Shown piece after piece: positions 1 through 64,000 of a stretch of DNA of 64,000 nucleotides. How positions within the stretch are numbered: position 1 is the stretch's first letter; each line of letters opens with the position of its first letter. Below the pieces are notes generated by a model. That model saw nothing but the letters and a program-made list of their open reading frames with translations, searched no databases and had not been told where the DNA came from. Position numbers and translations under genes: made by a program. The stretch comes from Abditibacterium sp. (GTDB taxonomy: Bacteria; Armatimonadota; Abditibacteriia; Abditibacteriales; Abditibacteriaceae): the NCBI GenBank assembly GCA_965246885.1, contig OZ251992.1:672001-736000 (forward strand), written 5' to 3'.

Positions 1-624
1 GCCCGCGATGCGCTCGCTGTAGCTCATTTCGGGAACCCCCGAAGCGCGCGAGTCGCCGATATAAGCGATGCGGCGATGCCCTAAAGAGATGAGGTGGCGC
101 GTCGTGGCGGCGATGCCCCCCCGATCATCCGGCAAAACCGCGTTCTCGTTCGGCCCGGCGTCCCCCACCCGAATTATCGGGATGGACAAAGGCTGCAAAC
201 GCAATAACTCGTTCCCATCGATTCGATAAAGACAAATGGCGCCATCGACGCCTTCCTGCGTTAAAAGGCGCGGCAGCGTTTGGGGCGGCGATAGACAAAT
301 CGAAAGCTCCGTGTTCATCAGGAGGGCGCCTGCTTTGAGGCCCGCCAACAGTTCACGGAAAAACGGCACGTCTTCCAGCGCCACGCCCTCAAAATAGTCG
401 CCCATCAGAATGGCCACTGTGCCCAACTGGGCGCGTTTGCCATACCGCTTGGCGATCATCGAGCGAGCCGCACCGTTGGAGAAAGCATCGTAGCCCATCG
501 ATTGCGCCATCTCCATGATGCGCAGCCGGGTATCATCGGCCACACGCAGATCGCCACGCAATGCGTGAGCCACCAGCGAACGGTCAATGCCAAGGGCTAA
601 AGCGATGTCTTTCTGTCTCACCAT
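1..624 (-). CDS. LacI-family transcriptional regulator (3' end outside window)
   Basis: Manual translation from ATG at 624: MVRQKDIALALGIDRSLVAHALRG (LacI HTH) ... VLPDDRGGIAATTRHLISLGHRRIAYIG (sugar-binding domain motif). Absent from ORF track because it is truncated. Confidence 0.9.
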   Translation of the reverse strand, partial: MVRQKDIALALGIDRSLVAHALRGDLRVADDTRLRIMEMAQSMGYDAFSNGAARSMIAKRYGKRAQLGTVAILMGDYFEGVALEDVPFFRELLAGLKAGALLMNTELSICLSPPQTLPRLLTQEGVDGAICLYRIDGNELLRLQPLSIPIIRVGDAGPNENAVLPDDRGGIAATTRHLISLGHRRIAYIGDSRASGVPEMSYSERIAG

Positions 625-895
625 AGAAGTTTCGAGCGGCTTTTCACTCGAGTGAAGTTAATATACCCATTTTCTCCCCTTTTTAAACAGGTTGGAGGAA
701 GTTTTTTAGAAACGAATCGAACGGGCGCCGTTTTCGTTAGCGGGTATGGTCTTTCTCTCTGGGGGCAGCGCGACCTTGTGTTTCGAGCGGTAGCCCCGGC
801 GCGGACAAACCCAGTGTGCCGTCCGTGCTTTTCTAAGCGCGCTCCCTCTCATAGCACCGTCCGCGCCGCCAGAACCTCCCCGCGCACAATGGCGG

Positions 896-1067
896 ACGTC
901 CCCCACGCGACGGCGGGAGGAAATCACGGCGCGCGGGGAGGTATTATTCCCGTGCGGGGAGGAATTTACGGCGTGCGGGGAGGTAATCATGGGACGCGGG
1001 GAGGTATTCTTCCCATGATTTCCTCCCCACACGGGATTATTTCCTCCCCGCGTCGCGTGGGGGACGT
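896..1067. repeat. 21-bp-period tandem array flanked by perfect 17-bp inverted repeats
   Basis: ACGTCCCCCACGCGACG (896-912) is the reverse complement of 1051-1067. Internal (C)GGGGAGG cores recur at ~914, 934, 955, 976, 997, then inverted CCTCCCC cores at 1022 and 1043. Confidence 0.9.
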
Positions 1068-1114
1068 TTCTTTTTTGGCCGCCGCGCGCGCTTGGCTTTA
1101 AACTGCCCTCCGTC

Positions 1115-1522
1115 GTGCCATCGCCGTCCTCTCCGCTTGCGCGGCACGCCCCCGTCTGGCCCGCCGCGTCGTACCTGATGGGCGCGGCGCTGGCGGCATC
1201 TCGCCTGCTGCCGCTCCCACAAGGCGGGCTGATTGCCCGTATTCCGCCGGTGTGCCCGTTCTTCATCCTCACGGGCCTTCCGTGTCCCGGCTGTGGGCTG
1301 ACGCGCTCGTGGGTGTGTCTGGCGCACGGACACGGGGTGGAAGCGCTGCGTTACCATCCGCTTGGGCCGCTTTTGTTTGGGGCGGCAGGGTTGTATGTGG
1401 TGGGAACCCTCCTCGGTTGGAAGATGGCGCTTCCCAAGTGGGCGGTGCCGACGCTCGGCGCACTACTCCTTGCGTGTTGGGCGCTGCGTTTGAGCGGCGT
1501 GTGGCCCCTCCCGATGGGCTGA
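1115..1522 (+). CDS. DUF2752 membrane protein
   Basis: CPFFILTGLPCPGCGLTRS...YHPLG motif plus hydrophobic helices. Confidence 0.85.
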   Translation: MPSPSSPLARHAPVWPAASYLMGAALAASRLLPLPQGGLIARIPPVCPFFILTGLPCPGCGLTRSWVCLAHGHGVEALRYHPLGPLLFGAAGLYVVGTLLGWKMALPKWAVPTLGALLLACWALRLSGVWPLPMG

Positions 1523-1542
1523 GCGACACCCCTTCTGCTGTC

Positions 1543-2073
1543 ATGTCCAATTTTTCCTTCTTCTGGAGCCAACTCGAAAACCGCGCGCCCGAACTTACGC
1601 CCGCAAAGGCCGCCAGCCCCGATCTGTCGCGCCAAATTTCAAGCGCCGATTTGTTCGGCGGGAAGTCCGGCGCGATGGTGGATTGCTGCCGCGCCGGACT
1701 TTTGCTGCTCAACGACGACTTGGAAGCGGCGCACCCGCTCATTCAAGATTTGCCCGACCAAACCGCCGCTTTTTGGCACGCCATCTTGCACCGGCGCGAG
1801 GGCGATTACGCCAACGCCCGCTACTGGTGGCACCAAACCGGTGAACATCCCGCCTTTGAGCCGATCTACGACCTCGTGTTGCACCGCGTTCCTGACTTCC
1901 GGTTGCTCGATGAGTTGCGGGCCACAGGCGTTTGGCTGCCGTTAGAGTTCAACGCCGCGTGCGAGAAGTTCGCCCATGACGGGCGCTTTGAGTCCGAACT
2001 GCGCGCCACGCAACGTTTGGAAATGCGCGGCCTCTTGGAATGGTGCGCCGCGAGGGTTCGTGCGGGAGCGTGA
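1543..2073 (+). CDS. Conserved hypothetical protein
   Basis: ATG 1543; LEAAHPLIQD...FWHAILHRREGDYANARYWW resembles a widespread uncharacterised family. Confidence 0.75.
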   Translation: MSNFSFFWSQLENRAPELTPAKAASPDLSRQISSADLFGGKSGAMVDCCRAGLLLLNDDLEAAHPLIQDLPDQTAAFWHAILHRREGDYANARYWWHQTGEHPAFEPIYDLVLHRVPDFRLLDELRATGVWLPLEFNAACEKFAHDGRFESELRATQRLEMRGLLEWCAARVRAGA

Positions 2074-2110
2074 GAAGGTGCGCCGCGTCCTGACCACACA
2101 CTAAAGCCTT

Positions 2111-3043
2111 ATGGATACCCAAAAGATAGACGTTGAGTTTCTCAAGACGATGCCGCTTCCGGCGTGGGGAGACGAGGCGAGCAAGGCCGAGCGCGGCAAG
2201 TTGCTGCTCGTGTGCGGCTCGAAACGTTTGCCGGGCACGGCGCTCTTAGTGGCGCGCGCGGCGCTACGGGCCGGATGCGGAACGGTGCGCGTGGCGATGC
2301 CGGAATCGCTCGCCCTTGCGGTGGGGGTGGCGCTCCCGGAACTGCTGGTGGTGGGGTTGCCCGAAACCAAAACCGGCACGCTCGCCAAGGACGCTGTCGA
2401 GGGCGTGGCGAACGAGTGCCGCGCGTGCGATGCGCTTGTCGTGGGGCCGGGAACGGGCGGGGGAACCGAAACCGATGGGGCACTACGCGAGATAGTCGAA
2501 GCCGCGCCGCTTCCGTGCGTGGTGGATGCCGAGGCGCTATCGGCTTTGGGCGAGGATTTCTCCTTTGCGGGCATTAAAGCGGCGCGCGTGTTGACGCCGC
2601 ACCCGAAGGAGTTCGAGACGCTCGCCAACATCTCGCTGGACGGCGCCGACGACGACAAACGGGCGAAAATCGCCGCCGATTATGCGCGCGCCCACAAAGT
2701 TACGCTGGTTCTCAAGGGGCGCGTGACGCTTATCGCTGCGCCGGACGGCGCAGTCTACTGCAACGAGGCGGGCAGTCGGGCACTGGGCACGGCGGGTTCG
2801 GGAGACGTGCTCGCGGGCATCATCGGAGCGTTGCTCGCGCAGGGTTTGGAAGCGACGCGCGCCGCGATTTGGGGGGTTCACTTGCACGCTTTGGCGGGCG
2901 AAGCGGTCGCCAAGGATTTGGGCGACGACGGCGTGCTGGCCAGCGACTTCGTGTCGCAGTTGCCCTTGGTGCAGAGGTTTCTGCGCCGCTCAACCGAAGC
3001 CCCGACCGGGGGCGCGAAGAAGGGCTTCGGCTTGCGTGGGTGA
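2111..3043 (+). CDS. nnrD: ADP-dependent NAD(P)H-hydrate dehydratase (stand-alone YjeF C-terminal domain)
   Basis: VVGPG, VVDAEAL, VLTPHPKEF, LVLKG, LGTAGSGDVLAG motifs. Confidence 0.9.
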   Translation: MDTQKIDVEFLKTMPLPAWGDEASKAERGKLLLVCGSKRLPGTALLVARAALRAGCGTVRVAMPESLALAVGVALPELLVVGLPETKTGTLAKDAVEGVANECRACDALVVGPGTGGGTETDGALREIVEAAPLPCVVDAEALSALGEDFSFAGIKAARVLTPHPKEFETLANISLDGADDDKRAKIAADYARAHKVTLVLKGRVTLIAAPDGAVYCNEAGSRALGTAGSGDVLAGIIGALLAQGLEATRAAIWGVHLHALAGEAVAKDLGDDGVLASDFVSQLPLVQRFLRRSTEAPTGGAKKGFGLRG

Positions 3044-3060
3044 GTGTTGCTCACCACGAA

Positions 3061-6000
3061 TTAGTTCACCTTCACTACAAAGGTCACGGTGCCGCGCGCG
3101 CCTGCGCCGAGCGTGCCTGCGAACGTCCACGAAACGGCGCCGGTTCCCCCGATGGAGGGCGCGGCGACGGTGCATCCGGTCAGGGACGCGGGAAGCGGCG
3201 TAACGTAGCTGGCCGATTGGAACGTGGTGAAGGCGGGGGTGACGTCGTTGACGACGAGTTGCGAGACGGGCGCGTTGCCGGTGTTGGCGTAGACGATGGT
3301 GTAGGTGAGCAGGTCGCCCGATTTGGCGGTGGTCTTGTCCACCGACTTGACGAGGCTCACGCCGCTTTGCGGGCCGACAGTTGTTAAGTCGGTGCGGGTC
3401 AGGGATTGGGCCGGGAGTTGCGCGTTGGTGCCGCCCTTGGCCGGGGTGAAGCTGGCGGACAGGGTGATGTTGTCCGTCGAGCCATCGGGGGCGTTTTGGG
3501 GGACATAATTGACGACGATGAGGCTGACTTTGGCGCCCGCGACGGTGTTGACGGGAGTGGTCGGGAAGATTTCGCCTTCGCCCGCGTCAATGATGCCGTT
3601 GCCATTGGTATCGAGGTAGAGCGCGACCGACCAACCGGGCGCGGGTGTGCCCACTTGAGCGACCGAGAAGAAGGCGGTGCCGGTTGTGTTGGCGGTGAAG
3701 AGGTGCGGGTAGGTCACGCTGCCGCCGCGTATACCAACCTTGGCGCCGTCGGTGTCGAGGGTGGCAGCGCGGATGTCGCCGAAGTTGGCGCCCGTGAGCG
3801 TGGCGGGCGTGCCAGTGAAGGGGAACGCGAGCGTATCGGTGGCGATGGTGTAGGTGCCGCCGGTATTGCCCGCGTCCGCGCCACTGGAAAGGTAGGCGGT
3901 GGCGTTGGTTTCGACCACGCTGAGCGTGTGGCCTTTGCTGGACTGAGGCAAAGCGAAGGAGTAGGTGCCGTCGCCCGCCGAAACGGTAGTGGCCAAGGTG
4001 GTGGCGCCGTCTTTAAGCGTCAGGGTGACGCCGCCGATGGGCGGCTCGGTTCCGTTGCGGATGCCGTCGTTGGCGACTCCGCCACTGCCCGCCCCGTTGT
4101 CTTCAAACACCACGCCCGACAAGGTACCCGCGATGGACACGTCGTCGGCGGTGTTGGCGGGTAGGGTGCCATTGTAGTTGGAGCCGGGAACGAGGGCGCC
4201 GGATGTATAAGTGCCGCCGGGCGACACGACGGTGGTATTGGTGGTGCGTTGCGGGTCGGAAAAGAACGCCTGCGCCGAGTTATTGTAGAGGCCAACGGGC
4301 GCGGAGTTGATCTTCACCGTGAAGGACAGCTTGAGACTGGCACCGGGGCCGATGTCGTACGAGGTGGTCGGGTCAGCGCCGGGCGACCCCCACACGGGAG
4401 TGGTGGTGCTGGAACTGGACGCAAGGGTGGCGGGGCCGGAGGAGTCAATGACGAAGGTAGCCGTTGCGGTGGTGCCGATGTCGGCGGAGAAGGGGGTGGG
4501 CAGGGCGTCGCTGACAAACACGCCTGCCGCGCCGCCCGCGCCGGTGTTGGAAACGGTGATGGTGTAGGAGGCGGTGGTGCCACCCGGCGCGATGGTGGGG
4601 GTGGAGGTGGTTTTGGTGACGACGAGGTTGGTGCCGCACGAATCGGAGTAATCGAAGAGGTTGTTGCCGTCGCTGGCGGACAGGGTTTTGGAAAGGCCCG
4701 CGCTGCCGGGCGTCGTGCCGTGATTGGCTCCGGCGCCATCGGCAGTTTTGCCTGCTGGCCCGCCCGCAGTGTTGGTGGTGACCGAAACGTTGTTGCTGTA
4801 CAGCACCGTGCCGCCGCCTCCGCCGCCGCCCGGCCCGTGCCAAGTGGTGCCGCCGCCGCCGCCCGAACTTGGATCAGCGGGGTCGTTGGCGGTGTTGCCG
4901 CCCGATCCGCCCGAAGCGTTAACGGAAATGGAAGCGCTGGAGGGGTTCTTTGAAATCAAAATGACGGTGCCACCCGCGCCGCCTCCGCCCGCGCCGTCGG
5001 GGTTCGGGCCTTGAGCGCCCCGGTCGCCCGCATCGCCGCGCGCATCGAAAGCAGTCGTGCCCACGAACTTTCCGGCGCGAATGAGGATGACGCCGCCGCC
5101 CACGCCGCCGCGCACGCCGGTCAGGGCGTCGTTGGCATCGCCGCCGCCGCCGCCGCCGCCCATGAACATGCGGTCAACGAAGGGGGCAGCCCCATTGACA
5201 AGCGCCGCCCCGCCACTGCCGCACGCGCGCGCTACTTGGCGGGTGCCGCCGCCGGAATTGGCGACCGTATCGTAAACCGTTCCGGTTTGTTTAGCTTGGC
5301 CCTCCCAAGGGTAGCCGCCGCGTCCGCCCGCGCCAGAGTTGGCGCCGCCGCCCCCGCCTGCGTTGTGCGCGTTGCCGCCGCCGCCCGCATTGGCCGGGGC
5401 GCCGCGCCCGCCGTCGCCGCCGGGATAGCCTTCGACGCCGTTGTCAACGGCGGTGCCCTCGTCCCACACATAGCGCGGTCGGCCCGCGATGCCTTCGCCC
5501 TTGCCCGCGCCGTTGCGGGGGGTTGTCGAGACGGTGTAGACCTCGTTGGAGTTGGAGTTCACCGCTTGGTTGACGGGCGCGAAGCCGCCGCGAAAGCCGG
5601 TCTGATAAACGCTCGCGGCGGTGGGCGTCGAAAAGGTCAAGGTGCCCGCGACGTCCACCACAAGGATGCCGCCCGTCGTGCCGTTGAACTTGATGGGCGT
5701 GAGCGGGCTGGTGAGGGTCATCGAAGAGTATTGTGGCACGCGCACGACTTGGAAGGTGCGGCGCGGCGAGCCGGACAAGTCGAAGACGTACGAGAAGCGC
5801 ACGCCGCCGCCCGGCCCGTCGCCCGCCACGCCCACAAAACCAGTGGGGGAGATGGGCGAAGTAACGCGCACGAACTCGTAGTAACCGGCGGAGTTGAGGC
5901 TGGTGTAGCCCGACGGGTAAGTTTGCGCGGTGCCCGACCCGTAGTTGTCGGTGTTGCTGGAGTCAATCGAGGCGCCCTGCATTTGCCACAAGAGGAGCAA

Positions 6001-6285
6001 GTCGCCGGGTTGGACGAGGTTGGGCGCGCCGGTGCGGGAACTGATGTTGAGGACGAGCGAGTGATCGCCCACGCTGGCCGACTGCGCCGACGCGATGTAG
6101 GTGTTTACCACGCCCCCGGCTGGGCCAACGCCATCCTTGCCGGGGGTGCCGCACACGGCGTGCGCCGCCCGCCCGCCCAGTAGGGTGCTGGCGAAGAAGC
6201 AAAAGAAAAAGAAGAAACGCTTCACGAGAGTGGAGAGGTCGGCTTTGCGTCCGACGAAATGGCCGTAGGAGAAAGAGAGAATCAT
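3061..6285 (-). CDS. Secreted glycine-rich adhesin-like protein with DUF11 and SdrD-B-like domains
   Basis: Signal-peptide-like N-terminus, GGGGG-rich block, DUF11 repeats (LVVTKT..YTITVSNTG; LVKSVDK..GDLLTYTIVYANTG), GVVFEDNG/DGIRNGTEPPIGGV. Start may be GTG near 6225. Confidence 0.8.
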   Translation of the reverse strand: MILSFSYGHFVGRKADLSTLVKRFFFFFCFFASTLLGGRAAHAVCGTPGKDGVGPAGGVVNTYIASAQSASVGDHSLVLNISSRTGAPNLVQPGDLLLLWQMQGASIDSSNTDNYGSGTAQTYPSGYTSLNSAGYYEFVRVTSPISPTGFVGVAGDGPGGGVRFSYVFDLSGSPRRTFQVVRVPQYSSMTLTSPLTPIKFNGTTGGILVVDVAGTLTFSTPTAASVYQTGFRGGFAPVNQAVNSNSNEVYTVSTTPRNGAGKGEGIAGRPRYVWDEGTAVDNGVEGYPGGDGGRGAPANAGGGGNAHNAGGGGGANSGAGGRGGYPWEGQAKQTGTVYDTVANSGGGTRQVARACGSGGAALVNGAAPFVDRMFMGGGGGGGDANDALTGVRGGVGGGVILIRAGKFVGTTAFDARGDAGDRGAQGPNPDGAGGGGAGGTVILISKNPSSASISVNASGGSGGNTANDPADPSSGGGGGTTWHGPGGGGGGGTVLYSNNVSVTTNTAGGPAGKTADGAGANHGTTPGSAGLSKTLSASDGNNLFDYSDSCGTNLVVTKTTSTPTIAPGGTTASYTITVSNTGAGGAAGVFVSDALPTPFSADIGTTATATFVIDSSGPATLASSSSTTTPVWGSPGADPTTSYDIGPGASLKLSFTVKINSAPVGLYNNSAQAFFSDPQRTTNTTVVSPGGTYTSGALVPGSNYNGTLPANTADDVSIAGTLSGVVFEDNGAGSGGVANDGIRNGTEPPIGGVTLTLKDGATTLATTVSAGDGTYSFALPQSSKGHTLSVVETNATAYLSSGADAGNTGGTYTIATDTLAFPFTGTPATLTGANFGDIRAATLDTDGAKVGIRGGSVTYPHLFTANTTGTAFFSVAQVGTPAPGWSVALYLDTNGNGIIDAGEGEIFPTTPVNTVAGAKVSLIVVNYVPQNAPDGSTDNITLSASFTPAKGGTNAQLPAQSLTRTDLTTVGPQSGVSLVKSVDKTTAKSGDLLTYTIVYANTGNAPVSQLVVNDVTPAFTTFQSASYVTPLPASLTGCTVAAPSIGGTGAVSWTFAGTLGAGARGTVTFVVKVN

Positions 6286-9200
6286 TTAGTTGCCCAACCT
6301 CGGTGCGGAATACGTCCCGGCGGTTCCGGTTAAGCCGTCGAGGGCGGCGGTGGTGCCGCCGTCAAAGGTGACGCCGCCACCGTAGCCGCCGTTCTCGACG
6401 GGCACGAACGGTTTGGCGCGCGAGACTTCGGGCGCTTTGTTGAAGGCGCCGATGCCGTTAAACAAGTCCTCGTCGAACTTCCACCGGAAGCGTAAGTAAA
6501 AGCCTCTGGCGAGGGTTTGATCGAGCAAGTCGCGCTCGGTGAGGTTCTCGAAGTTGTAGCCAAGAGAAAGCAGTAAGTCGCTGGTAAGGGCGTAGGAGCC
6601 TTCGAGACCAAAGGCGGTTTGTCGCCCACCGGGGCTGCTCCACAGGCTCGACGCGAGAAGCGAGGCCGAGGTGCGGCGTCCGAAGTCGCGCGTCAGGCGG
6701 CCCGAAATGAGGTAGGCGCTCGTGCCCGTGTTGAACGCGTCGCGGTCGGTGGCACGCTTGGCGGCGAGGTGCAACTGCGCGAGAAGCGAGCGCGAAGTGC
6801 CGTAGTTGACGTCGCCCGACAGGATATGCACGATGCGCCGCAAGCGGGCCGCGAGCGCGTCGGGGTCGTCGCCGCCGCGATACTCGTATTTGGCGAGGGC
6901 GTTCCATCGGTCGTTACGCGAAGGCCGGTAGGCGGCGCCGAACTGGAAGCGCGTCTGCTGGCGGTTCGAGCTACCCAACAGCACACTGCCCGCGCCGGAG
7001 CCGGTCTGCGAGTAGGCGCCGCGCCCCAAGAAGGTGAGGTCGCGCGAGGGGGCGTAGGCAAAGCCCGCGTTGAGTAGAGTCGAGGTGGAGCCACTCCCAC
7101 TGCGCCGCTCGGCGCGCGCCGTCCACTTCAGGGCGTCCTCGCGCAGGTTCTCCAAGGCGATGGAAACGGCGGTGCCGTCCGTTCCCGTATTGACGGTCTG
7201 TCCAACGCCCACCGCAAGCGCGGCCAAACGCTTGGTGCTTTCGAAGGAGGTGTTGACGCCAATGCCGCCGCCCAAGTTCCACGTGTTGCGCAGGCCAAGG
7301 GCGGCTTCGGCTTGGCGCCCGTCTATGCCGCCGTTGATGCGGTATTCCGAGAACAAGCTGGCGCCGCGCGCGTATTGGGTCTCTATGCCGACGCGGGAGT
7401 TGTAGCGGCGCTCGGTGTCGCCCAGAGCATATAAGGAAAGGGGCGATTGGAAGAACTCGTGGGTCGCGTAGAGCTTGGTGCGGGCCGCGAGTTGGTAGTC
7501 GCCGCCAACGGCAAGCGACTTGGCGCCGCCGTGCAAGGTCTGCTCGGCACGCACAAAGACGCCCGCTTTGGGGGCGCCCGGCACGCGGGCGTTCAAGCGG
7601 GCGAAAACGCTCGTGAAGTTCACATTGTTCGTGCCCACCCCGCCCGCGACGGCGCCCTGATCGCCTTTGCCAGTGCGCACGCCCGCCGCCAAGCGCACGT
7701 CTTGCCCCAGCCCCTGCTCGATAGACAGTTGCGCGCCCGTCGTGCGGGTCTTGGTGGTTAAATCCTTGGTGGCGATGGCCTCGCCTGACAGAGCGGTGTC
7801 CCGCCCGACGCGCAGGCTGGCGCGCACGCCCGCTTCGCCGCGCCCGTTCGACAAGACCGATTCCGCATTGGAAAAGCCGGTCGTGGCTTGGCCGACAAAA
7901 GCGCGCACTTGCAAGTTCTTCCCGTCGTGGCGCAGTTCCGCGCGCGCTGCGCTTCCACTGCGGGGAACGGCGGCGCCCGCGCCGCCGGGGTTCAAGGTGC
8001 CGCCGCTCGTGTGCGCGACTTCGCCGATGATGACGGTGTTTTTGTCCAAGCGCAACGCGGCGTTGGCGCCGTAGAGGTCGCCGCCGTTGTCGGGGTTGTT
8101 GTCGCGCACGAACGAGGCGCCGACTTGCAAGTTGCCGCTGATTTTTCCCTGCAACAAGCCGCCGTAGACGGAGTGTTTGGGGCCGCCCGCGTCCACGTCA
8201 TAGGTAACGCGGATAAAAACGGGGTTGTCGTTTTCGTCGAACGAGGGGACGGGCGCGCGGAACAGGAGGCCAGTCACGAAGCCGTCGAGGGTGTAGTCGG
8301 AGAAACGGGCCTGTTCGCGGATGCTCAGGGTCACGCCGGGGTTGTTGCGGTCGCGGGTGATGATCTCGACGCGCTCGGACTGGGCGCGAATGGCGGGGTC
8401 ATTGAGGGAGTAAGGCCCACTGGTGCCGTTGCCGCGAAACTCGACGACGCGCCGACTGGTGCTTTCGTTGGCGAAGAAGGTTGTGGCCGAAACGGACTTG
8501 TTCTCGACGTGCCCTTGCACGCCGGTAAAAGCGCGCGAGTAGCGCGACAGCGAGTTGGCGTCGCTGGATGCGCCTGAGCGCGCGGCGAAGCTGGAAAAGT
8601 CGCCGTAAAGGGCGAAGGAGTTGTCCTTGTCCACGCGCACGTAAAGCGCACTCGTGCTTTGGGCGTCGAAGCCTTTCAAGCTGGAATCGCCGTAGACGGG
8701 GTAAAACTCGTCCGGCTGAATATCGCGGAACAGGCGCTTTTCTTCGTCGCTTTGGGAGTCGTAGCGCACGGACAACAGATACTTGCCCGCGACCGAACCC
8801 TTGAGGTAGACGGCGCCGCGCGTGCCGATGTTGTGGCTGCCGATGCGGTTGAGCGTGCGCTCGAAAGCGCTCGTAGCGATGCCGCCGCCCTTGTTGCCAA
8901 AGCCGATCTGCGTTTCGAGGATGCCCGCCGCGAGGACAGGGCGCAGGAACGGGGTGAAAGCGATTTCGCCCTCGGACTGAATCAGCCCCGCCGACACGCG
9001 CACGACGGCGCGCGCGGGCACGTCGGGCGGCAGCAGTTGGAAGGTGGCTTGGCCGCCTTCGATGGCGACTTGCACGCCCGGTTCGTTCGGGTTGAGGTCG
9101 GGCACGTTCCAGCGCCCGGCGGTGGTTTCGAGGGTAACAAAAGTGCGGGCGCTCACCTTGTTGCCGTTGGCGTCGAATATCTTCACGCCGACGATAACGG

Positions 9201-12200
9201 GCGTGAGGCCATCGGCGGGAGCGCCGTTGCCGGGAAGCACGAGGGCGACTTGGCCCGCCGTGCCGGGAGCAACCACGCTCACTTTGACTTCGCCGCGCGC
9301 GTTGCCGAAGCTGTCGGTTTGGCTCGCGCGCAGTTCGTTGTCGCCCGCCTTGAGCCGCACGGCGATCCACTCCAAGCCCAGTATGCCGCGCGCGGCGTCT
9401 TCGGAGCGGGTGCCGATGCGCTTGCTCGACTGCTCCTCGCCGTTGACGAACAAGTGCACCGTCGCGCCGAGCGTGCCTTTGACGCGCACGTTCAAGGTGT
9501 CGGAGGCGAGCAACTTGCCCGCTTGCAGGTTGAGGATTTGCAGCTTGCCATCGGTCGCGCCTTGGATTTGCTGCTCCAATGTTTCGCCGGACGCGGGCAG
9601 AGCGGGGGCGACGGGTGAGGCGAAGTTGCCGTCGAGCGGCCCGTCGCTCGCGGTGCGGCGCGGCAGCGTATCAATGGCGGAGGGCGCGGAAACGGGCGTT
9701 TTGGCCCCGTCCCGTTCGGCGGAGATGGGCGACTCGTCCGCCGTCGTCCCGGAATCCATCGCGTCGTCCGGCGCGACGGCGACGGGCGTCGGCGCGACGG
9801 CGGCGGGCGTCTTGGATGGGGTGGCGGGCGTCTGGGGCGCGTTGGCGGAAGCGCCGGAGTTAATAACTCCCGACGCAAGGCCGGACTTGTTGAGGACGTC
9901 GGTCGAGCGCAGGATCTGCGGCGCGGCGGGCAAGGGCGAGCGCAAACGGGCGTCCAATTCGGGCACGGCGGGGTCGCCCGCTTTAATGCGGCGCGCGACT
10001 TCGGCGAGGGTGTCCTCGTCGGCATCCACGAGCGCGAAGTCCACTTTGCCCATCTCGCCGTTCTTGAGGTCGGCGAAAGCGGTCTTGCCTTTGCCGCCAT
10101 GCATGACGGTCAAGGATTCGAGCTTGGCCCCGGCGGGCAAGGTGGAAGTGTCTATCTTGACGATGTGGGTGAGGGGAAGCAGCCCATAGATGGAGTATTT
10201 GCCGTCGCGGTCAGTGACGGCGTAGTTGCCGTTTTCCAAAAAGATGCGCGCGCCGGGAACGGGCAATTCATCCTTGTCTTGGCGCGCGTTGTGGTTGGCA
10301 TCCACCCAGACTTTGCCGATGAGGATGGCGCGGGTGGTGAACACGCCGCCTTGGACGTTGACAACGGCAGTGGCTTCGTTGGAAGTAAAGTTGTCAACGG
10401 GCGTCGAAGCCGTCGCCCTCGCGCGGTTGACCGCGCGGCCCACGCTGGCTCCGGCGCCGATGCGGGTGCGGTAACGGATGGTGGTCTGGCTGTTGGCGGC
10501 CAAATCGCCCAAAGAGAAGACGAAAGCGTTGCTGGACAGGATGAGCGGGTCGGGAAGTGCGACTACGCCAGTAGCGGGCGGGATGGCGTCGCGGCGGGCG
10601 GTGCCGGGAACAAAGGTGAAGCCGCGCGCGGGCGTGTCGGTCACGGTCACGCGGGAAAGCGCGGCTCCTGACACGTTGTTGACGGTGAGGGCGTATTCGA
10701 CGGTGCCGCCGATTTCGGCGTCGCGCGCCAAGGCCGCTTTTTGCAAGAAGAGGCCGGTGCCTTGGCGCGCGTCGAGGGGAACATCAAGGCGCACGAAGCC
10801 AGTCGCGGGGACATTGAAAGTGCCGCCGTAGGAACCCGAAGCGTCTATGGCGCGGCCCGCAGGCAACAAGTTGGGCGCGAAACGGGAGGGCGCGGTGTAA
10901 CCGGTCGGGGGAACGATGACCAAGCGGTAAGCGCCGGGAGCAACGGCGGGGAATTGGAAGATGCCGTCGGCGCCAGTGACGACCGTTGAGGGGCGCGGCG
11001 TGACGCCGTCGAAGTCGAACACCTTGGCGGGCAGGCCCGTCGCGGCATCAACCAAGGAGACGCGCGCGCCCGCGACCGGGGCATTGGTGCGCGAATCGAA
11101 AACGACGCCGGACGGGTCAACGAGGATGTTCGTGACCGCTTCCGCCGTGCCGCACCCGCTAAGACGTGCCGTCAGCTGGTCGTTGGCTTGGACTTGCAAG
11201 ACGGAGTCGCCGGGGTTGGGCGCATCGCCCGAAGTCTTGACGGGGCTGTCCACGCGGAACACGCCGGTGTTGGCGCCGGTTTCAGTTGCGCCAACGGTGA
11301 TGGAGTCGCCGGTCTTCTTCGAGGCGATGGTGATTTGGACGTGCTCGGCGACGAGGGGGTCGTTGTTGCACGCGGAGTCCTCGCCTTGCAGATACAAGTT
11401 GCGCCCGACGCCGGTAACTGTTTGGGGGCGCGCGTAAGTGGGGTCGGTGTAGTAGGTGAGGGTGGGCGGGGCGAGGGGAACGCCCACTTGGACGGGGTTG
11501 GAAGGGGTGGAAACGTCCACGTCCACCGTTCCGCCGGTGGTGCCATCGGTCGAGTGCGTCCAAATGACGGCGGTGTTGTTGATGGTGCCCGACGCATTGC
11601 CGTTGATGCGCACGGAAAAGCTGCCGCGCAACGTGGCTTGAGGGGCGAAGGACGACACGCCCCATGCGACGGCGTCAACGGGGAGTTGGGGCGTGGAGGT
11701 GTAGCTTTGCAAGGAGTCGCCCGCGTGGTGATACATCACGACGGAGCCGACATCGGGCGTGCCAACGATCGAGACGAAGGTGGTGTTGGCGGGGATCGTG
11801 TCGCGGAGCACCACATAGGTTTGGGGAATGTTGTCTATGGCAACGGCGATGGGGTCGGGCGAAGCGGCGCCGTTCGAGGTGGCGGTGAGGGCGTAGGTGA
11901 GGATTTGGCCGCGCGTGGCTTGGGCGGGCGTGACGGACTTGGTCACGCTGACGGAGGAGCCGGACGAGACAACGACGCGGTCACTGTTTTGTGCGCTCAC
12001 GTTGGTCGAGGTGGAGCGGGCGGCGATAACGACGTTGGCGCCGCTTTCGGGGCGGGCGCTTGTGGGCACGGTGCCCAGAACGAGGAAATCGGCGGAGTCG
12101 CCGGGGTTCAAAGTGATGGAGTCGCCAAAGTTAAAGGGCGGCTCGCCCGCGTCGGCGATGCCGTTGGAGTTGGTGTCGCGCACCAAGGAAAGGCCGGTCA

Positions 12201-12570
12201 GGTCGTAGTCGTCGCTTGTTGCGTTGGTGACGGTGAGGGTGTAAGTAGAAACGACGTTGCCGGTGTTGGTGAGGCGGTGCGGAAGAGTAACCGATGCACC
12301 GGGGCGCGCGCGGCGGGTGTTGGGCTGCACCAAAGCGAGGGCCTCGACGGGCGAGACGAGCATTTGCACCGCGTTGGAACTGATGCGCTCGGTGCCACCC
12401 TGCGCGATGTAGGAAGCGTCCGCTTGGTTGCGAATGACAGCGCCCGCAGGCGGAGCGAGGGTTTGCGCATGGCTCGCGGGAGCGCAAACCCCGATGAGGA
12501 GGGCCAAGGCCGCCAACACCGGGCGCAAGGCGCGTGTGAAAGCGGGGCTGGATGATGGAATAAAAGACAT
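6286..12570 (-). CDS. Very large secreted DUF11-repeat protein with probable C-terminal outer-membrane beta-barrel region
   Basis: Signal peptide (..APASHA), several DUF11/Ig-like modules, DPSGVVFDS and IGKVWVDAN modules, YPVYGDSS motif, then a long run of amphipathic beta-strands ending GFYLRFRWKF. Confidence 0.8.
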   Translation of the reverse strand: MSFIPSSSPAFTRALRPVLAALALLIGVCAPASHAQTLAPPAGAVIRNQADASYIAQGGTERISSNAVQMLVSPVEALALVQPNTRRARPGASVTLPHRLTNTGNVVSTYTLTVTNATSDDYDLTGLSLVRDTNSNGIADAGEPPFNFGDSITLNPGDSADFLVLGTVPTSARPESGANVVIAARSTSTNVSAQNSDRVVVSSGSSVSVTKSVTPAQATRGQILTYALTATSNGAASPDPIAVAIDNIPQTYVVLRDTIPANTTFVSIVGTPDVGSVVMYHHAGDSLQSYTSTPQLPVDAVAWGVSSFAPQATLRGSFSVRINGNASGTINNTAVIWTHSTDGTTGGTVDVDVSTPSNPVQVGVPLAPPTLTYYTDPTYARPQTVTGVGRNLYLQGEDSACNNDPLVAEHVQITIASKKTGDSITVGATETGANTGVFRVDSPVKTSGDAPNPGDSVLQVQANDQLTARLSGCGTAEAVTNILVDPSGVVFDSRTNAPVAGARVSLVDAATGLPAKVFDFDGVTPRPSTVVTGADGIFQFPAVAPGAYRLVIVPPTGYTAPSRFAPNLLPAGRAIDASGSYGGTFNVPATGFVRLDVPLDARQGTGLFLQKAALARDAEIGGTVEYALTVNNVSGAALSRVTVTDTPARGFTFVPGTARRDAIPPATGVVALPDPLILSSNAFVFSLGDLAANSQTTIRYRTRIGAGASVGRAVNRARATASTPVDNFTSNEATAVVNVQGGVFTTRAILIGKVWVDANHNARQDKDELPVPGARIFLENGNYAVTDRDGKYSIYGLLPLTHIVKIDTSTLPAGAKLESLTVMHGGKGKTAFADLKNGEMGKVDFALVDADEDTLAEVARRIKAGDPAVPELDARLRSPLPAAPQILRSTDVLNKSGLASGVINSGASANAPQTPATPSKTPAAVAPTPVAVAPDDAMDSGTTADESPISAERDGAKTPVSAPSAIDTLPRRTASDGPLDGNFASPVAPALPASGETLEQQIQGATDGKLQILNLQAGKLLASDTLNVRVKGTLGATVHLFVNGEEQSSKRIGTRSEDAARGILGLEWIAVRLKAGDNELRASQTDSFGNARGEVKVSVVAPGTAGQVALVLPGNGAPADGLTPVIVGVKIFDANGNKVSARTFVTLETTAGRWNVPDLNPNEPGVQVAIEGGQATFQLLPPDVPARAVVRVSAGLIQSEGEIAFTPFLRPVLAAGILETQIGFGNKGGGIATSAFERTLNRIGSHNIGTRGAVYLKGSVAGKYLLSVRYDSQSDEEKRLFRDIQPDEFYPVYGDSSLKGFDAQSTSALYVRVDKDNSFALYGDFSSFAARSGASSDANSLSRYSRAFTGVQGHVENKSVSATTFFANESTSRRVVEFRGNGTSGPYSLNDPAIRAQSERVEIITRDRNNPGVTLSIREQARFSDYTLDGFVTGLLFRAPVPSFDENDNPVFIRVTYDVDAGGPKHSVYGGLLQGKISGNLQVGASFVRDNNPDNGGDLYGANAALRLDKNTVIIGEVAHTSGGTLNPGGAGAAVPRSGSAARAELRHDGKNLQVRAFVGQATTGFSNAESVLSNGRGEAGVRASLRVGRDTALSGEAIATKDLTTKTRTTGAQLSIEQGLGQDVRLAAGVRTGKGDQGAVAGGVGTNNVNFTSVFARLNARVPGAPKAGVFVRAEQTLHGGAKSLAVGGDYQLAARTKLYATHEFFQSPLSLYALGDTERRYNSRVGIETQYARGASLFSEYRINGGIDGRQAEAALGLRNTWNLGGGIGVNTSFESTKRLAALAVGVGQTVNTGTDGTAVSIALENLREDALKWTARAERRSGSGSTSTLLNAGFAYAPSRDLTFLGRGAYSQTGSGAGSVLLGSSNRQQTRFQFGAAYRPSRNDRWNALAKYEYRGGDDPDALAARLRRIVHILSGDVNYGTSRSLLAQLHLAAKRATDRDAFNTGTSAYLISGRLTRDFGRRTSASLLASSLWSSPGGRQTAFGLEGSYALTSDLLLSLGYNFENLTERDLLDQTLARGFYLRFRWKFDEDLFNGIGAFNKAPEVSRAKPFVPVENGGYGGGVTFDGGTTAALDGLTGTAGTYSAPRLGN

Positions 12571-12712
12571 CGAACCGATGGAAAAGTCAACGCGCGCCCG
12601 GACTGGGAGGAGACACAAAGCGCGCAAGCCCATAATTCAACATGTTGGCCCTTCTCTGGCGAAAGCGCTCAGAATGGGACGCGAGGAAGCCGATGCGGTA
12701 AACCTTGGCGTT

Positions 12713-13474
12713 ATGAACACCGCCCGCGTCGCCGCGCAGCTTTATACCGTCCGCGACTTTTGCCGCACCCCCGACGACATCGCCCGCTCCCTCGCAAAGG
12801 TGCGCGCCACCGGCTACGAAGCCGTCCAAACGTCGGGCCTTGGCCCCATCGAAGACGCCGCCCTGCGCCGTCTCGCCGACGACAACGGACTTTCCATCTG
12901 CGCCACCCACGAGAGCATCGGCGACATCCTCGACGCCCCCGAACGCGTCATCGAAAAGCTACGCGCCCTCGGTTGCCGCCACACCGCCATTGGCTTTCCG
13001 ACGGGCGTAGACTTGGGGAGCGCCGAGGGCGTCGCGGGCTTCTGCCGCCGCTTCGAGGCCGCCGCCGGGCACTTCGTCGCGGCGGGGATGACTGTTTCCC
13101 ACCACAACCACCACCACGAACTGCGCCGCGTCGCGGGCAAGACTGTCTTGGCGCACATCCTCGACGAGGCGCCAAGCGTCGGCCTCGAACTCGACACCTA
13201 CTGGGTGCAATACGGCGGCGGCTCGCCCGTCGCGTGGAACCGCCGCGCGGCGGGGCGCCTGCCGCTCTTGCACCTCAAGGACTACGCCGTTGGCGACGAC
13301 AACGTTCCCTGCTTTGCCGAGGTTGGAAGCGGCAACTTGGATTGGCCCGACATCCTCGCGTCCGCGCGCGAAGCGGGTTGCGAGTGGTTCATCGTCGAGC
13401 AGGACACCACCCCCGGCGACCCCTTCGATTCGTTGCGGGCTTCGTTCGAGTTCCTCGGCGCGTTGGACGCCTGA
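12713..13474 (+). CDS. Sugar phosphate isomerase/epimerase (xylose isomerase-like TIM barrel)
   Basis: AQLYTVR, HHNHHHE, LELDTYW, LHLKD, EVGSG, IVEQD motifs. Confidence 0.9.
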   Translation: MNTARVAAQLYTVRDFCRTPDDIARSLAKVRATGYEAVQTSGLGPIEDAALRRLADDNGLSICATHESIGDILDAPERVIEKLRALGCRHTAIGFPTGVDLGSAEGVAGFCRRFEAAAGHFVAAGMTVSHHNHHHELRRVAGKTVLAHILDEAPSVGLELDTYWVQYGGGSPVAWNRRAAGRLPLLHLKDYAVGDDNVPCFAEVGSGNLDWPDILASAREAGCEWFIVEQDTTPGDPFDSLRASFEFLGALDA

Positions 13475-13507
13475 GCCGCCAAGCGGAACAGCTTTAAACT
13501 GCGCCCC

Positions 13508-15106
13508 ATGAACCCTTGCGTTTTGGGCGTGGATGTCGGAACGGGAAGCGCGCGCGCCGCTTTGTTTGGCGCCGATGGAACACGGCTGGCGACCCACTCG
13601 CGCGCCATCCAAACGTGGCGCGACGGCGCCGACTTCGTCGAGCAATCGAGCGCCGACATCTGGGCCGCCATCTGCGAATGTTCCCGCGCGTGTTTGGCCG
13701 CAAGCGCAGTGGCGCCTGAAAGTGTCGTCGGCCTCTCCTTCGACGCCACTTGTTCCTTGGTGGTCTTGGACGCGGACGGCGGCCCGCTTCCCGTTGGCGC
13801 GCACGGCGACGCGGCGCGCGACATCATCGTGTGGATGGATCACCGCGCCCTCGCCGAAACCGACGAAATCAACGCGGGCGGCTATGACGTGCTCCGCTAT
13901 GTCGGCGGGAAATTGTCGCCGGAAATGCAAACGCCCAAGCTCCTCTGGCTGGAGCGCCACTTGCCCGCGACCTACAACGCCGCAGGATTCTTTTTTGACC
14001 TCGCCGACTTCCTGACCTGGCGCGCGAGCGGCAACCCGTCGCGCTCTTTGTGCACGCTTGTGTGCAAGTGGACGTTTCTGGGCCACGAGAACCGGTGGGA
14101 CGAGTCCTACTTCCGCGCCATCGGCTTGGAGGGCGCGCTCCCCAAAATCGGCTCGGACGTGCGCGTTCCCGGCGCCGATGTGGGCGCGCTCACCCCCGAC
14201 GCCGCGCGCGAACTGGGCCTCACCACCGCGTGCCGCGTCGGGCAAGGCGCCATAGATGCGCACGCGGGCGGATTGGGCTTGCTGGGGGGCGTTGGAAGTG
14301 AGCCGGAACTCTTGGAAACGGCGCTCGCGCTGATTGGCGGCACGAGCAACTGCCACATGGCCGTCTCGAAGAACGCCAAATTTATTCCCGGTGTGTGGGG
14401 GCCGTACTTTGGGGCGATGGTGCCGGGGATGTGGCTTCAAGAAGGCGGTCAGTCGGCGGCGGGCGCGGCCATAGACGCCGTTATCGCGGGTCACGCCGCC
14501 TCCCCCGCGCTCTTCGCGGACGCCGCCGCAAGCGGGCGCACCGTGTACGAACTGCTCAACGCCGAGTTAGAGGGCGCCAATTATTCCCCCTTGGATGGCC
14601 GCGATTTGCACGTTGTCCCCGACTTCTTGGGCAACCGCTCTCCCCGCGCCGACCCGCACGCGCGGGCGCAGTTCGACGGTTTGGCGCTCGACGCTTCGCG
14701 CCTCGACCTCGCCCGCCGCTACGCCGCAACCATCGAAGGCGTCGCGCTGGGCACCCGCGACATTCTGCGCGCCTTGGCCGAGGGCGGCTACCACATCGAA
14801 ACTGTCCTCGTCACCGGCGGCGGCACTAAGAACCCGCTCTGGCTTCAGATTCACGCCGACGCAACGGGCAAAACGCTCGTCCTGCCGCACGAGTCGGAGT
14901 CCGTCCTGCTCGGCGCGGGCATCCTCGCGGCAACGGCGGCGGGGCTGCACCCCGACATCTTCGCCGCCATGCGCGCCATGAGCCGCACCTCCGCCCGCGT
15001 GGAACCCCGCCCGCAACTGCGCGCCTTCTACGATGCCAAGTTCGCCGTCTTCCAAGGGATGATGGCGCAGCAACGCGCGCGGCGGGAGACGATGGCGCAG
15101 GTTTAG
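13508..15106 (+). CDS. FGGY-family pentulose/ribulose kinase
   Basis: GVDVGTGSARA, FDATCSLV, WMDHRA, SPEMQTPKLLWL, CTLVCKW, GTSNCHM, PDFLGNRSP. Confidence 0.93.
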   Translation: MNPCVLGVDVGTGSARAALFGADGTRLATHSRAIQTWRDGADFVEQSSADIWAAICECSRACLAASAVAPESVVGLSFDATCSLVVLDADGGPLPVGAHGDAARDIIVWMDHRALAETDEINAGGYDVLRYVGGKLSPEMQTPKLLWLERHLPATYNAAGFFFDLADFLTWRASGNPSRSLCTLVCKWTFLGHENRWDESYFRAIGLEGALPKIGSDVRVPGADVGALTPDAARELGLTTACRVGQGAIDAHAGGLGLLGGVGSEPELLETALALIGGTSNCHMAVSKNAKFIPGVWGPYFGAMVPGMWLQEGGQSAAGAAIDAVIAGHAASPALFADAAASGRTVYELLNAELEGANYSPLDGRDLHVVPDFLGNRSPRADPHARAQFDGLALDASRLDLARRYAATIEGVALGTRDILRALAEGGYHIETVLVTGGGTKNPLWLQIHADATGKTLVLPHESESVLLGAGILAATAAGLHPDIFAAMRAMSRTSARVEPRPQLRAFYDAKFAVFQGMMAQQRARRETMAQV

Positions 15107-15127
15107 ACCTCCTTCGTGCCAACCCCC

Positions 15128-15718
15128 ATGAAACCCTCTCTCAAACCCCTTGCCACCGCTCTTATCGCGGGCGGCGTCTTGCTGGCGGCGTGGCCCTTTG
15201 GCCAAACGCTGTATGGGCGCTGGAGTCAGCGCAGCCTCGCAGCGCAGTTTCAAAGCGAGGTAAAAGCGCCGTTCAAAGCCGCACCGAGGACGCAAGTTGT
15301 GGCGGTTCCGGCCCCAAAAGTCGCGCCTTGGCCGCTCACCAGAATCACGGCCTCGGACATTAACCTCGATGCTTACGTGGTGCAAGGCTGGGACGACGCG
15401 AGCTTGCGACGCGGGCCGGGGCACTACGAACGCTCGTCCCCACCCGGCGAAGGCAACTGCGTGGTCGCCGGACACCGCAACGTCTATGGCTCCCCGTTTG
15501 GGAACGTGGACAAACTGTATCCGGGGCAGAACATCGTGCTCTCGAACAAAAACGGCACCTACACCTACAGCGTGGACTCCATCGAAACCGCGTCGGCCAG
15601 CGATTGGCGCGTCACCCTTCCGCCCGCGCGCGGAGCGCGCCCCATTCTCACGCTTCTCACCTGCACCTTGCCGCACACCCCCAGCCGCGTCGTGGTGCGG
15701 GCGCTTTTGACGCAATAG
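15128..15718 (+). CDS. Sortase (class D/E-like)
   Basis: N-terminal TM anchor; catalytic His (VAGHRN), Cys (LTLLTC) and Arg (RVVVRA). Confidence 0.9.
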   Translation: MKPSLKPLATALIAGGVLLAAWPFGQTLYGRWSQRSLAAQFQSEVKAPFKAAPRTQVVAVPAPKVAPWPLTRITASDINLDAYVVQGWDDASLRRGPGHYERSSPPGEGNCVVAGHRNVYGSPFGNVDKLYPGQNIVLSNKNGTYTYSVDSIETASASDWRVTLPPARGARPILTLLTCTLPHTPSRVVVRALLTQ

Positions 15719-15720
15719 AA

Positions 15721-15790
15721 AAGCCGCCCTTTGAGGAGCGGCTTGTGCGGGGAGAGGTTTCCCCCCGTCGCGCTTACGAGCGCAACGGGG
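15721..15790. terminator. Hairpins between convergent genes (probable terminators)
   Basis: AAGCCGC..GCGGCTT and CCCCCGTCGCGCT-TACG-AGCGCAACGGGGG stems. Confidence 0.55.
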
Positions 15791-15815
15791 GAGTTTACAC
15801 GGTTTTCCGGCCCCC

Positions 15816-16934
15816 CTAAAATTCCCGGTCGGAGAACACGAGATATCCAATAAGGAGCAAAACGCCCACATACACCAAGCCGGAACTGCACGCTTTCCAG
15901 ATTTGCGCGAGGGGGATCATGGTGTCCGTCACCATGCTGGAGCGCACGTCAAAGCGATCCATGCGCGGGAGCGCAATGTAGAGAATTTTGACCACACCTT
16001 GCATGGCCCCCGATAGATTGTGAGTGGTGTCCGCGTGCCCTTTGGGAGCGTCTCCGGCACCGAGAGTGCTCCAATACGACGACATCTGGCCGCCGAAATA
16101 CGCGAGGAAGCAGAACGTAATCGCGGTGATAGGGCTAACGATAAGCGAAAGCAGCATCGAAAGCGATCCCAACACAACCAACTGCCCATAGTTGAGCACG
16201 AGCGACTTGAACAGCTGCAGCGTCTCAAAGCCAAGCGTCGCGTAGGGCGCGGTTGCGGTACCCGTCGTCCACGCTCCGCTCCCGTTTTGCTTGAGGTTGA
16301 ACAACACGAACGTCGCCAGAAAAACGCTGCCCAGCACCAGCATGCAAAACAAAAGCGTGAGACACAACCCCAAAAACTTGCCGACCAGAAACTCCAAGCG
16401 GTTGACGGGCTTGGAAAGGATCGTGAAAATTGTGCGCCGCTCGATTTCGGGCGGAACAAGCGTGACGCCCAGAAATATCGAAATCAGCACCGTCATGGCA
16501 ATGATGAAGCCGGTTCCAAAGTCTTGCAAGAAGCGCTGCTCCTCGCCCAACTGCACGAACGTTAGCGAGCCGGAGAACAGCAACACGAGAACGGAGAAGC
16601 CCAAAAAGCCGATGACCCAACGACGACGCAGCGCTTCCAGAAAGGTCGTGACAGCGATGGTTCCGGCTGTAGGGGTGGCGAGCCACGTCAACCCCGCGAG
16701 CACGATGAAGCCGAAGTAATCAATGGTTTCCCCGCCGCGCGGGTTGGACTGATCGAGCGTACGCCAGCCACTCTGGTGATAGAACAGCGCGAAAGCGACG
16801 ATGAGCAGAAGCACAAGGGCTTGCGCCGCGCGCCACGCGGCTGGCACGGGAAGCCCCTGCGTTTCCGACGAGGGCGCGCGCTTGGGTTGCGGTGCGCGCG
16901 CGACATTGGTAGGTAATGATGGATTGGCAGCCAT
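15816..16934 (-). CDS. ABC-2 type transporter permease
   Basis: TFLEALRRR, EIERRTIFTILSKPVNRLEFLVGKFLG; multiple TM helices. Confidence 0.85.
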   Translation of the reverse strand: MAANPSLPTNVARAPQPKRAPSSETQGLPVPAAWRAAQALVLLLIVAFALFYHQSGWRTLDQSNPRGGETIDYFGFIVLAGLTWLATPTAGTIAVTTFLEALRRRWVIGFLGFSVLVLLFSGSLTFVQLGEEQRFLQDFGTGFIIAMTVLISIFLGVTLVPPEIERRTIFTILSKPVNRLEFLVGKFLGLCLTLLFCMLVLGSVFLATFVLFNLKQNGSGAWTTGTATAPYATLGFETLQLFKSLVLNYGQLVVLGSLSMLLSLIVSPITAITFCFLAYFGGQMSSYWSTLGAGDAPKGHADTTHNLSGAMQGVVKILYIALPRMDRFDVRSSMVTDTMIPLAQIWKACSSGLVYVGVLLLIGYLVFSDREF

Positions 16935-17085
16935 AAAAATCGGTCTTCCAAAAGCGGAAGACAAAAAGGGAACACCCGCAGTTTGACGACTTTCGAGAGC
17001 CGCGTGCCGGAAAAAGTGCCAAAGAAGCGTGGCCCAAGGCGCGGGTTTAGCTCTATCGCGGGGCGTGTCACCCTTCAACACCTCT

Positions 17086-17565
17086 ATGGAGTCGCACTCC
17101 AAAGTCGCGGGCCATCCCCTGCACACCATTTTAGTCGCGTTTCCGCTTGGCCTGCTGAGCGCATCGCTGTTCTTTGATGCCAAGGCCAAAATCGGACATT
17201 CGCCCGACGACGCCAAGGTCGCGCGTGCCCTTATCGGCGGCGGCGTCTTGATGGGCCTACTCGCTGCCGCCGTTGGCCTTGTTGACTACCGCGCCATCCC
17301 GACGGGAACGCGCGCCAAAGCCATTGGCACCACGCACGCCTTGGGCAACGTGCTTGTCCTTTCGCTGTTCACGCTTTCATGGCTAAAACGGCGCCCCAAC
17401 GAAACCATGCCCGACAATTCTGCCCTCGCCCTGTCCGCCTTGGGCGGCGCGCTCGCGGGTTTGACCGGCTGGTTGGGAGGAGAACTCGTCTACCGCTTGG
17501 GCATCGGCGTTGACCCTGGCGCCAACCCCGACGCGCCTAATTCCCTTGTAAGCGGCAAAGCGTGA
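17086..17565 (+). CDS. DUF2231 membrane protein
   Basis: GHPLHTILVAFPLG...HALGN...GWLGGELVYRLGIGV. Confidence 0.85.
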   Translation: MESHSKVAGHPLHTILVAFPLGLLSASLFFDAKAKIGHSPDDAKVARALIGGGVLMGLLAAAVGLVDYRAIPTGTRAKAIGTTHALGNVLVLSLFTLSWLKRRPNETMPDNSALALSALGGALAGLTGWLGGELVYRLGIGVDPGANPDAPNSLVSGKA

Positions 17566-17601
17566 GGCTTAATTCTTCACTTCAACGGACTACAGGACTC
17601 A

Positions 17602-17726
17602 TTGGCGCGCGTAGTTCCGTCGAAGAATCGCTTCTGTTACCGGCGCAATTATACGCGCCACCGGAAGAATTGTATGCGCCACCGACGCAATGTACGCGCC
17701 GATGGTTGGCGCGTACAATTCATCGG
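17602..17726. repeat. 21-bp-period array with inverted terminal unit
   Basis: Units CCGGCGCAATTATACGCGCCA (17640), CCGGAAGAATTGTATGCGCCA (17661), CCGACGCAATGTACGCGCCGA (17682); inverted copy at 17707-17726. Confidence 0.8.
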
Positions 17727-17739
17727 TTCGCCGGGGCCG

Positions 17740-18249
17740 TTACTCCAAGGGTTTGCGCATCAGGACGTTGTTGGACTGGAACTCCAACCGTTCGTAAAGC
17801 TGCTGGGCGCGAGTATTATGCGTGGCAACGGCCAATCCGATGGCGCCGAAGCCGTGTTCGCGCGCGTGCTCCTCGGCGTGATGGATGAGTTTTTGCCCCA
17901 CGCCACAACCGCGATGTTCGGGAAGAACGGTGACGTTATAAATCCACGCTTCATACTCGCCCGTGATGTGGTTGCGGCGCGGCCCGAACCAAAGAAGCCC
18001 CATATTCTTCTCGGTGCGCGTGTCGAAAGCGATGAAGAAGAGGTGCCCTTCTTGCTCCAAGAGCATCTCGTGCGTTTCGAGCAGGCGCGCGCGTAGCTCC
18101 TCGCGGGCGATGTTGGCAAAGTCGGGCGGCAGGCTTTCGAGGGTCGTCTCCTCTTCGACGTGCAAGAAGAAGTCGGCGTCGTCGTCGGTGCCCAAACGAA
18201 TGGCCAACTCGTACTCGTCACACGGCGGGCGAAGCGGAGCTAAAGTCAT
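17740..18249 (-). CDS. GNAT family acetyltransferase
   Basis: VTVLPEHRGCGVG acetyl-CoA motif; NTRAQQLYERLEF. Confidence 0.9.
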   Translation of the reverse strand: MTLAPLRPPCDEYELAIRLGTDDDADFFLHVEEETTLESLPPDFANIAREELRARLLETHEMLLEQEGHLFFIAFDTRTEKNMGLLWFGPRRNHITGEYEAWIYNVTVLPEHRGCGVGQKLIHHAEEHAREHGFGAIGLAVATHNTRAQQLYERLEFQSNNVLMRKPLE

Positions 18250-18282
18250 GAGCAGCAGTTTGACGGGTGCGGCCCATCCGCT

Positions 18283-18717
18283 TCAAGCGGTGCAACCCCC
18301 TGAACATTTGCGGCACGAGCGGCACAGCCACTGGTTGAAGCCGTGTGCGCCCATCATCGTCAGGCCGCCCAACACCATGAACACCGGCCCCCACCACCCC
18401 AAATGATGCTCGTGAAACATGCGCCCCGCCACCAACAGCGCGAGCGCAATGCCCAAAACCGCGAACGCGCGCCGCGAGCGATGCTGTTTGAACCCGGCGC
18501 ACAGCGACAAAGTTCCAAGCGTGGCCGAACTGAGTAGGAGCGCCCACTCGACGGGTTCGCTGGCGAGAAAGCTAAGGCCCAAAAGCGGCAACATGGTCAC
18601 GACAAACGGCATGAGGGCGCAGTGAATCGCGCACAGAAACGAGGCGGTCGCTCCCGCTTTGTCCAGTTTCTCGCCGCGCGCCGAATTGTCCAGCGCCCCT
18701 ACTACTTGATTCGCCAT
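18283..18717 (-). CDS. MerC-domain membrane protein (metal transport-like)
   Basis: DKAGATASFLCAIHC motif, four TM helices, C-terminal CxxC. Confidence 0.85.
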   Translation of the reverse strand: MANQVVGALDNSARGEKLDKAGATASFLCAIHCALMPFVVTMLPLLGLSFLASEPVEWALLLSSATLGTLSLCAGFKQHRSRRAFAVLGIALALLVAGRMFHEHHLGWWGPVFMVLGGLTMMGAHGFNQWLCRSCRKCSGGCTA

Positions 18718-18752
18718 GATGTTTCGCTTATTGATTCCTTTTTCTCAATCCC

Positions 18753-18797
18753 CGCCAAAAAGAACGCCGGGGGCCTGCGAGAGGTTCCGGCGCGTTT
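18753..18797 (-). terminator. Probable intrinsic terminator downstream of rpmG
   Basis: Minus strand CGCCGG..CCGGCG stem followed by TTCTTTTT. Confidence 0.55.
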
Positions 18798-18806
18798 GAA
18801 AAGCCA

Positions 18807-18868
18807 GATTGGAAGAGGTCGTCAGACCCCCTACTCTATCAAAGCGGGGCTACCGCCCTCTTCCAATC
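18807..18868. repeat. 62-bp palindromic dispersed repeat, copy 1 (left arm degenerate)
   Basis: Right arm AGCGGGGCTACCGCCCTCTTCCAATC is identical to that of the copy at 24708-24769. Confidence 0.85.
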
Positions 18869-18888
18869 GGTCGTTCACTCCGACGCCT

Positions 18889-19050
18889 TTAGCGCTCTTC
18901 TTTGAAGGCGACGTGTTTGCGGACGATGGGGTCGTATTTGCGAATTTCCATGCGGCCCGTTGTGTTCTTGCGGTTCTTGGTCGTGTAATAACGGTAATCG
19001 CTCTCGGACGAGCGCAGTTTGACGATGACGGTGTTGCCCTTTTTTGCCAT
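18889..19050 (-). CDS. rpmG: 50S ribosomal protein L33, cysteine-free (non-zinc) type
   Basis: Manual translation: MAKKGNTVIVKLRSSESDYRYYTTKNRKNTTGRMEIRKYDPIVRKHVAFKEER (53 aa); AAGGAG RBS. Too short for the ORF track. Confidence 0.95.
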   Translation of the reverse strand: MAKKGNTVIVKLRSSESDYRYYTTKNRKNTTGRMEIRKYDPIVRKHVAFKEER

Positions 19051-19095
19051 GATGCTCCTTTTTTTCAGCCTTTACATGATACCAAGTCGGCGCGC

Positions 19096-19518
19096 TTAGT
19101 TCAACTTCGGCGCCGGGGCGCAGTCGGGGCACAGGCCGTAAAGCGTCAATTCGTGGTCTTGGACGACGAAACCGCCGCCCAGAACCGTGTCGCGCGGCAA
19201 TTGAAGCGGGCACTCGTGCAAGTCGAAGACGTGCTGACAGCCCCGACACTGGAAGTGTTCGTGGTGCCCGCGTTCGGACGGCTCGAAGCGCGACTCGCCC
19301 GACGGCAGGATAACGCTTTGGATTTGCCCGCCTTCCTGAAGCAGTTTCAGGGTGCGGTAGATGGTCGCCAAACCCGTGGGCGCGTGTTCGCGGCGGGCGC
19401 GCTCGTGGATTTCGGGCACGGAGAGCGGCCCGTCCGCTTGCGCGATGACGCGCAGAATCGCGTCGCGCTGGCGCGTTTGGCGCTGTCCCAAGGAAGAAGA
19501 AGGGCGAGTGGAGTCCAT
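19096..19518 (-). CDS. Fur-family metalloregulator (Zur-like by context)
   Basis: RQTRQRDAIL, GLATIYRTL, HHEHFQCRGC, GLCPDC. Confidence 0.9.
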   Translation of the reverse strand: MDSTRPSSSLGQRQTRQRDAILRVIAQADGPLSVPEIHERARREHAPTGLATIYRTLKLLQEGGQIQSVILPSGESRFEPSERGHHEHFQCRGCQHVFDLHECPLQLPRDTVLGGGFVVQDHELTLYGLCPDCAPAPKLN

Positions 19519-19531
19519 GTGCGTTGTCTCC

Positions 19532-19942
19532 TTAGAGAGAGTCGTGCACTCCCCGTCGCGTTCCCCATTGCCCCGCGCCCCACCCCAAGGGAAACGCCGG
19601 AAGCGCACCCGCCAGTTCGAGCGGCGTATGAAAGTGGCGCCACACAATCAGCGCGCCATACGCGACGAGAAAGGCGCCGACGACCGGCACAAAGCGCCGC
19701 CCCAACGCCCCAAACGCGCCCGCTACCACGAGCGCAAAGGCGAAATGCGTCGAAGGAAAATGCGCGCCCTCGATGCGCGTGTGCTGGATGAGCTTGCACA
19801 CCCCCATCGCCAGCACCGCCGCCAGTGCCACCCGCCCAACCCAAGGCGGCGCTTCGGCGCGCAGTTGCCGGAAGGCACACACAAGAAGCGCGACCGCCCA
19901 AAGTGGGTTAATCGCTTGCGTCCAATCGGGAAGAGCGTGCAT
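19532..19942 (-). CDS. Small membrane protein, PAP2-superfamily-like
   Basis: Hydrophobic helices; HFPSTH resembles the PAP2 PSGH motif, RHFHTP resembles the C-terminal His motif. Confidence 0.55.
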   Translation of the reverse strand: MHALPDWTQAINPLWAVALLVCAFRQLRAEAPPWVGRVALAAVLAMGVCKLIQHTRIEGAHFPSTHFAFALVVAGAFGALGRRFVPVVGAFLVAYGALIVWRHFHTPLELAGALPAFPLGWGAGQWGTRRGVHDSL

Positions 19943-19969
19943 CCGTAAGGTATAGCCACTTCGCGGCTT

Positions 19970-20872
19970 TTAATCGCCCAGTAGCTCCGGCGCTTCCTCC
20001 CGCAGCCAGTCGCGGATGTCGAGCCGCGCTTCCAGAAATTCGTGCGCGTTTGGCGCAGTGATGGGAAAGCGCAGCGTCGCGACTTTACCCGTTTCGCGCT
20101 GGGCGAGCGGCCCGACGCCGACTTCTCGGTTGAGCCGCACGCCGCGCGGCAAGAAGGGGCGATTACGCGCCACGATTTTCTGGAGCCGCACTCCCAATGC
20201 CGGCGGCGCCGACTTGAAGCGCGGGCGCGGGCCGCTAAAGTCTACAAACGCCGTTTCGGGTGTGAACTCCGTTCCCGGCGCGGCGCAGAGGCGGTATTCG
20301 AGGTGAGCGCGCTCCTGCCACAACTCGGCGCAATCCCAAAACGCCGCCAACACGAGGCGGCGCAGCATCGCGCCGTCGCCCGTCGTCCATTGGAGGCCGA
20401 AGAACTGCCGCGCGTCGGGCGGCAACAGGAGCCACTCGAACGCCTTGCCAAGGTCAGACCCCGCCCGCTTTCGCTCGCGGCGGAGTGCCGCTTGCAATTC
20501 CTCGGATGGAGTTTCCAACAGGAACCGCGTCGTTTTCCACCTCGCCCCGCGCACTTCACTTCGCGCCAACTCGCCCCCGCAAAGCGCGAACGTCTGCCCT
20601 CGATGCAGCAACACCCGCTCGCCCTCCGCCAATTCCACCGCGCGAAAGAACCCCTCGTTTCGCAAAGTCGCCCGCAACCGCGCCCGCCCTTCGTGCACCG
20701 CCTCGCCGCCCAGCGCCCGCTTCAAGCTCCCGTCGTGATCCAAAAAGCACGCCACGAAGTCCAGCGCCCGGCCATCGGGCCGCGCCCACAATTGCCCCTC
20801 CAAGTGCCAAAACCGCCACGTCGCCCCCTCGAAATCGAGGGACAAGAGCGGGAGAGTGTCGGGAATGGGCAT
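19970..20872 (-). CDS. Hypothetical protein, paralog family member 1
   Basis: 300 aa; GSDLGKA; C-terminal PNAHEFLEARLDIRDWL. Confidence 0.8.
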   Translation of the reverse strand: MPIPDTLPLLSLDFEGATWRFWHLEGQLWARPDGRALDFVACFLDHDGSLKRALGGEAVHEGRARLRATLRNEGFFRAVELAEGERVLLHRGQTFALCGGELARSEVRGARWKTTRFLLETPSEELQAALRRERKRAGSDLGKAFEWLLLPPDARQFFGLQWTTGDGAMLRRLVLAAFWDCAELWQERAHLEYRLCAAPGTEFTPETAFVDFSGPRPRFKSAPPALGVRLQKIVARNRPFLPRGVRLNREVGVGPLAQRETGKVATLRFPITAPNAHEFLEARLDIRDWLREEAPELLGD

Positions 20873-20884
20873 GTCGGCCAGCGA

Positions 20885-21340
20885 TTAAGACGCTTTGGGG
20901 GCGTCCTTGAAGTTGTAGTCGAGGCCCGCGCGTAGCTCCTGCTCGAACTCGAACGGGTCGGCGCCGGGCGCGGTGAACGTGGCGTGAAAGACGATGGTGT
21001 CGGGCGCATCTGGAATCGAAGCGGCGACGCGCCAGCCGAACTGCGGGCTTCCCCTGTTATCGGACGGCACGTCGGTCAGGGGCAACAGGGGCGACACCAG
21101 AAGCGCCTGTCCCGACCCATCGCTTAGCCACGCGCGCTCCAACGAGGGCCGCGCTCCGTGCGAGGCGCCCACAATCGGGTCGCGCCGGTCAACGGACACA
21201 ATCAGTTCGCACCCCGCCGCCCCGCGCGACGACTGCGCACCCGCGAGGGAAATCGGCGTTTTGGCCAGACGGCTCCGAACCAGTAGCACGGCGCCCACGC
21301 CCACCAACGCCGCGAGAAAGAGGCTCATGTTGCGCTTCAT
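20885..21340 (-). CDS. Hypothetical membrane-anchored protein
   Basis: N-terminal hydrophobic anchor (MKRNMSLFLAALVGVGAVLLV); fits tightly between neighbours. Confidence 0.65.
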   Translation of the reverse strand: MKRNMSLFLAALVGVGAVLLVRSRLAKTPISLAGAQSSRGAAGCELIVSVDRRDPIVGASHGARPSLERAWLSDGSGQALLVSPLLPLTDVPSDNRGSPQFGWRVAASIPDAPDTIVFHATFTAPGADPFEFEQELRAGLDYNFKDAPKAS

Positions 21341-21376
21341 TGGAACCACCTCAGTTTAAAGGGCGGCTGCCAACCC

Positions 21377-22309
21377 TCAAACCACCTTCCCCAAATGCCG
21401 CACCCCGTCGGGCCAGTGCGCTTCGAGCCACGCCCGCAACTCCAGCATCGCTTCGAGCCGCTCGTGCTGCGAGGGGCGCGCGACTTCGACCGAAAAAGAC
21501 GTGGAATAGCCGTTGCGATACGCGCGCAAGGCGGCAGGTGTCGCGGGCGAATCGGGAACGCAGCGCGGCTCGAACGCGCGCACGATGTGCCCCAGAATCG
21601 CGCGTTCGCGGATGCCAAACGGGTGTTTCTCTTCGAGCAGAAAGCGCGCATCGCGGCTGTTCGGCCCGAACGTCAGTTGCATGGCCAGCGCGTTGGAGGG
21701 CCACTGCGCCTCGAACGCCCGTAGCGTTTGTTCAACCAGATGGGCGAACGCGCGCGGCGTCTCGATGCGCGTTTCGACTGAGTGCAGAGCGCGTTCCAGT
21801 TTGGAAGACGTGGCGAAATACGCCGCGAAGCGCAGGTCGGAATCGGCGTCTTCCCACTGCGACTGAAGCCGCGCGAACATGGCCGAGGAAGGTATCTCTA
21901 ACGGGTCGGGCACCTTAAATCCCAGCGCGGCGCCCTCCTCCCCGCCTACAAAGCTGTCCAGTATTTGGAAGAGCGCCCAGCCGTTGTCCTGCTTCCACCC
22001 GACGAAAAGGGCGGCGTCCAGCGCCCACACGCGCCCCAACGTCTGCGCATGCCATTCGTCGCCCACGAACCGCGCGAGGTTGCTGCGTTCGGGAAACAGC
22101 CAAACGGTTCCGAGAGAACTGGCGGCAATGGGAATCGCGCGCAACGCAAAGTTCCACTCGCCGTCCGCCTGCTGCTCCTCGCGCGCCCACCACAGCCCGC
22201 CGCAGTTGCGGAACAGCCACGCGCGCCCTTCAACTGTCAGGCGTTCATGCGCTTCCCCGTCCGCCACGTCCGGCGACAAACGCTCCCAAGGATGAAATTG
22301 AAAGTCCAT
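21377..22309 (-). CDS. Hypothetical protein, paralog family member 2
   Basis: 310 aa; DSDLRFA; C-terminal PSQHERLEAMLELRAWL. Confidence 0.85.
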   Translation of the reverse strand: MDFQFHPWERLSPDVADGEAHERLTVEGRAWLFRNCGGLWWAREEQQADGEWNFALRAIPIAASSLGTVWLFPERSNLARFVGDEWHAQTLGRVWALDAALFVGWKQDNGWALFQILDSFVGGEEGAALGFKVPDPLEIPSSAMFARLQSQWEDADSDLRFAAYFATSSKLERALHSVETRIETPRAFAHLVEQTLRAFEAQWPSNALAMQLTFGPNSRDARFLLEEKHPFGIRERAILGHIVRAFEPRCVPDSPATPAALRAYRNGYSTSFSVEVARPSQHERLEAMLELRAWLEAHWPDGVRHLGKVV

Positions 22310-22312
22310 CGG

Positions 22313-23287
22313 TTACTCCCGGCTCCTTGCCTCGAAGTCGGCGATGAAGTTTTCCTCCAACGCGCGGGTGTCGCCGCCGATGCGGTCGAGCCACCCCGCC
22401 AACCACGCGTGCGCGTCGTCGGGCGGGGGCAGCTTGTCGGCGAGGAATTGAAGCGAAAAGACGCGCGGTTGCGGCGCTTCGCTCAGGCGCCCGACGCCTT
22501 TGTCGGTGGTGTCGAAGTAGTGGCCGAGCGGCGTAATGACGTCAACGGCCCAGTCGCACAGGAGCCAAAAGCGCGTGGACAAACGCAGCGTCGGGCGCTT
22601 CCAAGGGAGGTGGAAACGTTGTCCGCTCGCTTCGTCGAAGTAGAGGTCAACCTCGCCGCGCTCGGCTTGCACGGCGAAGCAACCCGCGCGGTAAAAGGGC
22701 GATTCCGATTGAAACGTCGCGCGAATAATTTTGCCCGACCCGCGCACCGCCTCCTCTAAGGCGAGCGCGTTGCCCACGATTTCGAGCAACCCCGCCCGCG
22801 TCCCGCCCGCAAACTCCAGTGACACGTCGCGGCCTTTGGGCCAGCCCAGAGCTTCCAACTGCGGCGCTATCTCCCGCGCGAACAATCCCGCCGCAAAGGG
22901 GAACAGCGAATGGGCGGGCGCTTCCAGCCATTCATGCAGCGACAGGTCGTGATTGAAGGCGATGTCCTCGCGGTTCCACGACTCGCGCATCCACCCCGTC
23001 CCATCGGGCCGCAAAAAGAGCGGAAATTCGCGCCGCCAAGTCTCCGCCTCGAACGGCAGTAGCACATACCGCGCGACCCGCCCGCGCGCCAACTCCCCCG
23101 CGAAGTCCGCCGCGCCCGGCTCGAACGCGAGCATCCAATCCGCGCTCTTGCCCGCTTCCAGCAGAAACGTCAGCCCATGCCGCGCCCGCCCAAAGTAGGT
23201 TCGCCCCGCGTGTTCGAGCGAGAACTCAGCGCGCGGCGTCGCCAGTCGCGGGCGCGGCCTGTCCCAAGGCCGAATCGGAAATTCCAT
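22313..23287 (-). CDS. Hypothetical protein, divergent paralog family member 3
   Basis: ATG 23287, MEFPIRPWDR..LEHAGRTYF resembles member 2 MDFQFHPWER..VEGRAWLF; the C-terminal motif is degenerate (DDAHAWLAGWL). Confidence 0.7.
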   Translation of the reverse strand: MEFPIRPWDRPRPRLATPRAEFSLEHAGRTYFGRARHGLTFLLEAGKSADWMLAFEPGAADFAGELARGRVARYVLLPFEAETWRREFPLFLRPDGTGWMRESWNREDIAFNHDLSLHEWLEAPAHSLFPFAAGLFAREIAPQLEALGWPKGRDVSLEFAGGTRAGLLEIVGNALALEEAVRGSGKIIRATFQSESPFYRAGCFAVQAERGEVDLYFDEASGQRFHLPWKRPTLRLSTRFWLLCDWAVDVITPLGHYFDTTDKGVGRLSEAPQPRVFSLQFLADKLPPPDDAHAWLAGWLDRIGGDTRALEENFIADFEARSRE

Positions 23288-23300
23288 ATGGGAAGTTTGC

Positions 23301-24344
23301 TCATGCCAACAAAGCCGCAATCCGCTCGTCCGGCAAGCCGACGCGCTCGCGGAGCCAATCGCGCAGTTGGAGCAGGGATTCAAGGCGTTCGTGGGCGGTT
23401 TGTCCTTGGAGGTCAACAATAGAGTCGACATAGCATTCGCTCACGGCTTCGATGGCGGGGTGACGCGCGGCTTTTTCTTCATCGAAGCCGGGCGCGAAAT
23501 GCGAAAGCCACACTTGCCACAGCGCGCTCGGCTCGTGGCGGGCGAGGTCGTAGTCATCATAATCGGCGTATTGCCATCCGACTATGAGCGAGAACAACTG
23601 AAAAAGCGAGGCGTGGCCGCGCCGTAGCTTGACGCGCACCCCGGCGGCGGGCGCGCAGTCGGCGTAAAGCGGGCTGAGCCACTGGGGATCGCACTCTAAA
23701 AGCAGACGGGCGACGCGCCGCATCTCTGCCCATTCGTGCGGCTCCAAAGGACAAACGAGGCGCGCGAGATCACCGGGTCAGGCGCTCGCAACGGCGCGGG
23801 CGAAGTGGAGGTCACTCGATTCGTCGGCGACCAACGACGCGGCGTAGTCGCGCCAAAACGTGCCGGGCGTCGAACCGAAATCGCCGTCGAAGTGGAAGCG
23901 AAAAGGAATCTGCGGCGCCTTGACATCGAAGCGGGTCATGGGAGAGTTCGGCACGAAGCCTTCGCCATCGCGCCCGAAAAACACCGCTTCGCTGTCCAAA
24001 AGCGCGAGACCATCAGTGCGGTTGTGGCGCACAAACACGAGGCGCCCGATGTGGCCGCGCCGCCATTCATCCTCGAACAACTTTTGCAAGAATACGGAGT
24101 TGACGACCGCGCCATGCGGGAAGGGTTCGCGCACCGCGAAATTCCACTGCGTCGGCTCGCGCCCGACGCGCGGGGATGATGGCTCGCAAAAGCGCAGGAA
24201 GTTGCCGACTAACTGAAGCGTAAACGCGCGCCCGTCCACCTCGACGCGAAGCGGCGGGCGCATCGTTTCGCGTCCGGTGGTTTCCCACGCGGCCAGTTCG
24301 AGGGCTTGGGGTTGGAGTTTCACGGCGCCAGTTTCCCCAATCAT
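23301..24344 (-). pseudogene. Paralog family member 4 with one in-frame TGA at 23778-23780
   Basis: Track ORFs 23778..24596 and 23301..23747 share a frame: ..ESSDLHFARAVASA*PGDLARLVCPLEPHEW..QTAHERLESLLQLRDWL. Joined length 347 codons. Confidence 0.75.
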
Positions 24345-24676
24345 TTCCGCCGCCGAAAGAACGGGAGCAGGCACGCGACGAACCCGGCGAGGCCGAACAG
24401 GAGGGACGGGACGGAGATGACGAGGAAGTCGCGCGCCGACAAGTCGCTGCTTTGTTTGCCGAACGCGCCCAACACCATCGTGCCGCCGCACGCGCCGATG
24501 GCGCCGAAGAACATCAGGCCGAAGATGAGCGCGATGGCGTGGGTGGTTGACAAGCGCGCGCCCTTGCCGTCCAAGCGGGCGCCGCAATGGGGGCACAGTT
24601 CCGGCTTGGTTTCGAGCGCCGCGCCGCAGTTGGGGCAGGTGAAGGGCGCGGGTTGCGGGAGCGGCGCGGGGTTCAT
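24341..24676 (-). CDS. Zinc-ribbon membrane protein
   Basis: CPNCG..CPHCG followed by two TM segments. Confidence 0.75.
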   Translation of the reverse strand: MNPAPLPQPAPFTCPNCGAALETKPELCPHCGARLDGKGARLSTTHAIALIFGLMFFGAIGACGGTMVLGAFGKQSSDLSARDFLVISVPSLLFGLAGFVACLLPFFRRRK

Positions 24677-24707
24677 GGCAAAGAGTTTGGCGCCGTGTGG
24701 GGCAGTG

Positions 24708-24769
24708 GATTGGAAGAGGGCGGTAGCCCCGCTACTTCATCCAAGCGGGGCTACCGCCCTCTTCCAATC
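24708..24769. repeat. 62-bp palindromic dispersed repeat, copy 2 (perfect 26-bp arms)
   Basis: GATTGGAAGAGGGCGGTAGCCCCGCT-N10-AGCGGGGCTACCGCCCTCTTCCAATC. Confidence 0.9.
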
Positions 24770-24784
24770 AACCGCCCCTACGCT

Positions 24785-26353
<1,569 letters not shown>

Positions 26354-26431
26354 GACGGAAAGAAAAGTTACCCGATTCTGTGCCAGTCGGGGCGCGGCGG
26401 GCGCGGTTTAGGGATAATAAGGAGGCAGGCC

Positions 26432-27328
26432 ATGAGTTCTTTTCTTGACCACCCGCCCGTGCCCGCCCCGGATGGGGTTCCCGATGGAGCCGCCGACGCC
26501 CCAGAACCCCACGCGATGGGCGCCGCGCGCGGCGAAGAGTTCGACCTGTCGCGCTTGGACGAGGGCGGCGCCGATGAGCAACCCAAAGGGTCACCCAAGT
26601 GGAACGCTGCGTGGCTGGCGGTGGCGGGAGCGTTGGCGCTGTATTGCGGCTACTTCTACGTTTACGGCCTTGGCGTTCACGCGCAAAAGCCCCTGCCGCT
26701 TGGGCCGGTCGTCGCGGGCAACGCGAACGCCGCCTTGGTGCGTGTTCACGTCGCAGGCGGCGTGGCGCATCCGGGCGTCGTGTCGCTACGAGCCGATGCC
26801 CGCGTTGGGGATGCCGTCCAAAAAGCGGGCGGCGCCCTGCCAAACGCTGACCCCGACGCCCTCAACTTGGCTGCGTTCGTCGAGGACGGCGCGAAAATTA
26901 CCGTCCCTCTCAAGCCCGCGCCCACGCCCAAGGTGACGCCGACCCCCGTCGTTATTGTGCGCGAGGTTCCCGTTCCCGTCCCGACTTCCGCGCCCGCTTC
27001 GCCGCCATCTGTTCCCGCTTCGCCGCCGTCTCTCGCCCCGTCGCCGCCCTCCGTCTTCGGCTCCCCTGCCAAGGCCGCCAAGACGCCGACGCACGCCAAG
27101 AAAAAATCGGACAACATCCCCTTTCTGCGGGCGCATCCCGTTGATCTCAATCGCGCGACCATCGAGCAATTGCAACAACTCCCCGGCGTCGGCCCCAAAA
27201 TGGCCGAACGGATTCTGGCCTACCGCGCCGAAAACACCCGCTTCAAGTCCGTCGCGGACTTGGACAACGTCAAAGGCATCGGCGAAAAGAAAATGGCGGT
27301 GCTCAAAGACTTGGTGACGGTGAAGTGA
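26432..27328 (+). CDS. comEA: ComEA competence DNA-binding protein (TM-SLBB-Pro linker-HhH)
   Basis: AAGGAGG RBS; VHVAGGVAHPGV..LNLAAFVEDG; VDLNRATIEQLQQLPGVGPKMAERI..VKGIGEK. Confidence 0.9.
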   Translation: MSSFLDHPPVPAPDGVPDGAADAPEPHAMGAARGEEFDLSRLDEGGADEQPKGSPKWNAAWLAVAGALALYCGYFYVYGLGVHAQKPLPLGPVVAGNANAALVRVHVAGGVAHPGVVSLRADARVGDAVQKAGGALPNADPDALNLAAFVEDGAKITVPLKPAPTPKVTPTPVVIVREVPVPVPTSAPASPPSVPASPPSLAPSPPSVFGSPAKAAKTPTHAKKKSDNIPFLRAHPVDLNRATIEQLQQLPGVGPKMAERILAYRAENTRFKSVADLDNVKGIGEKKMAVLKDLVTVK

Positions 27329-27707
27329 ACGGGGAGAGGCCCTTACCCGTTTGCCGCGCGCGCTCCGCCAGCACGTCCATCAAAAGCGGGTCGTGGCCGA
27401 GGTAGTCGCCCATCGAGAAGGACACGTGTGGGTATTGCGCCTGCGCTTCTTCGAGGAGCGTGGGCAGGTCATCGGCGACGTGGGTTCCTGTGTGCAAGAA
27501 GTAAGGCACGGCGATGACACTGGTGGCGCCACCCGCCACCAATTGCGCGATGGCGTCGGGGATGGTCGGCTCGTTGAGTTCCATAAAACCGACGTTCACC
27601 AACTCGTAAGCGCCCGTCGCGCGCACCTGTTCGACGACCTCGAACATGGCGCCGTTGGACGCCGGACGCGGCGAGCCGTGAACCATTACCAAAAGGGCGT
27701 TTTTCAT
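27303..27707 (-). CDS. Short CbiX/SirB-type chelatase subunit A
   Basis: LVMVHGSP, GFMELNEP, VPYFLHTGTHVADDLP. Confidence 0.88.
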   Translation of the reverse strand: MKNALLVMVHGSPRPASNGAMFEVVEQVRATGAYELVNVGFMELNEPTIPDAIAQLVAGGATSVIAVPYFLHTGTHVADDLPTLLEEAQAQYPHVSFSMGDYLGHDPLLMDVLAERARQTGKGLSPFTSPSPSL

Positions 27708-27713
27708 GGGGGA

Positions 27714-28187
27714 TTAGCGAGGCGTTGGACGAAGCGGGCACTGCGGCGTGCCGTTGAGCGGACAGGCGGGGTTGTCCAAGCAGAACTGCGGCGCCGTATT
27801 CAAGATGTCCCGCCACTTCTCTGGCGCTTGCGCGCGCGCCGCGCAGTTGAGAACCGCTTGCGCCAGCAATTCGTGCGTCTTCAGCGCTTCGGCGACGACG
27901 ACTTCCACGTCGGGGAACTGCGCGCGCATCGCCTCGACCTTGGGCGGCAAGGCCACGCCCACGAAATAGCCCGCGACCAGAAAATACGGCGCGACGGTAA
28001 CTCGCGTTGCCCCGCGCTCCACGCACCGCGAGAAGGCGGCCTCAAACGTCGGGTGCGAGTAATTCAGAAACCCGACCTCGACAATGGGCGCATCGCCGCG
28101 CGCTTCCATCGTCCGCGCGAAGGCGAACAGGTTCTCCCCCGCGCCGCACAAAACCGAGCCGTGCGAGAACAAAATCAGGGCGTGCAT
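27714..28187 (-). CDS. Short CbiX/SirB-type chelatase subunit B with Cys-rich tail
   Basis: LFSHGS, GFLNYSHP, APYFLVAGYFV; C-terminal CLDNPACPLNGTPQCP. Confidence 0.85.
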   Translation of the reverse strand: MHALILFSHGSVLCGAGENLFAFARTMEARGDAPIVEVGFLNYSHPTFEAAFSRCVERGATRVTVAPYFLVAGYFVGVALPPKVEAMRAQFPDVEVVVAEALKTHELLAQAVLNCAARAQAPEKWRDILNTAPQFCLDNPACPLNGTPQCPLRPTPR

Positions 28188-28197
28188 AAAGTCTCTC

Positions 28198-28263
28198 ACC
28201 CAGACGCGAAGGCGCGAAAGACGGCACTCGTTTTTGCTTGTGTGTCTTTCGCGTCTTGGGGTT
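28198..28263. repeat. Imperfect intergenic inverted repeat with 8-nt subrepeats
   Basis: AGACGCGA-AGGCGCGA-AAGAC on the left versus GTCTTTCGCGTCTTGGGG on the right. Confidence 0.5.
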
Positions 28264-28277
28264 GATAAGGGTGGGGC

Positions 28278-28706
28278 TTAACGTCCCGGTTGCGCTTGGA
28301 GCGGGTTCGGCCCCAAGTTCTGCCAGTTGATGTCGTAGCTGGAAGAAGGAAAGAAGGTGACGACGCGCATCGGTTGCTCGCCGATGTTGACGAAGGCGTG
28401 CGGCGTGTGCGCGGGAATGTGGATCACTCCCGGCTCTGTAATCTCGAACACCTTGTCGCCGATTTGGAATTTTAGGTGGCCCTCAAGCACGTATTGCACT
28501 TCCTCGGAGAAGTGCAGATGGAGCGGTGGCCCGTCCCCCGGTGCGACCTCGGCAATCATCACCGAGGAGCCGACCATCCCATAGTGCGCGCCGTCGGCCA
28601 GATACGTTTTGGCGCCGGGAATGTCCTTCAATTCGGGCGGCGGTTGGAGCGCGCTCAAGGCAAAGAAGAACTCGCCCGCCTCGATATGAGCGTTGTTGGT
28701 AGTCAT
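28278..28706 (-). CDS. Cupin domain protein
   Basis: GPPLHLHFSEEVQYVLEG..IPAHTPHAFVN. Confidence 0.9.
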   Translation of the reverse strand: MTTNNAHIEAGEFFFALSALQPPPELKDIPGAKTYLADGAHYGMVGSSVMIAEVAPGDGPPLHLHFSEEVQYVLEGHLKFQIGDKVFEITEPGVIHIPAHTPHAFVNIGEQPMRVVTFFPSSSYDINWQNLGPNPLQAQPGR

Positions 28707-28715
28707 GGCGATGGG

Positions 28716-29195
28716 TTAGTGCCCTTCGGTGTCGCCGTAAAGGGTTTGGATGTAGTTGATTTGCGCGAAGCGGGCGACGAAGTTGCGGTAGGCGGTCATC
28801 ACCCAGAAGGCGACGGGCGCGGTGGTGCCGCCGTTCATCGGGAGCGTGACGGGCATGGCCAACTCCTCGTCCGTGAGGGCTTCGACGGTGGCTTTGAACT
28901 TGGAGTAGTTCGTTTCCATGTGCGTCAAGGCGTCTTGGCGGCTCCAAGCGGCGCGCTCCCCGGCCATGTTGCCGAACATTTCGCGGATGTTGATACTGCT
29001 CATATCTTGGCCGCGCATTTCGATCATGCGTTCGGTGACGTAGAGGAACTGCGCCGCGAAGCCGAAGGTGTCGAGCGCGGAGCGCGAGTCGGGCGCGGGT
29101 TTCCACGCGAGTTTGTCGTCGGGAACGGCAGCGAAGGTGCGCTCCAGTTCGTTCTTGCCCGCGTCGCAGAGCATCAGGATGAGTTGTTTGGTCAT
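28716..29195 (-). CDS. DinB/YfiT-like protein
   Basis: AVPDDKLAWKP..S and QINYIQTLYGD; the usual metal-binding His residues appear replaced. Confidence 0.7.
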   Translation of the reverse strand: MTKQLILMLCDAGKNELERTFAAVPDDKLAWKPAPDSRSALDTFGFAAQFLYVTERMIEMRGQDMSSINIREMFGNMAGERAAWSRQDALTHMETNYSKFKATVEALTDEELAMPVTLPMNGGTTAPVAFWVMTAYRNFVARFAQINYIQTLYGDTEGH

Positions 29196-30244
29196 GGTGT
29201 TGGGGCTGTGCCCGGCTCCAGTTTGAGGACAACGGCGCTCCCCGGCACCATCTTCGGGCGCTTGGGCTTGGCGCCCTCGGCGGGCTTCTCAACGGGCAAA
29301 TAGTCAGCCGCCACGACGAACAGGGCGCCGGTTGCCGGGTCGAGCGCCATCGTGCGCGCGCCGATGTGCGTCGGGATGGTGGCGAGCAGGTTCAGTTTGG
29401 TGTCGTCAAAGCCGACAACGGAGATGGTGCCGTCGCGCCCATTGGACGAAAACGCGAGGTCGCGCGTGGCGTCGTAGGCCGTTGCGTCCACGCCCTCGCC
29501 GATGGGAACGGTCGTGATTTGTTTGCCGGTTTTGGCGTCTACCACAACCATCGTCTTGTTGGCGCAGCCGGAAAACAAGCGCCCATTCTTGGCATCATAA
29601 GCGAGGCCGGTCGGCTCTTCGCCGGGTGCAAGCGCGGTGCGGCCCATCACTTTGCCATCGGCGGCGTTCAGTTCGACCAGTTCCGAGGTGTTCTCGATGT
29701 TGACCCACACGTGGCCCATTCCATCGGCGGCGCCAAATTCGGGGTTGCCGCCCAGCGCGACGGTTTGCGCGACTTTGTTGGTCGCCGTGTCAATGACCGA
29801 AACTTCGTTCGAGCCAGCGTCGAAAGCGAAGACGCGCTTGGTGACAGGCTCGAAAAGGATGGCGTCGGGCTTTTGGCCAACGGCAATCGGGTCGCCGATG
29901 GGTTTAAGAGAAAGCGTGTCGAAAACGACGACCGAATCGCTCTTGCCGCTCGAAGCATAGGCGCGGTGGTTCGCGGTGTCGAGCGCCACGCCATGCGCGC
30001 CGGACAGCCCCGATACTTCGCCGACCAGTGCGCCCGTCTCGGTGTCGACGACCTGAATCGTCTTGCCGCGCGCGATATACAAACGGTGCGCGGCGGAGTC
30101 GAGGGAAAGGTAGTCCCAATTCCCGTCGCCCGCTAACTTCCATGTGTGGGAAAGGTGATACGTCGGAGCCACAACCGCCGCGTGCGCCGCGCCGGTTGAA
30201 AACAATGAGAGGGAAGCGAGCAAGCCGCCGGTGATGAAGTTCAT
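29192..30244 (-). CDS. Secreted YVTN/YncE beta-propeller protein
   Basis: Signal peptide; WDYLSLD, AHGVALD, VGQKPDA, PGEEPTGLAYD, GARTMALDP. Confidence 0.9.
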   Translation of the reverse strand: MNFITGGLLASLSLFSTGAAHAAVVAPTYHLSHTWKLAGDGNWDYLSLDSAAHRLYIARGKTIQVVDTETGALVGEVSGLSGAHGVALDTANHRAYASSGKSDSVVVFDTLSLKPIGDPIAVGQKPDAILFEPVTKRVFAFDAGSNEVSVIDTATNKVAQTVALGGNPEFGAADGMGHVWVNIENTSELVELNAADGKVMGRTALAPGEEPTGLAYDAKNGRLFSGCANKTMVVVDAKTGKQITTVPIGEGVDATAYDATRDLAFSSNGRDGTISVVGFDDTKLNLLATIPTHIGARTMALDPATGALFVVAADYLPVEKPAEGAKPKRPKMVPGSAVVLKLEPGTAPTP

Positions 30245-30361
30245 GCGCCCTCCAGTTCAACACACGCGCCTTAAGCGCGCGGTAAATCCAGGTTGGAATG
30301 TTCTTACTTTTGGGGAGGGGTGCGAAGAAGTCTTTGGGCAAATCTATTCAAACTCCAATCC

Positions 30362-31111
30362 GTGAAAATCCTTGTTTTGTCCGACGTTCACGCCAACTTT
30401 TTCGCCCTCGAAGCCGTTTTGGACGCGGCGCCCGCGCACCACGCCGTATTGTGTTTGGGCGACATCGTGGGCTATGGCGCCCAGCCGAACGAGTGTTGCG
30501 CCCGACTGCGCGAATTGGGCGCGCAGTGCTTGCAAGGCAATCACGACGCGGCGATTGGCGGGCACGAGTTACTTGAACGGATGAACGAGACCGCGCGCTT
30601 CTCGAACGGGTGGGCACGCGCCCAACTCTCCGAAGAAAACCGCGTTTGGCTGGCCGCGCTTGCGCCGCACCGCGTATTCGATGAATGGCGCTGTGAGGCG
30701 GTTCACGCGAGTTTGGCAAGTCCCCTTGAAGGCTACATACGGGGCGCAATTTCCGCGCGCGACTCGTGGAAACGCATGAAATACGACCTCTGCTTTTTCG
30801 GCCACACGCACGTCGCCGCGTCGTTGGAGCAGTTCGACGTTCCCGGCCAAAGATACCAAGCCATTGACCGTAAATGGCGCGACGGCGGCACATTTTCCAT
30901 CCAATCGAACGGCTGGAAGACTCTCGTTAACCCCGGCTCGGTCGGCCAACCGCGCGATGGCAACCCGCTCGCCCGCGCCGCCGTTTTCGATGTCCAATCG
31001 CGCGCAGTCACGATTTTCTGCGCCAAATACAACAACGAGTCCGCGTGTGAGGCCGTGCTGAGCGCCGGATTTTCAAGGCAACTCGCGGAGCGGTTGATGT
31101 TGGGACGGTGA
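30362..31111 (+). CDS. Metallophosphoesterase
   Basis: SDVHAN, LGDIVGYG, GNHD, GHTH, NPGSVGQPRDG. Confidence 0.92.
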   Translation: MKILVLSDVHANFFALEAVLDAAPAHHAVLCLGDIVGYGAQPNECCARLRELGAQCLQGNHDAAIGGHELLERMNETARFSNGWARAQLSEENRVWLAALAPHRVFDEWRCEAVHASLASPLEGYIRGAISARDSWKRMKYDLCFFGHTHVAASLEQFDVPGQRYQAIDRKWRDGGTFSIQSNGWKTLVNPGSVGQPRDGNPLARAAVFDVQSRAVTIFCAKYNNESACEAVLSAGFSRQLAERLMLGR

Positions 31112-31112
31112 G

Positions 31113-31370
31113 TCAATAATGATATCGGCAGGACAGCACGAGAATCCGCTCGTCGCTCACTTTATAAACCACGCGATGTTCGTCGTCCAATCGCTTCGAC
31201 CAACATCCGGCAAAGTCATGCTTGAGCGGCTCCGGTTTGCCAATGCCGCCGAAGGGATTAAAAAGGGACTCATCCAATAATCGCAGCAGTCGAAGCGCTT
31301 TGCGTCGGTCGTTTTGCACCCAGAACGTCAGGTCTTCGAGGGCGTTTTGATCAAATACCAAGACGCGCAC
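31113..31370 (-). CDS. yoeB: Txe/YoeB family toxin
   Basis: PFGGIGKPEPLKHDFAGCWSKRLDDEHRVVY..SCRYHY; GTG start overlaps the antitoxin. Confidence 0.93.
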   Translation of the reverse strand: MRVLVFDQNALEDLTFWVQNDRRKALRLLRLLDESLFNPFGGIGKPEPLKHDFAGCWSKRLDDEHRVVYKVSDERILVLSCRYHY

Positions 31371-31569
31371 GCGCTTCCTCCAACGAAACTGCGCCATCCC
31401 CGTCGCGTTCAATCGCTTCGAGCAAGCGGCGTTTCATCGTTTCGCTTTGCATCAGGTACGCAGTTTCTTTCTCAGATTCGATTTCGCGCCACATCTCGAT
31501 GGGCACGAGGACGGCGGTCACATTGCCCGCCGGGTCGCAAACGGTTTGCACTTCGGAAGTGGTTGTCAT
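31351..31569 (-). CDS. Antitoxin with YefM-like C-terminus
   Basis: ETAYLMQSETMKRRLLEAI; lies directly upstream of and overlaps yoeB. Confidence 0.85.
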   Translation of the reverse strand: MTTTSEVQTVCDPAGNVTAVLVPIEMWREIESEKETAYLMQSETMKRRLLEAIERDGDGAVSLEEARARLGI

Positions 31570-31652
31570 AGAAAGAAAGTTTGCCGCAAAATTCGAGAGA
31601 GGTGTATGAGATAGCTCCTCTCTCGCAAAACCTTGTCCAAGGAATCTTTATG

Positions 31653-31816
31653 TCGCCTGCCCCGACGGAAGCATTTCCTGCCCAAATGACGTTTTCGCCT
31701 GCCTAAATTACTCCCTTCCCCACCCCGGCGAAGTCTTCACCTGCCCCAATCACTCCCTTGCCTACCCAAACGAAAGAGCCGTCTGACCGGGTGATTGTTT
31801 TGCCGGGGCAGGGCGA
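31653..31816. repeat. 21-bp-period array with inverted terminal unit
   Basis: Units start at 31653, 31674, 31695, 31716, 31737, 31758 (core CCTGCCC); the end GCCGGGGCAGGGCGA is the reverse complement of a unit-1-like sequence. Confidence 0.8.
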
Positions 31817-33442
31817 TTAAAGCTCCGGCTTGGCGGCGACTTTGTAGGTGTTGACGCTGCGGACGCCGACGACTTTTTGTTGCGAGACGTACTGCAAAGC
31901 GGTGAGCAGGGCTTTGGCGGTGTCCAAGCTGGTGAGACACGGCACGCCGTTTTCGACGGCGGCGCGGCGGATTTTGAGGCCGTCGCGTTCGGGGGTGCGG
32001 GCGCGTTCAGGGGTGTTAAGCAAAAAGTCCACTTTCGCTTCTTTGAGCAGGGTGTTGATGTTTGGCTCGTCCTCGCGGATTTTGTGGACGAGTTCGCACG
32101 CCACGCCGCGCGCTGCGAGGGCATCTTTGGTGCCCTGCGTCGCGTAGATTTTGTAGCCCAGTTCCGCGAAACCCTGCACGATCGGGGCGCCTTCGTCTTT
32201 GGTGCCGGACGCGAGCGTGACGATGACCGCGCCGTGTCCGCGCGCTTCGCCGGGGAGCGGAATGTCGTAGCCCGAAGCGACCATCGCTTTGTAGAGCGCG
32301 CGGGGAAAAGTGTTGTCCACGCCCATGATTTCGCCCGTTGACTTCATTTCGGGGCCGAGATCGGTGTCCACCATCGTGAGCTTTTGGAACGAGAAGACGG
32401 GCGCTTTGACGGCGACTTGGTCGGGCGTGGGATACAAGCCCGACTTGTAACCGAGATCGAAGAGCTTCTCGCCCATCATGACGCGCGTCGCCAAGTCCAC
32501 CATCGGCACGCCCGTAATTTTGCTCAGATACGGCACGGTGCGAGAAGCGCGCGGGTTGACTTCGATGATATACGCTTGCTCGCCCTCGATGACGTATTGG
32601 ATGTTCATCAAGCCCTTCACTTTGAGTTCAAGCGCGACGCGAATGGCGTAGTCCTCGATTTGCTGGATGATGCGCGGCGAGAAGTTTTGCGGCGGATAGA
32701 CCGCCATCGAGTCGCCCGAATGGACGCCCGCGCGCTCGATATGCTCCATGATGCCGGGCAGGAGGCAGGTCTCGCCGTCACTTATTACGTCCACTTCGGC
32801 TTCTCGTCCGGTGATGTATTTGTCCACCAAAATGGGCCGATCCGAAGAAACTTCGGTCGAGGTGCGCATATACGAGCGCAGGTCGGCGTCGTTGTAAACG
32901 ATCTCCATGCCGCGCCCGCCCAAAACATACGAGGGCCGAACCAAAACGGGGAAGCCGATTTCCGACGCGACGCGCGCGGCGGCTTCCGTCGTGGTGACGG
33001 CTTTTCCGGCGGGTTTGGGGATGCCCAAGCGCACGAGGAGGGTGTCGAAGCGGTCGCGGTCTTCGGCGAGGTCTATCGAATCGAACTGTGTGCCCAAGAT
33101 GGGCACGCCCGCGCGGTGCAAAGGCTTGGCGAGGTTAATTGCCGTTTGCCCCCCGAATTGCACGACGACGCCCAAGGGTTGTTCGCGGTCTACCACGTTG
33201 AGCACATCTTCGAGCGTAAGCGGCTCGAAGTAGAGCCGGTCGGAAATGTCGAAGTCGGTCGAGACGGTTTCGGGATTGTTGTTAATCACGACCGCTTCAT
33301 AGCCCGCCGCGCGGATGGCGCGGGTGCAGTGAACGCTCGCGTAGTCGAACTCGATGCCCTGCCCAATGCGGATGGGGCCGGAGCCGATGATGATGACGGT
33401 GCCTTTGGACGGGGAAGCGGAATCGGACGCGACGGAGTACAT
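31817..33442 (-). CDS. carB: Carbamoyl-phosphate synthase large subunit, C-terminal half only
   Basis: Begins at IIGSGPIRIGQGIEFDY; NPETVSTD, GVHSGDS, IEVNPRASRT, GPEMKSTGE, MGS domain; only 541 aa. Confidence 0.92.
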   Translation of the reverse strand: MYSVASDSASPSKGTVIIIGSGPIRIGQGIEFDYASVHCTRAIRAAGYEAVVINNNPETVSTDFDISDRLYFEPLTLEDVLNVVDREQPLGVVVQFGGQTAINLAKPLHRAGVPILGTQFDSIDLAEDRDRFDTLLVRLGIPKPAGKAVTTTEAAARVASEIGFPVLVRPSYVLGGRGMEIVYNDADLRSYMRTSTEVSSDRPILVDKYITGREAEVDVISDGETCLLPGIMEHIERAGVHSGDSMAVYPPQNFSPRIIQQIEDYAIRVALELKVKGLMNIQYVIEGEQAYIIEVNPRASRTVPYLSKITGVPMVDLATRVMMGEKLFDLGYKSGLYPTPDQVAVKAPVFSFQKLTMVDTDLGPEMKSTGEIMGVDNTFPRALYKAMVASGYDIPLPGEARGHGAVIVTLASGTKDEGAPIVQGFAELGYKIYATQGTKDALAARGVACELVHKIREDEPNINTLLKEAKVDFLLNTPERARTPERDGLKIRRAAVENGVPCLTSLDTAKALLTALQYVSQQKVVGVRSVNTYKVAAKPEL

Positions 33443-33589
33443 GAAGAAAGGGTGGCTTCAACTCCGCGAGCGCGGCGGAAACCCGTCTCATTTTAGCAAG
33501 AGGAGCGCTCATCGGCCCGCAAAACTTCCTTTTGATGGTTTGAGATTGGCACGGCGATTGACCAATGGCGCGCGGCAACGCCCACTCTT

Positions 33590-34120
33590 ATGAACTCCAA
33601 CTCGATCTTTTCGCCATCGCGCTTGGTTATCGCGGCAGGTCTTTTGTCCGCTTTGTCGCTGGTTGGCTCTGCTTGGGCGGGGCCGCGTTACGTTGCGCCG
33701 GACGGCTACTCCTTCGAGGTGCCCGCCGGATACAAGCGCAGCGTCCACTCTGTCGCCAAAGACGTCGCCGCGTGGGTCGCACCAGATAACAGCGTCCTTG
33801 CTGTATCGAGCTTGCCCGTCAGCAAAGATGTTTCCGAAAAGCAGTTGCTGTATGTGGCGCGTTACCGGTTTGTGCACGAACACAGCAAAGCGGCAAAGCT
33901 CCTCCAAGCGAAGTCCATGACCGTCCAAGGAGATCATGGTGTGGTGTTATTGGCCGAAGACACGCGCGCTTCCCCGCCGCTCATCAAGCTCTCCGTCACC
34001 GAAGTGAGCATCTTGCACAACCATAAGTTTTACATCATCGGCCTCAGCGTTCCCCTCGCCAAGCGCAAAGTTGGTGTGAACACCATGTCCGCCCTTATTG
34101 GCTCGTGGAAATATAAATGA
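33590..34120 (+). CDS. Secreted hypothetical protein (PsbP/Mog1-like fold possible)
   Basis: Signal peptide ..SAWA; GYSFEVPAGY start and ..SWKYK end are typical of PsbP-like proteins. Confidence 0.6.
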   Translation: MNSNSIFSPSRLVIAAGLLSALSLVGSAWAGPRYVAPDGYSFEVPAGYKRSVHSVAKDVAAWVAPDNSVLAVSSLPVSKDVSEKQLLYVARYRFVHEHSKAAKLLQAKSMTVQGDHGVVLLAEDTRASPPLIKLSVTEVSILHNHKFYIIGLSVPLAKRKVGVNTMSALIGSWKYK

Positions 34121-34168
34121 ACGGCGCTGCAAAGTGTGTACGTTTTTTAACCAAATTTCCCGGTCGTC

Positions 34169-34197
34169 TTGACCTTTGGCCGAGCATCACCTAAAAT
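34169..34197 (+). promoter_or_regulatory. Sigma70-type promoter of cold-shock gene
   Basis: TTGACC-17 nt-TAAAAT; gives a ~110-nt structured 5' UTR as is usual for csp genes. Confidence 0.7.
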
Positions 34198-34312
34198 TGC
34201 CGTCCGAATCGAAGCCGCGCTTCCCACGCGGCACAGATTCGGTCGCTTCGCTTCTTCCGCCGTTTCGGGAAGTGGCTGCGACCACCCTGTTCAGGAGATT
34301 ATTTTCTACTTC

Positions 34313-34531
34313 ATGGCAAACGGCAAAGTCAAATGGTTCAACGACGCCAAAGGTTTTGGTTTCATCGAACAAAGCACCGGCGAAGATGTCTTCGTCCACT
34401 ACTCCGCGATTCAGACAGACGGCTACCGCTCCCTCAAGGAAGGGCAAGACGTCGAGTTTGAACTCGACAACGCCGACAAGGGCTTGCGCGCTGCCAACGT
34501 GCGCTCGCTCGCCGAAGTCGGCGCCGAGTAA
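34313..34531 (+). CDS. cspA: Cold-shock protein
   Basis: [28 protein letters not shown]. Confidence 0.95.
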
Positions 34532-34545
34532 CTGGTTTCGGAAAA

Positions 34546-34584
34546 GCAAACGCCGTGCTCCTTTTGGGGTGCGGCGTTTTGTTT
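34546..34584 (+). terminator. Intrinsic terminator after csp
   Basis: AAACGCCGTGCTCC-TTTT-GGGGTGCGGCGTTT followed by a T-rich tail. Confidence 0.75.
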
Positions 34585-34617
34585 GGTTAAAGCCGCCCCC
34601 TAAACTGCGCGCTTCTT

Positions 34618-35175
34618 ATGAGCATCGTAACACGCGGCGGCGACGCCGGACAAACCCGCCTCATCTTCGGCACCCGCGTTTCCAAAGCCGATTTGCAAGT
34701 CGAAGCCTACGGCGCGCAGGACGAACTCAACTCGTTTCTGGGGTTAGCCCGCGCCAGTTGCCCCGACGAACGCACGCGCGCCGCTTTGGAAGCCATGCAA
34801 CGCGATACCTTTGTCGTGGGCGCGGAACTGGCCTCGCCCGCCGACGAGCGCCCCAAACTCAAGACCCGCGTCTCACCCGACATGACCGCCCGGTTAGATG
34901 CCGTCGTCGCCGAAATCGAGAAGATTCCCGGCCTGCTCGACGACTGGGCGCTTCCCGGCGCCACGCCCGACGGCGCCGCCATTGACTGCGCCCGCACCGT
35001 CGCCCGCCGTGCCGAACGCGCCGCCGTGCGCCTCATCGAGTTCGAGAAAAGCGCCGAGCAAAGCGCCGAACTCCTGCGCTACCTCAACCGCGTGTCCGAT
35101 GTTCTGTGGCTGTTGGGCCGCCGCTTGGAGATTGAGCGCGGAGCGGATGGAGCGCTGCGGCATGAAAGCGACTGA
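34618..35175 (+). CDS. PduO-type cob(I)alamin adenosyltransferase
   Basis: IVTRGGDAGQT, EAYGAQDELNS, ARTVARRAER, YLNRVSD. Confidence 0.92.
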   Translation: MSIVTRGGDAGQTRLIFGTRVSKADLQVEAYGAQDELNSFLGLARASCPDERTRAALEAMQRDTFVVGAELASPADERPKLKTRVSPDMTARLDAVVAEIEKIPGLLDDWALPGATPDGAAIDCARTVARRAERAAVRLIEFEKSAEQSAELLRYLNRVSDVLWLLGRRLEIERGADGALRHESD

Positions 35176-35189
35176 AGTCGCTTGCTACT

Positions 35190-38100
35190 TTACTCTCCCA
35201 CTCCCACTCCCACCCGCATCTCGTCGCTCGTCGCGCGGATTTCGGGGGCGTAAACGGCGTAGCCATTCGTCGGCAGGGCGTGGAATTGGCCGGGCGCCTC
35301 GGCGCGCACGCGGTAGCGCAAGACGCGGCGGCCTTGCGGCAGGCTACTGACGAAGAAGGCTGTTTTGTCGTCGCGCATTTCGACGTAAGAGCCGAGGCCG
35401 TTGCTATAGTCGTAGCCGGAGCGGATGTCCACCGGCTCGAAGCCCGCTGCTTTCATGTCCTCGAAGACGAGGTATTCATAATCGTTGCGGGCGTTGACGA
35501 CGAGTTCGACTTCGATCAAGTCGCCACTTTTCACGCTCGCGCCATCTTTGATTTCCTCGCGCTTGTATTCGGGCGCTGGCGGGGTGTAGTCCTGCGGCGG
35601 GAAGGGCACGATGACAGCGCGCCCCGCGACTTTGGCCGCCGTGCTGCCGGTTGTCGGCACGTCCACGCTCGCGGCGGGCTTGGTTTCGGCGCGGGTGAGC
35701 TTGTAGAAGGTGCGCCCGACGCTCAGTTCGTTGCCGCTACCCTTGATGGGGTCTTCGCGCGAGAACGAATCCTCGTAGGCGGAGAAATACAGCTTGCCGC
35801 GCCCCGTCTTGGTGATGGTGAGCGTGTTCTTCGCGGCGCCACTTTCGAGGAACAGGTCGCCCGCGCGGAAGCGGTTGTCGAACCAAAGGGCGTTATCGGC
35901 GGTGACGTGGTAGGTGCGCGCCAGCTTGCCGTTGAGACTGACCTGCACGTTCATATCCACGTCCAACTCGCGGTGGCGCGCGACGTATTGGGCAAGGGTA
36001 TAAACGACCTCGGCGGTTTCCTTGGTGCTTCTCCAGTGGTTGCCGCGCGAGTTGAGCGTAAGCCATTTGGCGAACATCGGCACCAACTTGTTGTCGGGCG
36101 CGATCTCGTCGAAGGCGCGCAGCGCGAGCGCGACTGTCTCCACATCGTTGTTCCACCACAGCCAGTAGTCGGGTTGCGTCTGGTAGCGCGCCGTGCCGTT
36201 GTCGGCGTCTATGCGGACGGTGTTTTCGAGGTTGCGCACCACGACGTTCGCTTTGTCGGTTTCGCCGTTGCGGGCGAGCGTCATGGCGAGGTAGCACTTG
36301 GCCAAAGGCGCCAACCGCTCGCGCTGCGTGAACAAACGCCCGGACGCGAGGCTCTTGGCCATGCTGTCACTCCCGTCTTGCGAGAGGGCGTAGGTCATAT
36401 ACGCGAGCAGTTGCAGGTTATCCTCGTCTTTAAGGTGGTTGCGCAGGTAGTCGCGGCCCCGGCTCAGGGTGTTCTCCTCGAACCCGATGCCCGCGCGCTT
36501 GGCTTGCGACAAGCCGTAAACGACGTAGGCGGAAATCCACTCGTCGCTTTGCGAGGCGCCCGGAAACCAGCCCCAGCCGCCGTCGTCTCGTTGCATCGAA
36601 GCGAGTTTCTGCATCCCCTCGCGCGTCATTTGCGCGGTCAGCTTCGCATCGTAGATGGGGTTGGAGCGACCGTGCCCGTCGTACCACCACATATGCGACG
36701 CCATTTCGTCCAAGTCGCGCGCGTTCGGCTCGCCCTTGGGGAACGAGTAGCCGGAGTTCTTCACCGTGCCCAACTTCGACTTGGTCTGCGCTTCGGCCTT
36801 GTAAGCGGCGGCGCGGGCGCGCAGCGTTTCGAGGTTGACGCCCGACGCTTTGAGCGAGCGTTCCACCAGAGCGGACGGCAGAAAGCGCGACATGGTTTGC
36901 TCGACGCAGCCATACGGGTAGTCGGCCAGATACGGCAGGGCATCGAGCGCCGTCGCCGCGAGCGAGGGGTTCAGTTGCACGTTGAGTTGCGACGCGCCGA
37001 ACTGCCGCTTGCCGGGAAAGGTGAGCGGGATGGTCGTCGTGCCGTCGGCGGCAATGACACCGGCGTGCGCCGCGAACTGCGGGGCGCCGTGCGTCAGGAC
37101 GGGGAAGGACAGCTTCACGGCATCGGAATCAGTCGCGGTGCGCGCCGACGCGCTGATGGTCGTCTTGCCTTCGCGCGCGGCGGTAACGACGGTATCCACG
37201 CGCTTCTCTTCGCCCGCCGCGAGCGTCACGGACTGCGGCGCGGGCGTGTTGCCGAGCAAGCCATCGAAGCCGAAGGCGACTTGCGCGGTTTGGGCGCGGT
37301 CGGAGTAGTTGTGGACGTTCGCCGAGATCGTCACTTGGTCGCCCTCGACGAAAAAGCGCGGGGCTTGCAAGCGCACGATGAGGTCTTTCTTCGTCGCGGC
37401 GTCCGATTCGGCGCTCCCGACTTGGACAGAGTTCGTCAGGCCGCGCGCTGTCGCGTGCCACTGCGTGAGCGAGTCGGGAAAGGTGACTTTCACCGTCGCC
37501 TCGCCGCCATTTGTCACTACGGCGGGCGACCAAAACGCGGTCTCGGCGAAGTTGGAACGGACGGGCTCGGCGTCAGGCGCACCGCCGCCCGCCACACTCT
37601 TTGCCGCCAGTTGTGCGTCTATCCTCGGCGCAGCCGCCGGGGTCGCAAGGGTTATTCCATTGGTGTCAGCCAAATAGTTGTTCCTGCCGCGCGCGTGGAG
37701 GAAAGTTACCCCGCCACTCATTCTGGCGCTCCGCGAGTATGAACCGTTGAAGGCATACCCATTATAATCGTGATACCCGTAATACCCGAACCCGCCCGGC
37801 ATGAGTTGCAGTTGGCCGAAGTCGTCGGGCAACTCCCATCCGTGCCGCTCGATGTTGGGTTCGGGCGGGGTTTCGGAGCGCGCTTCGATGTTCCCCGACC
37901 GGCTCGAATCGAGGTTGACGGAGTTGCCGCGCCGGTCGCCATAAAAGAACGAGCGCGCGTCGGGCGTGGTGTCGGCTTGGATGTAGAACAAACTGGCGTC
38001 CACCAAGGCGAGCGAGACTTCGGCGCGGGCGGGCTGGCCGCTCCAATCGCGCGCGCGGATGTGGAAGGTGCCGGTCTCGCCCGGTTTGTAGGTCGCTTTA

Positions 38101-41100
38101 TCGCCCTTGACATCGAGCGTCAGCAGTTGGCGCGTCGGCGGCACGATGACCTCGGTTTGCGCTTGGAACACCTCGTAGTCCTGCACAAGCGCCGCGCCCA
38201 AGAAGAAGTTCGGCACTTTGCTCTTGTCGATGGGGATGCTAACCTCGACCGATTGGCCGCCGGAGGGTAGGCGCATATAATAGGCGTCGCGGTTTATTGG
38301 CGCGCCGATTTGGATGATGTCCCGCTTGAGGATTTGCCCGTTCGCTTCTTGGGTGAAGAGGACGCTCGCGCCGGGGGTGTCGGCGACGAGGCGGGCGTGC
38401 AGGGTTTGGCCTTCTTCGTAGGCGGGCTTGTCGAGCAGGATGGTGACGCCGCGCAAGCGAATCTGCCCGACGTTCTCGCCGACGACCCACGCTTCCAAGG
38501 CGGCCTTGGGTTTGTCGCCCCACTCGGATTGGCCCTCGAACTCGATGCGGAACTGGCCCGAATCCCTCGCTTCCCACGTCCATGTGGCGCGGCCCGTCGC
38601 GTCGGTGCTGATGGGTTGTTCGAGGAGTTTTTCTTCCTTGTCGCTTGGGAGCAGGCGGAAAACGCGCATGACGCCCGACGCGGCGACGGGCTGGGCGTTG
38701 GCGTCTTGGGTGCGCAGTTCAACGGGCACGCGGTCGCCCTTTTGGGCGTAGCCTTGCGAGGTATTGAGGAACGCGAAATACGCTTGGTTGGCGACTTTGA
38801 CTTGGCCCTGCGCTTCGATGGTGCGACGGGAAGAGTCGGTGATTTCCGCTTCGACGGTGTAAAGCGGGTTGGGCCGCCCGCGCCACCAACCATTTTCAAT
38901 GACGTATTGCGGTTGGGCGTCCAGCGCCGATGTTTTGAAGGCGATTTTGGCGGCGCCTTGCGCGTCCGTCGTAGTGGTGCCCTCGAAGACGATCTCGCCT
39001 GACCCCTCACTCCCGATGTTGCGGCGGTTGCCGTAGGAGTCCATGCCCCACGCGGTGGTCAACCAGTCGTACGGCGAGGGAAAGCGGAACTCCGAATACC
39101 AGACCGACTTGCGGACGGTGTATTTGACGTGCGCGTTTGGCACGGGGGCGCCGAAGTAGTAGCGGGCCGACAAGCGCGCCTCGACGGTTTCACCCGGCTT
39201 TTTCACGTCTTTGGGCGCGGCGACGGTGACTTCAAATTCGGGCCGCTTGTATTCCTCGACGCGAAATCCGGCTTGGCTGCTAATCCGGTCGTCGTCGGAA
39301 ATGCTCAGCGAACACGCGCCGAGCGCCGATGAATCGAGTAGCTTGAACTCGCCCGACAAGGAGCCAAATTCGCCCGTCGTCGCTTCGCCTTCCCACAACT
39401 TCGCGCCGCGCGCGTCGTTCGCCGTGATGAAAAACTTGCGGCCAACAAGCGGTTTGCGGTCGTTGCCCGTCGTGCGGTTGGTGGCGACGAAGCGGAAGTG
39501 GACGGTTTGGCCGGGGCGATAGACGGGGCGGTCGGTGTAGCCGAGCACTTTGGGTTGGTTCTGGCTGTCGTGGCCCCAATAGCCGTAGCCGCCGTAGTTC
39601 TGGTCGCCCGTGAACGCGTAGCGGTTGCCGATGTGGGCGAAAGCGGCGAAGTTGGAGGGGTTGTTGGCCGCGCGGGTCTTGTCGAAGAAGCCGTCCGTCC
39701 CGGTCGCGCCGCGCGCGATGCTGACTTTGCGGTGGTTATCGTCCCACCATGTCTCTTTTATCGTGACATGGGCGCCGGGAACTTTGGCGCCGGTGCGGGC
39801 GTCGCACGCCCACACGAAAGCGCTTTTCACATCGCTCTTTTTCAAGAGCGCCAAGTCCGACACAACGACGATTTGACCGAAGCGAACCTTGCCCGCGCTC
39901 GCCACGACGACATAGGCGCCAAGGTCGGTGATGGGCGCGGCTAATTTTGCGACCCGCGCACTATAATTTCCCGCGTCCTCGGTCTTATGCATCCAGCGCG
40001 CAACGGGGGCGCCTAACTTGGCGGTGAGGTCGCCGATGGAGCCGAAGTTTTTTGGGAAGGAAGTGAAGGTCGCCTCGGCGTCTTGGAGCGGCTTGTCCGC
40101 GAGCAGGAAGTCTTCCAACTTCACCCGATAGGCCGCGAAGAAGACTTCCTTGACGTTGCGCGACTGCACTTGCAGTTGCGGCTTCTCTCCCGGTTTGGCG
40201 ACGCCCAAAACCGAGAAGGAGACCTCGCGCCGCTCGATGTCGCGGATGGCCGCGCGCGCATCGTTCGCCCATTTGGACTTGGGGTATTTTCGCGCAAGTT
40301 CCAGCCAGACGGCGCGCTGCTTGACGGCGCTGGGTTGACGTTGCGCGAGGGAAACGAGCGTTTGCGGCGCGAGCGGCGAAGCGGGGAAGGTGTCCACCAA
40401 GCCGCGCAGGGGCGCGTCGGGGTCGAGGCTTTGGAAGGGGAACGGCTTGACGATGGTTTTCTTGGTTTGCGCGTCGTAGCGCGTGGCCCACGCGAGGGTG
40501 CGGCTATGGTAGGCGCCCAGAAAGAGGCCCTCGCCGAGCAGGGCGCGCCCCGTTTTGGAGCGGCCCTCGCCCTCGTCAAGGGTGGGGGTTTGCCGATACA
40601 GGAACAGCACCTTCTTGGGCAAGCTCCAGCCCGTCGAGTAGCGCGCGCCCACGTCCAAGGCTTCGTCGAACGGCCCATCGCCGTGCTTGTCGAGGGTTTG
40701 GATGAACTCCTCGAAGCTCACCTGCGGCAAAAAGGCGGCGAGGTCGAGGTTCAGGTCGCACTCTTCATCCCACGCGAGCGGGTAGATGGGCGCGAAATAA
40801 CGGTTCGCCTTGGCGTCGCGGCGCTCCCCCTCGGCCAATACTTTCGCGGCTTCCATGTGCGCGAGCGCGGCTTTCTGGTCGCTTGCGTAAAGGGAGATTT
40901 GCTGCGGCGTTTCGCCGTTCTTGACGACCGGGTATTCGTTCTGGCGCAGGGTCTTGTCGCCGACCTTCCACGCATTGTGCGGGGCTTGGACGTAGATGAG
41001 GCCGAGCAGATACTCGAAACGCGCTTTCCACGCGGCGGTTTTGGCGCCTTCGGACGCGGCGGCGATGGCTTCGTCCCACTTTTGCGTCTTCCACAGCGCG

Positions 41101-41303
41101 AGCGCCATGTCGTACTGGACGCGCTCTGGCTCGCGCCCACCCGCTTTGGCGGCGCGCAGCAGTTCCAAGGCGTGGGCGTAAGATTTCTCGGTCATGGCTT
41201 GCTCGGCCCCGGCCAACGGGTCGGGCACGGTTTGCGCGCGGACGGACAGCGTGGCGCCCCAAAGGGCGGCGCACACGAGCAGGAAACGAGGATGGATTGT
41301 CAT
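35190..41303 (-). CDS. Bacterial alpha-2-macroglobulin
   Basis: YTDRPVYRPGQ, VEEYKRPEF, FPDSLTQW, thioester YPYGCVEQ, QRDDGGWGW; N-terminal TPR-like region. Confidence 0.93.
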   Translation of the reverse strand: MTIHPRFLLVCAALWGATLSVRAQTVPDPLAGAEQAMTEKSYAHALELLRAAKAGGREPERVQYDMALALWKTQKWDEAIAAASEGAKTAAWKARFEYLLGLIYVQAPHNAWKVGDKTLRQNEYPVVKNGETPQQISLYASDQKAALAHMEAAKVLAEGERRDAKANRYFAPIYPLAWDEECDLNLDLAAFLPQVSFEEFIQTLDKHGDGPFDEALDVGARYSTGWSLPKKVLFLYRQTPTLDEGEGRSKTGRALLGEGLFLGAYHSRTLAWATRYDAQTKKTIVKPFPFQSLDPDAPLRGLVDTFPASPLAPQTLVSLAQRQPSAVKQRAVWLELARKYPKSKWANDARAAIRDIERREVSFSVLGVAKPGEKPQLQVQSRNVKEVFFAAYRVKLEDFLLADKPLQDAEATFTSFPKNFGSIGDLTAKLGAPVARWMHKTEDAGNYSARVAKLAAPITDLGAYVVVASAGKVRFGQIVVVSDLALLKKSDVKSAFVWACDARTGAKVPGAHVTIKETWWDDNHRKVSIARGATGTDGFFDKTRAANNPSNFAAFAHIGNRYAFTGDQNYGGYGYWGHDSQNQPKVLGYTDRPVYRPGQTVHFRFVATNRTTGNDRKPLVGRKFFITANDARGAKLWEGEATTGEFGSLSGEFKLLDSSALGACSLSISDDDRISSQAGFRVEEYKRPEFEVTVAAPKDVKKPGETVEARLSARYYFGAPVPNAHVKYTVRKSVWYSEFRFPSPYDWLTTAWGMDSYGNRRNIGSEGSGEIVFEGTTTTDAQGAAKIAFKTSALDAQPQYVIENGWWRGRPNPLYTVEAEITDSSRRTIEAQGQVKVANQAYFAFLNTSQGYAQKGDRVPVELRTQDANAQPVAASGVMRVFRLLPSDKEEKLLEQPISTDATGRATWTWEARDSGQFRIEFEGQSEWGDKPKAALEAWVVGENVGQIRLRGVTILLDKPAYEEGQTLHARLVADTPGASVLFTQEANGQILKRDIIQIGAPINRDAYYMRLPSGGQSVEVSIPIDKSKVPNFFLGAALVQDYEVFQAQTEVIVPPTRQLLTLDVKGDKATYKPGETGTFHIRARDWSGQPARAEVSLALVDASLFYIQADTTPDARSFFYGDRRGNSVNLDSSRSGNIEARSETPPEPNIERHGWELPDDFGQLQLMPGGFGYYGYHDYNGYAFNGSYSRSARMSGGVTFLHARGRNNYLADTNGITLATPAAAPRIDAQLAAKSVAGGGAPDAEPVRSNFAETAFWSPAVVTNGGEATVKVTFPDSLTQWHATARGLTNSVQVGSAESDAATKKDLIVRLQAPRFFVEGDQVTISANVHNYSDRAQTAQVAFGFDGLLGNTPAPQSVTLAAGEEKRVDTVVTAAREGKTTISASARTATDSDAVKLSFPVLTHGAPQFAAHAGVIAADGTTTIPLTFPGKRQFGASQLNVQLNPSLAATALDALPYLADYPYGCVEQTMSRFLPSALVERSLKASGVNLETLRARAAAYKAEAQTKSKLGTVKNSGYSFPKGEPNARDLDEMASHMWWYDGHGRSNPIYDAKLTAQMTREGMQKLASMQRDDGGWGWFPGASQSDEWISAYVVYGLSQAKRAGIGFEENTLSRGRDYLRNHLKDEDNLQLLAYMTYALSQDGSDSMAKSLASGRLFTQRERLAPLAKCYLAMTLARNGETDKANVVVRNLENTVRIDADNGTARYQTQPDYWLWWNNDVETVALALRAFDEIAPDNKLVPMFAKWLTLNSRGNHWRSTKETAEVVYTLAQYVARHRELDVDMNVQVSLNGKLARTYHVTADNALWFDNRFRAGDLFLESGAAKNTLTITKTGRGKLYFSAYEDSFSREDPIKGSGNELSVGRTFYKLTRAETKPAASVDVPTTGSTAAKVAGRAVIVPFPPQDYTPPAPEYKREEIKDGASVKSGDLIEVELVVNARNDYEYLVFEDMKAAGFEPVDIRSGYDYSNGLGSYVEMRDDKTAFFVSSLPQGRRVLRYRVRAEAPGQFHALPTNGYAVYAPEIRATSDEMRVGVGVGE

Positions 41304-41389
41304 CTGTGGGTCTTCGACTGTGGGGCGCGCGGCTTTGTTCCCTTGCCCCAAAACAACAGCGCGCGAACTTTCGTTCGCGCGCTGTTCAA

Positions 41390-43132
41390 CTACTTCCTTT
41401 GCGGCACGACCTGCAAGCCCGGCGAGCCGCCGAAGTTGAGGCCGCTCATGCCGCCCATCCCACCGGGCGCGGCGGGTTTAACCTTGGCGCGTTCGGCGGC
41501 GGCGAGCTTGGGTTCTTTGAGAAGCTCGAAGGCTTGCGCGAGGCGTTGCCGCAAGGGGGCGTTGGGGTCGCCCTGCGAGAACATCGAGGTGGGCATCGGG
41601 TTATTGTCGAGCGCTTTGGAAGCGGCTTTGAACTGCTCAAGCGCGGGTTTGGGTTGACCCGCGTCGCGCAGCGCTTCGGCGTAGGTGAGGAGCAATTCCA
41701 CGTCTTTCTTGGCGGCGTCGCTCGCGGCTTTAAGGGCTTGGAGGCGCGGCTCCTTTTGGCCCATATCGCTATAAAGCGCGGCGCGCTGGTAGTGAATGGC
41801 CGCCGCTTCGAGGCCCGTCCCCGACGTTTTGAGCGCGTCGTTATAGCGAGCGAGCACGTCCGCTCGCGCCTTTCGTTGCTCGTCGCCGACCTTTGTGTAT
41901 AGGTCTTTCGTCTGTAGTTGATACGCTTTAAGCGCGGGGTCGCTCACGTCGGGCGTGGCGGCTTTTTGAATGTCGGCCTGCTTTTTCGACCACGCGGCCC
42001 CGGCTTGCTGCGTTTGAAAGTCGGCGAGCAGTTTCTTCTTGTTTTTGGCGTAGTCCTTGGGCAGGTCGGTCTTGCGGCCCGCGATGAAGTAGATGGTCTG
42101 CGAGCCATCCCCCTCGCTTTTGAAGGGGCCGACGAGCGACCCCGCTGCTTTGGACAGCGCGGTGCCCACTTCGGGCGGCGAGAGTTCGGCGGGCAGCTTT
42201 TGTCCGAGCGCGCCGCTCTTGGCTTTGCTGATGACGTCGGGGTTCTCTTTGGCGGCGACGGCTTTGAAGGCGGCAAGGGTGGGCGTGGCCTTGAGTTGCG
42301 CGAACAGCTTGGTCGCTTTGGCGGCGGCCTCGTTTTGCAAGCGCGTTTGCTCGGCCTTGAAATCTTTCGCGCCGCCCTTGGGAAGATCGGGGCGCAGGGT
42401 GATGGAGTAAAGGTCGAGCTTGGTGAGGCTGCGCTTGTAGTCGTCTTCGGAAACGGTCGCGCTTGCGGCGTCTTTGACCTGCTTTTCGAGCTTGTCTACG
42501 GACAGTTTGTCGCGCACGTTGTCGCGTATATCGCTCGTGACCTTGGCTTTTTCCTGCGCAACAGCCTCGTCTATGCTGCTCACTTTATACTGCGCTTGCA
42601 CCAAGCGCAGAAAGGCGGCTTGGCTCTGGCCCGCTTGCGGCTTGAACTGCTCCTTGATCTCCTTGTCGAGTTCGGCGTCTATTTCGGCGTCCGAAACGAC
42701 AATGTTCGCCGCTTTTGCAGCTTCGGTGAGCGCGGCTTGGTTGGTCAGTTGCCTAAGGGCCGTTTGCTTTTGGTCGAGAAAAGTGGCGGCGGTCGGGATG
42801 CCCATGCCGTACTGCGCGTTGATTTGCACGGAGCGCGCGAAGGCGTTGTTCAATTGCCCTTCGCTGATGGTCTGGTTGCCAAGCGTTGCGGCGACCGCGT
42901 CAGGGCTTTGCCCGCTTCCGCCGTTGCCGTTGCGCGGCACGCCCGAAGGCGACAGGCTCGACACGAGGAAGGTGCCCGCCATGATGAGGCCCGACAGGAC
43001 GACGACCGTCTTCATCAAGCGCGACTGCACGGCGCCCGACCGGATGCCCTCAATGGAAAAGGGCGAGGGTTTGTCTACGTATTCCGGCTCGGCAACGCGT
43101 TTGGCCGGGGTTTTGGGTTCTTTGAGTGCCAT
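41390..43132 (-). CDS. SurA-N/parvulin-like foldase with C-terminal TPRs
   Basis: TM anchor, AATLGNQTIS, IVVSDAEID, degenerate PPIase (GALG, LVGPFK), TPR-like helices. Confidence 0.7.
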   Translation of the reverse strand: MALKEPKTPAKRVAEPEYVDKPSPFSIEGIRSGAVQSRLMKTVVVLSGLIMAGTFLVSSLSPSGVPRNGNGGSGQSPDAVAATLGNQTISEGQLNNAFARSVQINAQYGMGIPTAATFLDQKQTALRQLTNQAALTEAAKAANIVVSDAEIDAELDKEIKEQFKPQAGQSQAAFLRLVQAQYKVSSIDEAVAQEKAKVTSDIRDNVRDKLSVDKLEKQVKDAASATVSEDDYKRSLTKLDLYSITLRPDLPKGGAKDFKAEQTRLQNEAAAKATKLFAQLKATPTLAAFKAVAAKENPDVISKAKSGALGQKLPAELSPPEVGTALSKAAGSLVGPFKSEGDGSQTIYFIAGRKTDLPKDYAKNKKKLLADFQTQQAGAAWSKKQADIQKAATPDVSDPALKAYQLQTKDLYTKVGDEQRKARADVLARYNDALKTSGTGLEAAAIHYQRAALYSDMGQKEPRLQALKAASDAAKKDVELLLTYAEALRDAGQPKPALEQFKAASKALDNNPMPTSMFSQGDPNAPLRQRLAQAFELLKEPKLAAAERAKVKPAAPGGMGGMSGLNFGGSPGLQVVPQRK

Positions 43133-43150
43133 GATGGGAAGGGCGCAAGT

Positions 43151-43801
43151 CTAAAGGCCTTCTACGTGCGCCGTTGAATTGATGTAAGACACCACGACGG
43201 GCGGCCCTTCAAGTTGCCCACCGGGGATGGTCTTGGCGTTTCCTATCTCAACTTTCGTCAAGGAGCAGTTGCCCACCACCAGACGCCGCGCGTTGGCCGG
43301 GGGAGCGCCCAACAGTTCGCACAGCAAGACGCGCAAGCTGCCGTTGTGCCCCACGACGGCGACCATACCGCCCTCGTTGGCGCCGATGATCTCGTTCCAC
43401 GCCGGTTCAAGCCGTGCCCACAGCATCTTGTAGGACTCGCCCCCCGGCGGCGCGTTGTTCCAAGGGTCTTCGACGCGCGCTTTCCACTGCGCGGCGTAGC
43501 GCTGGAGAATGTCGTCTTCCGACAACCCTTCCCAATCCCCGTAGTTCACTTCCTTAAGCGCCGCCATGCCCGTCACGCTGAGGCCGTGCTTAGACGCAAT
43601 GGCCTCGCCCGTTTGAAAAGCGCGCTGCAATGTCGAAGCATACACCGCCGTGAGCGGCATCTTTTCGAGCGCCTTGGCAACGGCTTCTTTTTGACGTTGC
43701 CCACGCTCGGTGAGCGGCAAGTCGCTCGCGCCCGCGAAGGTGCGATGCTCGCCCGTATTCCCGGCGACCTCGCCGTGACGAACTAAGTAGATGGTAGTCA
43801 T
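43151..43801 (-). CDS. Histidine phosphatase family (CobC/GpmB-like)
   Basis: LVRHGE, STLQRA, EVNYGDWEG, PPGGES, VVGHNG. Confidence 0.9.
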   Translation of the reverse strand: MTTIYLVRHGEVAGNTGEHRTFAGASDLPLTERGQRQKEAVAKALEKMPLTAVYASTLQRAFQTGEAIASKHGLSVTGMAALKEVNYGDWEGLSEDDILQRYAAQWKARVEDPWNNAPPGGESYKMLWARLEPAWNEIIGANEGGMVAVVGHNGSLRVLLCELLGAPPANARRLVVGNCSLTKVEIGNAKTIPGGQLEGPPVVVSYINSTAHVEGL

Positions 43802-43839
43802 GGATGAAATGGCCGCAAAGGTTGCGCGCGGCCAAAAGA

Positions 43840-44865
43840 TTAAGACAGTTTGGCGGCCAGTTCCGCGTTGCGGCGCGCTTTACTCTTCAAGGCTTCCAGT
43901 GTCGCGGCGTCGGGCGCCTTCGCGCCTTCTATGCGCGCGCCCAAATCCCGCAGTTCCGCGTCCGTTGGCGCCGCCACCAAGGGCGCTCCGATGAGGCCCG
44001 CCAAAGCCCGCACCTTCGGGTCGTAGTCGAATGCCACGACCGGTACCCCCACCGACGCCGCGAAAATCAGCGCATGCAGCCGCATCGCCAGCACCCGCTC
44101 GGCCTTCCCCAATCGCTCGATAATTTGGCGCGGATGCCAACCCGCCGTGTCCATTATTTCCTCCGGCGACACGAGCGACCGCAACAACACATCATCCACC
44201 CCCATTTGCATCGCCAAAAACCGCAGTTCTACGCCCGCCGTCGCCGCTTCCCGCTTGAGCGCTGCCACCAATCGCGGCAACGCCCCCGCGTCCGCCCCCG
44301 GCCACGACCGCAAAGCCGCCACCCACTCCCTTTCTTCCGCGTTCCGGCTTGCGACTTCCGCGTTCCCCAAGTCCCACACCGGGTCTGCCGTCACCTCAAC
44401 GGCGCGCGTCACGCCGATTTCGCGCAACAGCCCCGCCGATTCCGGGTCGCGCACCGTCAAAACCCGCGCGCCCTGAAACGCCGAACGCGCCGCTTTGCGG
44501 GCCAAGGGCGAGCGAAGTGGCCCGACACCCTGCGCATACACCATCGTCGGGCGCCCCAGCATCCCCGCGACGCGCAGCAGGGTCGTGTAATAAACCGCGC
44601 TCCGCACGCTCGTTACGTCCTGCACCAAACTCCCGCCGCCGCTCAGGAAGACATCGCATTTCTGCATGGCCCGAAGCAGTTCGCGCGGGTTCTGCCGCCC
44701 AATCGCTTCGATGCCATGCATTTCCCGCGTTCCGGCGGGGTCGCCCGAAGTCGCCGTGAACGTCGCCGACGAATCCAGCACCCGCAAATGCGCGATCATC
44801 GCCGCCAACACCGCCTCATCCCCCGCGTTCGCATAGCCGAAATACCCGTTGATTAAAAATTTCAC
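43840..44865 (-). CDS. csaB: Polysaccharide pyruvyl transferase CsaB
   Basis: GYFGYANAGDEA, SGGGSLVQDVTS, YAQGVGP, TVRDPES, MRLHALIFA, YDPKV. Confidence 0.9.
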   Translation of the reverse strand: MKFLINGYFGYANAGDEAVLAAMIAHLRVLDSSATFTATSGDPAGTREMHGIEAIGRQNPRELLRAMQKCDVFLSGGGSLVQDVTSVRSAVYYTTLLRVAGMLGRPTMVYAQGVGPLRSPLARKAARSAFQGARVLTVRDPESAGLLREIGVTRAVEVTADPVWDLGNAEVASRNAEEREWVAALRSWPGADAGALPRLVAALKREAATAGVELRFLAMQMGVDDVLLRSLVSPEEIMDTAGWHPRQIIERLGKAERVLAMRLHALIFAASVGVPVVAFDYDPKVRALAGLIGAPLVAAPTDAELRDLGARIEGAKAPDAATLEALKSKARRNAELAAKLS

Positions 44866-44913
44866 GCGCCTTCCATTTTACGGCCCCCTCGCGCCCTTGG
44901 AGGCCCCGGCGAG

Positions 44914-45083
44914 TGGTTCACCGGTACCGGCGAACCGTCGGCGCGCCTAATTCTTCCGTCCGCCGGGTTGCGCCGATGGTTCACCGGCATACGCGAACGG
45001 TTGGCGCAGCTAATTCTTTCGTCGGCGCGCATGGGCGGCTGACTCCCGTAGCTAACTCAACGGTTCCCGCAGGTCTGTCAACG
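44914..45083. repeat. 21-bp-period array with 63-bp higher-order repeat
   Basis: TGGTTCACCGG at 44914 and 44977; GGCGC..CTAATTCTT in units 44935 and 44998; resembles the reverse complement of the 17.6-kb units. Confidence 0.75.
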
Positions 45084-45179
45084 GAAGCGCACGGCCCGCG
45101 TCTTTGAGTGGTGACATACTTGTGCCTCTTGACGACTCCGCATCTTGATTAGCGCAAGGGGCGGGAAACGGGAACATGT

Positions 45180-45204
45180 GGACGAACACAAGATTCGCCC
45201 CTAC
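45180..45204 (-). repeat. GTAG-type REP-like palindrome
   Basis: Minus strand GTAG-GGGCGAA-TCTTGTG-TTCGTCC. Confidence 0.6.
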
Positions 45205-45258
45205 AGTTGACTGGCGGGAATATCGAAACGCAACGGCAATGGGGAATTTTAACTTCGC

Positions 45259-45849
45259 ATGAAACTCGGTCTCATGGGCGGCACCTTTGACCCGATTCAT
45301 TTTGGGCACCTGTTCATCGCCGAAGAAGCGCGCGTGCGGTGCGGGTTGGATGAGGTGTGGTTCGTGCCCAACAACACGCCCGCCCACGTGCAGGGCAAGG
45401 CGGCGCAGTTATCGGCGGAGGAGCGGTTGGCATTGTGCGAGTTGGCCGTCGCGGATAACCCGCATTTCAAGGTGTCTGCGGTCGAGGTCGAGCGCGCCGG
45501 GAAGTCGTACGCCTTCGATACGCTGGGGGAGTTGGGCGCGCAAACGGGGGCGGAACTGTTTTGGATTTTGGGCGCCGACGCCATTGGTGAAGTTTTGACG
45601 TGGTATCGCGGGGCGCAACTGTTCGAGATGTGCCGCTTCGTCGCGGCGTCGCGGCCCGGATTTTCGCTTCAAACGGCGCAAGGAACCCTGAACGCCGCCC
45701 AAGCCTCGCGCGTCGAGTGGATGGAAGTTCCCGGTTTGCACATCGCTTCGCGCGACCTGCGCGAGCGAATCGAGCGCGGCCAATCCATCCGCTACCTCGT
45801 GCCCGACGCGGTGCGAGTGGCCATTGAAACGCGCGGCCTTTACAGGTAG
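45259..45849 (+). CDS. nadD: Nicotinate-nucleotide adenylyltransferase
   Basis: GGTFDPIHFGHL, ILGADA, IASRDLRER. Confidence 0.95.
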   Translation: MKLGLMGGTFDPIHFGHLFIAEEARVRCGLDEVWFVPNNTPAHVQGKAAQLSAEERLALCELAVADNPHFKVSAVEVERAGKSYAFDTLGELGAQTGAELFWILGADAIGEVLTWYRGAQLFEMCRFVAASRPGFSLQTAQGTLNAAQASRVEWMEVPGLHIASRDLRERIERGQSIRYLVPDAVRVAIETRGLYR

Positions 45850-45874
45850 AATGGGAACCGACCTCTTTCATTTA

Positions 45875-46339
45875 ATGACAGCCACCCAATTCCAAACCGA
45901 AGAACGCGAAGCGCCGCCCAAGCCCACAATTGACGTGGCCGCGCTCAAAACGCAGATCGCCGGAAACAAAACCGCGCTCATTTGCCAAAGCGCCGACGAA
46001 ATCAAGGCGCTCGATATTACCGTCCTCGACGTGCGCGACCAAACGATTTTGACCGACTACTTCATCATCGCTACGGGCACCTCGAACACCCACATCCAGT
46101 CCATCGCCCGCAACGTCCTCGACAAACTGCGCGACAACGGCATCCGCGCCCGAAGTGAGGGCAACGCCGATTCGTTCTGGGTTGTCCTCGACTACGGCGA
46201 TGCCATCCTCCACGTCCAAACCGAGGAGACACGCGAGTTCTACGACTTGGAGCGTTTATGGGCCGACGCCCAAATCTCCGTCTGGCCCGCCGAAATCACC
46301 GTCGAAGAAACGCCCATTAAACGCGGGCTTTTTCGGTGA
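45875..46339 (+). CDS. rsfS: Ribosome silencing factor
   Basis: KALDITVLDV, DYFIIATGTS, WVVLDYGD, REFYDLERLW. Confidence 0.93.
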   Translation: MTATQFQTEEREAPPKPTIDVAALKTQIAGNKTALICQSADEIKALDITVLDVRDQTILTDYFIIATGTSNTHIQSIARNVLDKLRDNGIRARSEGNADSFWVVLDYGDAILHVQTEETREFYDLERLWADAQISVWPAEITVEETPIKRGLFR

Positions 46340-46382
46340 GGCGGTGATATACTGGGCGTGGACGCCCACAAGGAGCCACCTC

Positions 46383-46640
46383 ATGTATCGGAAAATCGCT
46401 TTGACTTCGGTCACAATCAACGTCGCGCTCGTGTTCGCTTGGCTAGTCGTCTTCATGCCTTGGTGCTTGGATCGCTTCAAGGAAGGCAAAGTTGAGATGC
46501 CCGCGCCCGTGATGTTGCTCATCAACATCTCGCATTTCCTCACCAATCCGCAGACCATTGTGCCGACGCTGATGCTCTTGCTCCTTAGTTTCTTCGGTGC
46601 GAAGGCGCTCCGCAAGCGGACGCCGCGCCGCACTGTGTAA
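46383..46640 (+). CDS. Small two-TM protein resembling the central segment of GspF/PilC
   Basis: AAGGAG RBS; VVFMP..F...KVEMPAPVMLLINISHFL pattern. Confidence 0.6.
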   Translation: MYRKIALTSVTINVALVFAWLVVFMPWCLDRFKEGKVEMPAPVMLLINISHFLTNPQTIVPTLMLLLLSFFGAKALRKRTPRRTV

Positions 46641-46688
46641 GAAGTCCCACAATTTTCCCCGTGACAGCCGCTAAACCCGCTTGCCCTG

Positions 46689-46717
46689 TTGAAACGCGCC
46701 CTCTCCCTTGATATAAT
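46689..46717 (+). promoter_or_regulatory. Near-consensus sigma70 promoter
   Basis: TTGAAA-17 nt-TATAAT with an extended -10 TG. Confidence 0.75.
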
Positions 46718-46720
46718 GCG

Positions 46721-46750
46721 AAGCGCCGAAATTAATTTCGGCGCTTTTTT
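46721..46750 (+). terminator. Perfect 26-bp palindrome plus T tract (terminator or operator)
   Basis: AAGCGCCGAAATTAATTTCGGCGCTT followed by TTTT. Confidence 0.7.
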
Positions 46751-46780
46751 GGTTCCGCGATGACCTTGCACTTGACCTTC

Positions 46781-47035
46781 CCGACCACGACGCCGTGCCT
46801 TTTGGCATTGGCGAAGGGTGCCACTCATCTCGATAGTGGCGCGCATGGTTGGCAGATGGGCGGCGAGTCGGGCGGGGAACGAAGCATCCGCGCGCGCGGG
46901 CAGTATGGGTTTCGACATCCGAGGCGGCACCCTCAAACGAGGAGGAGCCATTGCCCCCGACCCGAACCCGGCCCGATACCGAGTGACGCGCGCTTTCCCA
47001 AGCCTTCGTCCTCCCATGCGGCGCCGGGTTTTTTT
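46781..47035 (+). ncRNA. Candidate structured RNA / long 5' leader (no family recognised)
   Basis: Several nested stems found by eye, ending in a T7 tract; no convincing ORF. Confidence 0.3.
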
Positions 47036-47070
47036 GTTGGTTTTTCTTCGGCCATCGGGGGAGAGATGCC

Positions 47071-47811
47071 ATGACGCAGCCGAACCAACGCGCGGCGGCG
47101 GCGCGGCCCCTCGACCTGAAGGAAGAATACGAAGCGCAGCGTCGGAGCGAGCGGGCGGGCGTGTTCGTGTTGGCCGCGCGGCGCGCGCTTCAACGCGGCG
47201 AACTGGAGGAAGCCAAAGTTCAACTCAAGCAAGCCTTCGCCGTCAACCCCGGCGACGAAAAAGCGGTGGACGTGTTTGGCGACCTCTACCTCGCCGAAGG
47301 CGAAACCGAAAAGGCGCTGGAACTGTTCGAGAAAGCGTTCGCGCGCTTTCCGGGCAACGCCAGCTTCGAGGAGCGCGCCGCGCTGTGCCGCCTCGATTTG
47401 GCCGAAATGGAAGCCGACAAAGTCGTGGCTCCTCTGCTGGTCGAAACGGGCGACAAAGGGAAAATCTTCGAGCGGTCGCCGCAAAAGGCACTTTCCCTGT
47501 CGGTGCTCCTGCCGGGGGCGGGGCAGTTCTACAACGAGGAGAACGAGAAAGGAGCCGCGCTGTTGGGCGCCTATTTACTCTCGTCGGTGTGCTGGTTTTA
47601 CCCGTTGTTTACCCAACTGTCGAACCAGACGCTCCACGATCGCTTGAACTTCGGCATGGCGATGGCGAACCTGAGCGGCTTGGGCGCGCTGATGTTCAAA
47701 GCCGGGACGGTGGTCAGCACCGTCGTTTACATCTACGCACTGTGGGACGCGAAAACCGCCGCCGACAAGTGGAACAAAGAGCGCCGCAAGGCGCTGGGGT
47801 TGGAAAAGTAA
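47071..47811 (+). CDS. TPR protein with C-terminal membrane domain (DUF5683-like)
   Basis: Two or three TPRs; KALSLSVLLPGAGQFYN; TM helices. Confidence 0.8.
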   Translation: MTQPNQRAAAARPLDLKEEYEAQRRSERAGVFVLAARRALQRGELEEAKVQLKQAFAVNPGDEKAVDVFGDLYLAEGETEKALELFEKAFARFPGNASFEERAALCRLDLAEMEADKVVAPLLVETGDKGKIFERSPQKALSLSVLLPGAGQFYNEENEKGAALLGAYLLSSVCWFYPLFTQLSNQTLHDRLNFGMAMANLSGLGALMFKAGTVVSTVVYIYALWDAKTAADKWNKERRKALGLEK

Positions 47812-47841
47812 GGAGAAACGCAGAAAGGAGAACTTGCAATT

Positions 47842-48483
47842 ATGGCACGTAATTCCAAAACGAAGCACCCGCCTTCTTCGGAGGCCCACAGGCGCAAGGG
47901 CGCCATTCAAACCGCGCGCGGCGACGGCGCCGCCTCCTCGCTCGACAGCGCACCGACGCAGTTGCCGGGAGTTTTGGTCCTGAACCAGAACTTCGAGCCG
48001 CTCAACATCTGCTCGCTCCATCGCGGCATCGCGCTCCTTTTGCTCGACAAAGCCGAAGTGCTGCGCTTTTCCGAGCAAACGCTGCGCTCCGCCGACGAGG
48101 AGCATCTCGTGCCGTCCGTCCTGCGCCTCCATTCCGGCGTGCGCCGCCCGACGCCGGAGCTTAAAATCTCGCGCAAAAGCGTTCTCGCCCGCGACAGCTA
48201 CACCTGCGTCTACTGCGGCTCGCGCGAGTCGCTCACGCTCGACCACGTCTTCCCGCGCTGTCGCGGCGGCGAAACGACGTGGGAAAACGTCGTCTGCTCG
48301 TGCCTCAAGTGCAACAACAAAAAAGGCAACCGCACCCCCTCCGAGTGCGGCCTGCGCTTGCCGCACCCCCCGCGCAAACCGCGCTACGTCCCCTACATCT
48401 CCTTCCCCCGCTTCGTTTCAGCCGTCCGCCGCGACGAATGGCGCGAGTTTTTGGAGGGGTACGGGAAGGGATTAGAAAGCTAA
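47842..48483 (+). CDS. HNH endonuclease (McrA-like)
   Basis: VLVLNQNFEPLNI, RDSYTCVYCG, TLDHVFPRCRGG, WENVVCSCLKCNNKKG. Confidence 0.92.
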   Translation: MARNSKTKHPPSSEAHRRKGAIQTARGDGAASSLDSAPTQLPGVLVLNQNFEPLNICSLHRGIALLLLDKAEVLRFSEQTLRSADEEHLVPSVLRLHSGVRRPTPELKISRKSVLARDSYTCVYCGSRESLTLDHVFPRCRGGETTWENVVCSCLKCNNKKGNRTPSECGLRLPHPPRKPRYVPYISFPRFVSAVRRDEWREFLEGYGKGLES

Positions 48484-48514
48484 GCTGTGAGCGGCCCCGC
48501 TTCCTTGGGGCCGC

Positions 48515-49534
48515 TCATCCCCCCGCCAGCCGCCTTCCTATTTCTTCTGGCGAGCAGGTAAACTGGGCGGCGCCCAGTTCGATGGCGACGCGGGGCATGC
48601 CAAACACGACGCAGGAGGCTTCGTCTTGCGCGAAGGTTTCGCCGCGCGCTTGGCGCACCCGTAGGAGGCCGCTTGCGCCATCGCTTCCCATGCCCGTCAA
48701 TAGAATCGCCGTTGCGCGCGAGCCATACGCGCGGGCGACGGAGTCGAACAGCACTGTGACCGACGGGCGATGGCCGTCGCGCGGCGGGGTTGTGGACAAG
48801 CACACGCGGCCTCCGGCGGTGACTTCCAGATGATGGTCTTCCGGCGGGAATAGCGCCGTCCCGATGGGCGCGATCTCGCCGTCGCGGGCCAGCCTTACGC
48901 GCACGCGGCAACCCTCATCCAACCACGTCACCAACCCCGCCAAGAACCCCTTCGCCACGTGTTGTACGCATACCACTGGAACTGGAAAGTCGGCGGGAAG
49001 CGCGGAAAGGATGGTCAGCAGCGCGCCGGGGCCACCCGTTGATGCGCCAATGGCGACGACCCCACGCGGCGCGCCAAGCGGTGTCGCGTTGGGAAGCGGC
49101 GCAGGCGCGGCGAGCAGGGGCGGCGTCCAGACGCCGCGCCGCCCAATCACCGGCACGCGCGCCAGCATCCGTAAGCGGGCGACGAAGGCCGGGGCTTGGG
49201 TGGGGAGCGTCGGGCGCTCGATGCAATCCAGCGCGCCCGCATCCAACGCCGCGCGGCGGGCGGCGTCATCGGGAGATGGACAAAACAGCAGAATCGGGCA
49301 GGGCAGGGCGCGCATAATTTGGCGCGTGAGTTCCAGCCCGTCCACAAGCGGAAGCGCAGCGTCGGCGCACACCAAGTCCGGGCAGGCGGCGGGCAACATC
49401 GCTATGGCTTCGCGTCCATGCGCGGCCACGCCCACCACCTCAATGTCCGGCGTGCCCGCCAACAGCCGCTCCAAAGCGCGGCCCGCCAAGGGAGAGGCGA
49501 CCACGAGCAACACGCGCACGCGCGCGCCCGTCAC
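48515..49534 (-). CDS. cheB: Chemotaxis methylesterase CheB (degenerate receiver domain)
   Basis: GASTGGP, VQH, RPSV, LTGMGSDGA, QDEASCVVFGMP. Confidence 0.92.
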   Translation of the reverse strand: MTGARVRVLLVVASPLAGRALERLLAGTPDIEVVGVAAHGREAIAMLPAACPDLVCADAALPLVDGLELTRQIMRALPCPILLFCPSPDDAARRAALDAGALDCIERPTLPTQAPAFVARLRMLARVPVIGRRGVWTPPLLAAPAPLPNATPLGAPRGVVAIGASTGGPGALLTILSALPADFPVPVVCVQHVAKGFLAGLVTWLDEGCRVRVRLARDGEIAPIGTALFPPEDHHLEVTAGGRVCLSTTPPRDGHRPSVTVLFDSVARAYGSRATAILLTGMGSDGASGLLRVRQARGETFAQDEASCVVFGMPRVAIELGAAQFTCSPEEIGRRLAGG

Positions 49535-51783
49535 GCCAACCTCCGCAACGCCTCGACCAGCGCGTTCCCGTCAAAGGCGCTTTTGATGATGTAAGCATCC
49601 GCGCCCGCTTCCGCGCCGCGCAAGCGGTCTGCCTCCGAACCCAGCGACGTTACGAGCAGAACCGGCATCTCCGCGTATTGGGCCTCCTCCCGTATCCGCG
49701 CGGTCAGCGCCAAGCCGTTCAAGCGCGGCATCTCGATGTCGGAAACGACCGCGTCAAAACTCCCCGCCGCCAACTTCTCCCAGCCGTCGAGACCGTCAAC
49801 GGCGACCGTGACGTCATACCCCGCCGCTTCCAGAATCCGCTTTTCTTGCGTGCGCACCGTAATGGAGTCCTCGACGAGCAACACGCTTTTGGGGCGCGGC
49901 GCGTCGGGCGCGGGGATGGGCTGAGGCGCGCTCCCCCGTGTCGCGCGGTGCAGGAGTTCGGCGGCATCGAGCACGAGGCACACCTCGCCGTCTTGCAGAA
50001 TCGTCGCACCCGCGACGTGCGGCACCCGGTCGGCAAGCGCGCCGAGTGGCTTGAGGATGATTTCCTGCTCCTCTAACAGGGCATCCAATATCAACCCCGC
50101 GCGCTCCTGCCCCACTTCTAAGACCACGCACGGCGCGGCGCCTTGCGGCTGCGATGGCAAACCGAGCACGTCCGATAAGCGCGCGAGCGATGTCGGCGCG
50201 CCGTTCCACAAGACCGTGTCGCGCCCGCCAAACGGAAACACATCTTCCGGCGCCAAACGAAACAGGCCGCGCACCGCCTCAATGGGTAGGCCGAAGGTTT
50301 GCCCCGCTCCGGCGCGCACCAGCAGCACCCGCGTCGTTGCCAGAGTGACCGGCAAGGACAGCCGAAACAGGCAGCCGCGCCCCGGATGGGACTCGACTTC
50401 CACCGTTCCGCGCAAGCGCGCCACCCCTGCGCGCACGATGTCCAACCCCACGCCGCGCCCCGATAGCTCCGACACTTCCGCGCGCGTCGAAAAGCCGGGA
50501 GCGAAGATTAGCTCGATGATCTCGCGCGTGGTCAGGGCGTCGAGTTCCGCTTCGCTTCGCAGCCCTTTACGCGCCGCCGAAGCGCGAATCGCCGCCGCGT
50601 TGAGGCCGCGCCCGTCGTCTTCGACTTCGACCACAATGCGCTGCGCCGTGCTGTATCCGCGCAGTCGCAGCGTCGCCGTTTCGGGTTTGCCGGTGTGGGC
50701 GCGCTCTTCGGGCGATTCCAAACCGTGATCAACCGCGTTGCGAATCAGGTGCATGAGCGGGTCTTTAAGGGCTTCCAGTATCCGCTTGTCGGCGTGCGTG
50801 TCGCCGCCTTCGACTTCGAGGCGCACCGCTTTATTAGCCGTGCGCCCCAAATCGCGCACGGTGCGCGGAAACAGGCCAAAGAGCGTGGCCAAGGGCAAGA
50901 GGCGCACGCCGCGAATGGCGGCTTCCATCTGCCCGACGACAGTCGCCATTCTGTCCAAGTCGCCGCCCGCGATGCCCAAACGCCCCAACGCGCCGTCCAA
51001 TTGTTCGAGCCGCTCGCTTTGCGCTTGCACCAACCGCTCCAATTCGCGGAGCGCCCGCGCGTCGCCGGGAGCGTCGGGCGTGCTCATCAGTTCGCGCAGC
51101 GTGCGTTTGGCCGCCGAGGTCGCGCGTCCCCACTCGTCGCGCAACTCTTCGAGCGCCACCAGTTCGCCGCGCCCGCGCACCGCGCGCGACGTGGACACCA
51201 CCAGTTCGCCCGCCATCGAAAGCAGTCCGTCCAACTTCGCGGGGTCAACGCGCATCGTTTCGATGCTCCAGCCCGCGTCCGCCGCCTTCCCGCTCGCAGT
51301 GGCGGACGGCGGCGGAGCGATGGCAGACGTCTGGGGTTCGGCGACAGAGGTTTGGGGTTCAGTGACAGACGTCTGGGGTTCGGCGACAGACGGCGGTGGC
51401 GGAGCGGCGGACGTTTCTCGAAGCGAGCCGAGCAGCGCTGGAACATCCACCGACGCCGGTTGGTCGCCCAGCGCCTGCGCCACCAAAGCGCGCATGCCGT
51501 CCAAGGCGCCGAGCAACCGCTCGACGCTGCCCACCGCCAGAAAACTCTGTCCGCGCGCCGCCGCGCCGAGGGCGTCCTCGAAGCCGTGCGCAAGCGTTTC
51601 CACTTCGCTTAGACCCAACATCCGCGCCGCGCCCTTGAGCGAGTGCGCATGCCGAAAGACATCCGCGAGCGTCGCATTATCCTGCGGGTCGCTTTCCAGA
51701 CGCAACAACCCCTCGTCGAGGTGCTGCAAATGCTCCTCGCTTTCGGCGCCAAATAAAGCGCGCAGTTCGCGGTCGAGAATCAT
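49531..51783 (-). CDS. cheA: Hybrid CheA (Hpt-dimer-HATPase-CheW-REC)
   Basis: FRHAHSLKGAA, HLIRNAVDHG, EDDGRG, FAPGFST, SGRGVGLD, C-terminal REC (VEDS, SDIEMP). Confidence 0.93.
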   Translation of the reverse strand: MILDRELRALFGAESEEHLQHLDEGLLRLESDPQDNATLADVFRHAHSLKGAARMLGLSEVETLAHGFEDALGAAARGQSFLAVGSVERLLGALDGMRALVAQALGDQPASVDVPALLGSLRETSAAPPPPSVAEPQTSVTEPQTSVAEPQTSAIAPPPSATASGKAADAGWSIETMRVDPAKLDGLLSMAGELVVSTSRAVRGRGELVALEELRDEWGRATSAAKRTLRELMSTPDAPGDARALRELERLVQAQSERLEQLDGALGRLGIAGGDLDRMATVVGQMEAAIRGVRLLPLATLFGLFPRTVRDLGRTANKAVRLEVEGGDTHADKRILEALKDPLMHLIRNAVDHGLESPEERAHTGKPETATLRLRGYSTAQRIVVEVEDDGRGLNAAAIRASAARKGLRSEAELDALTTREIIELIFAPGFSTRAEVSELSGRGVGLDIVRAGVARLRGTVEVESHPGRGCLFRLSLPVTLATTRVLLVRAGAGQTFGLPIEAVRGLFRLAPEDVFPFGGRDTVLWNGAPTSLARLSDVLGLPSQPQGAAPCVVLEVGQERAGLILDALLEEQEIILKPLGALADRVPHVAGATILQDGEVCLVLDAAELLHRATRGSAPQPIPAPDAPRPKSVLLVEDSITVRTQEKRILEAAGYDVTVAVDGLDGWEKLAAGSFDAVVSDIEMPRLNGLALTARIREEAQYAEMPVLLVTSLGSEADRLRGAEAGADAYIIKSAFDGNALVEALRRLA

Positions 51784-51793
51784 GGGACGAATA

Positions 51794-51864
51794 AGAAGTT
51801 GGATGCCAGAGGTTAGAGGTTAGATTGCGTGATTCTAACCTCTAACCTCCGACTTCTGTCCTCT
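51794..51864. repeat. Heptamer-repeat palindrome
   Basis: AGAAGTT GGATGCC AGAGGTT AGAGGTT AGA ... TCT AACCTCT AACCTCC GACTTCT GTCCTCT. Confidence 0.8.
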
Positions 51865-51868
51865 GGAG

Positions 51869-53362
51869 CTAAACCATCGCTTGCAATTGACTCGCGGCGT
51901 CGCGCAGGTGGCGCACGCTTTCCTTGGTTTGGCCCAGTCCGTCGGCGGTTTCTTTGGCGCCGCGATTGATGGACTCCATCGCTATCAGCACTTGCTTGAC
52001 CGCCGCGACCTGTTGCGGGACAGCGAGCAGAGTTTGCTGGGCCGCTTCGCTCGCGGTGTTGGAATCGCGCACGATGCCGCCAAAGGAGTGCGCGGTCGCT
52101 TCAGCCAAGCGGATGTCGGCTTCGACGGCTTTGGCGCCCGCTTCGGTCGCCATCACGGTCGAATCGGTGGAACGCTTGATTTCCTCGACGAGGGCACCGA
52201 TGCGCTCGGCGCTCCGCTTGCTTTCGTCGGCCAACTTGCGGATTTCGGCGGCCACCACGCCAAAACCTTTGCCGTGCTCGCCTGCGCGGGCGGCTTCGAC
52301 GGCGGCGTTGAGGGCGAGCATATTGGTTTGGTTGGCCAAATCGCCGACGGCGCGGGTGATGGCGCCGATCTGCCCGGTTTGTTCGGACAAATTGGCGATT
52401 TGCTCGGACACGGTGCTGACTTTGGTTTTGAGGGCGCGCATGCCGTCGAGCGTTTGGCGAACCGTGTCCAGCCCTCCTTCGGCACTCGTGGCGGCTTGTT
52501 GGGCGGTTTGGGCGGCAGTTTTAACCATCTCGGCGGTCTGGTGGAACGAGGCGTCCAGTTCGTCCATCGTCGTGGTAGTCTGGTGGACGGCGGCGCTTTG
52601 ACCTACTGCCGTGCGCTCGTGTTGCTCGACCGTCGCCGCCATTTGCGCGGACGTGGTCGAAAGCGCGTTGACCGTGCCGTTGAGTGCGCCAGCAATGGAG
52701 CGGCCCAACAGGGTGCCCAACCCCAGTCCGATGGGGCCGACGAGCGCAAGCGCGAGTAGCGTCAGCCAAAGAGTGCGCGAGGCAATGGCATTGCGCGCTT
52801 CGTCCTCGACGTGGATATTATAGGTGTTGGCGCTTTGAACGACGTGGTCAATGGCGGCGCGGTGGCGCTCGTAGGAGCTTTGCAACGGCCCGCTCACCAA
52901 CTGCCGTGCGCGCGCATAATTGCCGCTTTGCACGGCAGGCAGAAGCTCGCGGTCACGCACGTCGAAGAACTCTTGCGCGGGGCCGTACGATTCTTCGAGG
53001 AGCGCCCGCGCCATCGGCGTGTCCCGCACCAATTCGTTCTTGCGCCAGAATTCGTGGCGCGCGTTGTAATCGTCGTGCAGCGATTTGGCGCGCTTTTGAA
53101 GGTCGGGCAGTTGCGCGCGGTTGGACGGCTCGGCCATCTGGAGCGTCACCAGATACGACTCCAAGATGTATTCGGGCGGTGGGAGCACGTCCGCGATGAT
53201 GTCTTTGCCCGCCACGATCCGTTGGTAGTACGGCCCGTTCACCTTGAGCGCGCCCAGCGTCGAGAACGCCACCGCCGCGAAGAGGGCCAAGCCCGCCACA
53301 AACGCCCCGACGAGGAGCGCGAGTTTGCCTTTCACCGTCCAATGCTTAAATGAAGTCAACAT
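51869..53362 (-). CDS. Methyl-accepting chemotaxis protein
   Basis: Two TM helices, periplasmic [13 protein letters not shown] domain, [27 protein letters not shown]. Confidence 0.95.
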
Positions 53363-53427
53363 GCTGTTCTCCTCGCTAACAAGGTGTTGGCCAATTCGGT
53401 AGGTTTAAGGGTTGTTCTTGGAGGGTG

Positions 53428-53667
53428 TTAATAAACGCATCCCTCTTCAAGGGGCCAAGGCGGGTCGCAGTGCAGCAGTTGGCCCCCGAACATATTGGCG
53501 AGCGCGCGAGCGCGTGTTTCTTCGGGATGAGGGTCACTTGTTGGAATGTCGGGTATGTCACGCGCCCCGTTGAGGCAGCGCGCGACGTGTTCGTTCGCGC
53601 ACTCCCACTCGCCCGTCTCGTCGTCGGAGATAGCGACCCATTTGCCGATACGGATGATGGCGCTCAT
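53428..53667 (-). CDS. Small hypothetical protein inside the chemosensory operon
   Basis: 79-aa ORF, AAGGAAG upstream, fills the cheW-mcp gap. Confidence 0.55.
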   Translation of the reverse strand: MSAIIRIGKWVAISDDETGEWECANEHVARCLNGARDIPDIPTSDPHPEETRARALANMFGGQLLHCDPPWPLEEGCVY

Positions 53668-53700
53668 GGTTTCTGCTCGGCGCTTCCTTTAAGTAAGTGT

Positions 53701-54753
53701 TTACGTCGCAACCGCCGCTCCGCCCCAACCCGCGCGCGCCAAGAGGGGCGCCAAGTCGAGAATGGCGAGGGTTTGGCCGCCGTAAGATGCGGCGGCGCGC
53801 ACGCTTTCTCCGCCCGCGTTAGCGCCCGATGGTGCCGCCATCAGTTCGCTCGCCGGGGGCGACCACACGCCGAGCACGTCTTCGACGGCCAAGCCAAGAG
53901 GGGCGCCGCCGCTTTCGACAAAGGCGATGTGCGCACCCGCGTCGCCGCCGGTGGGAAGCCCCAAGGCACCGCGCAAATCCAGCAGGGGCACGACTTCGCC
54001 GCGCCGGTTGACGAGGCCCAGCAAGTCGGGCGGCCCGCCGGGGACGGGGGTGACGTGCGGGGTCGCCGCGAACTCGCGCACGCCCTCCAAAGGAAGACCG
54101 AACGTTTCGCCGCCCAAGCGCACCGCGACAAACGAAGTGACGCGCTCGTTGGACGGCGAGGCAGTGGTTGGCGCGCGCAAAACCCGCGCTCGCTCGCGCC
54201 AAAGGGCGCGCTCGTCGGGTGACGCGTCGGGGCAAAAGGGGCGGGCGGGCGCCGCGCCATCGGCCTCGCCACGCGCCGCGAAGCCGAGCAAAGACCCCGC
54301 ATCGAGCACGCGCACCAGTTCCCCCTCGACGCGCGCCACCCCCGCGCCCCCACCCGTCGGGGCAAGTTCGATGTCACCCGGCGCAATGGCTCGCACTTCG
54401 CGTACCCGCTCGACGATCAAGCCCAAAGCAGCGCTGTCGCTTTGGATGACGATGACGTTGTCCGTCGTTTCAAAGCGGCGCGGCGCGGCCCCGCTCACTT
54501 CTCCCAAGTCCACAACGGGCAGCAAGCGCCCGCGCACATCGAGAACCCCGACCCACCCCGGCGCTCCATCAACGGGCGTTGCTTCGGGCAAGGGCAAAAC
54601 TTCGCCGACCGCACTCGCGGGCAAGGCAGTTAGCAAACCGCGCGACTCGAACAATAAGTAAGGCGTTTCGTCGCCGCTTGGCGGGGCTATAGGCGCCGCG
54701 CGAAACGCGCTCTTAGAAGAAGGGCGCGGGTGGTTGCCATTGAGATGGTTCAT
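53701..54753 (-). CDS. cheW: Tandem double-CheW protein
   Basis: Two CheW domains (GVLDVRGRLLPVVDL; GLVNRRGEVVPLLDL); ATGA overlap with cheR. Confidence 0.9.
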   Translation of the reverse strand: MNHLNGNHPRPSSKSAFRAAPIAPPSGDETPYLLFESRGLLTALPASAVGEVLPLPEATPVDGAPGWVGVLDVRGRLLPVVDLGEVSGAAPRRFETTDNVIVIQSDSAALGLIVERVREVRAIAPGDIELAPTGGGAGVARVEGELVRVLDAGSLLGFAARGEADGAAPARPFCPDASPDERALWRERARVLRAPTTASPSNERVTSFVAVRLGGETFGLPLEGVREFAATPHVTPVPGGPPDLLGLVNRRGEVVPLLDLRGALGLPTGGDAGAHIAFVESGGAPLGLAVEDVLGVWSPPASELMAAPSGANAGGESVRAAASYGGQTLAILDLAPLLARAGWGGAAVAT

Positions 54754-56105
54754 GGTAAGGTGTGTCCCGTTGCTGGAGAAAGCAACGCTTGCAGATGGGT
54801 TTCGAGCGCGTCGTTGGCCGTGCCGCGCACCAGTTCCAGCGCGTGCGCCCATAGTTGCCGCGCCCGCGCGCCGTTGCCCTCGCGTTGATACAAGGCGCCC
54901 AATTCGGCATACGCTTCGGCTTCGGAGGGAGCGAGGTAAATCCCTTTGCGGAGCAACGTTTTCGCTTGCTCAAAGTCGGCCTGTTCAATGGCGACGCGCG
55001 CCCAGAGCAGGTGGGCGCCGACGTGCGCGGCGTCGGTTGCGAGCGCGCTTCGACAACACCGCGCTGCGTCTTCGTGCCGTCCGGCATCAGCGTGGGCGCC
55101 CGCATCGGCAAGCCATTCGTCGGCGCTCTTGCATGGGCAGGGCACCGTCGGAGTGGGGAGTTCGCGGGGCGCGGGCGCCGCTTCGATGGCGCGCGGCGCC
55201 AAGACGGGGGGCGCGGGACGCGTTGCGGCGTCCTTTTGATAAACGAGCGACTCCCGAAACAGCCGCACCCGAAGCGGCGCAGGGTTTTGATCGTGCAGTT
55301 CGGCGTGTCCAGTCAACAACAAGCCGCCCGCGCGCAACGTGCGTCCAAAGCGCGCCACCACCCCCGCGAGGGCCGCGCGGTCGAAGTAAATCAACACGTT
55401 GCGGCACACGATCAAGTCCATGTCCGTAAGGCCGCGCGCCGCGTCGGGCCAGTCGCTCGCCGCCAAGTTGCAATGCTCGAACGTCACAGCGTCGCGTAAC
55501 GCCGGAATCGGCTCGAAGCCGCCGGGCGCGGAACGGAAGAAGCGTGCCCGCGTCGTGGTTTCGACACCGCGAAACGACCACTCGCCATACACCCCGCGCC
55601 GCGCCGCTTGCAAGGCGGCGCCGTTGATGTCCGTGCCCCACACGCGCACTTTCCAACCGGGAGGCATCACCGTTTGCGCCGCCATTGCGAGCGAGTAGGC
55701 TTCTTCGCCCGTCGAACAGCCCGCGCTCCACACGCGCAACACGCGCTCGCCGACTGCACTCTTGGCGGCGATGAGTTCGGGCAGGAGCGTATCGCGCAAT
55801 AGGGCGAACTGCCCCCGGTCGCGCTCGAAGTACGATTCGCCGTTGGTTAAAAGCGGCATCAAATGCGCCCACTCAACGCTTTGCGTGTCTCCCCGTTCTA
55901 ATAAAGCGAGGTAAACACGCGCATCCATTCCCAACGCCGCGCGCCGCGCCGCCAATTGCGCCGCGAGCGCGTCTTGGTCTTTGACGCGGATGTGTAAGCC
56001 CGTGCGCGCGCTGAGCAGGGCGTGAAACTCTTCGATGAAAAAATCGCCTGACGCACCGTTTGCCGACACGAGGTTGGGCGAGGCACTTGTTTTATAGAGT
56101 GACAT
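54750..56105 (-). CDS. cheR: CheR methyltransferase with C-terminal TPR
   Basis: TNGESYFER, VWSAGCSTGEEAYS, GTDIN, DLIVCRNVLIYF, GHAE; TPR tail. Confidence 0.93.
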   Translation of the reverse strand: MSLYKTSASPNLVSANGASGDFFIEEFHALLSARTGLHIRVKDQDALAAQLAARRAALGMDARVYLALLERGDTQSVEWAHLMPLLTNGESYFERDRGQFALLRDTLLPELIAAKSAVGERVLRVWSAGCSTGEEAYSLAMAAQTVMPPGWKVRVWGTDINGAALQAARRGVYGEWSFRGVETTTRARFFRSAPGGFEPIPALRDAVTFEHCNLAASDWPDAARGLTDMDLIVCRNVLIYFDRAALAGVVARFGRTLRAGGLLLTGHAELHDQNPAPLRVRLFRESLVYQKDAATRPAPPVLAPRAIEAAPAPRELPTPTVPCPCKSADEWLADAGAHADAGRHEDAARCCRSALATDAAHVGAHLLWARVAIEQADFEQAKTLLRKGIYLAPSEAEAYAELGALYQREGNGARARQLWAHALELVRGTANDALETHLQALLSPATGHTLP

Positions 56106-56195
56106 TGTGTCAACTGGGATGAAACCGTTTGTGGCGCCTCTGCTTTGCGAGCCGACAGTGGCCCCTAAATTGAAAGCCTTGGCGCTAAAACCTTC

Positions 56196-57353
56196 ATGCC
56201 TCCTGAATTTTTGCCTCCCGCCGCGCCGTTTCGTGCGCGCATCGTCATCGCCGACGATTCGCGCACGCAGGCCACGTTGCTCCACCACCTATTGCAACAA
56301 AACGGCTATGAAGTTTTCTCCGGGGCCGATGGGCAAGAAGCCCTCGACGCCGTGACGCAGCACCAACCGGACATCGTGATTTCCGACATCCTGATGCCGG
56401 TCATGGACGGCTACGAACTGTGCCAACGCCTCAAGGCCGATCCGGTCGCCGCTCAAACGCCGGTGATCCTGCTCACTGCGCTCAACGACCCCACCGACAT
56501 CGTGCGCGGCCTGCAAGCGGGCGCCGATTATTACCTGACCAAACCGTTCTCCTCTCCTTATTTGTTGTCCACCGTCGCCGGGGTGTTGGCACGGCCAGAC
56601 ACAAGCGGGCAGGGCGAAGACGCGCTCGAAGTCGAAGTGAACGGCGAACGCTATCTTATCCGTTCGGGCCGCCAACAAATGCTGAATCTGCTGCTTTCGA
56701 CCTACGGCAGCGCCGTCGAACAGAATCAGGAACTCCTGCGCGCGCAGCATGAACTGCGCACCCTCAACGACAAGCTGCTCGCACAAAAAACACAAATCGA
56801 GGCCCAGCAACGCGAACTGCGCGAAGCGAACATCCGCTTGCACCGCGAAGCGACGCGCGATTCCCTCACCGGTCTTCGCAACCGCCGCGCTTTTACCGAG
56901 CGCTTGCACGAGGAAGTGGATCGCGCCCGCCGCCGCAACGAACCGCTTTCCTTAGTGATGCTCGACGTGGACAGCTTTAAAAGTTTCAACGATACCTACG
57001 GTCACCCGGCGGGCGACGAGGTGTTGCAGGAAGTCGCGCGCCGCTTGGAACATCACGCCCGCGTCAGCGACTTCGCCGCCCGCTACGGCGGCGAAGAGTT
57101 TACGCTTCTACTCCCCGACACCGACGGCCCCACCGCCCTCCGCGTTGCCGAACGGTTGCGCGAAACCGTCGCCGCCATGCCTTGGCCCCGCCGCCCCATC
57201 ACCATCTCCATCGGCATCGCCACCTTTTCCGCCAACACCCCCACCCACGACGACCTCACCGTCCTCATCGCCCGCGCCGACGCCGCGCTGTATGCTTCTA
57301 AAAACGCGGGGAGGAATAGGAGTACGCACGCGGATGAGGTGAACAGTAATTAA
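56196..57353 (+). CDS. Response-regulator diguanylate cyclase (REC-coiled coil-GGDEF)
   Basis: ADDS, SDILMP, TKP; DSLTGLRNRR, DTYGHPAGD, RVSD I-site, RYGGEEF. Confidence 0.93.
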   Translation: MPPEFLPPAAPFRARIVIADDSRTQATLLHHLLQQNGYEVFSGADGQEALDAVTQHQPDIVISDILMPVMDGYELCQRLKADPVAAQTPVILLTALNDPTDIVRGLQAGADYYLTKPFSSPYLLSTVAGVLARPDTSGQGEDALEVEVNGERYLIRSGRQQMLNLLLSTYGSAVEQNQELLRAQHELRTLNDKLLAQKTQIEAQQRELREANIRLHREATRDSLTGLRNRRAFTERLHEEVDRARRRNEPLSLVMLDVDSFKSFNDTYGHPAGDEVLQEVARRLEHHARVSDFAARYGGEEFTLLLPDTDGPTALRVAERLRETVAAMPWPRRPITISIGIATFSANTPTHDDLTVLIARADAALYASKNAGRNRSTHADEVNSN

Positions 57354-57358
57354 GGAGG

Positions 57359-57757
57359 TTAACATCCGCTCGATAACGCGAGCAAACCGAACCAAGCCGC
57401 AAAAAGAAGGCAGAAGGCAGCGGCAACTTGAAAAGACAGTAGCGCAGAGTGAAACGCTTCTGGTTCATCTATGAGCGCTTCTTCCGGCTTCGCCTCCTCA
57501 TATAGCACGCTCACGCGCTGCCCCGGCTGGTAGCTGTTGGAGTTCACGTCAGACCAAAACTTTACCTGCTCGCCTGTCGCCAAGGAAAAGCGCACCGTTG
57601 GATAAGCCCAGCCATCTTTGTCTCTATCCAGCAACACAATTTCGCCGGTTGCTTTCCTGAAGCCCGCCCGCAACTGCTGAAACTTGTGATGTTCGTTCCA
57701 AGCCAACGCGCCAAGCATTAGGCCGCACAAAAGAAAGAAGAGAGCGCAAAACATCAT
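57359..57757 (-). CDS. DUF3592 membrane protein
   Basis: TM-(ATGEIV..YPTVRF..GQRVSVLY..P)-TM. Confidence 0.75.
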   Translation of the reverse strand: MMFCALFFLLCGLMLGALAWNEHHKFQQLRAGFRKATGEIVLLDRDKDGWAYPTVRFSLATGEQVKFWSDVNSNSYQPGQRVSVLYEEAKPEEALIDEPEAFHSALLSFQVAAAFCLLFAAWFGLLALSSGC

Positions 57758-57788
57758 CGGCCCAACTCTATTGTAGCGCACCACAACG

Positions 57789-57822
57789 CAAAAAGCCCGA
57801 TTCGATTGAGTCGGGCTTTTTG
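57789..57822 (-). terminator. Intrinsic terminator of the 16S transcript
   Basis: AAAAAGCCCGA..TCGGGCTTTTT hairpin about 130 nt after the 16S 3' end. Confidence 0.85.
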
Positions 57823-57953
57823 GGTGCGGCCATTATCTGAAAACTGAATAGCGAGATTTGAAGCAAAGGTCAAACTGAAACGAACAAGAGCAAGTGTTTG
57901 GTAAATTTTCGAGTTTTGTCGTTCTGCCCGAAGGCTTACTTGATTTGGACTCC

Positions 57954-59463
<1,510 letters not shown>

Positions 59464-59586
59464 AAATGGTGGTGTTGATCTGGAAATCGCTTTCCAGCAC
59501 ACTTCGCTTGACCTTTTGCCTCGCACTTGCATCTATCAAAGCCGATTGCTCGACTTTGGCTTGTTCGTAAAAACGCTTCAAATCCA

Positions 59587-59608
59587 CTATTCAGTTTTCA
59601 AAGAACGC
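59587..59608 (-). promoter_or_regulatory. rrn leader boxA-like element / processing-stem arm
   Basis: Minus strand GTTCTTTGAAAACTGAATAG; complementary to the trailer at 57838-57851. Confidence 0.75.
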
Positions 59609-59668
59609 GCCGCAATTCACGTTGTTGGCTCCTCATCGGGAGCGCCTCTTCGCAAAGGGCAAGGAGAA

Positions 59669-59698
59669 ATTTTACCGTCTCCGGCCTTCCTTTGTCAA
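59669..59698 (-). promoter_or_regulatory. rrn promoter P2-like
   Basis: TTGACA-18 nt-TAAAAT. Confidence 0.7.
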
Positions 59699-59861
59699 CC
59701 CCTTCTCGCCAATTATTTTTTCGGCGTGTCGTAGTTGGCTCGGTTGGGCTTTTATTTAACGGACTGTCTTTCTCTTGGTTCCACCCGGTTTGGAAATTTT
59801 TTCGGCGCTTTAGCTGACTTTGTCAGTTGCTTTGGCGCCTTTCCATTTGGGGCAACGGGAG

Positions 59862-59889
59862 ATTATACGGGATTTTCCGGCCAGCGCAA
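59862..59889 (-). promoter_or_regulatory. rrn promoter P1-like
   Basis: TTGCGC-16 nt-TATAAT with an A-rich UP-like tract upstream. Confidence 0.7.
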
Positions 59890-59948
59890 GTCCTTCCGCC
59901 GAAAATTCCCAGATTTATTTTTTCCGCCCGCCGCTATCGGCGAGTCGG

Positions 59949-60082
59949 TGACAGACGTGCGGGAACGGGCGAACGCCGTCCGACACCCATTCCCAGACGT
60001 CGGTGACCGGATGACAGGCAGCGTTCGCCCGTTCCCGCACGTCTGTCATTCGTCGGCGCGCGTCTGTCATCCGTCGGCGCGG
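59949..60082. repeat. Perfect 28-bp inverted repeat within a 21-bp-period array
   Basis: 59949-59976 is the reverse complement of 60021-60048; CGTCTGTCAT recurs at 60040 and 60061. Confidence 0.88.
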
Positions 60083-61776
60083 CCCGTTAGTTGGGTCAGC
60101 TCGCGCAGCAACGCCATCGGGGTGAGGGGTTTAGCGAGGTGGGCGTTGAAGCCCGCGTTGTGGGCACGCTCGCGGTCGGTCGCGCCCGCATATGCGGTGA
60201 GGGCGAGGGCGGGCAAGCGCTGAAACGACGAGGGCGTTTGGCGAATGCGTTCCATCAGTTGATAGCCGTTTTCGCTTGGCATCCCGATATCCGATACCAG
60301 CACGTCCGGCTTCCACTCTTGCAGCACGCCCCATGCTTCTCCCACCGAAGCGGCGGCGCGCGTTTGGGCGCCGTGCATTTTGAGGATCGTCGTGACCAAG
60401 GCGCGCGCTTCGGGTTCGTCGTCCACCACCAACACGCGCAAATCCCGCAACGCGCCGCCTTGGGTTGGGGGCGCGGCGTGCGCTTCCTCTTTGTGCCCTT
60501 CGGCAACGGCGCGAATGGGAAGCGACACGGTGAACTTGGCGCCGCGACCCAACCCCTCGCTTTCGACGCGCACCGTGCCGCCGTGCATTTCGACCAAATG
60601 GCGCACGATGGACAAGCCCAGCCCCAATCCGCCGTGCGCGCGGGTCATGGACGAGTCGGCTTGGCGGAAGCGGTCGAAGACGTGCGGCAAAAACTCCGGC
60701 GCGATGCCCTCGCCGGAATCTTGCACTTCGATGACGCTCGTCGAATGGTCGCGGCGCAGCGTAAGACGCACTTCGCCGCTCTTGGGCGTGAACTTGATGG
60801 CGTTGCTCAAAAGGTTCCACACCACCTGCTGCAAGCGCGCGGCGTCGCCCAACACGAGGGCGTCTTTGTCTTCGATGTCGAGCGCCAAGCGGACGTTTTT
60901 GGCACGCGCGGCGGGTTCGGCGGAAGTGTAGGCCGCCGACACGACGGGCGCCAACTCAAGTGGCATGGACTCGATGACCATTTTGCCCGTGATGATGCGC
61001 GAGACTTCCAGAATGTCGTCCACCAAGCGCGTTTGCGCCCAGCAGTTGCGCTCGATGGATTCTAAGGCTTGCTCGCGCGCTCCGTCGTCCAACTGGCCAG
61101 AGCGAAGCAGGCTCGACCAGCCGACAATGACGTTGAGCGGCGTGCGCAACTCGTGCGAGAGCGTCATCAAGAACTCGTCCTTGGCGCGGTTGTTCCCCTC
61201 GGCTTCTTCGCGCAATCGTTCGGCTTCGCCGCGCGCAGATTCGGCTTCGCGGCGGGCCTCTTGTTCGCTACGCAGGAGGTCGTCCTTTTGGGCGTTGAGC
61301 AAGTGCAACTCTGCCGTGCGCGCGCGCACTTCGCCTTCTAACTCGTCGGGGCTACGCATGGAGAGGGCGCGTGGAATGGCGGGCGCCAGCGCCAGAACAG
61401 TGGCCCACGACACAACGGCAGTGACGAATTTGATTAGCCCAGCCAAGCGGTAGACCGGGTGGTAGAACATTACGATGTCCATAAAATGCGTCGTGCCGCA
61501 GGAAACGATGAACATCCCGAAGAGAATGAACAAGCTGCGAAACGGCAAAGTCGCTTTGCGCCGGAACACGAAATACAGCAGCACTACAGGGATGGCGAGG
61601 TAGGCGGCCCAGATAGCGAAGTCGGAAGCGTTGTGCAGCCAGATTTCGCCGGGTGTCCAAATCCCGCACACGCGACGGGGCATATACCCGTCGGTGGAAA
61701 AGAGGTTGCGCCAAAACCCCGGCGAGGAGAGTGGGTGAACGGGCGGCATCCCGTCAGAGGAAGGCATCGGAGGCAT
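60067..61776 (-). CDS. Hybrid histidine kinase with ETR1-like (ethylene-binding) three-TM sensor
   Basis: SDFAIWAAYLAIP, FIVSCGTTH, KFVTAVVS; LSHELRTPL, NLLSNAIKF, GGLGLGL; REC (VVDD, SDIGMP, KP). GAGGAG RBS. Confidence 0.9.
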   Translation of the reverse strand: MPPMPSSDGMPPVHPLSSPGFWRNLFSTDGYMPRRVCGIWTPGEIWLHNASDFAIWAAYLAIPVVLLYFVFRRKATLPFRSLFILFGMFIVSCGTTHFMDIVMFYHPVYRLAGLIKFVTAVVSWATVLALAPAIPRALSMRSPDELEGEVRARTAELHLLNAQKDDLLRSEQEARREAESARGEAERLREEAEGNNRAKDEFLMTLSHELRTPLNVIVGWSSLLRSGQLDDGAREQALESIERNCWAQTRLVDDILEVSRIITGKMVIESMPLELAPVVSAAYTSAEPAARAKNVRLALDIEDKDALVLGDAARLQQVVWNLLSNAIKFTPKSGEVRLTLRRDHSTSVIEVQDSGEGIAPEFLPHVFDRFRQADSSMTRAHGGLGLGLSIVRHLVEMHGGTVRVESEGLGRGAKFTVSLPIRAVAEGHKEEAHAAPPTQGGALRDLRVLVVDDEPEARALVTTILKMHGAQTRAAASVGEAWGVLQEWKPDVLVSDIGMPSENGYQLMERIRQTPSSFQRLPALALTAYAGATDRERAHNAGFNAHLAKPLTPMALLRELTQLTGRADG

Positions 61777-61870
61777 AATAACTCCTCTTAGTATCCGGCA
61801 CACGCTTGCCACTCGTTCGTCTTTTTGGGTGACGACAAGCGGCTCAACCGGTCAAACTTCGCTTGCTTTT

Positions 61871-63070
61871 ATGAACTTCCGTCGCTTTGGCCGCACCGAC
61901 CTTCAGATGTCCGTCTTCTCGTGTGGGGGGATGCGCTACCAGCAAGCATGGAGCGAACTCGCCCCCGATGCCATCGAACCCGATAACCAAGCCAACCTCG
62001 AAGCGTGCATCCATCGCGCTCTTGAAGTCGGTATTAACCACATCGAGACCGCGCGCGGCTACGGCTCCTCCGAGATGCAACTGGGCCGGATTTTGCCCTC
62101 GCTTCCCCGCGAAACGCTCATTGTGCAAACCAAAGTGGGGCCAAGCGAAGACCCGCAGGCGTTTGTGGAGAACTTTGAGAAGTCGCTGTCTCTGCTTAGG
62201 TTGGAGTATGTGGACTTGCTGGCCTTTCACGGCATCAACACTCCCGAAATCCTCGATTGGGTGATACGCAAAGGCGGGTGTTTGGACGTGGTGCGCCGCC
62301 TTCAGAAGGAGGGCCGCGTCCGCTTTGTAGGGTTTTCGACGCACGGGCCAACGGACACCATCGCCAAGGCGTGCGCGACGGGCGAGTTCGACTACTTCAA
62401 CCTGCATTACTATTACGTCAACCCGTTCAATTGGCCCGCCATACAGGAAGCGAAGCGGCAGGACATGGGCACGTTCATCATCTCGCCCACCGATAAGGGC
62501 GGGCAACTGCAAAGCCCGTCGGACAAGATGTGCGGGTTGTGCGCGCCGCTTTCGCCGATGCAGTTCAACGACCTGTGGTGTCTGAACCACCCGGAAATTC
62601 ATACGCTCTCCATTGGCGCGGCGCAGCCCTCGGACTTCGAGGAGCACGTCGCCGCGCTCGCGCATTATGACGACATTCCCGCCATTGTTGCTCCCATCGA
62701 GGCGCGCCTGCGGGAGGAAATCGCGCGCACTTTTGGCGACGACTGGGCCGCGCAGTGGAACACCGCGCTCCCGCAACACCCCGAAATGCCGCACGGCTAT
62801 AACGCCGGAGAGATTTTGCGCTTGCTCACGTACGGCAAGTCGCTCGACCTCATGGAGTGGGCGGAGGGCCGCTACCGCATGATGACGGGCGACGACCATT
62901 GGGTGCCCGGCGCGCACGGCGGCGCCTTGGGCGAGGACGAGGACAAGTGGGCCAAAGTCTTCGATGCCCTGAAAGCGCACCCCCTCGCCGCGCAAATTCC
63001 CGCGCGCTTGCGCGAAGCGCACGACCTGTTTGGCGGCGAGGAAAAGAAGCGGCTCTCGCAAGGCGGTTAA
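61871..63070 (+). CDS. Aldo/keto reductase
   Basis: RRFGRT, GINHIETARGYG, VQTKV, YVDLLAFHG, VGFSTH. Confidence 0.9.
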   Translation: MNFRRFGRTDLQMSVFSCGGMRYQQAWSELAPDAIEPDNQANLEACIHRALEVGINHIETARGYGSSEMQLGRILPSLPRETLIVQTKVGPSEDPQAFVENFEKSLSLLRLEYVDLLAFHGINTPEILDWVIRKGGCLDVVRRLQKEGRVRFVGFSTHGPTDTIAKACATGEFDYFNLHYYYVNPFNWPAIQEAKRQDMGTFIISPTDKGGQLQSPSDKMCGLCAPLSPMQFNDLWCLNHPEIHTLSIGAAQPSDFEEHVAALAHYDDIPAIVAPIEARLREEIARTFGDDWAAQWNTALPQHPEMPHGYNAGEILRLLTYGKSLDLMEWAEGRYRMMTGDDHWVPGAHGGALGEDEDKWAKVFDALKAHPLAAQIPARLREAHDLFGGEEKKRLSQGG

Positions 63071-63088
63071 ATCGGGTGCGGCGTCGGT

Positions 63089-64000
63089 TCACGCCAAGAC
63101 GGAGCGATACAACTCCAACACGCGGCGCGCGTGGTCGGGCCACGAGTAAGTTTGCGCCCGCTTTGGCCCCTCGAAGCGCAGTTTGGCTTCTAATTCGGGC
63201 GAGGTGACGAGGGTTTCGATGGCGGCAGCGAGCGCTTCGGGGCTGCCGTCTTCGGCCAATACGCCCGCGTCGGCGACGACCTCAGGAACGGCGCCCCCGG
63301 CCTTGGAACCGACGACGGGCACGCCCATCGCCATCGCTTCTTGCGGCGGCATGCCAAAACCCTCGTAAATTGAGGGGAAGACTAACCCTTTGGACGCGCG
63401 CATCACCGATGGAAGCGTATCGCGGCTTAGATAGCCGGGGGCGAGTGTGCGCGGCACATCGCGCTCTTGGACAAGCGAGACCAACGCTTGCGGCCCGGCC
63501 AACACCAGCAACAATTCGGGGTGTTTGGGCGCCACGATGCGCCACGCTTCTAAAAGCGCCGGGATGTTCTTGCGCTGCGAAGCGCCGCCCGCGTAGATCA
63601 GAAATTGGCTCTCGATGCCAATTTCGCGTAGCGTCGCTTCGTCCGCAACGGGCACGTCGAGATTGAAGCGGTCGTGCTCCAAGCCGTAGGGGATAACCTC
63701 GACGCGGCTTGGCTCGACTTCGAGCAGTTCGACGATTTCGCGCTTGGCAAATTCCGACGGCGTCATGATGAGGCGGGCGTTGCGCGCCGCATCTTTCGAC
63801 CAGCGCGGCAGCCGTCCTTCGTCGGAAAAGCGGGCGGGGGGCAGGTCGTGGATGGTGTAGATGGCCGGTTTGTTGGTGGGGGCCGCGAAGGTGAGCGCGA
63901 GGGAGTGGAACAGGTCGGGCGCCACCCACGCGCCTTTTTTGAGCGAACTGCTGCTGCGCGAGAAGCGGGCGTTGGCGAGGGCGCGCACGACCGGGTAGGG
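63089..64000 (-). CDS. Glycosyltransferase family 4 (5' end outside window)
   Basis: TIHDL, RKN, FPSIYEGFGMPPQEAMAMGVPVV. Confidence 0.9.
   Translation of the reverse strand, partial: PYPVVRALANARFSRSSSSLKKGAWVAPDLFHSLALTFAAPTNKPAIYTIHDLPPARFSDEGRLPRWSKDAARNARLIMTPSEFAKREIVELLEVEPSRVEVIPYGLEHDRFNLDVPVADEATLREIGIESQFLIYAGGASQRKNIPALLEAWRIVAPKHPELLLVLAGPQALVSLVQERDVPRTLAPGYLSRDTLPSVMRASKGLVFPSIYEGFGMPPQEAMAMGVPVVGSKAGGAVPEVVADAGVLAEDGSPEALAAAIETLVTSPELEAKLRFEGPKRAQTYSWPDHARRVLELYRSVLA

Follow-up and report, generated by a model that had tools for sequence, protein, structure and literature searches.

Four related genes on the minus strand

Four open reading frames, members A to D, form a minus-strand array in the window, the 64,000-nucleotide stretch of Abditibacterium DNA analyzed here (Table 1). 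Inspection of the translations placed all four where a preliminary description, made from the sequence alone, had put them, and the N-terminal, SDL and C-terminal motifs that it quoted were all recovered. Its assignments of a zinc-ribbon gene (PF13248, E value of 4.9e-7) and of fur (PF01475, E value of 3e-24) were likewise correct, and the gene between C and D returned nothing above the cutoff in a Pfam search. Neither this gene nor the zinc-ribbon gene was found in the arrays of relatives, and among the relatives' loci compared there was no match to the genes that flank the array (zinc-ribbon, TM, fur and gnd). A functional tie of the array to fur or gnd was rejected in favor of a local rearrangement.

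Table 1. Features of the array and of the MoxR and vWA genes of the same genome (G000)
Feature	Position	Strand	Remarks
Member A	23301..24344	-	347 codons; in-frame TGA at 23778-23780
Member B	22313..23287	-	324 aa; without SDxxFA and HERLE motifs; own conserved acidic tail
Member C	21377..22309	-	310 aa; three-part model
Member D	19970..20872	-	300 aa; orthologues in four genomes, 55-68% identical
Family signature P(T/S)xHE(R/Q)LEAxLxLRxWL	21425..21475	-	Residues 279-295 of member C
CAAACT hexamer	23294..23299	-	Immediately 5' of the ATG of B
Gene between C and D	20885..21340	-	N-terminal hydrophobic segment; not a member
Zinc-ribbon membrane gene	24341..24676	-	Overlaps the start of A; not a member
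MoxR-type AAA+ ATPase gene	G000 C1:180137-181207		Away from the array
DUF2201 metallopeptidase-vWA gene	G000 about 176400-177600		Away from the array

The stop codon that had been noticed in one of the four interrupts member A. It recurs, with zero differing letters, in contigs from each of the two public runs in which this DNA is found, which stem from one study and one of which may be the source of the assembly; given this agreement, an assembly error was rejected. Both halves of A align with intact relatives at 26 to 32% identity, the family Trp directly before the stop is likewise gone, and A is likely a pseudogene. The tail of B, which had been taken for degenerate, has not decayed, because the orthologues of B retain it. 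The pattern A(A/C)ACT was counted for 6 of 21 members versus 252 of 2480 genes (p of 0.016), and the CAAACT upstream of B is possibly a leaderless-type promoter.

A divergent family of two-part proteins

Pairwise similarity among A to D is weak (BLASTP E values of 3e-4 to 1e-3 for the best four of the six pairs). Their kinship, set as a check on the preliminary description, was borne out by a profile of 131 relatives, each less than 30% identical to all four, which scored C at 131 bits, A at 106, D at 105 and B at 27, versus 10.3 bits for the best of 1000 shuffled controls, the underlying alignment having originally been made with A to D included. The family comprises 749 clusters at 50% identity. 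BLAST clustering fails to reveal it. Across 143 sequences, the near-invariant residues are His282 (99%), Glu283 (92%), Glu286 (97%), Ala287 (94%) and Arg292 (90%). Two-unit fusions (P0013 and P0014) each miss the His in one unit, two ORFs of 197 to 208 codons in genome G388 consist of the C-domain only, and longer fused forms were found in none of 7999 scored candidates, which is weak evidence. A DNA-level repeat as the source of the motif was rejected by eye, because third codon positions vary. Secretion or a membrane location was also rejected, a hydrophobic window over 1.8 occurring in just 1 of 143 members. Family members are soluble two-part proteins.

A confident structure model of a family member (pLDDT of 91) was obtained. 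In member C, the model comprises a beta-rich N-half (about residues 1 to 135), a helical linker with the SDxxFAxxW motif (141 to 175) and an alpha/beta C-domain (176 to 310), with His-x-x-x-Glu on one face of a helix. The top covarying pairs set the C-terminal helix against helices 185 to 198 and 233 to 246, which suggests that it packs inside its own domain as an intramolecular bundle. The helix thus seems largely buried, and its conservation may therefore be structural; Thr-x-x-Glu is a frequent helix cap. The preliminary description had proposed a conserved C-terminal helix for docking or oligomerization: the conserved C-terminal part can indeed exist without the N-terminal half, but covariation points to a helix packed within its own domain.

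The fold predicted for the family is likely new. A VIA fold search gave a best Z of 4.0 to the C-terminal region of ZFYVE9 (rmsd of 3.2 to 3.3 over 76 to 78 residues), for the whole model and the C-domain alone alike; matches to the N-half within the full model reached at most Z 3.9, and Foldseek found nothing at an E value of 0.001 or below among the PDB and viral models. The C-domain is faintly similar to EsaG (DUF600) and BH3703 (Z of 3.0 to 3.1, rmsd of 4.3 to 4.5, 74 to 76 residues). The C-terminal domain of TolA/TonB was dropped as a candidate (Foldseek E values of 0.6 to 2.5, TM of about 0.3, absent at Z of 2 or above on a second look). That no domain was recognizable had also been set as a check, and Pfam families match at most 1 of 20 and 1 of 143 members, no family exceeding the latter at an E value of 0.01 in a Pfam copy that may lack VMAP-C. 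Member C had no matches in plasmids, PDB sequences gave 0 matches, and the ESM Atlas held nothing usable for member C or the second unit of P0014. PHROGs matched 0 of 20 members, phage copies being sought through PHROGs and viral folds. Within the accessible literature, outside subscription journals, no paper names DUF2201 together with MoxR, nothing was found on DUF6915, the DUF2201 papers are unrelated by title, and no Abditibacterium title concerns this family.

Old duplications under purifying selection

The genome holds 22 members at 17 sites, so that of the proposed tandem array the four adjacent genes stand, while the family is mostly dispersed. Its restriction to a lineage was supported: 12 of the 13 genomes of the genus carry 1 to 46 matches each (G001 a single member), G006 (93% complete) has none, and G388 shows a separate expansion of 10 matches. 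Birth-and-death evolution fits the gain and loss (0 to 46 matches per genome) and the broken copies. No pair of copies within this genome exceeds 36% identity over its length, most copies have closer relatives elsewhere, and, judged from such divergence, the duplications are old.

Rapid diversification, in turn, is not supported by the dN/dS values of about 0.1 to 0.3 along the whole length of orthologues, those of B, C and D being under purifying selection. Given this selection and a helix apparently built into its own domain, the earlier picture, in which the array diversifies fast and the helix serves for docking, is therefore only partly right. Nor did the proposed defense or immunity array find support, since no toxin or defense-system gene was seen beside the array and only 1 of 143 members matches PADLOC-DB 2.0, weakly (E value of 0.004).

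Members adjoin a MoxR ATPase and a metallopeptidase-vWA gene

What the earlier reading missed is a tie of the family to a MoxR ATPase and a metallopeptidase-vWA pair, which may keep a role in conflict open by another route. The ATPase, of the dynein-related/MoxR group, matches AAA_5 (PF07728, E value of 2.9e-7, above the cutoff), carries Walker A and B motifs of the form GAPGIGKS and FLDE, and begins about 28 residues before Walker A. Its partner, a 415-aa protein with the vWA at its end, matches PF13203 and PF09967; HExxH and DTSGS (DxSxS), the two motifs checked, are present in 14 of 14 sequences. At a threshold of E ≤ 1e-60, this single-copy type of ATPase occurs in 13 of 401 genomes of the phylum, 11 of the genus and two of family f9. 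G006 lacks it and has only a type at 35%.

All 13 of these genomes have a member beside the ATPase, although, kin not being independent, this evidence amounts to two lineages. Each of the 11 genus genomes has a member no more than 1.5 kb from the ATPase, and in both f9 genomes one lies directly behind the ATPase and vWA genes. Counted by copy, 13 of 14 ATPases have a member, the exception beginning 40 bases from the edge of its contig, and so do 7 of 8 metagenome loci; by chance 2.3% would be expected, as a member is equally near to 50 of the 2130 genes of this genome. Median identity among the 16 members that neighbor the ATPase or vWA gene is 20%; these members fall into at least seven separate tree groups, and their placement varies, being upstream or downstream, divergent or convergent. 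In this genome, the member adjacent to the ATPase lies at G000 C1:179147-180130. In G004, G009, G011 and metagenome locus L133, the gene immediately upstream of MoxR is an orthologue of B. The housekeeping gene gap also has an adjoining member in five genomes, these members perhaps being a single orthologue group, and synteny alone can keep a member beside such a gene.

Where the ATPase is present (13 genomes), 118 of the 123 members scored retain His282, versus 0 of 6 from five genomes in which the ATPase was not found (G005, G016, G017, G089 and G131), a tally that leaves out B-type members, which lack the motif yet adjoin the ATPase. Four of these five genomes have no PF13203. G005 is 80% complete, which limits how its lack of the ATPase is to be read, and G089 and G131 represent one genus, in which the His sits one position earlier. 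G016 has a different, LRV-linked system. Such MoxR-DUF2201 operons, found in G016, G019, G020 and G039, share the same ATPase and DUF2201 core and stand beside large LRV/HEAT-repeat genes (in tandem in G019); as the neighboring component is here an unrelated repeat protein, the third slot of the core seems exchangeable.

A candidate third component of a MoxR-vWA system

Since a member stands beside the ATPase in every genome that has it, family members are likely interchangeable clients or adaptors of one MoxR ATPase and metallopeptidase-vWA protein, a reading to which we assign a probability of roughly 0.55. On this view, the family would best be regarded as a third component new to MoxR-vWA systems, which has grown into a dispersed repertoire. 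By extension from known MoxR-vWA systems, the metal site (MIDAS) of the vWA would grip an acidic C-domain residue, Glu283 or Glu286; ATP hydrolysis by MoxR would pull on the C-terminal helix, and the zincin domain may next cleave or set free either the member itself or what it carries. The apparent burial of much of that helix, whose conservation may be structural, counts against this reading. The sequence pattern suggests that the variable N-half would give each member its own, stable target; at a guess, by analogy, these might be invader or stress proteins. It is tempting to go further and picture a single MoxR ring whose vWA subunit carries the protease. Dozens of adaptors of new fold, each expressed separately, would program this ring, every one taking its own target, possibly a phage protein, through the variable N-half and docking by a His/Glu handle, a scenario that we hold only tentatively.

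In CbbQ/CbbO, a MoxR ring works through a vWA MIDAS on an acidic residue of its target; that pair has one dedicated enzyme client and no zincin, whereas many divergent partners are found here. NorQ/NorD (PMC9976466) works likewise and differs from the present system in the same respects. According to Kaur et al. 2020 (PMC7159879), MoxR-vWA pairs come with third components of VMAP, iSTAND, FtsH and beta-propeller types, VMAP systems forming cognate three-gene sets in the strict order VMAP-MoxR-vWA. With these systems, the present one, traced from genomes alone, shares the MoxR, a vWA with intact DxSxS and a conserved third protein linked to the pair, which has, like the third proteins there, a variable N-terminal part and a conserved alpha+beta C-terminal domain in which polar residues are invariant. 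Unlike in those systems as there described, the vWA protein carries a fused zincin (DUF2201) at its N-terminus and lacks C-terminal effectors, no effector domain having been found in this system; the ATPase has no N-terminal extension, in contrast to the VMAP type (MoxR with WxhapG, PsWRxa extension); and gene orders and orientations vary, one machine going with up to about 46 dispersed third components. Group 2.2 jumbo phages carry the same core of two genes, in which MoxR accompanies a metallopeptidase-vWA fusion with the metallopeptidase at the N-terminus. That core is proposed to act in virion assembly (PMC7824862), but here it is encoded once, on the chromosome, and its partner family lacks PHROG matches.

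Alternatively, the members could bind ligands or be metal-dependent enzymes, their substrates having diversified, in which His282 and Glu286 bind a metal that MoxR-vWA inserts to mature them, as NorQD does for nitric oxide reductase (PMC9976466). The near-invariance of five positions, four of which are polar, and of Arg93 in proteins of about 20% identity, the shared helix face in the model, the loss of the His where the ATPase is missing, and purifying selection similar to that on neighboring enzymes all fit. However, a single His is conserved, no enzyme fold matches, C-domain-only members occur, neighboring genes share no common pathway, and the zincin domain would not be needed, which makes this explanation unlikely. 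Somewhat less probable again is that the link is historical, the family having arisen as a tandem array beside the operon and now acting independently of the ATPase, for example as immunity or decoy proteins, along the lines of the preliminary description. The long arrays found beside the ATPase in certain relatives (L130 has four members upstream of it), the range in copy number, the broken copies, the EsaG- and BH3703-like C-domain and the six members persisting without the ATPase are consistent with this, but the link extends over several subfamilies and over two families within the phylum, decay of the motif follows the absence of the ATPase, and a Z of about 3 is background. Moreover, no cognate toxin of the DUF600/EsaG type of immunity system was found among 88 and 67 scanned neighbors, the exception being a Gp49-like toxin gene at a distance of two genes from a single member. 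That the C-terminal helix drives homo- or hetero-oligomers, a scaffold merely assembled or dismantled by the ATPase, is improbable, as the covariation fits an intramolecular bundle and G001 has one member only, even though the tightly packed arrays and the fusions with one His-less unit would suit it.

As clients or adaptors of the MoxR-vWA machine, the members of this gene family, one of the largest in a genus that has hardly been studied, gain a testable role. We know of no clients for most MoxR-vWA pairs, and the finding supplies candidate partners, points to the residues worth mutating and offers, in the members from ATPase-less genomes, a natural negative set. If true, the logic of many adaptors would resemble that of the substrate receptors of eukaryotic ubiquitin ligases.

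A divergent protein family with up to 46 matches per genome

The preliminary description had reported four ORFs with shared motifs, a stop in one of them and interleaved genes, and all of this was found as described in the window sequence and its translations. Pairwise similarity among the four paralogs (members A to D) is weak; scored against an independent profile of 131 relatives less than 30% identical to them, they reach 27 to 131 bits, the top score among 1000 shuffles being 10.3, and at the profile level their homology is clear; the alignment behind this profile had been made with the four in it. Member A is likely a pseudogene, since its in-frame TGA is seen in contigs from both runs containing that DNA and the halves on either side of the TGA both align to intact relatives. 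The REP-like palindrome of the window has ~10 related sites across the genome.

A search with an iterated profile of the last 70 residues retrieved 21 of 40,917 six-frame ORFs of the source genome (G000) at E <= 1.3e-7, the next best standing at 0.94; with B added, this genome holds 22 family genes over 17 sites, which appear as 23 matches in its listing because one broken copy is split into two pieces. The family was matched in 12 of the 13 genomes of the genus (1, 2, 2, 7, 15, 18, 23, 33, 37, 39, 41, and 46 matches), the same search returning zero matches in G006, and in 17 of 301 genomes of the phylum, 5 of the 17 lying outside the genus (7 candidates scored per genome). A library of 1.84 billion representatives yielded 749 matches, one of them annotated (hypothetical protein, Abditibacteriota bacterium), and no description of the family was found in the literature searched.

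Syntenic counterparts of the window array, with more members, adjoin acs in G002, G003, G010, and G012; the acs-side members of G000 lie ~36 kb from A to D. Identity to orthologs is 67 to 68% for B, 55 to 68% for D, 36 to 47% for C, and 26 to 30% for A, the comparison values being medians of 68 to 76% for other genes of those loci (6 to 18 genes per genome) and 87 to 91% for the ATPase discussed below. The dN/dS values, which are rough because dS exceeds 1, are 0.09 to 0.20 across 10 pairs for B, 0.10 to 0.26 across the 9 computable pairs of 10 for D, and 0.28 for C, where one pair of three could be computed. The closest full-length pair inside G000 shares 36% identity. The overall picture is one of old duplication, stable orthologs, and ongoing loss. 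Codon use is atypical in most members, with dicodon scores that place 14 of 21 in the bottom tenth.

Several neighboring features are collected in the table. Loci L055 and L063 carry a gene of equal length at the position matching the Hen1 gene of L054. DUF6915-like genes also occur in G131 and G002, and the literature search found no paper naming DUF6915. Across the genome, the positional 5-mer found most often 5' of ATG starts is AAACT at -12 (59/2042), which suggests frequent leaderless transcription.

Coordinates of features in the window and at related loci
Feature	Location	Observation
REP-like palindromic repeats	window 24708-24769; 18807-18868	both flanks of array block
Very long ORFs	window 3061-12519; 35190-41351	minus strand; 1074, 2077, 2053 aa
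496-aa protein gene	L099:9651-11141 (G000 C1)	between member and DUF2201 gene; N-terminal hydrophobic leader
P0013, P0014	L046:8790-10730	two-unit member fusions; His lost from one unit
Class A beta-lactamase gene	L006:1317-2054	5' of acs, close to two members
Array and Hen1 gene	L054:2604-3965 (G002)	three-member array runs into Hen1 RNA-repair methyltransferase gene
DUF6915 genes	L076:6432-6851; L048:13760-14155	immediately 5' of member (G089); first gene of array (G010)
Broken member	L013 (G000 C1:2553318-2553844)	two frames; adjoins WYL and Cas6 genes

Members lie beside a MoxR ATPase and its vWA partner

NCBIfam searches of 88 member neighbors returned unrelated housekeeping genes, and Pfam searches of 67 further or unnamed neighbors revealed a MoxR-type ATPase (AAA_5) and a metallopeptidase-vWA gene (DUF2201) adjoining members in G000, G001, G008, and G264. 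The ATPase is present in 13 of 401 phylum genomes, in one copy each except in G008. All 11 ATPase genomes of the genus have a member within 1.5 kb of it, the background for such proximity being 50 of 2130 genes in G000, and in the two ATPase genomes outside the genus (G264 and G388) a member lies directly 3' of the vWA gene. Seven of eight metagenomic ATPase loci have a nearby member, the eighth starting within the ATPase. At locus L130, four members precede the ATPase and one follows it, then a c2 gene and the vWA gene. The annotated taxa of ATPase loci include Abditibacterium, its higher taxa, and one Chthonomonadaceae. Since orthologs of B (48 to 51%) are the gene 5' of the ATPase in G004, G009, G011, and L133, the window array is tied directly to this ATPase. 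ATPase-adjacent members fall into at least seven groups of a 130-sequence tree of retrieved loci (median identity, 20%). The strong DUF2201 type occurs in 11 of the 13 genus genomes searched; it is absent from G005, and a 602-aa type takes its place in G006.

A second MoxR-DUF2201 operon type, linked to large LRV/HEAT-repeat genes, occurs in G016, G019, G020, and G039 (L094 to L097), in tandem in G019. The 496-aa protein of L099 has no Pfam or PDB sequence match and carries YFTGHG and VQCHAGG motifs, which we take to resemble a caspase-like His-Cys dyad; homologs lie in or beside the operon at 8 of 11 genus loci examined, with two copies in G010.

The signature helix and a possible role in docking

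The AlphaFold2 model of C (143 sequences) reached a pLDDT of 91 and a pTM of 0.84, and residues 176 to 310 modeled alone reached 91 and 0.85. Fold searches with the whole model and the C-domain alone, the N-half being covered only inside the former, gave no match among 48,161 chains, the best Z of 4.0 falling below the 7 to 8 that the tool typically gives for models without a clear match. The predicted fold is likely new. R93, H282, E283, E286, A287, and R292 are near-invariant, and noisy covariation (249 sequences; Q194-E290, L191-A287, and I238-L295 among the top pairs) suggests that the C-domain bundle includes the signature helix. G388 holds a separate member expansion including ORFs that consist of the C-domain only, which marks this domain as the constant part.

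In retrieved loci, with identical motifs within one genome collapsed and with A to D and rows with nonaligning tails (including B-type members) left out, His282 is kept in 118 of 123 members from ATPase genomes and in 0 of 6 from five genomes in which the search did not detect this ATPase. In published work, the vWA protein of studied MoxR-vWA pairs captures a peptide, and hydrolysis of ATP drives both remodeling and release of the protein so bound (PMC7159879), an acidic target residue is the sixth ligand of the MIDAS metal (PMC9976466), and MoxR with a metallopeptidase-vWA is noted in jumbo phages, with virion assembly proposed (PMC7824862). By analogy, members would dock on the vWA protein through the signature helix, at its His/Glu end, and the N-half would set each member's target, a reading to which we assign a probability of about 0.55. 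Against it, the signature motif is missing from B, gap too keeps an adjacent member in 5 genomes, and the evidence for the ATPase link is drawn from two lineages; conservation of the signature positions could also be structural. That the MoxR-vWA pair instead inserts metal into members acting as enzymes seems unlikely. Six members persist where the ATPase was not found, which speaks against docking and for a merely historical linkage, an explanation we consider somewhat less probable still. Members forming a self-assembling scaffold is the most doubtful alternative.

The best classification would be a MoxR-vWA system in which the family forms a new third component, in preference to a VMAP system.
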